A stretch of DNA of 32,000 bases from Massilicoli timonensis (GTDB taxonomy: Bacteria; Bacillota_I; Bacilli_A; Erysipelotrichales; Erysipelotrichaceae), in NCBI RefSeq assembly GCF_900199515.1, contig NZ_LT963434.1, positions 723,272-755,271 on the forward strand, written 5' to 3'. Every line of letters starts with the position of its first letter. Position 1 is the stretch's first letter. The translations under genes were made by a program, and so were the position numbers. This document shows positions 1 to 32,000 of the stretch, piece after piece. A model generated the notes under the pieces. That model searched no databases. It saw nothing but the letters and a program-made list of their open reading frames with translations, and was not told the DNA's origin.

Positions 1-173
1 CTATCTTCTTCGATTGGGACTTGGATGGCAGCGCCGACCATGTGGGCATCGTAGTGGGCACCGACGGCAGCCGGGTTTACACCGTAGAGGGTAATTCCGG
101 CGACGCCTGCAAAATCAAGAGTTATTCCCTGACCTACGAGTGCATCAAGGGCTACGGCTTGATGAACTGGTGA
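1..173 (+). CDS. 3' end of a CHAP/NlpC-P60-type cell-wall hydrolase gene (5' part outside the window)
   Basis: Frame open from the window edge to TGA 171-173. The translation ...FFDWDLDGSADHVGIVVGTDGSRVYTVEGNSGDACKIKSYSLTYECIKGYGLMNW has the HVGIV...EGN pattern of CHAP-type peptidoglycan hydrolases found in Gram-positive conjugation modules. Recognised from memory. Confidence 0.65.
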   Translation, partial: IFFDWDLDGSADHVGIVVGTDGSRVYTVEGNSGDACKIKSYSLTYECIKGYGLMNW

Positions 174-206
174 CAAATTTTTATGAAGAATAGGAGTGAT
201 TTGACT

Positions 207-461
207 ATGGCTAAAAACAAAATCGAGCGCATCGACCAGGAGATCGCCAAAACCCGCGAGAAGATCGCGGAACAGCAGGAAAAGCTGAAAGACCTGGAAG
301 CGCAGAAAACCGAGGCGGAGAACCTGGAGATCGTCCAGATGGTGCGCGCCCTGCGTATGACCCCGGCCCAGCTGTCCGCCATGCTGTCTGGCGGCATGGT
401 GCCCGGCCGGGCGGTGGGTTCTGCCAATCCCGAACAGGAGGAAATGACCCATGAAGAATAA
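207..461 (+). CDS. Small coiled-coil protein, DUF4315-like (conjugative-element family)
   Basis: ATG 207 is preceded by GGAG (tAGGAGTGatttgact). ATG 183 in the track has no RBS. The product [34 protein letters not shown]... is heptad-like and GC3-rich like its neighbours. Confidence 0.65.
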
Positions 462-1233
462 AAAGATTTTCAGAACCTTTGCCGCCCTTTGCACCTGCCT
501 GATGCTGATGGGCGGCTTCTCTGTGACCGCCTTTGCCCAGGGCACTGACCCTGCGCCCACGGCCACACCGGCGGCGGACGCCACCAACGACAGCAACGTG
601 GTGGTGGAGGAAACCGAGGACAGCCCCGCCCTGACCCCGGAGGGCAACGCCGCCCTGGTGGATGACTTTGGCGGCAACAAGCAGCTCATCACCGTCACCA
701 CCAAGGCGGGTAACTATTTTTACATCCTCATTGACCGCGCCAACGAGGACAAGGAGACCGCCGTCCACTTCTTGAACCAGGTGGACGAGGCCGACCTGGA
801 GGCGCTGATGGAGGACGGCGAGACGGCGGAGGAAACGCCCGCCGTCTGCAACTGCACGGAAAAGTGCGCCGCCGGTGCGGTGAATACGGCCTGCCCGGTG
901 TGCGCCGTGAATATGGCAGAGTGTACGGGCCAGGAGCCGGAACCCACCCCTGACCCGGAAACAGAGCCGGAGCCGGAACAGGAACCGGCAGGGCTGAACC
1001 CGGCGATGCTGCTGGTGGTGCTGGCTGTGCTGGGCGGCATCGGTGCGCTGGTCTACTTCAAATTCATCAAGCAGAAGCCCAAGACCAAGGGCAGCGACAA
1101 CCTGGATGATTACGACTACGGCGAGGACGATACCGAACAGGAGGACGAGGACCCTTGGGAGACCGAGGAATCTGACGAGCCGGAGGACGCCGGCGGGGGC
1201 GGCGATGAGGAAAGCGAGAACCCGGCCAAATGA
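451..1233 (+). CDS. Secreted/membrane-anchored mobile-element protein, DUF4366-like
   Basis: AGGAGG lies 9 nt upstream of ATG 451. The N-terminal signal peptide is [30 protein letters not shown] conserved core reads [44 protein letters not shown]-terminal TM helix ([17 protein letters not shown]) is followed by an acidic tail. Confidence 0.75.
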
Positions 1234-1430
1234 CCCGGTTCACCGACAGCCCTTATGAACCCATGATGACGCGCAGGCCGGAGGGCGGGAAGGCAGCTTC
1301 CCGTCCTCCCTCTTTATCTCCCGGCCACCCCTGCTATGGCTGCGGAACCTACCGCCCCGGCCAGCCCTGCGTGGGCTTCTGCCACAAAGAACTGACTGCG
1401 TGGCTGCGCGAAAGGAGAAAAGCAAAATGA
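1230..1430 (+). CDS. Small cysteine-rich protein (Cys-rich VLP-like)
   Basis: ATGA overlap with the upstream stop and ATGA overlap with the downstream start, which suggests translational coupling. The motif is [23 protein letters not shown]. Confidence 0.55.
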
Positions 1431-2099
1431 ATTATTTTATCCAATTTCTCATTGTGTTCGACCTGATCTGCTTCGGCGTCTACTTTGGCGGCGACATCGT
1501 TTGCACGGCGCTCGCCAAGGTGCGCAAAAAGACAGACGAAGAAGAATTTGAAATCTACAAAGTGGAGGACGATACAGACACCTCCAAACCGGCGCTGTCC
1601 ATCGACGCCATCCGCCACTTGTTCCGCGGCGAGGTCCACGATTTTGTCTGCAACAAACTTCTACCCAGCGGGCAGGAAACCCTTTCCGCTCTGACCGAGC
1701 CGGAGCAGACAGCGGCCCGGTTCCTGTTCCGCGCCTTGATCGGCTATCTCAAAGAGGAAGCCCCGATGGATGAGCAGAGCTTCCCGATGGTGATGGAGAT
1801 GCTGAACTATGCCGAGGGCGCGAAAGAGGACGGCGACAAGGACGTGATCGACATTCTGATGGAGGAAACCGCCGCCCGGACACATCTGCGCGAGGAATAT
1901 TTCAGCGATTACCGCCGTTACCAGCTCATGCAGGTGGATAAGACGCGGGTGCTGCTGGCCTGCCGTGTCATCATCAACGACCTGCTGGGAAAGCTGTACC
2001 GCTATGATTACAACGTCGGTTATGACTGCCTTCTGGACGATGGCAACAGCGTTTCCAGAAAACTGAAAAAATCCAACGAAGAAATGGAGGTAGAGGAAG

Positions 2100-2119
<20 letters not shown>
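1427..2119 (+). CDS. Membrane-anchored hypothetical protein
   Basis: AAAGGAGA lies 8 nt upstream of ATG 1427; the track's earlier start at 1400 lacks an RBS. N-terminal TM helix [24 protein letters not shown]3-rich. The stop region overlaps the topB start. Confidence 0.65.
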
Positions 2120-4195
<2,076 letters not shown>

Positions 4196-4199
<4 letters not shown>

Positions 4200-4477
4200 A
4201 ACTGAGTTTGTATGAACAGGAAACGATTATCCTCTACAACCAGGCCGAGGCCACCGCCGAGGTCTATTCCCACGACCCGCGCCTGCTGGAAAAGCTGCGG
4301 CGGCTGGCGGAAAAATACCCGGACCAGATCGTGAAAAAGGACCGTCAGACCTTTACGGTGCCCAAACGCTGCGTATCGGTGCGGGAGCCGTACAGCGCCG
4401 AGCGCCGCAAGGCCGCCAGCGAACGGGCCAAGGCCGCCGGGTACAAACCACCCGTCCCGAAAGCGGGCGGCAAGTAA
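4196..4477 (+). CDS. Hypothetical protein (93 aa), translationally coupled to topB
   Basis: ATGA overlap with the topB stop. Codon bias matches the backbone. No domain recognised. Confidence 0.6.
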
Positions 4478-4479
4478 GC

Positions 4480-7443
4480 ATGGGCGAGAGCGTCTTTGAA
4501 GTCGTAAAACAGTCCGTCACCGCCAGAGAGGCGGCGGAGCTTTACGGCATCGCAGTGGGGCGCGGCGGTATGGCCTGCTGCCCCTTCCACGATGACCGCC
4601 ACCCCAGCATGAAGGTGGACACCCGTTTCCACTGTTTTGGCTGCGGCGCAGACGGCGATGTGATCGACTTCACCGCCCGGCTCTATGACCTGTCCCCCAA
4701 GGGGGCCGCTGAAAAGCTGGCCCAGGATTTTGGCCTTTCTTATGACAGCAAGGCCCCGATCCGGCGAAACCATGTCCGGCAGAAATCCGAGGCGCAGGCA
4801 AGGAAAGAAAATCGGGAACACGCCTGGCGCGTTCTGGCGGATTACTACCACCTGCTCCGAAAATGGGAGACCGACTATTCCCCCAGGACGCCGGACGAGG
4901 ACCCGCACCCGCGCTTTTTGGAGGCTGTTCAGAAAAAAGAGTACATAGGCTATCTGCTGGACACTTTTCTCGACAGCAGTACCGAGGAACAGGACCAGTG
5001 GATCGCAGAACACACCACTGAACTTTCGGCCATAGAAAGGAGAGTGAAAATCATGGCTGACAAACCCACCAACCGGGAACGGCTGCAACAGATCACGGCA
5101 GGCATCGAGCAGGGCATTAAAGAGCTGTTCGAGAGCGAAAAGTATATGCGCTACCTGTCCGTGATGTCCCGGTTCCACCGCTACTCTGTCAACAACACCA
5201 TGCTCATCTATATGCAGAAGCCGGACGCCACGCTGGTGGCCGGGTACAACAAGTGGAAAAATCAGTTTGAGCGCCATGTGAAGCGCGGTGAACACGGAAT
5301 CACCATCATTGCCCCGACACCATATAAGAAGAAAATCGAGGAACAGAAGCTGGACCCGGACACCAAGGCACCTATGCTGGATCAGGATGGCAAGGTCATC
5401 ATGGAGGAACGGGAAGTTGAGATTCCCATGTTCCGCCCGGTCAAGGTGTTCGATGTGAGCCAGACGGACGGCAAGCCCCTGCCGGAGCTGGCGTCCACCC
5501 TTTCCGGGAACGTCCAGAACTATGAGGCTTTCATGGAGGCCCTGCGCCGGTCCGCGCCGGTGCCGCTCTCTGTGGAGCCGATGGCTGCCAACATGGACGG
5601 ATATTTCTCGCCGGACCGGCAGCGCATCGCCATCCGGGAGGGCATGAGCGAGGTACAGACCGTTTCCGCCGCCGTCCATGAGATCGCCCACAGCAAGCTG
5701 CACGACCCCAAAAAGTATGAGGCGGAGCCGACCTGGAAAATCGTGATGGTGAGTGGGGGCGGTGTCAAGCACGATTATCGCCTGGACTTCGCCACCGAAG
5801 CAGAGGCGGAACAGGCCGCCGCCGAGGATGACTGGCGCTATGTGGACGAAAATCAGTTTGAGTGGCGGCTGGAGGTGGAGAAAGATCTGACGGCGGTGAA
5901 ACAGGCTGTCAAGAACCGCAACACCGAGGAGGTGGAGGCCGAGAGCATTTCCTACGCCGTCTGCCAGTATTACGGCATCCAGACTGCCGACAACAGCTTT
6001 GGCTATATCGCCACCTGGAGCCAGGACAAGACGCTGCCGGAGCTGCGGGCCAGTCTGGAGACCATCAACAAGGCGGCCGGTGAGCTGATTTCTGATATTG
6101 ACCGGCATTATAAGGTTATCTGCAAGGAGCGCGGCATTGACCTGACCGCCCAGCCGGAACAGGCTGAACCCCGGCAGCCCGCAGAAGAAACACCCGACGC
6201 ACCTACTCCCAGCGCCGAAGCCCAGGAGGCCCTGTTGCTGGTTGATGATGCCACCTATCTTCATGTTCAGTCCTGCAACACCGGCTGGGACTACACACTC
6301 TACGATGCCGCCACCAGGAAGCAGTTGGACGGCGGCCAGCTGGACGCCCCGGAGCTTCCTCTGTCCACCGCCGCTCTGAAAATCTGTGAGATGTACGACT
6401 TGGGTGGCCAGAACATTCAGTATGCGCCACTGAACATGATCGAAACTTTGCAGGAGGCGGCTGTCCAGCAGATGCAGACAGCGGCCCAAGCCACCACGCC
6501 GGAAACTACCATGCTGCCGGACGCCCCGGAACAGCACCTGGACGAATACCCTATGCCCGACCCCTCGCTGACCCAGGACGATCTGGAGAAATGCGGCTAT
6601 CTGGACGGGGACCTTCTGCCCCTCTCTAAAGAACGCGCCTATGAGCTGATGGCGCAGGACCTGACCGTTTACATGGTTCAGCAGGGCGAGAATCCGGCGA
6701 TGGCTTTTGATACCACTGACCTGGACGCCCATGACGGGATCTTCGCCGTCACCCGCGAGGAATGGGAGGAAAGCCCGGCTTTCGATGCCCAGGTTAAGGA
6801 GCGTATGGATCACCAGCAGGAACGGGAACAGGCGTTCCTCGGCCACAAGGGCGACTGCTTTGCCATCTACCAGGTGAAGCACACCGATGAGCTGCGGGAC
6901 ATCCGCTATGAGGGGCTGGAATGGATCAAGTCCATCGGACGCACGGTGCAGCGGGACAATTATGATCTGGTCTACACCGCGCCGCTGGCCCCCGGCGACC
7001 TGAAAGGCAGCGTGCTGGACAATCTCGAATACCGCTTCAATAACGAACACCCCGCCGACTACCGCCACCCGTCTATGAGTGTCAGCGACATTGTTGCCAT
7101 CAAGCGGGACGGCAAGGTATCCTGTCACTACTGCGACAGCTTCGGCTTTGCCGAGGTGCCAGGTTTCCTGCCGGACAATCCGCTGAAAAATGCGGAGATG
7201 GCCGTGGAAGATGATTACGGCATGATCGACGGGATTCTCAACAACGGTTCCAAGGAACCGACGGTGGCCCAGCTGGAACAGCAGGCCCGCAGCGGCCAGC
7301 CTATTTCGCTGATGGACCTGGCTGCCGCCGCTCACCGGGAGGACCGGGATAAGAAGAAGTCCGTTGTGGAGCAGCTGAAAAGCCAGCCCAAACCCGAACA
7401 CAAAAAATCAGCGCCCAAAAAGAGCGCGGAAAGGGAGCTTTGA
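4480..7443 (+). CDS. Polyvalent protein: CHC2 zinc finger + ArdC-like ssDNA-binding/metalloprotease + YodL-like + DUF4316-like modules
   Basis: Primase-type CHC2 finger CCPFHDDRHPSMKVDTRFHCFGCGADGDVIDF. ArdC-N module YSVNNTMLIYMQKPDATLVAGYNKWKNQFERHVKRGEHGITIIAP. HExxH motif HEIAHSKLH. YodL-like CFAIYQVKHTDELRDIRYEGLEW. C-terminal EDDYGMIDGILNNG. Confidence 0.85.
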   Translation: MGESVFEVVKQSVTAREAAELYGIAVGRGGMACCPFHDDRHPSMKVDTRFHCFGCGADGDVIDFTARLYDLSPKGAAEKLAQDFGLSYDSKAPIRRNHVRQKSEAQARKENREHAWRVLADYYHLLRKWETDYSPRTPDEDPHPRFLEAVQKKEYIGYLLDTFLDSSTEEQDQWIAEHTTELSAIERRVKIMADKPTNRERLQQITAGIEQGIKELFESEKYMRYLSVMSRFHRYSVNNTMLIYMQKPDATLVAGYNKWKNQFERHVKRGEHGITIIAPTPYKKKIEEQKLDPDTKAPMLDQDGKVIMEEREVEIPMFRPVKVFDVSQTDGKPLPELASTLSGNVQNYEAFMEALRRSAPVPLSVEPMAANMDGYFSPDRQRIAIREGMSEVQTVSAAVHEIAHSKLHDPKKYEAEPTWKIVMVSGGGVKHDYRLDFATEAEAEQAAAEDDWRYVDENQFEWRLEVEKDLTAVKQAVKNRNTEEVEAESISYAVCQYYGIQTADNSFGYIATWSQDKTLPELRASLETINKAAGELISDIDRHYKVICKERGIDLTAQPEQAEPRQPAEETPDAPTPSAEAQEALLLVDDATYLHVQSCNTGWDYTLYDAATRKQLDGGQLDAPELPLSTAALKICEMYDLGGQNIQYAPLNMIETLQEAAVQQMQTAAQATTPETTMLPDAPEQHLDEYPMPDPSLTQDDLEKCGYLDGDLLPLSKERAYELMAQDLTVYMVQQGENPAMAFDTTDLDAHDGIFAVTREEWEESPAFDAQVKERMDHQQEREQAFLGHKGDCFAIYQVKHTDELRDIRYEGLEWIKSIGRTVQRDNYDLVYTAPLAPGDLKGSVLDNLEYRFNNEHPADYRHPSMSVSDIVAIKRDGKVSCHYCDSFGFAEVPGFLPDNPLKNAEMAVEDDYGMIDGILNNGSKEPTVAQLEQQARSGQPISLMDLAAAAHREDRDKKKSVVEQLKSQPKPEHKKSAPKKSAEREL

Positions 7444-7444
7444 T

Positions 7445-7660
7445 ATGAACGCTTTGACTTTTGAGGAAACCAACCTGCTGTGTATCTACAACCCCGGCAC
7501 CCGCCAGGGGGCCATCGAGGCCCTGACCGAGATGCGCGGCGAACTTTCGCCGGACGAGACCGAGCTGCTGGCTCTGACTGACAGTACCCTCGCCAAGCTG
7601 CGCGCCATGACTGACGCCGAGTTTGATGAGCTGGAGCTGTACCCGGATTTTGACGAGTAA
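7445..7660 (+). CDS. Transposon-transfer-assisting-type small protein (71 aa)
   Basis: The start lies 1 nt after the upstream stop. MNALTFEETNLLCIYNPGTRQGAIEALTEMRGELSPDETELLALTDSTLAKLRAMTDAEFDELELYPDF matches my memory of this small family from Clostridia transposons. Confidence 0.65.
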   Translation: MNALTFEETNLLCIYNPGTRQGAIEALTEMRGELSPDETELLALTDSTLAKLRAMTDAEFDELELYPDFDE

Positions 7661-7679
7661 CCCCCTGTTTTAACCAGCC

Positions 7680-7709
7680 GGGGCGGCCGCCGTGCCGCCC
7701 CATTTTCAT
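7680..7709 (+). terminator. GC hairpin with a short T-tract between the 71-aa gene and the giant gene (terminator or attenuator)
   Basis: GGGGCGGC (7680-7687) / cgccgt / GCCGCCCC (7694-7701) followed by ATTTTCAT. Confidence 0.45.
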
Positions 7710-7736
7710 ATCCGAAGGAAGGGAGGATAGAACCCC

Positions 7737-10700
7737 ATGCCAACCAAAGCAGAACAATATGCGCAGATGGCCGATCAGGTGGCGCGGCAGCTCACCGGCA
7801 GCTGGCAGGAGTGGGCGGGCTTTCTCACCAACGCCGCCCGCCTCTACAAATATCCGTTCCATGAGCAGCTGATGATCTACGCCCAGCGCCCGGACGCCAC
7901 CGCCTGCGCCGAATACGACCTGTGGAACAACCGCATGGGCCGGTATGTGCGGCGCGGGTCCAAGGGCATCGCCCTGGTGGATGATTCCGGGGACCGGCCC
8001 CGGCTGCGGTATGTATTTGATATTTCCGACACCGGCACCCGCGAACATTCCCGCACCCCCTGGCTGTGGACGCTGAACGAGGAACACACCGCGCCGGTCA
8101 TGGCGATGCTGGAGCGAAACTATGATGTGAGCGGCGGCGACCTGGCCCAGCAGTTGGCCGATGTGGCCGCCAAACTGGCGGAGGAATACTGGGCTGACCA
8201 CCGGCGGGATATTCTCCCTATCGTTGACGGTTCCTTTTTGGAGGAGTACGATGAGTACAACATCGAAGTCCAGTTCAAATCCGCCGCCACGGTCAGCATC
8301 ACCTACGCCCTGATGTCCCGCTGCGGGCTGGAGCCGGAGCAATATTTCAGCCATGAGGACTTCATGCCGATTTTCGACTTCAACACCCCCGCTGTGATCG
8401 GGGCGCTGGGAACAGCCGTCAGCCAGGCAAACCAGCAGGTGCTGCGGCAAATCGGCGTCACCATCCAGAACTATGAGCGCGCCAAGAGCGCGGAAAGGAG
8501 TGCCACACATGGAGAACAATCTGACTTACATTCAGAACGGGGACTACCTGATTCCCGACCTGAGCCTGAGCGAGCAGCCGGAGAAGCCCCTGGGCAAGTA
8601 CGGCAGGATGCGCAAAGCGTACCTGAAGCAGCACCGGCCCATTCTGTACAACCAGCTGCTGATGACCGAGAAGCTGTACCCGCACCTGCGGGAGATCGAC
8701 GAGACGGCGAACCAGCGGTTGGAGCAGATGATGCCCCAACTAGCCGAGACGGCGGGCGCGACGGAGGCGCTGAAAGCCGCCGACCCGATGCAGTGGGTGG
8801 GCCTGATGAACACCTGCAAAGCCCAGGCGGAGGAGATTCTGCTGGCGGAACTTATCAACAGCTGACCTTAAACCTGTTCCTCACCGAAGCGGAACAGATT
8901 CAACAGATCGACGAAGCAGAGAGTGTGAAAACGCCCTCTGCTTTTTCTTTTGCCCAGGAACAGCCGCAGCCAGAAGCTGCCGACCATGAGCCGGAGGCGG
9001 CAAGGCTCACTCTCCGGGAGCTGCATGAGCGATACAAACCCATTGTGTTGGAGGCCGTTACCAAAGACACCAGATACCAGAACACCTGCGGTCACAGTGA
9101 TTATAAAAGCGCCGTGATCGAAGGAAGATCGGCTATCCAGCGCGCTGTTTTAGCGTCTGGCAATAAGGAGCTGCTTCACCTCTATTCCTACACCCCGGAG
9201 TTCCGGCAGCGCCTTCATCGTGAAGTCATCGCTGAGACTTATCCCAAGCTCCATGAGCTGCTGCGCCCACTTTCGGACAATGACATTGACCGAGCTATCC
9301 AGGACTGGAACGGCAAGATCGAAAGCAAGCACGCCGTTGTCCGCTACATGAAAGACCATACGCGGGAAAAAGATACCGCCGCATGGCTGGCCCATGAGTT
9401 TGACGGCGGCGACGGCAAAACCCCGTTTGCAGTACGCCCGGAAAGCCCCAATGGAACGATGCTGCCCTGGCCCAAGGTGCAGCGCCGGATCGCCCAGCTT
9501 ATCAAGGAAGATCGGTTCTATACCCAAGAAGAACAGGACCGTTTTGACAACATCGACCCCATCGCCATCCGGGAAGCCCTGGCCGAGCGCGGCATCGTGA
9601 ACGGCCAGGTGGTAGCCCCGGAAAAACTGGACAACGACCCGTTTATCCAACAGGTGATGCAGGATGTGGAGGCTGTTTCAGCCGAGGAACAGGCCGAGGC
9701 GGAGCCTCCTGCGCCGGACTTATCCGGCCAGCCCGTCACCCGCGAGGGAGACACCCTCACCATCGGCGGCGGCGAACCTACCCATGAGATGGATATTACC
9801 GTATCGGATGAGGAATATGAAGCCATCCGGCAGGCCATCCCGGAAACAGAGGCCCCCACCGCCTCTGACCCTGCAACACCCCCTTACCATGTGGGTGATA
9901 CCGTTTATCTGGAAAATCAGGAATACCAGATCACCGAGCTACGGGAGGACACGGTGCAGCTGCTGCCCTCTGGCATGAGCTACCCCATCTTCCGGGCCGA
10001 GAGCCAGGAGCGGTTCGAGACGCTGCTGCGTGCGGACACCCGCAACGAAGCCATCAACGAATTTTTGCCTGTAAACCCCGACACGGCGGACCAGGACCTG
10101 CGGGACGTGCTGGCCCACAGCCTGATCGGCGCGCCGGACAAGGCGGAGCTGTCCGAGCTGCTGCACACCGGCAAGCCCAACCGCGAGATTGCCCAGTGGC
10201 TGGGCCGGGCCTTCCCCGGCATCGTGGAGACGATGGAGCTGGAGACCGGCGACACCGCCGACTACCGCACCACGTCCGAAGGCATCGAGCTTGAAGTGCT
10301 GGATGCTGACGAAAAGCGGCTGGCCATGCTGTATTTTCGCTGGGATGAGGTCGCGCCGCTGCTGCGCGGGCTGTATGCCCGCCAGCTGGACGGCTTTGGG
10401 CAGGAGCAGGCCGAACCGTACATGGAAGCCCCTGCTGCCGTGGAAGAACCTGCCGAAGCTGCCAAGCCCGTCGAGGAACCCGCCGCCGAGGCCCCGGCGT
10501 TCCATTCCGAACCGGTGACCGTCTATCCTGGCGAACAGAACCATTTGCCCTATGACGTAGTGGTGGAACGGCTGCACGTTGACCAGCCGGAAGCCACGCC
10601 GCCCGAACCGCGTCCGCCTGAGAATTTCCGCATTCTGGACGATGACCTGGGGAAAGGCGGGCCAAAGGAAAAATTCTGGTGCAATATCAAAGCAATCGCC

Positions 10701-13700
10701 ACACTGAAGCAGATCGAGCAGGAAAATCGCTATGCCACCCCAGAAGAACAGCATATTCTCTCGCAATATGTAGGCTGGGGCGGGCTGGCGGATGCCTTCG
10801 ACCCGGACAAACCCGCGTGGGCCGCTGAGTATGCGGAGCTGAAGGAACTGCTGACCCCGGAGGAATATGAAGCGGCCAGGGCCTCCACCCTCAACGCCCA
10901 CTACACCAGCCCCACTGTGATCCGCGCCATCTACGACGCGGTAGAACAGATGGGCTTCCGCACCGGCAACATTCTGGAACCGTCCTGCGGTGTGGGCAAT
11001 TTCTTCGGGATGCTGCCGGAGAGCATGGCCGGCAGCCGTCTGTACGGCGTGGAACTGGATTCCATCAGCGGGCGGATTGCCCAGCAGCTCTACCCCAAGG
11101 CTAACATCACCGTGGCGGGCTTTGAGACCACCGACCGGCGGGACTTCTATGACCTTGCCATCGGTAACGTCCCTTTCGGCCAGTACCAGGTGAACGACAA
11201 AGCCTACAACAAGCTGGGCTTCAACATCCACAACTACTTTTTTGCCAAGGCGCTGGACCAGGTGCGCCCCGGCGGCGTGGTGGCCTTTGTCACCAGCCGC
11301 TACACAATGGACGCCAAGGATTCCACCGTGCGCCGGTATCTGGCCCAGCGGGCCGAGCTGCTGGGGGCGATCCGCCTGCCCAACAACGCTTTCCGCGCCA
11401 ATGCCGGGACCGATGTGGTGTCCGACATCCTGTTTCTGCAAAAGCGGGACCGCCCGCTGGACATCGCCCCGGACTGGACCCAAACCGGCCGGACCGAGGA
11501 AGGCTTCACGGTCAACCAGTATTTTCTGGATCACCCGGAGATGGTGCTGGGGCGGCCCACCGCCGAAAGCACCCAATACGGCAAACAGGATTACACCGTG
11601 GCCCCCATCGAGGGGCTGGAGCTGGCCGATCAGCTGCACGATGCCGTGAAGTACATTCGCGGCACCTACCAGGAGGCCGCGCTGCCGGAGCTGGGCGAGG
11701 GCGAGGACATCGACGAATCCCTCCCGGCTGATCCCAATGTGAAGAACTACTCCTACACGGTGGTGGACGGCGCGGTGTACTTCCGGGAAAACAGCCGCAT
11801 GGTGCGCCCCGACCTGAACGCCACCGCCGAGGCCCGCGTCAAAGGGCTGGTGGGGCTGCGGGATTGTGTGCAGCGGCTCATCGACCTGGAGATGGACGCC
11901 GCCGCGCCGGATGCCGACATCCGGGAACAGATGGCCGAGCTGAACCGGCTCTATGATGCCTTTTCTGCCAAGTACGGCCTTATCAATGACCGGGCAAACC
12001 GGCTGGCCTTTTCCGATGACAGCAGCTATTACCTGCTCTGCGCCCTGGAGGTGCTGGACGAGGACGGCAGGCTGGAACGCAAGGCAGATATGTTCACCAA
12101 GCGCACTATCAAACCCCATGAGGCCGTCACCACCGTGGACACGGCCAGCGAGGCGCTGGCGGTCTCCATCTCGGAGAAAGCCTGCGTGGACATGGCCTAC
12201 ATGGAACAGCTTACCGGCAAAACCGGCGAAGAACTGGCGGACGAGCTGCGCGGTGTCATCTTCCGTGTGCCCGGCCAGACTGAGCCGGACGGGACGCCCC
12301 ATTATGTGACCGCCGATGAATACCTGTCCGGCAACGTGCGCCGGAAGCTGCGCCAGGCCCAGCGTGCGGCGGAGCAAGACCCGGCCTTTACGGTCAACGT
12401 GGAGGCCCTCACTGCCGCCCAGCCCAAGGACCTGGACGCTTCCGAGATCGAGGTGCGGCTGGGGGCAACGTGGATCGACAAGGAGTACATCCAGCAATTC
12501 ATGTACGAGACCTTCGACACGCCTTTTTACCTCCAGCGCAGCATTGAAGTCCACTACACCCCCTTTACGGCGGAGTGGCAGATCTCCGGCAAAAATGTCG
12601 TGGGGCAAAACAATGTGGCCGCCTACTCGACCTATGGGACCGGCCGCGCAAACGCCTATAAAATCCTTGAAGATTCCCTCAATCTGCGGGACGTGCGTAT
12701 CTACGACACCGTGGAGGACGCAGACGGCAAGGAGCGCCGGGTGCTGAACGCCAAGGAAACCACCCTGGCTGCCCAAAAACAACAGGCCATCCGGGACGCT
12801 TTCCGCGACTGGATTTGGCGTGACCCGGAGCGTCGGCAGGCGCTGGTACGCCAGTACAACGAGGAAATGAACGCCACCCGGCCCCGCGAATATGACGGCA
12901 GCCACATTGTTTTTGGCGGCATGAACCCGGCCATCACCCTGCGGGAACACCAGAAAAACGCCATCGCCCATGTGCTGTACGGCGGCAATACCTTGCTGGC
13001 CCACGAGGTCGGCGCAGGCAAGACCTTTGAAATGGTGGGGGCCGCGATGGAGGCCAAGCGGCTGGGTCTGTGCCAGAAATCCCTCTTTGTGGTGCCCAAC
13101 CACCTGACCGAGCAGTGGGCTTCGGAGTTCCTGCGTCTGTACCCGTCCGCCAACATTCTTGTTACGACCAAAAAGGACTTTGAGAAACACAACCGCAAGA
13201 AGTTCTGCGCCCGCATCGCCACCGGCGACTATGACGCCATCATCATGGGTCACTCCCAGTTCGAGAAAATCCCCATCAGCAAGGAACGCCAGGAGCGACT
13301 GCTGCACGAGCAGATTTGGGAAATCACCGAGGGCATCGCCGAGGTGGAGGCCAGCGGCGGGGAACGGTTCACTGTCAAGCAGCTGGAACGCACGAAAAAG
13401 TCTCTGGAGGCGCGGCTGGAAAAGCTGCAAGCGGAGGGCCGCAAGGACGATGTGGTGACGTTTGAACAGCTGGGCGTGGACCGGCTCTTTGTGGACGAGG
13501 CGCACAATTATAAAAACCTGTTCCTCTATACAAAAATGCGGAATGTGGCGGGCCTTTCCACTACGGACGCGCAGAAATCCAGCGATATGTTTGCCAAGTG
13601 CCGGTACATGGATGAAATCACAGGCGGGCGCGGTGTAGTTTTTGCCACCGGCACGCCGGTTTCCAACTCCATGACCGAGCTTTACACCATGCAGCGGTAT

Positions 13701-15539
13701 CTCCAATATGACCGGCTGCAAGAGCTGGGCATGGCCCACTTTGACTGCTGGGCGTCCCGGTTTGGCGAAACCGTGACGGCGCTGGAGCTGGCCCCGGAGG
13801 GCACCGGCTACCGGGCCAGAACCCGTTTCTCCAAGTTCTTTAACCTGCCGGAGCTGATGAACTTGTTCAAAGAAATCGCGGACATCAAAACCGCCGACCA
13901 GCTGCACCTGCCCACGCCCCAGGTGGAGTACCACAACATCGTGGCTCAGCCCACCGAACAGCAGCAGGAAATGGTGAAGGCGCTCTCGGAGCGCGCTTCC
14001 CTGGTACACAGCGGTACAGTGGACCCGTCCCAAGACAATATGCTCAAGATCACCAGCGACGGGCGCAAGCTGGGGCTGGACCAGCGGATCATCAACCAGC
14101 TGCTGCCGGATGAGCCGGGCACCAAGGTCAATCAGTGCGTGAACAACATCATGCAGATCTGGCGGGATGGCGAGGCCGACAAGCTGACCCAGCTGGTGTT
14201 CTGCGACATCTCCACGCCCCAGGCCAAACCCGCCAAAAAGGTGGCCAAGGCGCTGGACAACCCGACCCTCCACGCTTTGGAGGACGCGGTGCCGCTGGAT
14301 GAGCCGGAACCGGCCTTTACCGTGTATGAGGACATCCGGCAGAAGCTCATCGCCCAGGGCGTACCCGCCGAGCAGATTGCCTTTATCCATGAGGCCAACA
14401 CCGAGGTGCGCAAAAAGGAGCTGTTCTCCAAGGTCCGCACCGGCCAGGTGCGCGTCCTGCTGGGCAGCACGGCCAAAATGGGCGCGGGCACCAACGTGCA
14501 GGACCGCCTGGTGGCGCTGCATGACCTGGACTGCCCGTGGCGGCCCGGCGACCTGGCCCAGCGAAAGGGACGCATCGAGCGCCAGGGCAACCAGAACGAA
14601 ACCGTCCATGTGTACCGCTATGTCACCGAGGGGACTTTCGACGCCTACCTCTGGCAGACGGTGGAAAACAAACAGAAATTCATCAGCCAGATCATGACCT
14701 CCAAATCGCCGGTGCGAAGCTGCGACGATGTGGACGAAACGGCGCTGTCCTTTGCCGAGATCAAGGCGCTGTGCGCCGGGGACCCGCGCATCAAGGAACG
14801 CATGGACCTGGATGTGGACGTGGCGCGGTTAAAGCTGATGAAGGCCGACCACCAGAGCAAACAGTACCGCCTGGAGGACCAGCTACTGAAAACCTTCCCG
14901 GAGGAGATCGAGAAAAACAAGGGGTTTATCGCCGGACTGGAAGCCGATATGGCGACCTTGGCCGCCCATCCCCACCCGGAGGACGGCTTTGCCGGGATGG
15001 AAGTCCGTGGCGACACCCTCACCGACAAGGAAAACGCTGGGGCCGCGCTGCTGGACGCCTGCAAGGAGGTCAAAGGGGCCGACCCGGTGCCGGTGGGCAG
15101 TTACCGGGGCTTCACCATGTCGGTGTCGTTTGACGCTTTCCGGCAGGAGTATATGCTCCTGCTGAAAGGCCAGATGACCCACCGGGCGACGCTTGGCACA
15201 GACCCCCGTGGAAATCTCACCCGTATCGACAATGCGCTCAGCCAGATGCCCCAGCGGCTGGAGGCGGTGAAGAACCAGCTGGACAATCTCTACCAACAGC
15301 AGGCCGCCGCCAAAGCGGAGGAGGGCAAGCCCTTCCCCCAGGAACAGGAGCTGCGGGGTAAATCCGCCCGGCTGGCCGAACTGGACGTACTGCTGAATAT
15401 GGACGGCCGGGGCCGCCCTGCGCCGGAGGCGGTGCTTGCCAAGAGCAGCCGCCCCTCGGTGCTGGAAGGGCTGAAACGCCCGGTGCCGCCGCGCAATCCC
15501 GAAAAGAAACCCAAACACCACGAACAGGAGGTGCGATAA
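7737..15539 (+). CDS. Giant polyvalent protein (2600 aa): ArdC-N-like module, linker, helical modules, N6-adenine DNA methyltransferase, SNF2/DEAD-type helicase, coiled-coil tail (phage P1 DarB-like architecture)
   Basis: GGGAGGA lies 10 nt upstream of ATG 7737. ArdC-N-like YPFHEQLMIYAQRPDATACAEYDLWNNRMGRYVRRGSKGIAL. MTase motif I LEPSCGVGNFF (about 10974-11006) and motif IV GNVPFG (11163-11180). Helicase Walker A GAGKT (13011-13025), DEAH (13494-13505), motif VI QRKGRIERQG (about 14560-14590). Uninterrupted frame. Confidence 0.9.
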   Translation: MPTKAEQYAQMADQVARQLTGSWQEWAGFLTNAARLYKYPFHEQLMIYAQRPDATACAEYDLWNNRMGRYVRRGSKGIALVDDSGDRPRLRYVFDISDTGTREHSRTPWLWTLNEEHTAPVMAMLERNYDVSGGDLAQQLADVAAKLAEEYWADHRRDILPIVDGSFLEEYDEYNIEVQFKSAATVSITYALMSRCGLEPEQYFSHEDFMPIFDFNTPAVIGALGTAVSQANQQVLRQIGVTIQNYERAKSAERSATHGEQSDLHSERGLPDSRPEPERAAGEAPGQVRQDAQSVPEAAPAHSVQPAADDREAVPAPAGDRRDGEPAVGADDAPTSRDGGRDGGAESRRPDAVGGPDEHLQSPGGGDSAGGTYQQLTLNLFLTEAEQIQQIDEAESVKTPSAFSFAQEQPQPEAADHEPEAARLTLRELHERYKPIVLEAVTKDTRYQNTCGHSDYKSAVIEGRSAIQRAVLASGNKELLHLYSYTPEFRQRLHREVIAETYPKLHELLRPLSDNDIDRAIQDWNGKIESKHAVVRYMKDHTREKDTAAWLAHEFDGGDGKTPFAVRPESPNGTMLPWPKVQRRIAQLIKEDRFYTQEEQDRFDNIDPIAIREALAERGIVNGQVVAPEKLDNDPFIQQVMQDVEAVSAEEQAEAEPPAPDLSGQPVTREGDTLTIGGGEPTHEMDITVSDEEYEAIRQAIPETEAPTASDPATPPYHVGDTVYLENQEYQITELREDTVQLLPSGMSYPIFRAESQERFETLLRADTRNEAINEFLPVNPDTADQDLRDVLAHSLIGAPDKAELSELLHTGKPNREIAQWLGRAFPGIVETMELETGDTADYRTTSEGIELEVLDADEKRLAMLYFRWDEVAPLLRGLYARQLDGFGQEQAEPYMEAPAAVEEPAEAAKPVEEPAAEAPAFHSEPVTVYPGEQNHLPYDVVVERLHVDQPEATPPEPRPPENFRILDDDLGKGGPKEKFWCNIKAIATLKQIEQENRYATPEEQHILSQYVGWGGLADAFDPDKPAWAAEYAELKELLTPEEYEAARASTLNAHYTSPTVIRAIYDAVEQMGFRTGNILEPSCGVGNFFGMLPESMAGSRLYGVELDSISGRIAQQLYPKANITVAGFETTDRRDFYDLAIGNVPFGQYQVNDKAYNKLGFNIHNYFFAKALDQVRPGGVVAFVTSRYTMDAKDSTVRRYLAQRAELLGAIRLPNNAFRANAGTDVVSDILFLQKRDRPLDIAPDWTQTGRTEEGFTVNQYFLDHPEMVLGRPTAESTQYGKQDYTVAPIEGLELADQLHDAVKYIRGTYQEAALPELGEGEDIDESLPADPNVKNYSYTVVDGAVYFRENSRMVRPDLNATAEARVKGLVGLRDCVQRLIDLEMDAAAPDADIREQMAELNRLYDAFSAKYGLINDRANRLAFSDDSSYYLLCALEVLDEDGRLERKADMFTKRTIKPHEAVTTVDTASEALAVSISEKACVDMAYMEQLTGKTGEELADELRGVIFRVPGQTEPDGTPHYVTADEYLSGNVRRKLRQAQRAAEQDPAFTVNVEALTAAQPKDLDASEIEVRLGATWIDKEYIQQFMYETFDTPFYLQRSIEVHYTPFTAEWQISGKNVVGQNNVAAYSTYGTGRANAYKILEDSLNLRDVRIYDTVEDADGKERRVLNAKETTLAAQKQQAIRDAFRDWIWRDPERRQALVRQYNEEMNATRPREYDGSHIVFGGMNPAITLREHQKNAIAHVLYGGNTLLAHEVGAGKTFEMVGAAMEAKRLGLCQKSLFVVPNHLTEQWASEFLRLYPSANILVTTKKDFEKHNRKKFCARIATGDYDAIIMGHSQFEKIPISKERQERLLHEQIWEITEGIAEVEASGGERFTVKQLERTKKSLEARLEKLQAEGRKDDVVTFEQLGVDRLFVDEAHNYKNLFLYTKMRNVAGLSTTDAQKSSDMFAKCRYMDEITGGRGVVFATGTPVSNSMTELYTMQRYLQYDRLQELGMAHFDCWASRFGETVTALELAPEGTGYRARTRFSKFFNLPELMNLFKEIADIKTADQLHLPTPQVEYHNIVAQPTEQQQEMVKALSERASLVHSGTVDPSQDNMLKITSDGRKLGLDQRIINQLLPDEPGTKVNQCVNNIMQIWRDGEADKLTQLVFCDISTPQAKPAKKVAKALDNPTLHALEDAVPLDEPEPAFTVYEDIRQKLIAQGVPAEQIAFIHEANTEVRKKELFSKVRTGQVRVLLGSTAKMGAGTNVQDRLVALHDLDCPWRPGDLAQRKGRIERQGNQNETVHVYRYVTEGTFDAYLWQTVENKQKFISQIMTSKSPVRSCDDVDETALSFAEIKALCAGDPRIKERMDLDVDVARLKLMKADHQSKQYRLEDQLLKTFPEEIEKNKGFIAGLEADMATLAAHPHPEDGFAGMEVRGDTLTDKENAGAALLDACKEVKGADPVPVGSYRGFTMSVSFDAFRQEYMLLLKGQMTHRATLGTDPRGNLTRIDNALSQMPQRLEAVKNQLDNLYQQQAAAKAEEGKPFPQEQELRGKSARLAELDVLLNMDGRGRPAPEAVLAKSSRPSVLEGLKRPVPPRNPEKKPKHHEQEVR
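8509..8865 (+). CDS. tnpV: TnpV-family protein (118 aa) nested in the +1 frame inside the giant gene
   Basis: GAAAGGAG lies 8 nt upstream of ATG 8509. MENNLTYIQNGDYLIPDLSLSEQPEKPLGKYGRMRKAYLKQHRPILYNQLLMTEKLYPHLREIDETANQRLEQMMPQLAETAGATEALKAADPMQWVGLMNTCKAQAEEILLAELINS matches my memory of the Tn4451-type TnpV family. By hand count about 105 of 118 codons end in G/C in this frame. Confidence 0.7.
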   Translation: MENNLTYIQNGDYLIPDLSLSEQPEKPLGKYGRMRKAYLKQHRPILYNQLLMTEKLYPHLREIDETANQRLEQMMPQLAETAGATEALKAADPMQWVGLMNTCKAQAEEILLAELINS

Positions 15540-15540
15540 G

Positions 15541-16608
15541 ATGAATACCGATAAAAACACGGCCCTTTATGAAAAGATGGCCGCCGAACAGGACAAGTTC
15601 CGGGACTGGCTGAAAAGCCAGCCCCCGGAGGTAATTCTAAAGCATACCTATGAGTACACGGTCCGGGAGGACATTTTGATGGCGATGGAGGAGCTTGACC
15701 TGCCCCAAAGCCGGGCCGCCGCGCTGCTGGCATCGCCGTCCCCGCTGGCCGATGTCTACAAGGAGTTTTCTGACCGGGAAATTTCCTACATGGATGTGGT
15801 GCGGGACAGCATCGAACAGCGGGCCGAGGCGGCGCTGGACGCCCAGCGGGAACTGCCGCTCTACCGGCACGACGCCGCCTATGCCCGCGAACAGGGCGAC
15901 CTGGATTTGTACCGGGCGTCCCGCCGCGCCAACATCGCCTGCAAGGAGGCCATCGAGGCGTCCATTTCGGAACATTACCGGGACAGCCGGCTGGACAAGG
16001 ACGCGGTACCCCAGGTGATCGAGCAGTTCGGCTATACCCGCACCCTCTATGTGCTGGCAAACACCGTGCAGCAGAAAGATTGGGATGAGCGTTTCAGCCC
16101 GGCCAACAAGGCGTGGGCCAGGACGGTGGACATCCCGCCCAACCCGGACGGCTTTGGCGGCGAACGCAACCTGGACTTTGTGGTGGACAGCCACTCCGGC
16201 CTGGTCGATCTGTTCTTGAGCCAGGCGCGGCAGGACTATCTGCGGCTCCAGCCGCTGACACCGGAGGAAATCCGCGCCGAGGCCGTCCGGCTCTTGCAGG
16301 AGCTTCGTGCGCCGGATACGCCCAACAGCCCCCACGGCACCCACTACATGGCCCGCGTTTCGCCGGACTTTCTGGCCCGCGCAGGCACCCAGGCTCATGA
16401 CCGGCTGATGGCGCTGCTGCCGTTCCGCAGTCTGGCGATCACCGGCATGAAGGACCTGCCCGGCACCTATGTTACCATCCTGGCCAGCGAGGACCGCTCC
16501 AAGGAGCTGCGCCAGCGCCGCCCTTCGGTCCGCCGCCAGCTGAAACAGGAGCCGCGTTCCGCTGAAAAGAAAGCGCCCGTTCGTAAGGAAAAGGAGCCGG
16601 AGCGGTGA
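15541..16608 (+). CDS. DUF3848/DUF3849-like conjugative-element protein
   Basis: ATG lies 1 nt after the giant gene's stop. N-terminus ...QDKFRDWLKSQPPEVILKHTYEYTVREDILMAME, then LYRHDAAYAREQGDLDLYRASRRANIACKEAIEASISEHY, as remembered for these two DUFs. Confidence 0.7.
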   Translation: MNTDKNTALYEKMAAEQDKFRDWLKSQPPEVILKHTYEYTVREDILMAMEELDLPQSRAAALLASPSPLADVYKEFSDREISYMDVVRDSIEQRAEAALDAQRELPLYRHDAAYAREQGDLDLYRASRRANIACKEAIEASISEHYRDSRLDKDAVPQVIEQFGYTRTLYVLANTVQQKDWDERFSPANKAWARTVDIPPNPDGFGGERNLDFVVDSHSGLVDLFLSQARQDYLRLQPLTPEEIRAEAVRLLQELRAPDTPNSPHGTHYMARVSPDFLARAGTQAHDRLMALLPFRSLAITGMKDLPGTYVTILASEDRSKELRQRRPSVRRQLKQEPRSAEKKAPVRKEKEPER

Positions 16609-16949
16609 GCGCCCCCAAGCGCAAACGGGAGGTGCAGCTGAACTTCCGGGTCTCGCCGGAAGAACTGGCGCTGATCGAGCAGAAGATGGTCCAGCTGGGG
16701 ACAAAGAACCGGGAAGCCTACCTGCGCAAGATGGCCCTGGACGGCTATGTGGTGCGCCTGGAACTGCCGGAGCTGAAGGAGTTGGTGTCCCTGATGCGCT
16801 ATTCCAGCAACAACCTGAACCAGCTGACCCGCCGTGTGCATGAAACCGGGCGCATTTACGACGCCGACCTGGAGGATATATCCCGGCGGCAGGAGGCTTT
16901 GTGGGATGGGGTGCATCAGGTATTGACCCAGCTGGCAAAGCTGTCGTGA
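16605..16949 (+). CDS. mobC: MobC-family relaxosome accessory protein
   Basis: GTG start overlapping the upstream stop (GTGA), with GGAG 7 nt upstream. RHH-like N-terminus VQLNFRVSPEELALIEQK and the MobC hallmark LMRYSSNNLNQLTRRVHETG. Confidence 0.85.
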   Translation: MSAPKRKREVQLNFRVSPEELALIEQKMVQLGTKNREAYLRKMALDGYVVRLELPELKELVSLMRYSSNNLNQLTRRVHETGRIYDADLEDISRRQEALWDGVHQVLTQLAKLS

Positions 16950-16973
16950 CAGGGGCATACGCCCCGGCTTTGA

Positions 16974-17026
16974 GGGAGGTCCGGCGTGTGCGTGCGGCTG
17001 CGCCGGGCCTCCCTCTTTTTTTCTTT
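16974..17026 (+). terminator. Intrinsic terminator of mobC
   Basis: 13-bp stem GGGAGGTCCGGCG (16974-16986) / CGCCGGGCCTCCC (17001-17013, one G-U pair) followed by TCTTTTTTTCTTT. Confidence 0.75.
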
Positions 17027-17546
17027 GGTGTGTCCAGCAAAGCTGGACCACACTAGCCGGTGCAAGTCCGGTCACAGTAATCGCCAGTGAGCTGTGTAGC
17101 TAAACTCGGTGCGTTGCAGTAATGCAGGGTACTAAGCGAGTGGATAAAGTAGCCTCGATAAGAGGAGCGAGCAATCATGCAGACCGTAACATAAAGTGAA
17201 TTCTGCCGTATCGTTAAAAAGGTCTCGAAAGAGAGCAAAGAGAAGTTGAGTCCTGCGAATATGGGCGAAAACCATGGAACGTGTGAAGAAACTGGAAAGC
17301 AGCACGGAAGAATCTCTCGGTATAGAGGAAGCGGTATGTATGAAAAGTGTGGTTCGGAACTGGAGAGACCCTACCCATCACCGAAGGGTAAAGAGAAAGC
17401 GTATAAGCTTGGCGAAATCGTATTTCTGATGGGAGGGAGTCGGAGAGGAACATAGTACCGATAATGGCTGTGCAAGAAAACGCAGTCTATGGGAAGGTTC
17501 CTTACTTCATTCATGTTTGTAGAGAGGGTAAGAGTGAGAGAATGTC

Positions 17547-18836
17547 ATGCAGACTAATAACTCCAAGGAAAAAGTTCGACAACTTCAAAACAAACTATAT
17601 CTAACAGCCAAGAAATGTGCTAGCCGAAGATTTCATGCACTATACGATAAAGTATACCGGGATGATGTACTTTTCGAGGCATGGAAACGGGTAAAAGCTA
17701 ATAAGGGTTCCAATGGAGTGGATGGTATCGGAATTGAGGATATTGAAGCGATAGGAATTGAGAAATATCTGACAGATATAAAAGCAGAACTGGCGGACGG
17801 CAGATACAAACCGTCCCCAGTAAAGCGGGTGATGATACCAAAGCCAGACGGAAGTAAAAGACCCCTTGGAATACCAACGGTCAAAGACAGAATCGTGCAG
17901 ATGGCTGCAAAGATAGCTATAGAGCCAGTTTTTGAAGCAGATTTTAGAGACTGCTCCTATGGCTCCAGACCCAAAAGAAGTGCTAAGCAGGCGCTTGAAA
18001 AAGTCAGAAAAGCATGTAACAACAAAGGCTACTATGTAGTAGATGCAGATATTGAGAAATTCTTTGACAATGTAAACCAGGACAAGCTGATGGTGTTAGT
18101 AGAACAGAGAATATCAGACCGGAGAATACAAAAGCTGATAAGGCAATGGCTGAAATCAGGAGTATTATACGGGAATATACTGACAATCTCTGAACTGGGC
18201 ACAAGTCAGGGATCAGTTATATCTCCGTTACTGGCAAATATCTACCTGAACACACTGGACAGATTGTGGGAAAAGTATGGACTCACCCACGGTATTCTTG
18301 TGAGGTACGCAGACGATACAGTAATCATTTGCAAAAATAAGAAAAGTGCAAACCATGCACTGAACTTATTGCGTTACATCATGGCAAAACTGGACTTAAA
18401 GCTGCATCCAAAGAAGACGAAGATTGTCAGCATGTGGGATGGAAAAGAGGGATTTGATTTTCTCGGAATGCATCACAGAAGAATGACAACGGAAACAAGC
18501 AAAGGACAACTGTATAAGGAAACATATCAGTATCCAAGCAGAAAAGCCATGAAGAAAATGAAAGCAGAAATCAAAAGGAATGTAAACAGCCGAAGTCTGC
18601 TGGTAGCAAAAGAGGAAGATTTAATAAAGAATCTGAACCCGAAAATCACAGGGTGGAAGAATTACTATTCTACCAAGACAAACGAAAGGTGGATGCAGAC
18701 GCTCGACTGGTACATTATCTGTACTTTTACAAGATGGTATAACAAGAAACACCAAAGGCGTAACCATATGTCAAAGGTGGGATTTGTTAGAAATAGCATT
18801 TACGAAAAAGGATTAAAGAAAATGGCTAGAGCATGA
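17547..18836 (+). CDS. Group II intron reverse transcriptase/maturase (no En/HNH domain)
   Basis: RT blocks RFHALYDKVYRDDVLFEAWKRVKANKGSNGVDG, IPKPDGSKRPLGIPTVKDRIVQ, VVDADIEKFFDNV, GTSQGSVISPLLANIYLN and YADD. Maturase X motif GWKNYY. The short C-terminus has no Cys/His nuclease motif. Confidence 0.95.
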   Translation: MQTNNSKEKVRQLQNKLYLTAKKCASRRFHALYDKVYRDDVLFEAWKRVKANKGSNGVDGIGIEDIEAIGIEKYLTDIKAELADGRYKPSPVKRVMIPKPDGSKRPLGIPTVKDRIVQMAAKIAIEPVFEADFRDCSYGSRPKRSAKQALEKVRKACNNKGYYVVDADIEKFFDNVNQDKLMVLVEQRISDRRIQKLIRQWLKSGVLYGNILTISELGTSQGSVISPLLANIYLNTLDRLWEKYGLTHGILVRYADDTVIICKNKKSANHALNLLRYIMAKLDLKLHPKKTKIVSMWDGKEGFDFLGMHHRRMTTETSKGQLYKETYQYPSRKAMKKMKAEIKRNVNSRSLLVAKEEDLIKNLNPKITGWKNYYSTKTNERWMQTLDWYIICTFTRWYNKKHQRRNHMSKVGFVRNSIYEKGLKKMARA

Positions 18837-18865
18837 CGTAATGCTGTAGAAAGAAGAATGTCGGA

Positions 18866-18898
18866 AAGCCGTGTGAGGGAGAACCTCATGCACGGTTT
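18866..18898 (+). ncRNA. Group II intron domain V
   Basis: AAGCCGTGTGAGGGAGAACCTCATGCACGGTTT contains the AGC catalytic triad, two helices separated by a 2-nt bulge on the 3' strand, and a GNRA-like loop. Confidence 0.7.
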
Positions 18899-19003
18899 GA
18901 TGAGGGGAAAGAGGGCCAAAGCCCTCTAACCTACTCTACCCCGTATCGTTGCACTTTTACAAACCACAAGCGATAATATCATCAGAAACGGAGGTGAAGG
19001 CTG

Positions 19004-19309
19004 ATGTTGACATTTGAAAATATCTTGGAGTTGTTTCAAGAGTATCTGCTGTGTGACCCGGAGGAAGAAGTCCTCCCGTGCAAACGCGGCTATGTCCGAT
19101 TGACTTGGAACAAGGATTCCCGCTACTGTGTGGACGGTATCCTCTGCCGAATCCCGGAGGAACTGTTTGACCTGTTGCTCACGGATTACCAGGACTTTGA
19201 ATTGCTCCGCCGGACGAAAGGCCGCCGGGAAGTTACAGAAGCCGATGAAAAAGCCGTGAAAGAACTGTGCCAGCCCTACCTGGACTGGCGGAAGGAGGCG
19301 CTGAAATGA
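19004..19309 (+). CDS. Hypothetical protein (101 aa)
   Basis: GGAGG lies 9 nt upstream of ATG 19004. The ORF is coupled (ATGA) to the next gene. No domain recognised. Confidence 0.6.
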   Translation: MLTFENILELFQEYLLCDPEEEVLPCKRGYVRLTWNKDSRYCVDGILCRIPEELFDLLLTDYQDFELLRRTKGRREVTEADEKAVKELCQPYLDWRKEALK

Positions 19310-19617
19310 GAGCGGTGCTGTTTATTTTGAAATTGGGGCTGAAAATCCTTGCCGTGCCGGTGGTGCTGGCGCTGACGCTGTTCACCTGGCTGTGCTTCTG
19401 GCTGCTGTATGTGTCCAGCTTCATCTTCGGCCTGGTCTCCACGGTGGTGGCGCTGCTGGGGATCGCGGTGCTTGTGACCTACTCGCCGCAAAACGGCGTA
19501 ATCCTGCTGGTGATCGCCTTCCTGGTCAGCCCGCTGGGCCTGCCGATGGCCGCCGTCTGGCTGGTGGGCAAGGTACAGGACCTGCGGTATGTGATCCAGG
19601 ACGCGGTGTATGGATGA
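19306..19617 (+). CDS. Small integral membrane protein (103 aa, 3 predicted TM helices)
   Basis: GGAAGGAGG lies 7 nt upstream of ATG 19306; the track's start at 19267 is in-gene and lacks an RBS. The product MRAVLFILKLGLKILAVPVVLALTLFTWLCFWLLYVSSFIFGLVSTVVALLGIAVLV... is hydrophobic. Confidence 0.65.
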   Translation: MRAVLFILKLGLKILAVPVVLALTLFTWLCFWLLYVSSFIFGLVSTVVALLGIAVLVTYSPQNGVILLVIAFLVSPLGLPMAAVWLVGKVQDLRYVIQDAVYG

Positions 19618-19630
19618 ATCGAAAATGCAG

Positions 19631-19663
19631 AATTGCCGGGAGTAGTTGCCCGGCAATTTTTTT
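19631..19663 (+). terminator. Intrinsic terminator
   Basis: AATTGCCGGG / agtagttg / CCCGGCAATT followed by a T-run. Confidence 0.8.
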
Positions 19664-19715
19664 GACTTTACTTTCGTGCTAATTTCAGCGATGAGATTAG
19701 CATGAAAGTAAAGTC
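19664..19715. repeat. 20-bp inverted repeat with a 12-nt spacer, function unknown
   Basis: GACTTTACTTTCGTGCTAAT (19664-19683) / ttcagcgatgag / ATTAGCATGAAAGTAAAGTC (19696-19715), with one mismatch. Confidence 0.8.
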
Positions 19716-19734
19716 CACGCACATCAAAGGCATA

Positions 19735-19781
19735 TAAAAAATCAGGGTGTCGGAGCATACAACTTCCTCCGACACCCTGAT
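19735..19781 (-). terminator. Intrinsic terminator of the minus-strand AlbA_2 gene
   Basis: 15-bp stem ATCAGGGTGTCGGAG (19741-19755) / CTCCGACACCCTGAT (19767-19781). The plus-strand AAAAAA at 19735-19740 gives a U-tract on the minus strand. Confidence 0.75.
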
Positions 19782-19786
19782 TTGGT

Positions 19787-21268
19787 TCAATTTTCTGGTG
19801 CAGGCTTTTGCACCGTTACATATTTTTGATGTTGGCTTCTGGGCTTATCTGGGATGGTCATTTGCAGCTGTCCATTGTCCAGCAGTGGACGCAAGTACCT
19901 CTTTGTAAATCCCTTTGTGTTTTTATACCCACAATGTTCCGCAATTTCAGCTTTCGAGCGCGGTTCTGCACAAAAGGCTAAAATCTGGTCTGTAAGTGTC
20001 ACTTGGGTTCCCACTTGGGCCCTCACTTGGGTCCTCACTTGGGTCCTCACTTGGGTCCTCACTTGGGTCTCGTCCTGCGGCCCAACCTTTTCCACCGCAA
20101 TCGGGGCCAGCGGAACCACGGTGCGGAACACATCGCCCTCGATAAATTCCGGGGTTCCACCGGAATAGAGCTTCGTGTATTTGTAAGTATTCCGCATCCC
20201 GGACCCCAGCTCGTCCGCCAGTCCAATCTCACGGAACACTTTGGAAATTGGCGGGTTCTTGGCATACGGCTCAAAGGAGGAAAGGTGCAGAGCGCCGTGC
20301 CCGTGGGAACGGTTGGCATTTTCGGTGTAGAGCCGGTTACGCTCAATTACGAATTTTGCCACATAGCCGCTGGAGTAATCCCGGTGCGCCAGGCTGTTGG
20401 AGAAAATTTCACGCAGGATGCGGTCTCTGGCGCTGACGCTCTGGAGGCCCTCCTGCACAAAGGGGTCGCTGAGGTGCTTTTGACCGAACGCAATCAGCCG
20501 GTCATAGGTCTCCAGCAGATTTGTGATGATGACATCCCGGTCGTCATAGCGATCCAGGTTTTCCACCCGGAAAATGGCGTCCGTTTTGTGCTGCGGCAAT
20601 ACGGACAGAATCGTGCTGTCCTTCCCGAACAGAAGAATCGCCGCAAGGGTAATGCCTTCGAGCTGCCTTTCGGGGTCTTTTAAGATGAGACCGGCGCTGC
20701 GCAGCAGTTCTTCGTCTGACATGGACTTCCACGGATGGTTGGCCGTGCGGCTGGTGGTCATGGCTCTGGCGCGCTCCATCAGGTCAGGGCGCAGGTCGTC
20801 CATCTGGAAGCGGGTCACTTTGTTTACAAAATAGCTGCCGCTTTTCCGGGCGTACAGCTGGTACACCATGTCGGAGTTGTCGGTTATATCAATATCTGCT
20901 TCGTGACTGCGGTCAAAAATGCGCCCGTGATGGCGGCAGACCTGGCTGCCGGACGGCACCTGAATGACCAGCAGCGTGCGGCCGTCTACGGTGCAGGCTT
21001 CCGGCTGCAAGTACAGAGGCGGATTGATTTTCTGCCCGTTGTTGATGGAAGTCACGAAGTCTTTTTTCATACGGTCAACCGCATCCGGGGCAACACCCAA
21101 AATCTCCCCGTTGTCTTTGACGCCCAGGAGAATGATTCCACCGTCTCGGTTGGAAAAAGAACAGACGGTATCGTAAACATCCTTTGTAATCTCGGTGGTG
21201 GATTTCTTAAACTCCACCCGGATGTTCTCGCCGTCCTCGATCAGCTTCAGAAGTTCGGCTTCTGTCAT
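19787..21268 (-). CDS. AlbA_2 (Schlafen-type) domain + HATPase_c_4-like domain + C-terminal winged-helix protein (COG2865-type)
   Basis: N-terminus ELLKLIEDGENIRVEFKKS...SFSNRDGGIILLGVKDNGEILGV. Central FSNSLAHRDYSSG...ADELGSGMRNTYKY. Then a (TQVR)n linker and a C-terminal wHTH ...KAEIAEHCGYKNTKGFTKRYLRPLLDNGQLQMTIPDKPRSQHQKY. Confidence 0.8.
   Translation of the reverse strand: MTEAELLKLIEDGENIRVEFKKSTTEITKDVYDTVCSFSNRDGGIILLGVKDNGEILGVAPDAVDRMKKDFVTSINNGQKINPPLYLQPEACTVDGRTLLVIQVPSGSQVCRHHGRIFDRSHEADIDITDNSDMVYQLYARKSGSYFVNKVTRFQMDDLRPDLMERARAMTTSRTANHPWKSMSDEELLRSAGLILKDPERQLEGITLAAILLFGKDSTILSVLPQHKTDAIFRVENLDRYDDRDVIITNLLETYDRLIAFGQKHLSDPFVQEGLQSVSARDRILREIFSNSLAHRDYSSGYVAKFVIERNRLYTENANRSHGHGALHLSSFEPYAKNPPISKVFREIGLADELGSGMRNTYKYTKLYSGGTPEFIEGDVFRTVVPLAPIAVEKVGPQDETQVRTQVRTQVRTQVRAQVGTQVTLTDQILAFCAEPRSKAEIAEHCGYKNTKGFTKRYLRPLLDNGQLQMTIPDKPRSQHQKYVTVQKPAPEN
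20000..20071 (-). repeat. Six tandem copies of a 12-bp unit (cacttgggtcct), in frame within the AlbA_2 gene
   Basis: Read directly: units start at 20000, 20012, 20024, 20036, 20048 and 20060. Three central copies are identical. They encode TQVRTQVRTQVRTQVRAQVGTQV. Confidence 0.95.
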
Positions 21269-21310
21269 AGGAGCAACAGCCCCCCTTTCGATGTGGATTT
21301 ATACGTTTTT

Positions 21311-21339
21311 ATTATACGGGATTTTTCACGCATTATCAA
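21311..21339 (-). promoter_or_regulatory. Sigma-70-type promoter for the AlbA_2 gene
   Basis: On the minus strand: TTGATA (21339-21334), a 17-nt spacer, then TATAAT (21316-21311), about 45 nt upstream of ATG 21268. Confidence 0.55.
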
Positions 21340-21394
21340 ACCCATTCTGCGTGGGTATATAATTCTGAAATGGTTCTCTGTGATTCTGGAAAAT

Positions 21395-21411
21395 GCCAGA
21401 CAGTGTCTGGC
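21395..21411. promoter_or_regulatory. Palindrome GCCAGACAgTGTCTGGC upstream of the relaxase gene (operator, oriT arm or leader hairpin)
   Basis: Perfect 8+1+8 palindrome. It shares the core CAGACAGYGTCTG with 21459-21475. Confidence 0.5.
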
Positions 21412-21458
21412 GAATTAAGCTGCGATTCGGCATCGCCTTTGATCAGTCAAATCAATTC

Positions 21459-21475
21459 AACAGACAGCGTCTGTT
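21459..21475. promoter_or_regulatory. Second palindrome AACAGACagcGTCTGTT, abutting the relaxase RBS
   Basis: 7+3+7 palindrome, immediately followed by AAAAAGGAGGG and ATG 21496. Confidence 0.5.
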
Positions 21476-21495
21476 AAAAAGGAGGGAAAATCATT

Positions 21496-22905
21496 ATGGC
21501 CACCACCCGCATCATGCCGCTTCACGCTGGCAAGGGCCGCACGGTCGGCAGGGCAATCAGCGACATCATCGACTATGTAAAAAATCCCGATAAGACCGAT
21601 CACGGCAGGCTCATCACCAGCTACCAATGCGACAGCCGCGTGGCCGACGCCCAGTTCCTTCTTGATAAGCAGACCTACGCCGCCCGCACTGGCCGGGTGC
21701 GCGGTGCGGACGATGTGATCGCTTACCACCTGCGGCAATCCTTCGTTCCGGGCGAGATTTCGCCGGAAGAAGCCAACCGGCTGGGCGTGGAGCTGGCCCG
21801 GCGCTTCACCAAGGGTAGGCACGCTTTCATCGTCTGCACCCACATCGACAAGGCTCACGTCCACAACCATATTATATGGAACTCCACCACGCTGGAGTGT
21901 GACCGCAAGTTCCGCAACTTTTGGGGCAGCACCCGCGCCGTCCACCGCCTGAGCGACACCATCTGCATCGAGAACGGCTACTCCATTGTGGAGGCTCCCA
22001 AGCGGCGCGGCCAGAGCTACAACAAATGGCTGGGCGATGCGGCCAAGCCCTCCCACAAGGAGCTGTTGCGCCAGGCCATCGACCGGGCGCTGGCACAGAA
22101 ACCGGCCAGCCTGGAGGAGCTGCTGCGCCTGCTGGAGCAGGACGGCTTTACCGTTCACCGGCGGGGCAAGACCATCTCCATCAGCGCGGAGGGCTGGGGC
22201 AACAACGTCCGCTTTGACCGGATGGGAGATGGCTACACGCTGGACGATTTGCTGGCGGTCCTCTCCGGCCAAAAAGAACATACGCCCCGCAAGCAAGCCG
22301 TCCCGCAGGCCGCTCCGTCCAAGGTCAATCTGCTGGTGGACATCCAGGCAAAATTGCAGGCAGGGAAAGGCGCCGGATATGCCCGCTGGGCAAAGGTGTT
22401 CAACCTCAAGCAGATGGCGCAGACCCTCAACTACCTGTCCGAACATGGGCTGTTGGATTATGTCAATCTGGAAGCAAAAACAGCAGAGGCGACGGTCCGC
22501 TACAATGCTTTGTCCGATCAGATCAAGGCCGCCGAGAAGCGCATGGCCGAGATTGCCGTGCTGCGCACCCACATCGTCAACTACGCCAAGACCCGTAACA
22601 CCTATGTGGCCTATCGCAAGGCCGGGTATTCACGGAAATTCCGGCAGGAACATGAGGAGGAAATCTTGCTGCACCAGGCCGCCAAGGAAGCCTTCAACGA
22701 GCTGAACGTGAAGAAGCTGCCCACCATCAAGGAGCTTCAGACCGAGTATGCCCAGCTGCTGGCGGACAAGAAAAAGGCTTACGGAGAGTACCGGCAGGCC
22801 CGCGCCACCATGCGGGAGCTGCTGACCGTCAAGAACAATGTGGATCGACTTATGAGCATGGAGGAAGAAAGACAGGAAGATAAAGACCATGGGCATGGCC
22901 GATAA
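21496..22905 (+). CDS. MobA/VirD2-family relaxase
   Basis: AGGAGGG lies 9 nt upstream. N-terminus MATTRIMPLHAGKGRTVGRAISDIIDYVKNPDKTD, catalytic Tyr context AYHLRQSF, and histidine triad HIDKAHVHNHIIWNS. Confidence 0.9.
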   Translation: MATTRIMPLHAGKGRTVGRAISDIIDYVKNPDKTDHGRLITSYQCDSRVADAQFLLDKQTYAARTGRVRGADDVIAYHLRQSFVPGEISPEEANRLGVELARRFTKGRHAFIVCTHIDKAHVHNHIIWNSTTLECDRKFRNFWGSTRAVHRLSDTICIENGYSIVEAPKRRGQSYNKWLGDAAKPSHKELLRQAIDRALAQKPASLEELLRLLEQDGFTVHRRGKTISISAEGWGNNVRFDRMGDGYTLDDLLAVLSGQKEHTPRKQAVPQAAPSKVNLLVDIQAKLQAGKGAGYARWAKVFNLKQMAQTLNYLSEHGLLDYVNLEAKTAEATVRYNALSDQIKAAEKRMAEIAVLRTHIVNYAKTRNTYVAYRKAGYSRKFRQEHEEEILLHQAAKEAFNELNVKKLPTIKELQTEYAQLLADKKKAYGEYRQARATMRELLTVKNNVDRLMSMEEERQEDKDHGHGR

Positions 22906-23097
22906 GACCTTATAAGCGGAAAAATTTGAAGCGAGGTCGTTTCATTTCATGTACCCCTTGTTGTTATCGGCTTACTTTCTCTTAAACTGTTGCAACCTCT
23001 ATTCCTTCCAAATTATTCTGCCCTCATTACGTTGGGCATAGAAAGTAGGCGTGGTTTACGGTATAATTAATGGTAACAACTGCGGGAGGGCAGATTT

Positions 23098-23616
23098 ATG
23101 CTAATATACTTGCAAATGATTGACACTCCAGAGGAACGGTCAAAATTTGAACAGATCTATCTGGAGTATAAAGGGCTCATGTTCCATGTGGCCTATGATA
23201 TTTTACATAATGAGCAGGATGCCGAGGATGCTGTACATCAGGCTTTTGTAAAGGTGGCGGAAAACATTAAAAAAATCGGTGAGCCGGTGTGTCCAAAAAC
23301 GCATAGCTACGTCGTTACTATTGTTGAGAATAAAGCAATAGATCAGTACCGAAAGCGGCAAAAACACCAGACTGTCGAACTAATTGATGATATTCAAGGG
23401 ACAGAGGCACATTATGAAGGGAATAACGATTTAACAAAATGCATCTTAAAATTACCTGCCCGTTATCGAGAAATGATATTGCTTCGCTATCATCATGGAT
23501 ACAGTGTTAGAGAGATTGCCAACATAATGGACATCTCCCTTGCAGCTGCAATCAAATTGGATCAGCGGGCTAAAAACAAATTGAAAAAATTGTGTGAGGA
23601 GGCGGGAATCCTGTGA
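23098..23616 (+). CDS. Sigma-70 family (ECF-type) RNA polymerase sigma factor
   Basis: GGGAGGG lies 7 nt upstream. Region 2 is DAEDAVHQAFVKVAENI. Region 4 is LPARYREMILLRYHHGYSVREIANIMDISLAAAIKLDQRAKNKL. Confidence 0.85.
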   Translation: MLIYLQMIDTPEERSKFEQIYLEYKGLMFHVAYDILHNEQDAEDAVHQAFVKVAENIKKIGEPVCPKTHSYVVTIVENKAIDQYRKRQKHQTVELIDDIQGTEAHYEGNNDLTKCILKLPARYREMILLRYHHGYSVREIANIMDISLAAAIKLDQRAKNKLKKLCEEAGIL

Positions 23617-24293
23617 TAAGCGAAGAAATGCTGAAAAAAGCGGCAGCTGAAGCGGATCAGGCAATTAGGAATTCGCTCCCCGCTCCAGCAGACTGTAAAC
23701 ATGAATTTTCCCCATCGTTTCAAAGAAAAATGCGCCGAATCTTCCGCAAAGCAAACCATCCTGTGTTCTATCAACTGCCCAAATATGCAGCCTGCTTTGT
23801 TCTTGTGGTAGCTCTCGCTGGCGGTACATGGTTGACCGTTGATGTTGAAGCCAGAGCTGCTTTTTTCGCATGGGTGCGGGAAAAGTACGAGGCATTTGTT
23901 GAGTACAGATTTATTGGTGAAGCGCCGCAAGAAAGTGAAATTGTAGATTATGAGTTGGCATGGTTACCCGAAGGTTTTTCGTTCCAAAAGGAACAGAGTC
24001 TTGGTAACAGCTCATATCTCACTTATGCTAATGATTCTGGACAGCGTATTCTTTTCTCCTATTTACAAGGAGATGATGCCACAAGTTTGTTTATGATGGC
24101 GGACTACACCGAGGTACAATCAGTTCAAATAGGAAACGTAAAAGCGGACTTCTACCAAGCCAGCCAGGAAACATCTCCTAACGGGCTAGTTTGGGTATCA
24201 GAAGAGGAAAATATGTGCTTTTGCATTACAGCTTCTTTGCCAAAAGACACAATACTGAAACTGGCCGAAGGTGTACAAAAGAATAATCAATAA
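23613..24293 (+). CDS. Putative membrane anti-sigma factor with an extracytoplasmic DUF4367-like domain
   Basis: GTG start overlapping the sigma gene's stop (GTGA). One TM helix (YAACFVLVVALAGGTWL). C-terminal ELAWLPEGFSFQKEQSLGNSSYLTYANDSGQRILFSYLQ. Confidence 0.6.
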   Translation: MISEEMLKKAAAEADQAIRNSLPAPADCKHEFSPSFQRKMRRIFRKANHPVFYQLPKYAACFVLVVALAGGTWLTVDVEARAAFFAWVREKYEAFVEYRFIGEAPQESEIVDYELAWLPEGFSFQKEQSLGNSSYLTYANDSGQRILFSYLQGDDATSLFMMADYTEVQSVQIGNVKADFYQASQETSPNGLVWVSEEENMCFCITASLPKDTILKLAEGVQKNNQ

Positions 24294-24332
24294 GTTCTAA
24301 AAAAATTCAGATTAACTGTCCAAAATGACCCC

Positions 24333-24365
24333 CTTCATTCGTTTACGGGATATAAACGAATGAAG
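24333..24365. other. Perfect 13-bp inverted repeat (hairpin)
   Basis: CTTCATTCGTTTA (24333-24345) / cgggata / TAAACGAATGAAG (24353-24365). The 3' arm contains ATG 24360. Confidence 0.5.
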
Positions 24366-24536
24366 AATTATATCAAAGAGGCTGCATTTGTATTCGGCTA
24401 TGGTCACACAACTATTGTAGTTTCTCCTTCCCTTTCTCTGCCCGCATCTTTTGGAATTGGTTTCTCCTGGGGTACAGAAAAAATGGTTGAAGAAGCTATC
24501 CGAATGAGCAATACTGGCGTTATCACTGAATACTAA
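24360..24536 (+). CDS. Possible 58-aa ORF, unsupported by an RBS
   Basis: MKNYIKEAAFVFGYGHTTIVVSPSLSLPASFGIGFSWGTEKMVEEAIRMSNTGVITEY. It is followed by a strong terminator. There is no Shine-Dalgarno, and the start codon lies inside a hairpin arm. Confidence 0.25.
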   Translation: MKNYIKEAAFVFGYGHTTIVVSPSLSLPASFGIGFSWGTEKMVEEAIRMSNTGVITEY

Positions 24537-24548
24537 GGTTTGTTTCAC

Positions 24549-24602
24549 AAAAAGCAGTGGGTGAGCTGTAACTGGACAGCGCACCCACTGCTTTTATTTT
24601 TT
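24549..24602. terminator. Bidirectional intrinsic terminator
   Basis: AAAAGCAGTGGGTG (24550-24563) / 18-nt loop / CACCCACTGCTTTT (24582-24595), with an A-run upstream and TTTTATTTTTT downstream. Confidence 0.7.
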
Positions 24603-24764
24603 ATTATGACGAATGTTCCACAAAATAACAGCACCCACAAGAGCTATTTCGACCATAATCCCCAAACCAGCCATATTAACTTTGACAGCCACACCTTCCG
24701 TCAAAACACCGACAAGAACTGATATAACAAAGAATAATATTTCCACAAGCAAGACTCCCTTCAT
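24594..24764 (-). CDS. Possible 56-aa hydrophobic peptide
   Basis: MKGVLLVEILFFVISVLVGVLTEGVAVKVNMAGLGIMVEIALVGAVILWNIRHNKK has two TM-like segments and a basic tail. Its stop codon lies inside the terminator T-tract. No clear RBS. Confidence 0.35.
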   Translation of the reverse strand: MKGVLLVEILFFVISVLVGVLTEGVAVKVNMAGLGIMVEIALVGAVILWNIRHNKK

Positions 24765-25484
24765 TTTTTAATTGTTTTAATGTGAGCAAAAATACTCCTT
24801 GATACCCCAAAAGACAACTAAATGCAAGTTCCCCTTTTATCAAACTTGATTCCATTATTATCCGACTAATTAAAGAACTTCAAAACACTCACCTCGATTC
24901 AGTATAGTATGTTCTAAAATCGTTGGTCCTGTCCATACGCAATAACGAATGACACTTCCTGATTTGGACACCATCATAAAGCATTTTTTCGAAAAGTATG
25001 AACCAGCCAATGCAACTCTACCCATTCCCAACAAGAGCTTCAGCTGTTGCTGCACAACTTCAAAATTTCGAGTTGCCCATTCCAATCATATTTCACTTGG
25101 CTGTTTGATTAAAATGTGCCATCATCACAGCCGCTTACTATTTCTTTGCCCGTAAGTGTCTGTTTCCCTGTCGGATCAAGGGGGAAAAGAATAGACTGAA
25201 CCCAGCCAAAAAAGTAGGCAGCAAATTAGCCTCACGATTCTTTTTTGCTGTCAATGGAACAGATCCCTCAAAAGTCATATTCGGGGCTATTCTTAGCCTG
25301 ATAAAAGCGTCTAACGGACGCGCAGCCGCAGAATGAAATTCTGCGTTCATGGGGGCTTGGGGGATACCCTCAACAAGCAGCGCCGGAAGCCGAATGGCTA
25401 TCCAGGAGCATTGCTTGCCGATTTTATCTTTGCTGACATAGGAATGGGCTAATTTCTTGAAATTCTTTTGAGAATATAGACTAC

Positions 25485-25547
25485 ATGACAATCAAAGAAG
25501 CCAGCGAGAAATGGAGCGTTTCGTCCCATCAAGTCAACTATTACTAA
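25485..25547 (+). pseudogene. Remnant of an HTH DNA-binding gene (first 20 codons only)
   Basis: MTIKEASEKWSVSSHQVNYY followed by a stop. It resembles the N-terminus of short MerR/excisionase-type HTH proteins, and the reading frame ends where ABC-exporter homology begins. Confidence 0.4.
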
Positions 25548-26151
25548 TCAGACCGCAGATTCTTTTAAGCGGTTGAGCAAATCCATTACGGACTATACCT
25601 CTTTCGTGCTGGAGTACGCATTGGGCTGGCAAAACTGTATGCCTGCATTTACCACAATCATCAACAATATTTATCTGTTTTTAATTCCGGTGGGTGTTCT
25701 GATCGGGATGCACACTACGGATTTCAGAGAGTATTCGTTGACATTTATTTTCTACCTGATTATTGTCCATGCGATTTCTGGCATCCTAAATAAAATCATG
25801 TTTATTTCGGAGTCCTTTACGCAGATTGACGGCAGTGTAGAGCGCATGGATGAAATCTTGCGTATCCCGGTCCTGCCAGAAAAGAATACTTCGGCTGTTA
25901 TACAAAACTATGACATTGCTTTTCAGGATGTCAGCTTTTCCTATGAAACTGATTCCCAAGTCAAGGCCCTGGCTCATGTCTCTTTCCTTGCGCCTCAGGG
26001 CAAGGTAACAGCCGTTGTCGGCCCTTCTGGTGGCGGTAAGAGTACCATAGCCAACCTGATCTCCCGATTTTATGATGTGACGGACGGAAGTATTAAAATC
26101 GGCGGTGTTGACATTCGGGATATTCCGTTGGATGCGTTGATGGATAAGGTT
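25540..26151 (+). pseudogene. Internal fragment of an ABC exporter (end of the TMD plus the first third of the NBD)
   Basis: There is no proper start. Last TM segments read ...NIYLFLIPVGVLIGM...FIFYLIIVHAISGIL. The NBD start is IAFQDVSFSYETDSQVKALAHVSFLAPQGKVTAVVGPSGGGKSTIANLISRFYDVTDGSIKIGGVDIRDIPLDALMDKV. Homology stops before the Q-loop, signature and Walker B. Confidence 0.8.
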
Positions 26152-26245
26152 AATAGAACACCCCGGCGGCAAAGAACACAGCTCCATCTTCAAGGGGAGT
26201 GTCAATGGCATCGAACCATATTAAGGAACAATCTTTAATACAAAA

Positions 26246-26275
26246 ACAGCCTTCCAAATCGGAGGGCTGTTTTTG
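26246..26275 (+). terminator. Intrinsic terminator
   Basis: ACAGCCTTCC / aaatc / GGAGGGCTGT followed by TTTT. Confidence 0.6.
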
Positions 26276-26282
26276 TATCTAT

Positions 26283-26321
26283 GCCCGGAAAGCCTGATAT
26301 TATGGGCTTTCCGGGCTTTTT
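26283..26321 (+). terminator. Second, tandem intrinsic terminator
   Basis: GCCCGGAAAGCC / tgatattatg / GGCTTTCCGGGC followed by TTTTT. Confidence 0.7.
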
Positions 26322-26532
26322 CTGTTTTCCGGGGACTTGGCGGAATAGGCCGCCATCAGCCCACTTCCTATCGCGGCGATCACAAAGTCCCATAGCGGCT
26401 CATTTTTGCACACCCTTGCCCGGCCCGTATATGCCAGAACCGAGGAAACGCTAAAAAGTATCCACTCCCGGACAGCGTCACCTCTTTCAATGAGAACAAT
26501 TTAGCGGGAACCTTGCGGCTCCCGCTTTTGTT

Positions 26533-27144
26533 TTATTCCCGCTCGAAAGCCTCGCCGCAATCCCCGCAGATTACATTGACCTCCCGCGTTGCCCGGATAA
26601 TGGTGCTGCAGCAGGGGCAGACATATTTGATGCTGCGGTTAATGGATTTCTTACTTCCGCCCTTGGTGGTGCCTTCCACCGGCAAGCGGCTGGCGTTGAT
26701 CTTGTCCTCGCCCAAAGTTTCTCTGATCCATGCCTCCGCCTCCGGGGCCAGCGTTGTTACCGTCCAGCCATACTTGGCGTGCTTCTCGATACGCAGGCCG
26801 TGAGCCTCGGCAGTGGCCTTAAATTTCTGGTTGTGGTAGTAGCCGTTGTTGCTTACGTCTTGGATGCCATGAACCAGATTGTAGAGATGCGCCATCTCAT
26901 GCAGAAGCGTGGCTGCCAGCTCGAAGATGGGCCGGTCAAGGTACTCGGCGCAGAGATTGATTTCCCGATACTTCTCACCGCTGGCGTTCCATATCTCGTT
27001 GATACTGCACCAGCCATACGCCCCGCGCCCTCCGTCTGGTGATACAGTGATGGCCGGGCGGTTCAGCTCTCCTTCGTAAAAATGCTTATTGAACAGGTCG
27101 AACATTTCCTCAGTTTTTCTTACAATTTCAGATATTTGCAGCAT
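26533..27144 (-). CDS. SprT-like zinc metalloprotease domain protein with a C-terminal zinc ribbon
   Basis: AAGGAGG lies 7 nt upstream of ATG 27144; the track's GTG at 27201 has no RBS. Contains the HEMAH motif (LLHEMAHLYN) and CPCCSTIIRATREVNVICGDCGEAF. Confidence 0.85.
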   Translation of the reverse strand: MLQISEIVRKTEEMFDLFNKHFYEGELNRPAITVSPDGGRGAYGWCSINEIWNASGEKYREINLCAEYLDRPIFELAATLLHEMAHLYNLVHGIQDVSNNGYYHNQKFKATAEAHGLRIEKHAKYGWTVTTLAPEAEAWIRETLGEDKINASRLPVEGTTKGGSKKSINRSIKYVCPCCSTIIRATREVNVICGDCGEAFERE

Positions 27145-27177
27145 GATGGCGTCCTCCTTAAAGATATGTTTTATTTC

Positions 27178-27216
27178 TGTGAGTGACAGCTTACACACCA
27201 CCTGTCAAAAAGCAAG
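27178..27216 (-). promoter_or_regulatory. Copy A of a conserved ~39-nt upstream motif (promoter or 5'-leader element)
   Basis: tgtgagtgacagcttacacaccacctgtcaaaaagcaag is 33/39 identical to 28806-28844. It ends 33 nt upstream of the SprT-like start codon. The minus-strand reading contains TTGACA. Confidence 0.4.
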
Positions 27217-27257
27217 CTCTAAAGGTCTTAAAACATATCTTTTTTCACTGAGGACAG

Positions 27258-27280
27258 GAAAGGCCCCGCCGAAGCGGGGC
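27258..27280 (-). terminator. Terminator hairpin, left copy of a 23-nt direct repeat
   Basis: gaaagGCCCCGCcgaaGCGGGGC. On the minus strand the hairpin is followed by TTTCCTGTCC. Confidence 0.65.
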
Positions 27281-27312
27281 TAATCAAAACAGCGAATTAG
27301 GATTTGCACAAA

Positions 27313-28035
27313 TCATTTTAATTTATAAAGCTTTATTTTGCGTATGTAATTTATGTTTTTTTTCAAATCATCTGGTCTAAATGGTTTTCCATGTGCAGGA
27401 TAAATCCAATTTGCTTTTTCGTCAATCAGTATATTCCATGAATTTTGAAAAGCATTTTTATCCTCAATCCATATCGTGATTTTTCTTAGACTCGGTATAC
27501 CATTCATCGCAGCATCTCCACAAAAAATAATATCACCTAATTTAAGAGAAATGGAATCACAAGTATGTCCTGGTGTAAATAAAATCTTTCCTTGTAATAT
27601 GTTCTCCAATTCTGTTAAATTTTGAGGGGTTATTTCTATAAACCTATTAATATATTTTTTGTCGATTGCAGGGAAGAGATGATTACCATGGCCGACAATC
27701 CTCATGAACTTACAAAATATCAATGCACTCAAACTACTGCAACCACCAACAAATGAATTTTGTCCTCTTAATAGCGTGGGCATAGCAAGGTGACTTATGA
27801 TAACCTTTAATTCGGGGTATTTCGATAATAGTTCGTTTAAGAAACCTGCATGGTCATCGTGAGCATGAGTTAAAAAGATATATTTAATTTCAGAAAATGC
27901 TATACCTTGCTTATTAGCTCTTTTCTCTACGTTTTTCATACTGTGTTCATATCCTGTATCAATCATAATATATCCATTTACCGTATGATAGATGTAAGTG
28001 TTCATTACCCTGCTTCCTGCATTATATATATCCAT
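27313..28035 (-). CDS. MBL-fold metallo-hydrolase
   Basis: HxHxDH motif in FLTHAHDDHAGF, with downstream His/Asp ligand contexts (TPGHTCDS, CGDAAM, PAHG). Much AT-richer than the flanks. Confidence 0.9.
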   Translation of the reverse strand: MDIYNAGSRVMNTYIYHTVNGYIMIDTGYEHSMKNVEKRANKQGIAFSEIKYIFLTHAHDDHAGFLNELLSKYPELKVIISHLAMPTLLRGQNSFVGGCSSLSALIFCKFMRIVGHGNHLFPAIDKKYINRFIEITPQNLTELENILQGKILFTPGHTCDSISLKLGDIIFCGDAAMNGIPSLRKITIWIEDKNAFQNSWNILIDEKANWIYPAHGKPFRPDDLKKNINYIRKIKLYKLK

Positions 28036-28127
28036 AGTTAATTCTCACTTTCCCATTTGACAAATTCGTTTTTGTTTTTCTGATTATAGTATATCGAGCT
28101 ACAAAAGGGAAGCATGTTATAACCCAA

Positions 28128-28150
28128 GAAAGACCCCGCCGAAGCGGGGC
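28128..28150 (-). terminator. Terminator hairpin, right copy of the 23-nt direct repeat
   Basis: gaaagaCCCCGCcgaaGCGGGGC, 22/23 identical to 27258-27280. On the minus strand it follows the stop of the 200-aa gene and is followed by TCTTTCTT. Confidence 0.7.
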
Positions 28151-28159
28151 CTTCTCGAT

Positions 28160-28762
28160 TTATTCTGCTGCAATGAAGCCTTGTTCTTTTAGACTTTCGA
28201 TCAGCGCTGGATTCTCAGGACCGGTCAAGGTTCCTTCTTTGTCAATGTTATAGCTTCCTACTGCGAAAGCGTATGTCGGCGCTCTCAGATATTCCGGCTT
28301 TGCGCCAATGAAGCCGCCTACTGCTGCCACCAGCTCCTTGCGGCGCACGCCTGTCACATGATAGGTCGCTTCGATGCTTTCCGGCCCGCTTTCCTCTGTG
28401 GCAGGCTCACCAAGTTCTTCCGCCGGGATTTCTTCGGTTTGTGACCTTTCTTCCGGCTCGGTAGCCTCTACGGTCATAACCTCTGCGCTTTCCTGCGTGG
28501 CGGCTTTGGCTGCGGCCTTCGCCGCCCGGCTTACTCTGGTGCGGGCCTCCGGGAATATCTCCGGCAGTGCGCCTTCCTCATAGTGGATTTCGAAGGTGAT
28601 CTTCCCGTCCATGTGTACGTTGAAATGGAAGTCGGTCATTTCCACCTCTTTCAGCTCGTCCGGCAACTCGATGTTCTTGTACCGCTTGACTTCCTCGCCG
28701 TTTACCATAAGGCAAACCGGAACCGCGTCCCTCAGTTTCGCCGTAATTTTTCCTGTTTTCAT
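28160..28762 (-). CDS. Conserved mobile-element hypothetical protein (200 aa; acidic/Ala-rich central linker)
   Basis: AGGTGG lies 8 nt upstream of ATG 28762. The C-terminal block HVTGVRRKELVAAVGGFIGAKPEYLRAPTYAFAVGSYNIDKEGTLTG resembles proteins I recall being labelled only generically in Clostridia MGEs. Confidence 0.7.
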   Translation of the reverse strand: MKTGKITAKLRDAVPVCLMVNGEEVKRYKNIELPDELKEVEMTDFHFNVHMDGKITFEIHYEEGALPEIFPEARTRVSRAAKAAAKAATQESAEVMTVEATEPEERSQTEEIPAEELGEPATEESGPESIEATYHVTGVRRKELVAAVGGFIGAKPEYLRAPTYAFAVGSYNIDKEGTLTGPENPALIESLKEQGFIAAE

Positions 28763-28805
28763 TATCATTTCCACCTTTCGTTTTTGTGCTTGGGCTTGTG
28801 CCTTG

Positions 28806-28844
28806 TGTGAGTCACAGCTTACACATCACGGGTGGAAAAGCAAG
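28806..28844 (-). promoter_or_regulatory. Copy B of the conserved ~39-nt upstream motif
   Basis: tgtgagtcacagcttacacatcacgggtggaaaagcaag ends 43 nt upstream of ATG 28762. Confidence 0.4.
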
Positions 28845-28974
28845 GCTTTCACAATAATAAAGTTTAATCATTTTTAGAAATTAAAGGCGTATGGAGGCCA
28901 TGCTGCCCTGCATGATGGAAACGGTGGGTGTGACGGGGGAATTAAAGGCCAGTGCCCCCATAGCAAGAAAGACT

Positions 28975-29006
28975 ACGGCCAAGCGGGAAAATTGGGCGCT
29001 TGGCCG
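28975..29006 (-). terminator. Terminator of the ABC importer operon
   Basis: Perfect 11-bp stem ACGGCCAAGCG / ggaaaattgg / CGCTTGGCCGT, starting 8 nt after the SBP stop on the minus strand and followed there by AGTCTTTCTT. Confidence 0.65.
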
Positions 29007-29013
29007 TAATTCT

Positions 29014-30660
29014 TTACTTCATTATGATGGCGGATACATCCGTATAATCCGGCTGATTATAAAACTCATAGCTGGAAATGACATTCGTATCGTATGCAGC
29101 CATCCCCTTCACGCGAGTCAGAGGAATAATCGTTGCTTCATCATGGAGCTCTTGAAGCAGAGTGTTGTAAACGCTCTGAATCTCGTCCTCATTTGTCATC
29201 GCATTAAGGCTGTTGATGAGTTCGTCTGCATTCTCCATACCGGCTAACCCCTGAGCCAGATAGTTATCAATGACAGTGTTTGTCAGGCAACGAGAAATTA
29301 ACAGATATGGATCGGAGGGGATCGCATTTGTAATTGCAATCGCTAAATCGAAATCTCCATTGGAGATGTCCTGGAAATAAACCATCTGTTCTTTACCCAC
29401 CGGGGTAATTTCAAAGCCAACTTCTTTTAGCTGTGCGGCGAGAACTGAGGACAAATCTCCAAGGGAAGCCTGATCGGTGGCGTAAAGAAGATTCCCGGAC
29501 AACTTAACGCCATCTTTTTCACGGATACCATCTCCATCGCTGTCAACCCATCCGGCATCTTCCAGAATTTGCTTTGCTTTTTCGACATCATACTCATAAG
29601 TTCCGGTATCCACATCACAATAGGGCAACTCTTTATCCAGAACCGAATCAGCCGGAGTTTCTACACCATAGAAAATGTTTGTGGAGATATTTTGTGTGTC
29701 GATTGCATGGTTTGCGGCCAACCGAACGGCAGGATCGTTAAAAGGTGCGTGTGAAACATTGAATCCCATGGTACGGCTCTGGATGGTGGCATCAGAAGAA
29801 ACAGCAGTAAATCCCGGGGCGGTGGACAATTCCTCAAAGGTATTATAAGTGAGATTAGCCTGTCCAACAATCATGTCGATTTCGCCGTTACGCAGAGCTA
29901 AAACTTTCGCATCATTATCCGGAATAACTTTCACATGGAATACATCCACATCGGATTCGCCACGGTCATAGTATGGATTGCGTACAAATGTATAGATTTC
30001 ATTTTCTTTCTGTCCATCGTACATATACGGACCGGTGCCGAGCGTTTTTGTCTTGGTGATTTCGGCAAGGCTTCCGTCTTCATTGTATCCGGCAGGGGAC
30101 ATCATCGACATAGGCATGGGAACAGCGAAGTCCTGCAAAGCACCATAATATGGTGTTGTTAGCTTGACTGCCACAGTATATTCGTCCACAACAGTCACTT
30201 CATCCAACAGGGTGCTGGTTAGCCCCCAGCCACCGTTGAACTCGGCCAGGATTCCCGGTATATTATCCAGATTGATTTTGACTGCCTCCGCATTAAAATC
30301 GGTCCCATCTGAAAATTTTATTCCCTGCTTCAGATAAAAAGTATAAGTCAGTCCGTCGGGTGATACTTCCCATCGCTCCGCAAGGCCAGGAACGATTTCT
30401 CCATCCTCATATCGCACCAGCGTTTCATAAAAGTTTGTCAGGAAGTAATACAGACCGTAAGTACCATTGGTCACATTGGGTGCCTGGAGTGAAAAGAAGC
30501 CGCCTTCAAAATCCCAGCTTTCGCAGAAAGTCACTTCTTTGACGGTATTCTCTTGGCTGGTGGAAGGGGGCGAATCGGGGTCTGAAGCGCAGCCAGAAAA
30601 AGATAAGGTGGTCATCACTGCAGTAAGAAGCAGTGCCAGTAGTTTTTTAATTCGTTTCAT
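29014..30660 (-). CDS. ABC transporter substrate-binding lipoprotein, family 5 (peptide/nickel type)
   Basis: Signal peptide plus lipobox LSFSGC. Family-5 SBP-like core ...LVRYEDGEIVPGLAERWEVSPDGLTYTFYLKQGIKFSDGTDFNAEAV... Confidence 0.9.
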   Translation of the reverse strand: MKRIKKLLALLLTAVMTTLSFSGCASDPDSPPSTSQENTVKEVTFCESWDFEGGFFSLQAPNVTNGTYGLYYFLTNFYETLVRYEDGEIVPGLAERWEVSPDGLTYTFYLKQGIKFSDGTDFNAEAVKINLDNIPGILAEFNGGWGLTSTLLDEVTVVDEYTVAVKLTTPYYGALQDFAVPMPMSMMSPAGYNEDGSLAEITKTKTLGTGPYMYDGQKENEIYTFVRNPYYDRGESDVDVFHVKVIPDNDAKVLALRNGEIDMIVGQANLTYNTFEELSTAPGFTAVSSDATIQSRTMGFNVSHAPFNDPAVRLAANHAIDTQNISTNIFYGVETPADSVLDKELPYCDVDTGTYEYDVEKAKQILEDAGWVDSDGDGIREKDGVKLSGNLLYATDQASLGDLSSVLAAQLKEVGFEITPVGKEQMVYFQDISNGDFDLAIAITNAIPSDPYLLISRCLTNTVIDNYLAQGLAGMENADELINSLNAMTNEDEIQSVYNTLLQELHDEATIIPLTRVKGMAAYDTNVISSYEFYNQPDYTDVSAIIMK

Positions 30661-30671
30661 TATGATTCCTC

Positions 30672-31457
30672 CTAACGATTATAAGGTGTTTTGGGAGGGA
30701 GTGATTCGATCAACTCCCTCGAATATGGGTGGTTAAAGTCGTCATATCCATGAGCGTCAGTAATGGATTCGACGATTTTTCCCTCTTTCATGACAAAAAT
30801 ATGATCGGCCATGTAAAGTGCCACATCAATATCATGTGTGATGAACAGAAAGGTGCTTTGATACTCCTGTCTCAAATTCAGAAGAAGGTCCAGAACCTTT
30901 TTCTGGACGGTAACATCCAGTCCGCTGACGGACTCATCGAAAATCACCAGCCGCGGAGCAAGCGCCATAGCTCGCGCAATGCAAACCCTGCTTTGCTGGC
31001 CACCACTAAGTTCACTTGGAAAACGCATCAATATATCGTCCTGCAGCTGTACTTTGTGCAAAATGTCATGTACTGTGTGCTGTTCTTCCTGCCGGGTAAG
31101 ATGCCGTAATTTTCGCAAGGGTTCCGCAATGCTCTCATAGATGCGACGTCGAGGATCAAGCGCTCCCTGACTGTTTTGTAAAACTAATTGAACTTCTCCA
31201 TGCATCAGCCGAAGTTCCTTGGGGGAGAGGGCCCAGATATTATTTCCGTCTAACAGTATCTCACCGTTTGTGGGGGGAAGTATGGCTGCCAGCATCATCG
31301 CCAGCGTGCTCTTTCCGCTGCCACTTTCTCCGACCAGTGCATAAGGTGTATTTTCCAGCAGAGAAAAGGAAACATCATTTACGGATACAAATGGTTCTTT
31401 ACTTTTTGGCGATCTGCGTGACAAGTAAGTTCTTGTCAAGTGTCGAACTTCTATCAC
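30672..31457 (-). CDS. ABC transporter ATP-binding protein (OppF/DppF-like)
   Basis: Walker A GESGSGKST, signature LSGGQQ, Walker B LVIFDE, H-loop ITHD. Confidence 0.9.
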   Translation of the reverse strand: MIEVRHLTRTYLSRRSPKSKEPFVSVNDVSFSLLENTPYALVGESGSGKSTLAMMLAAILPPTNGEILLDGNNIWALSPKELRLMHGEVQLVLQNSQGALDPRRRIYESIAEPLRKLRHLTRQEEQHTVHDILHKVQLQDDILMRFPSELSGGQQSRVCIARAMALAPRLVIFDESVSGLDVTVQKKVLDLLLNLRQEYQSTFLFITHDIDVALYMADHIFVMKEGKIVESITDAHGYDDFNHPYSRELIESLPPKTPYNR

Positions 31458-31461
31458 AGAA

Positions 31462-32000
31462 TCACCCCCTTTTCAGATTGCTTGCTTGCAATAGTTCCTG
31501 CGTATAAGGCTGCGTAGGTTTATCAAAAATTTGATATACAGATCCGTGTTCTACCACTGAACCGTCATGTAGAACCACTACATCATCTGCCAGTTTTGCG
31601 AGGACGCCAAAATTGTGCGTGACAACAATCATCGAAATTCCCGCATTACGAATAGCAGTAAACTCTTCCAAAATAACTGCTTGTGTATGTACATCCAACG
31701 CAGTCGTAGCCTCATCCGCAATGATGAGCTCCGGGGAAAGTAGCAAAGCCAGTGCAATCATGATCCGCTGTAACATCCCACCGCTCAGTTCGTGAGGATA
31801 ACTGTTCAAAATGCGGGGAACATCATCCAAACCAAGTTTGGCTAATTCTTGCGTAATAGAAGCTATGGCCTGTTCCTTGGAGCTTTGCTGATGTGCGCGA
31901 AGGGTCTCCACCATTTGGCTGCCAATACGAGTAACAGGATCGAAAGCAGTCATGGGATTCTGCATAATCATAGCGATATGATTTCCACGCAACGGCCGCA
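31462..32000 (-). CDS. ABC transporter ATP-binding protein (OppD/DppD-like), N-terminus beyond the window
   Basis: The frame stays open to the window edge. Signature LSGGMLQR, Walker B LIIADE, VVTHN, and the C-terminal oligopeptide-ATPase tail PTQPYTQELL. Confidence 0.9.
   Translation of the reverse strand, partial: RPLRGNHIAMIMQNPMTAFDPVTRIGSQMVETLRAHQQSSKEQAIASITQELAKLGLDDVPRILNSYPHELSGGMLQRIMIALALLLSPELIIADEATTALDVHTQAVILEEFTAIRNAGISMIVVTHNFGVLAKLADDVVVLHDGSVVEHGSVYQIFDKPTQPYTQELLQASNLKRG

Follow-up and report, generated by a model that had tools for sequence, protein, structure and literature searches.

Bases 8508-8867 of the DNA stretch studied here (the window, 32,000 nucleotides) are very probably dual-coding, namely for a linker of a long polyvalent protein and for an internally initiated protein of the TnpV family. 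According to the proposed mechanism, ribosomes coming from 7737 would read the overlap as a hydrophilic, probably disordered spacer placed between the ArdC-N-like header, presumably ssDNA-binding, and the remainder of the giant protein with its methylase and SNF2 helicase. Other ribosomes would start internally, at a Shine-Dalgarno (SD)-like sequence and ATG (8493-8500 and 8509), and read the +1 frame into the 118-aa TnpV, finishing at the TGA at 8865, exactly where the conserved long-frame sequence resumes. The constraint is asymmetric: TnpV residues are conserved, and the spacer needs only to be stop-free and hydrophilic, being kept open via skewed synonymous codons of tnpV (no T before AA, AG or GA and few T-ending codons). 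As judged from sequence comparisons, both products are most likely made, with a separate internal start for TnpV, which may act with the polyvalent protein in transfer or establishment.

The Long Polyvalent Gene and Its Surroundings

The following features, all on the + strand, are considered below.

7737..15539, + strand: long polyvalent gene, 2600 aa (ORF list, translation, Pfam, homologous open long ORFs)
7737..8480, + strand: N-terminal header, weakly ArdC-N-like (Pfam ArdcN, E 9e-4, 19.9 bits, GA 22.6)
8493..8500, + strand: Shine-Dalgarno-like GAAAGGAG of tnpV (..AERS.. in the long-frame translation)
8509..8865, + strand: putative nested tnpV, 118 aa and TGA, in the +1 frame with respect to the long gene (Pfam TnpV)
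8508..8867, + strand: overlap in the long frame, a hydrophilic low-complexity linker, about aa 258-377 (translation)
8856..8951, + strand: conserved long-frame motif QQLTLNLFLTEAEQIQQIDEAESVKTPSAFSF, which begins where tnpV stops and is not preceded by a start codon
10890..11450, + strand: N6-adenine DNA methyltransferase region, aa 1052-1238 (Pfam N6_Mtase/Eco57I, sub-threshold)
12933..14699, + strand: SNF2/ResIII helicase core and Helicase_C, aa 1733-2321 (Pfam)

The long gene carries, in this order, the ArdC-N-like header, the linker, a variable region, the N6-adenine methylase and the SNF2 helicase, so that many unrelated domains (header, methylase, SNF2/ResIII/Helicase_C) are joined in one ORF of 2600 aa, as is characteristic of polyvalent proteins. 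A preliminary description of this DNA, made from the sequence alone, called positions 7737-8480 ArdC-N-like; the motif pattern (YKY.F..QL.IYAQ and W..GR.V.RG.KGI) agrees with this label, but the Pfam ArdcN score remains under the threshold (19.9 vs 22.6). A two-helix and four-strand topology was seen for the header in a low-confidence AF2 model. Its homologues were found in 160 plasmid records and 565 metagenome stretches, and its ω in the long frame is 0.12. Partial NCBIfam matches were obtained for the methylase region (MAD2/PglX-like) and for the helicase region (DrmD-type helicases); the latter is also recognized by Pfam as SNF2-rel_dom (E 1.9e-10) and ResIII (E 4.8e-8), followed by Helicase_C.

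The surroundings are those of a conjugative or mobilizable element. The window contains CD1107-like, topoisomerase III, a second polyvalent protein, DUF3848/3849, NikA/MobC and relaxase genes, and in related plasmids the homologous long gene stands in MobP2, MobQ and T4SS gene contexts.

The Nested Gene tnpV

The +1-frame ORF spans 8473..8865 with its TGA stop at 8863-8865, and the frame of 7737-15539 has no stop across the same bases. Both facts had been pointed out in the preliminary description, all checkable sequence statements of which hold, and its proposal that the ORF belongs to the TnpV family was confirmed by a full-length match of the 8509-8862 product to Pfam PF14198 (1-111/111, E 3.6e-44, 149.7 bits, cut-off 27). 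The product also matches phrog_24764 (E 1e-38).

The sequence GAAAGGAG, an 8-nt spacer and ATG 8509 follow one another, and the predicted TnpV begins with Met-Glu-Asn, its N-terminal peptide being MENNLTYIQNGDYLIPDLSLSEQPEK. A motif of the GAAAGG/GGAGG type was found 6-10 nt upstream of the nested ATG in 13/13 lineages checked, and the ATG itself is conserved at the Pfam-defined N-terminus of TnpV in all of the lineages checked. With its own start and stop, the nested ORF has the size of a small stand-alone protein (about 110-125 aa), and 118-aa homologues have been annotated as separate genes thousands of times. The family comprises 6,466 clusters at 50% identity; its best 150 representatives are all no longer than 402 aa and include no long fusion. 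The AF2 model of TnpV is of good confidence (pLDDT 87) and gave no significant PDB or BFVD match, and no relatives of known function were found by sequence or structure.

The preference for G or C at the third codon position also follows the tnpV frame, as had been claimed. It amounts to 0.89 in this frame (about 105/118 codons), and at the long frame's own third position it is 0.33 across the overlap vs 0.65-0.81 in the rest of the long gene. The open run of the tnpV frame (155 codons) is unexceptional in such a GC-rich window, where other alternative-frame runs reach 169, 155 and 151 codons, and therefore the window by itself offers the Pfam match and the codon signal as evidence. A search for RNA structure around the nested start gave nothing (z-score 0.02), and a search for an internal promoter gave a single weak match (9/12, at 8224-8252), no more than expected.

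The Overlap as a Linker of the Long Protein

In the long frame, the overlap is read as a text rich in G, A, D, P, R and E, with 9% of hydrophobic residues vs 30% elsewhere in the protein, in agreement with its earlier characterization as low-complexity. T is depleted at linker codon position 1, that is tnpV position 3 (T3), in 12/12 lineages, so that a part of the extreme GC3 of tnpV is attributable to the overlap itself. Directly after the overlap, the codon-position variability returns to the long-frame pattern (position 3, 0.60 vs 0.32/0.21). The absence of a nearby start for the downstream part was likewise borne out: the next in-frame ATG after 8865 is at 9348, and near the junction just one start-type codon precedes it, GTG 8925, without an SD.

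An AF2 model of residues 1-538 of the long protein showed no secondary structure at 258-422 and a confident part at 423-530, with an overall pLDDT of 44; since the whole model is poor, the low confidence of the linker does not discriminate for disorder. In an OLGenie-style test, no purifying selection on linker residues was found, dNN/dNS being 1.9 (CI 1.2-3.4), a value above 1 that is probably a bias because NS sites are second positions of tnpV. The dSN/dSS of the linker in the same type of test was 0.54 (CI 0.18-2.4), calculated from 3.4 SS sites only. As far as these substitution patterns indicate, the function of the long frame across the overlap is limited to staying open and hydrophilic.

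The junctions also bear on another reading, in which the header, TnpV and the methylase-helicase are three separate cistrons, the frame being open only for translational coupling, or in which the fusion is cleaved at the linker. In our opinion this is improbable, although gene callers do split the region in such a manner in some genomes (in one of them into TnpV and a 2381-aa protein), the linker residues are not conserved, and processing of polyvalent proteins into parts was proposed by Iyer et al. (2017, PMC5512222). However, the header lacks a stop of its own in any lineage, as the preliminary description had noted for the window, and the conserved long-frame sequence begins at the tnpV stop with neither start codon nor SD. 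Hydrophilic composition has been kept, as expected of a linker within a protein. Moreover, the overlap would still be translated in both frames, which makes this reading a variant of the dual-coding explanation rather than a true alternative.

Both Frames in Related Elements

Both frames are intact in 84/84 close loci and in about 80 diverse loci from Clostridia, Bacilli and Tissierellia, with 25-62% GC and TnpV identities down to about 10-30%, so the nesting is widespread, as had been predicted for the case that certain linker motifs mirror those of TnpV. Not a single stop was found in the long frame across the overlap in 63 (close) and 78 (diverse) distinct DNAs, 141 in total. Both frames were open in each plasmid lineage inspected, namely two of Clostridium botulinum and those of C. 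perfringens, Virgibacillus, Bacillus cereus, Enterococcus faecalis, Listeria monocytogenes, Anaerococcus, Streptococcus agalactiae, R. albus, Cohnella and Monoglobus. The C. botulinum and C. perfringens plasmids (25% GC) provide the check on AT-rich homologues that the preliminary description had called for.

The nested ORFs of 11 other lineages all match TnpV, 9/11 of them above the gathering score; those of streptococci and Anaerococcus are weakly TnpV-like (16-25 bits; hhalign probability 40%, E 3e-4). The motifs named earlier for linkers of related proteins (HG..LH..GRL and a motif containing W) were indeed found to be frame-shadows of TnpV motifs: HGEQ.DLH..R(G/R)L, and REIW or REVW opposite LGKYG. 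A protein search with the E. faecalis TnpV returned 5 proteins only, showing how rarely gene callers report the nested ORF in AT-rich hosts.

Metagenome loci were chosen by the N-module alone, using an alignment of 6 sequences (the 11-lineage version was too divergent for use). A TnpV-like +1 ORF was present in 72/72 of them and both frames were open in 68/72. Two of the 4/72 loci with a disrupted frame come from contigs covered 1.3-1.7x and probably reflect errors; disrupted loci may also be real pseudogenes. Judging from these comparisons, the overlap arrangement is ancient, and plasmids and ICEs of Bacillota carry this gene family in the nested form as a rule. The so-called snf2 genes of Listeria, Enterococcus, B. 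cereus and clostridial plasmids share the overlap, and ICESa2603-type elements probably do so as well.

Internal SD-like sequences upstream of the shift site are known to stimulate frameshifting in dnaX and prfB. By analogy, the SD-like motif might be the stimulator of a programmed +1 frameshift near 8500, giving a header-TnpV fusion (about 375 aa) beside the full-length protein, in the manner of dnaX or IS3-type systems. In the window, the 37 codons of the tnpV frame that precede the ATG are free of stops, and some database proteins contain the header and TnpV in one frame. Nevertheless, one such protein switches frame twice and resembles an assembly error, and most AT-rich lineages have a tnpV-frame stop 1-2 codons before the nested ATG, so that a shift upstream of the ATG would terminate at once. 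A conserved slippery site was not seen, the same ATG and the same SD also serve in stand-alone tnpV genes, and the constancy of the ATG and the lack of long fusions in the family, described above, argue in the same direction. Frameshifting is very unlikely to account for TnpV.

Chance and Selection

The long frame might also be open incidentally, since a GC3-rich gene seldom makes stops in its -1 shadow frame, and the fusion would then have no selective meaning. Alternative-frame open runs of 130-170 codons are common in the window, and about 2-15% of synonymous shuffles leave an individual GC-rich sequence open. When tnpV of the window was shuffled synonymously, the long frame was open in 2.4% of trials; the probability for GC-rich sequences was about 0.045. 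In contrast, it was open in 0/3000 shuffles of the 25%-GC plasmids, which are among the 63 and 78 distinct sequences without stops. The reverse test, on the probability of an open tnpV frame given the linker, yielded 3e-4 to 2e-3. Among the alternative-frame runs of AT-rich genes, the nested ORF is the longest by a wide margin (123 vs 44 and 120 vs 36 codons).

The choice of synonymous codons speaks against chance as well. At tnpV position 3 before AA, AG or GA, where T would create a stop in the long frame, T was found at 0/1755 sites in the close set, against 538/3326 at other sites, and at 0/2013 against 774/4166 in the diverse set; pooled, this gives 0/3768 vs 16-19%, and by column 0/20 vs 29/46. 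No avoidance of such T was observed in the flanks of the long gene (17% and 13%), and in stand-alone tnpV genes T occupies 37/165 (22%) of those sites. The linker-equivalent frame of stand-alone tnpV genes contains 4-14 stops, vs 0 in 16/16 nested genes. Descent from one recent clone is excluded by TnpV identities of 10-40%. An incidental read-through is thus highly improbable.

The tnpV frame is under purifying selection, as was shown by ω = 0.17 (NG86) and dNN/dSN 0.21 (CI 0.15-0.33, OLGenie-style). Its dS is about 44% below that of the adjacent N-module, in 96% of 2145 pairs, a difference that could come partly from other causes. Hence, in diverged homologues both frames stay open beyond compositional expectation, the nested frame is constrained by its own product, and selection from the long frame is visible as the avoidance of stop-creating T, the depletion of T3 and the lowered dS of tnpV. 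At the level of sequence evolution, it was shown that both frames are maintained by selection and that the initiation signals are conserved. The proposal of a dual-coding segment made in the preliminary description (either the overprinting of a disordered linker or a reading-through of three genes) is therefore supported, and each of the refutation tests that it named came out in its favour, namely the family match, the openness of both frames in homologues and the conservation of the TnpV frame under purifying selection (ω about 0.2). That tnpV is a dead relic of a transposon gene insertion, unexpressed and serving as linker-coding DNA, is next to inconceivable, even if TnpV has no known function and many pipelines annotate the long CDS only, because every lineage keeps the ORF intact together with its SD and ATG, its ω is so low, Pfam-level conservation persists at 10-40% identity, and reverse shuffles gave a probability of 3e-4 to 7e-2 for an open tnpV frame given the linker protein.

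Origin of the Nesting

The data on the origin of this arrangement are mixed. When codon usage is compared with that of the remaining long gene, the tnpV frame is the more similar one in GC-rich lineages and the linker frame in AT-rich lineages, and in a neighbour-joining tree of TnpV, which is weak, solo and nested copies are interspersed. No remnants of the polyvalent gene were found in the flanks of solo tnpV. A rather unlikely scenario may be mentioned, in which the TnpV family was born, or has mostly lived, inside the linker. Nesting would then be its ancestral state, and the tnpV copies that stand free in Tn4451-type transposons and resistance islands would have escaped repeatedly from polyvalent genes. 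TnpV would also be an obligate partner of the header-methylase-SNF2 protein at DNA entry, its synthesis being tuned by the ribosome traffic of the long frame.

Relation to Known Systems and Significance

Phage lambda offers a parallel in Rz/Rz1, where a whole gene, start included, lies in the +1 frame of a larger gene on the same strand and both products are made. The nested tnpV resembles Rz1 in this respect and differs in several others: Rz/Rz1 are lysis genes of a phage whose products form one complex, there is no homology, the partnership of TnpV with the long protein is presumed, the host frame of tnpV encodes a linker within a conjugative-element protein of 2600 aa, and the TnpV family also exists in stand-alone form. 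Another small gene with its own RBS, lying out of frame inside a giant multidomain gene of Firmicutes, is comS (46 aa) within srfA-B of Bacillus subtilis. It belongs to a single lineage and overlaps a structured NRPS domain, whereas tnpV, of 118 aa, occurs across Bacillota classes and overlaps a low-complexity spacer.

Viral overprinting (for example phiX174 E in D), the subject of two reviews (PMC8227390, PMC6195259), is similar in having two same-strand frames, one of them biased and probably disordered, with asymmetric constraint and with the codon usage of one frame distorted by the other. In contrast to viruses, the element bearing tnpV is a large plasmid or ICE without obvious pressure on genome size, and the low-complexity frame belongs here to a large, presumably older multidomain gene.

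TnpV proteins of Tn4451/Tn4453-type transposons (PF14198) belong to the same family by the Pfam match given above and have the same length and SD-ATG context. Their genes are, however, free-standing after the serine recombinase gene tnpX and carry the 4-14 stops in the -1 frame, while the nested tnpV has no adjacent recombinase; one comparison locus does show a Tn4451-like context. TnpV of these transposons was postulated to be Xis-like on the basis of weak similarity (PMC3158075). The position of TnpV inside snf2 of plasmids and ICEs suggests that it belongs to a toolkit of DNA entry or anti-defence and is not an excisionase.

Polyvalent proteins were proposed to be delivered together with DNA to counter the defences of the recipient (Iyer, Burroughs, Anand, de Souza and Aravind 2017, PMC5512222). 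The proteins described there share with the present one a header (ArdC-N there, weakly ArdC-N-like here) followed by methylase and SWI2/SNF2 domains, as well as the context of T4SS, relaxase and topoisomerase genes. TnpV, overlapping frames and frameshifts have 0 occurrences in that paper, and the gene hidden in the linker next to the header goes beyond what it describes; no description of the tnpV/polyvalent overlap was found in the literature searched. The snf2 gene of the ICESa2603 family and enterococcal plasmids has been treated as a single gene and an integration hot spot (PMC12942858). In S. agalactiae CP138365, a homologous header-linker-methylase-SNF2 gene contains a 140-codon +1 ORF at the same place, although this ORF is only weakly TnpV-like (hhalign probability 40%).

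Long, well-supported same-strand overlaps are rare in bacteria, and few of them have been fully established according to a 2022 paper. The tnpV pair (about 357 nt) is found across Bacillota classes at 25-62% GC, and stand-alone tnpV genes serve as a natural control freed of the constraint, which makes it a clean model of two frames sharing one sequence. Annotation fails here systematically: either TnpV is dropped, as in plasmids of C. botulinum, C. perfringens, Listeria, Enterococcus and B. cereus, or the header is dropped and the giant gene truncated, sometimes with a spurious antisense CDS (Paenibacillus, Cohnella). The overlap locates a very widespread uncharacterized protein within snf2 of plasmids and ICEs that matter medically, and a mutation or transposon insertion in this region of snf2 affects two genes at once.

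Nested ORF and Its Host Gene

The preliminary description proposed that a complete tnpV gene lies out of frame within a long polyvalent gene, and all its coordinates were confirmed:

7737..15539, + strand: long polyvalent gene, 2600 aa, stop-free across 8473-8865
8473..8865, + strand: tnpV-frame ORF in the +1 frame of the long gene, with TGA at 8863-8865
8493-8500, + strand: SD-like GAAAGGAG, followed by an 8-nt spacer and ATG 8509

Pfam assigns the 118-aa product from 8509 to TnpV (PF14198) over the full profile length (1-111/111, E 3.6e-44, 149.7 bits with a cut-off of 27 bits), in agreement with the family proposed in the preliminary description. The G/C preference at codon position 3 follows the tnpV frame, as had been counted by hand: it is 0.89 there vs. 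0.33 in the long frame over the same bases, the rest of the long gene having 0.65-0.81. The long protein contains N6-methylase/Eco57I-type and SNF2/ResIII/Helicase_C matches. Its N-terminal module (header, residues 1-248) had been called ArdC-N-like; such a match is present, but it remains below the Pfam cut-off (E 9e-4, 19.9 vs. 22.6 bits).

Both Reading Frames in Close Relatives

With long-frame residues 1-538 as the query, 2802 related proteins were found, 11 of which were examined at full length (70-96% identity). The shadow-frame linker text HGEQPDLH..RLPDSRPEPER..GQVRQDA.. is common to 10 of them, and the eleventh, P0051, has a frame switch within the overlap. Searching with TnpV gave about 8000 proteins, mostly separate 118-aa genes named 'TnpV protein' by NCBI, and a scan of one genome per species found 547 relatives. 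The best 80 of these loci (many from Oscillospiraceae, Lachnospiraceae and Erysipelotrichales, and others), the window and three more made up a set of 84. In all 84, tnpV is intact and the long frame, -1 relative to it, is open throughout, opening about 800 nt upstream.

Among the 63 distinct tnpV DNAs of this set (pairwise identity 79-99.7%) no long-frame stop was found, while only about 4.5% of synonymous-codon shuffles of tnpV kept the long frame open and 2-3 stops were to be expected. The site test is decisive. A T at tnpV position 3 before AA, AG or GA creates a long-frame stop, and such stop-risk T was used at 0 of 1755 opportunities vs. 538/3326 (16%) elsewhere (by alignment column, 0/20 vs. 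29/46). The long-gene flanks show normal T use in the same dinucleotide context (17% and 13%).

Free-standing tnpV genes served as a control: Campylobacter coli pCOS502 (directly 3' of a serine recombinase), Pusillibacter, a Salmonella IncHI2 plasmid, Ligilactobacillus, Heyndrickxia pMSR0 and Vescimonas. They have 4-14 stops in the -1 frame vs. none in 16/16 nested genes, and carry T at 37/165 stop-risk sites; therefore, the constraint is a property of the nested context and not of TnpV as such. The +1 frame of tnpV always contains 7-24 stops.

Distant and AT-Rich Relatives

When plasmids were searched by tblastn, TnpV matches in C. botulinum, C. perfringens and Virgibacillus fell within CDSs annotated as 'SNF2-related' or 'helicase-related', always with the +1 offset. 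These nested ORFs are intact (117-122 aa, full-length Pfam TnpV, E 2e-21 to 5e-24) and lie directly downstream of a header of about 240 aa, and the long-frame spacer that they overlap is K/R/E/S/N-rich. Among the alternative-frame runs of the 25%-GC plasmids, the nested ORF is far longer than any other (123 vs. 44 and 120 vs. 36 codons); 0 of 3000 synonymous shuffles of tnpV left the long frame open, and in the converse shuffle, with the linker protein fixed, the probability of an open tnpV was 3e-4 to 2e-3.

A plasmid search with the header alone gave 160 records, and a nested +1 ORF with a TnpV match was present in every full-length example opened, six above the gathering score and two below: C. 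botulinum pCDC3875, Anaerococcus prevotii pAPRE01, B. cereus pBFI_3, Cohnella, E. faecalis pKUB3006-2, L. monocytogenes pLIS32, S. agalactiae CP138365, R. albus pRUMAL02 and Monoglobus. The streptococcal and Anaerococcus ORFs are weak TnpV relatives (hhalign probability 40%, E 3e-4, end to end). A metagenome scan, blind to TnpV because it was seeded with header motifs only, yielded 72 loci with sufficient downstream DNA. A TnpV-like +1 ORF was found in 72/72, and 68/72 had both frames intact; in the remaining four a frame is disrupted, two of these loci being on contigs with 1.3-1.7x coverage. The pooled diverse set (78 distinct DNAs, 16 clusters at 50% identity, tnpV GC 0.32-0.63) contained no long-frame stops, with stop-risk T at 0/2013 vs. 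774/4166 sites. The earlier suspicion that the nesting is widespread thus holds, AT-rich hosts included.

Character of the Constraint

Position 3 of tnpV codons corresponds to linker position 1, and T is depleted there in 12/12 lineages (0.06-0.18 vs. 0.12-0.43 in the rest of the gene); the hydrophobic fraction of the linker is low, 0.09-0.22 vs. 0.30-0.34. NG86 values of ω are 0.12 (header) and 0.17 (tnpV), and dS of tnpV is 44% lower than that of the header (0.42 vs. 0.745; lower in 96% of 2145 pairs). An OLGenie-style partition gave dNN/dSN of 0.21 (CI 0.15-0.33) for tnpV, whereas conservation of linker residues was not detected (dNN/dNS 1.9; dSN/dSS 0.54, from very few SS sites), so the TnpV sequence is the conserved part, the long frame being held open and hydrophilic.

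Variability at codon positions 1/2/3, in long-frame numbering, is of the long-frame type in the header (0.29/0.20/0.77), of the tnpV type in the overlap (0.48/0.24/0.12) and of the long-frame type again right past the tnpV stop (0.32/0.21/0.60). There, as had been pointed out earlier, a conserved motif, QQLTLNLFL(S/T)EAEQIQ.IDEAE...SAFSF, starts without ATG or SD; the first ATG downstream is that of 9348, and no SD precedes GTG 8925. This resumption is hard to explain unless ribosomes reach the motif from the overlap.

Initiation Signals of tnpV

A purine-rich SD (GAAAGGAG, GAAAGGA, AGAGGAGG, TAGGAGG...) stands 6-10 nt 5' of the first nested ATG in 13/13 lineages, and solo tnpV genes have the same SD-ATG context. 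Entry into tnpV by frameshifting from the header is argued against by a tnpV-frame stop 1-2 codons before the nested ATG in most AT-rich lineages. TnpV is not normally an in-frame domain of giant proteins, since none among the best 150 of 6,466 TnpV family clusters exceeds 402 aa. No RNA structure was found around the nested start (z 0.02), nor any convincing internal promoter for tnpV. Two 207-aa metagenomic products, P0121 and P0122 (contigs of 726-1169 nt), contain two TnpV-matching stretches each, which may reflect tandem duplication or chimeric assembly.

In summary, the dual-coding reading is supported: the overlap very probably represents an ancient and genuine case of dual coding that extends across Bacillota and is constrained asymmetrically, and both products are most likely made. 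The pair is a new example of nested overprinted genes, an already known kind. It is unusual in that a polyvalent-protein spacer provides the host frame, the nested gene comes from a large family also found free-standing, and the conservation spans very different base compositions.

Possible Role and Previous Annotation

The AF2 model of TnpV is confident (pLDDT 87) and consists of a β-hairpin and then five helices, of which two are long; it gave no significant match in PDB or BFVD, and the sequence has no relative in PDB. TnpV belongs to a PHROG of unknown function, and for Tn4451 TnpV an Xis-like role has been postulated (PMC3158075). Because tnpV is locked in the linker next to the header, in a protein proposed to accompany the DNA into the recipient (Iyer et al. 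2017, PMC5512222), TnpV may have a role in transfer or establishment.

The same paper on polyvalent proteins does not mention TnpV, overlaps or frameshifts, and work on the ICESa2603 'snf2' integration hot spot treated snf2 as one gene (PMC12942858). Literature searches on TnpV, and on genes that overlap or are embedded in conjugative plasmids, gave no account of the tnpV/long-gene pair. Annotation varies between records: some show only the long CDS, and others have TnpV, a shortened downstream gene and, over the header, a spurious antisense CDS, as at two homologous loci:

L003 9355-9852, - strand: antisense 'hypothetical protein' over the header (public annotation)
L094 8280-8843, - strand: antisense 'hypothetical protein' over the header (public annotation)

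Apparently, these calls arise since the sense ORF could not close once TnpV was called, and the header is left without annotation.

Surrounding Element

The neighbourhood of the long gene is a conjugative element, with a CD1107-like protein, topoisomerase III, DUF3848/3849, NikA/MobC and a relaxase. Further features are as follows:

4480-7443, + strand: second polyvalent protein, 987 aa, immediately upstream of the long gene
7680-7701, + strand: terminator-like G+C-rich hairpin and T-run, 3' of 4480-7443 and 35 nt 5' of the long-gene start
17054-18939, + strand: complete group II intron between a NikA/MobC-like gene (16605-16949) and the relaxase (21496-22905)
17547-18836: RT/maturase ORF of the intron (RVT_1, GIIM)
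19787-21268, - strand: 493-aa gene with Schlafen AlbA_2, HATPase_c_4 and a Fic-like C-terminal domain
9939-14609 and 4345-7401, - strand: long antisense ORFs of 1556 and 1018 aa, mirroring the two giant genes

The second polyvalent protein has a DnaG zinc ribbon, bona fide ArdcN, a DUF6782 metallopeptidase-like domain, LPD16, YodL and DUF4316; therefore, two ArdC-N-headed proteins stand in tandem, the long-gene match being sub-threshold. The hairpin between the two giant genes could be a terminator or attenuator. Rfam matches of the intron are group-II-D1D4-4 (17054-17194) and Intron_gpII (18864-18939). The 493-aa gene lies between the intron and the relaxase, opposite in orientation to the transfer genes.

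Right past the post-overlap motif (about 8950-9100 in the window; also in the homologues P0009, P0079 and P0114 and at L003 10500-12500), domain content varies among homologues. A MutS_I-containing insert in L003 and P0009 is missing from the window, and some database proteins continue in frame into sequence of a serine recombinase (PF07508) or a tyrosine integrase (PF00589), which looks like insertion of other mobile elements into this gene. This pattern fits the reported integration hot spot 'snf2' (PMC12942858). For the antisense ORFs, the most likely explanation is a shadow effect of the GC3-rich coding frames.
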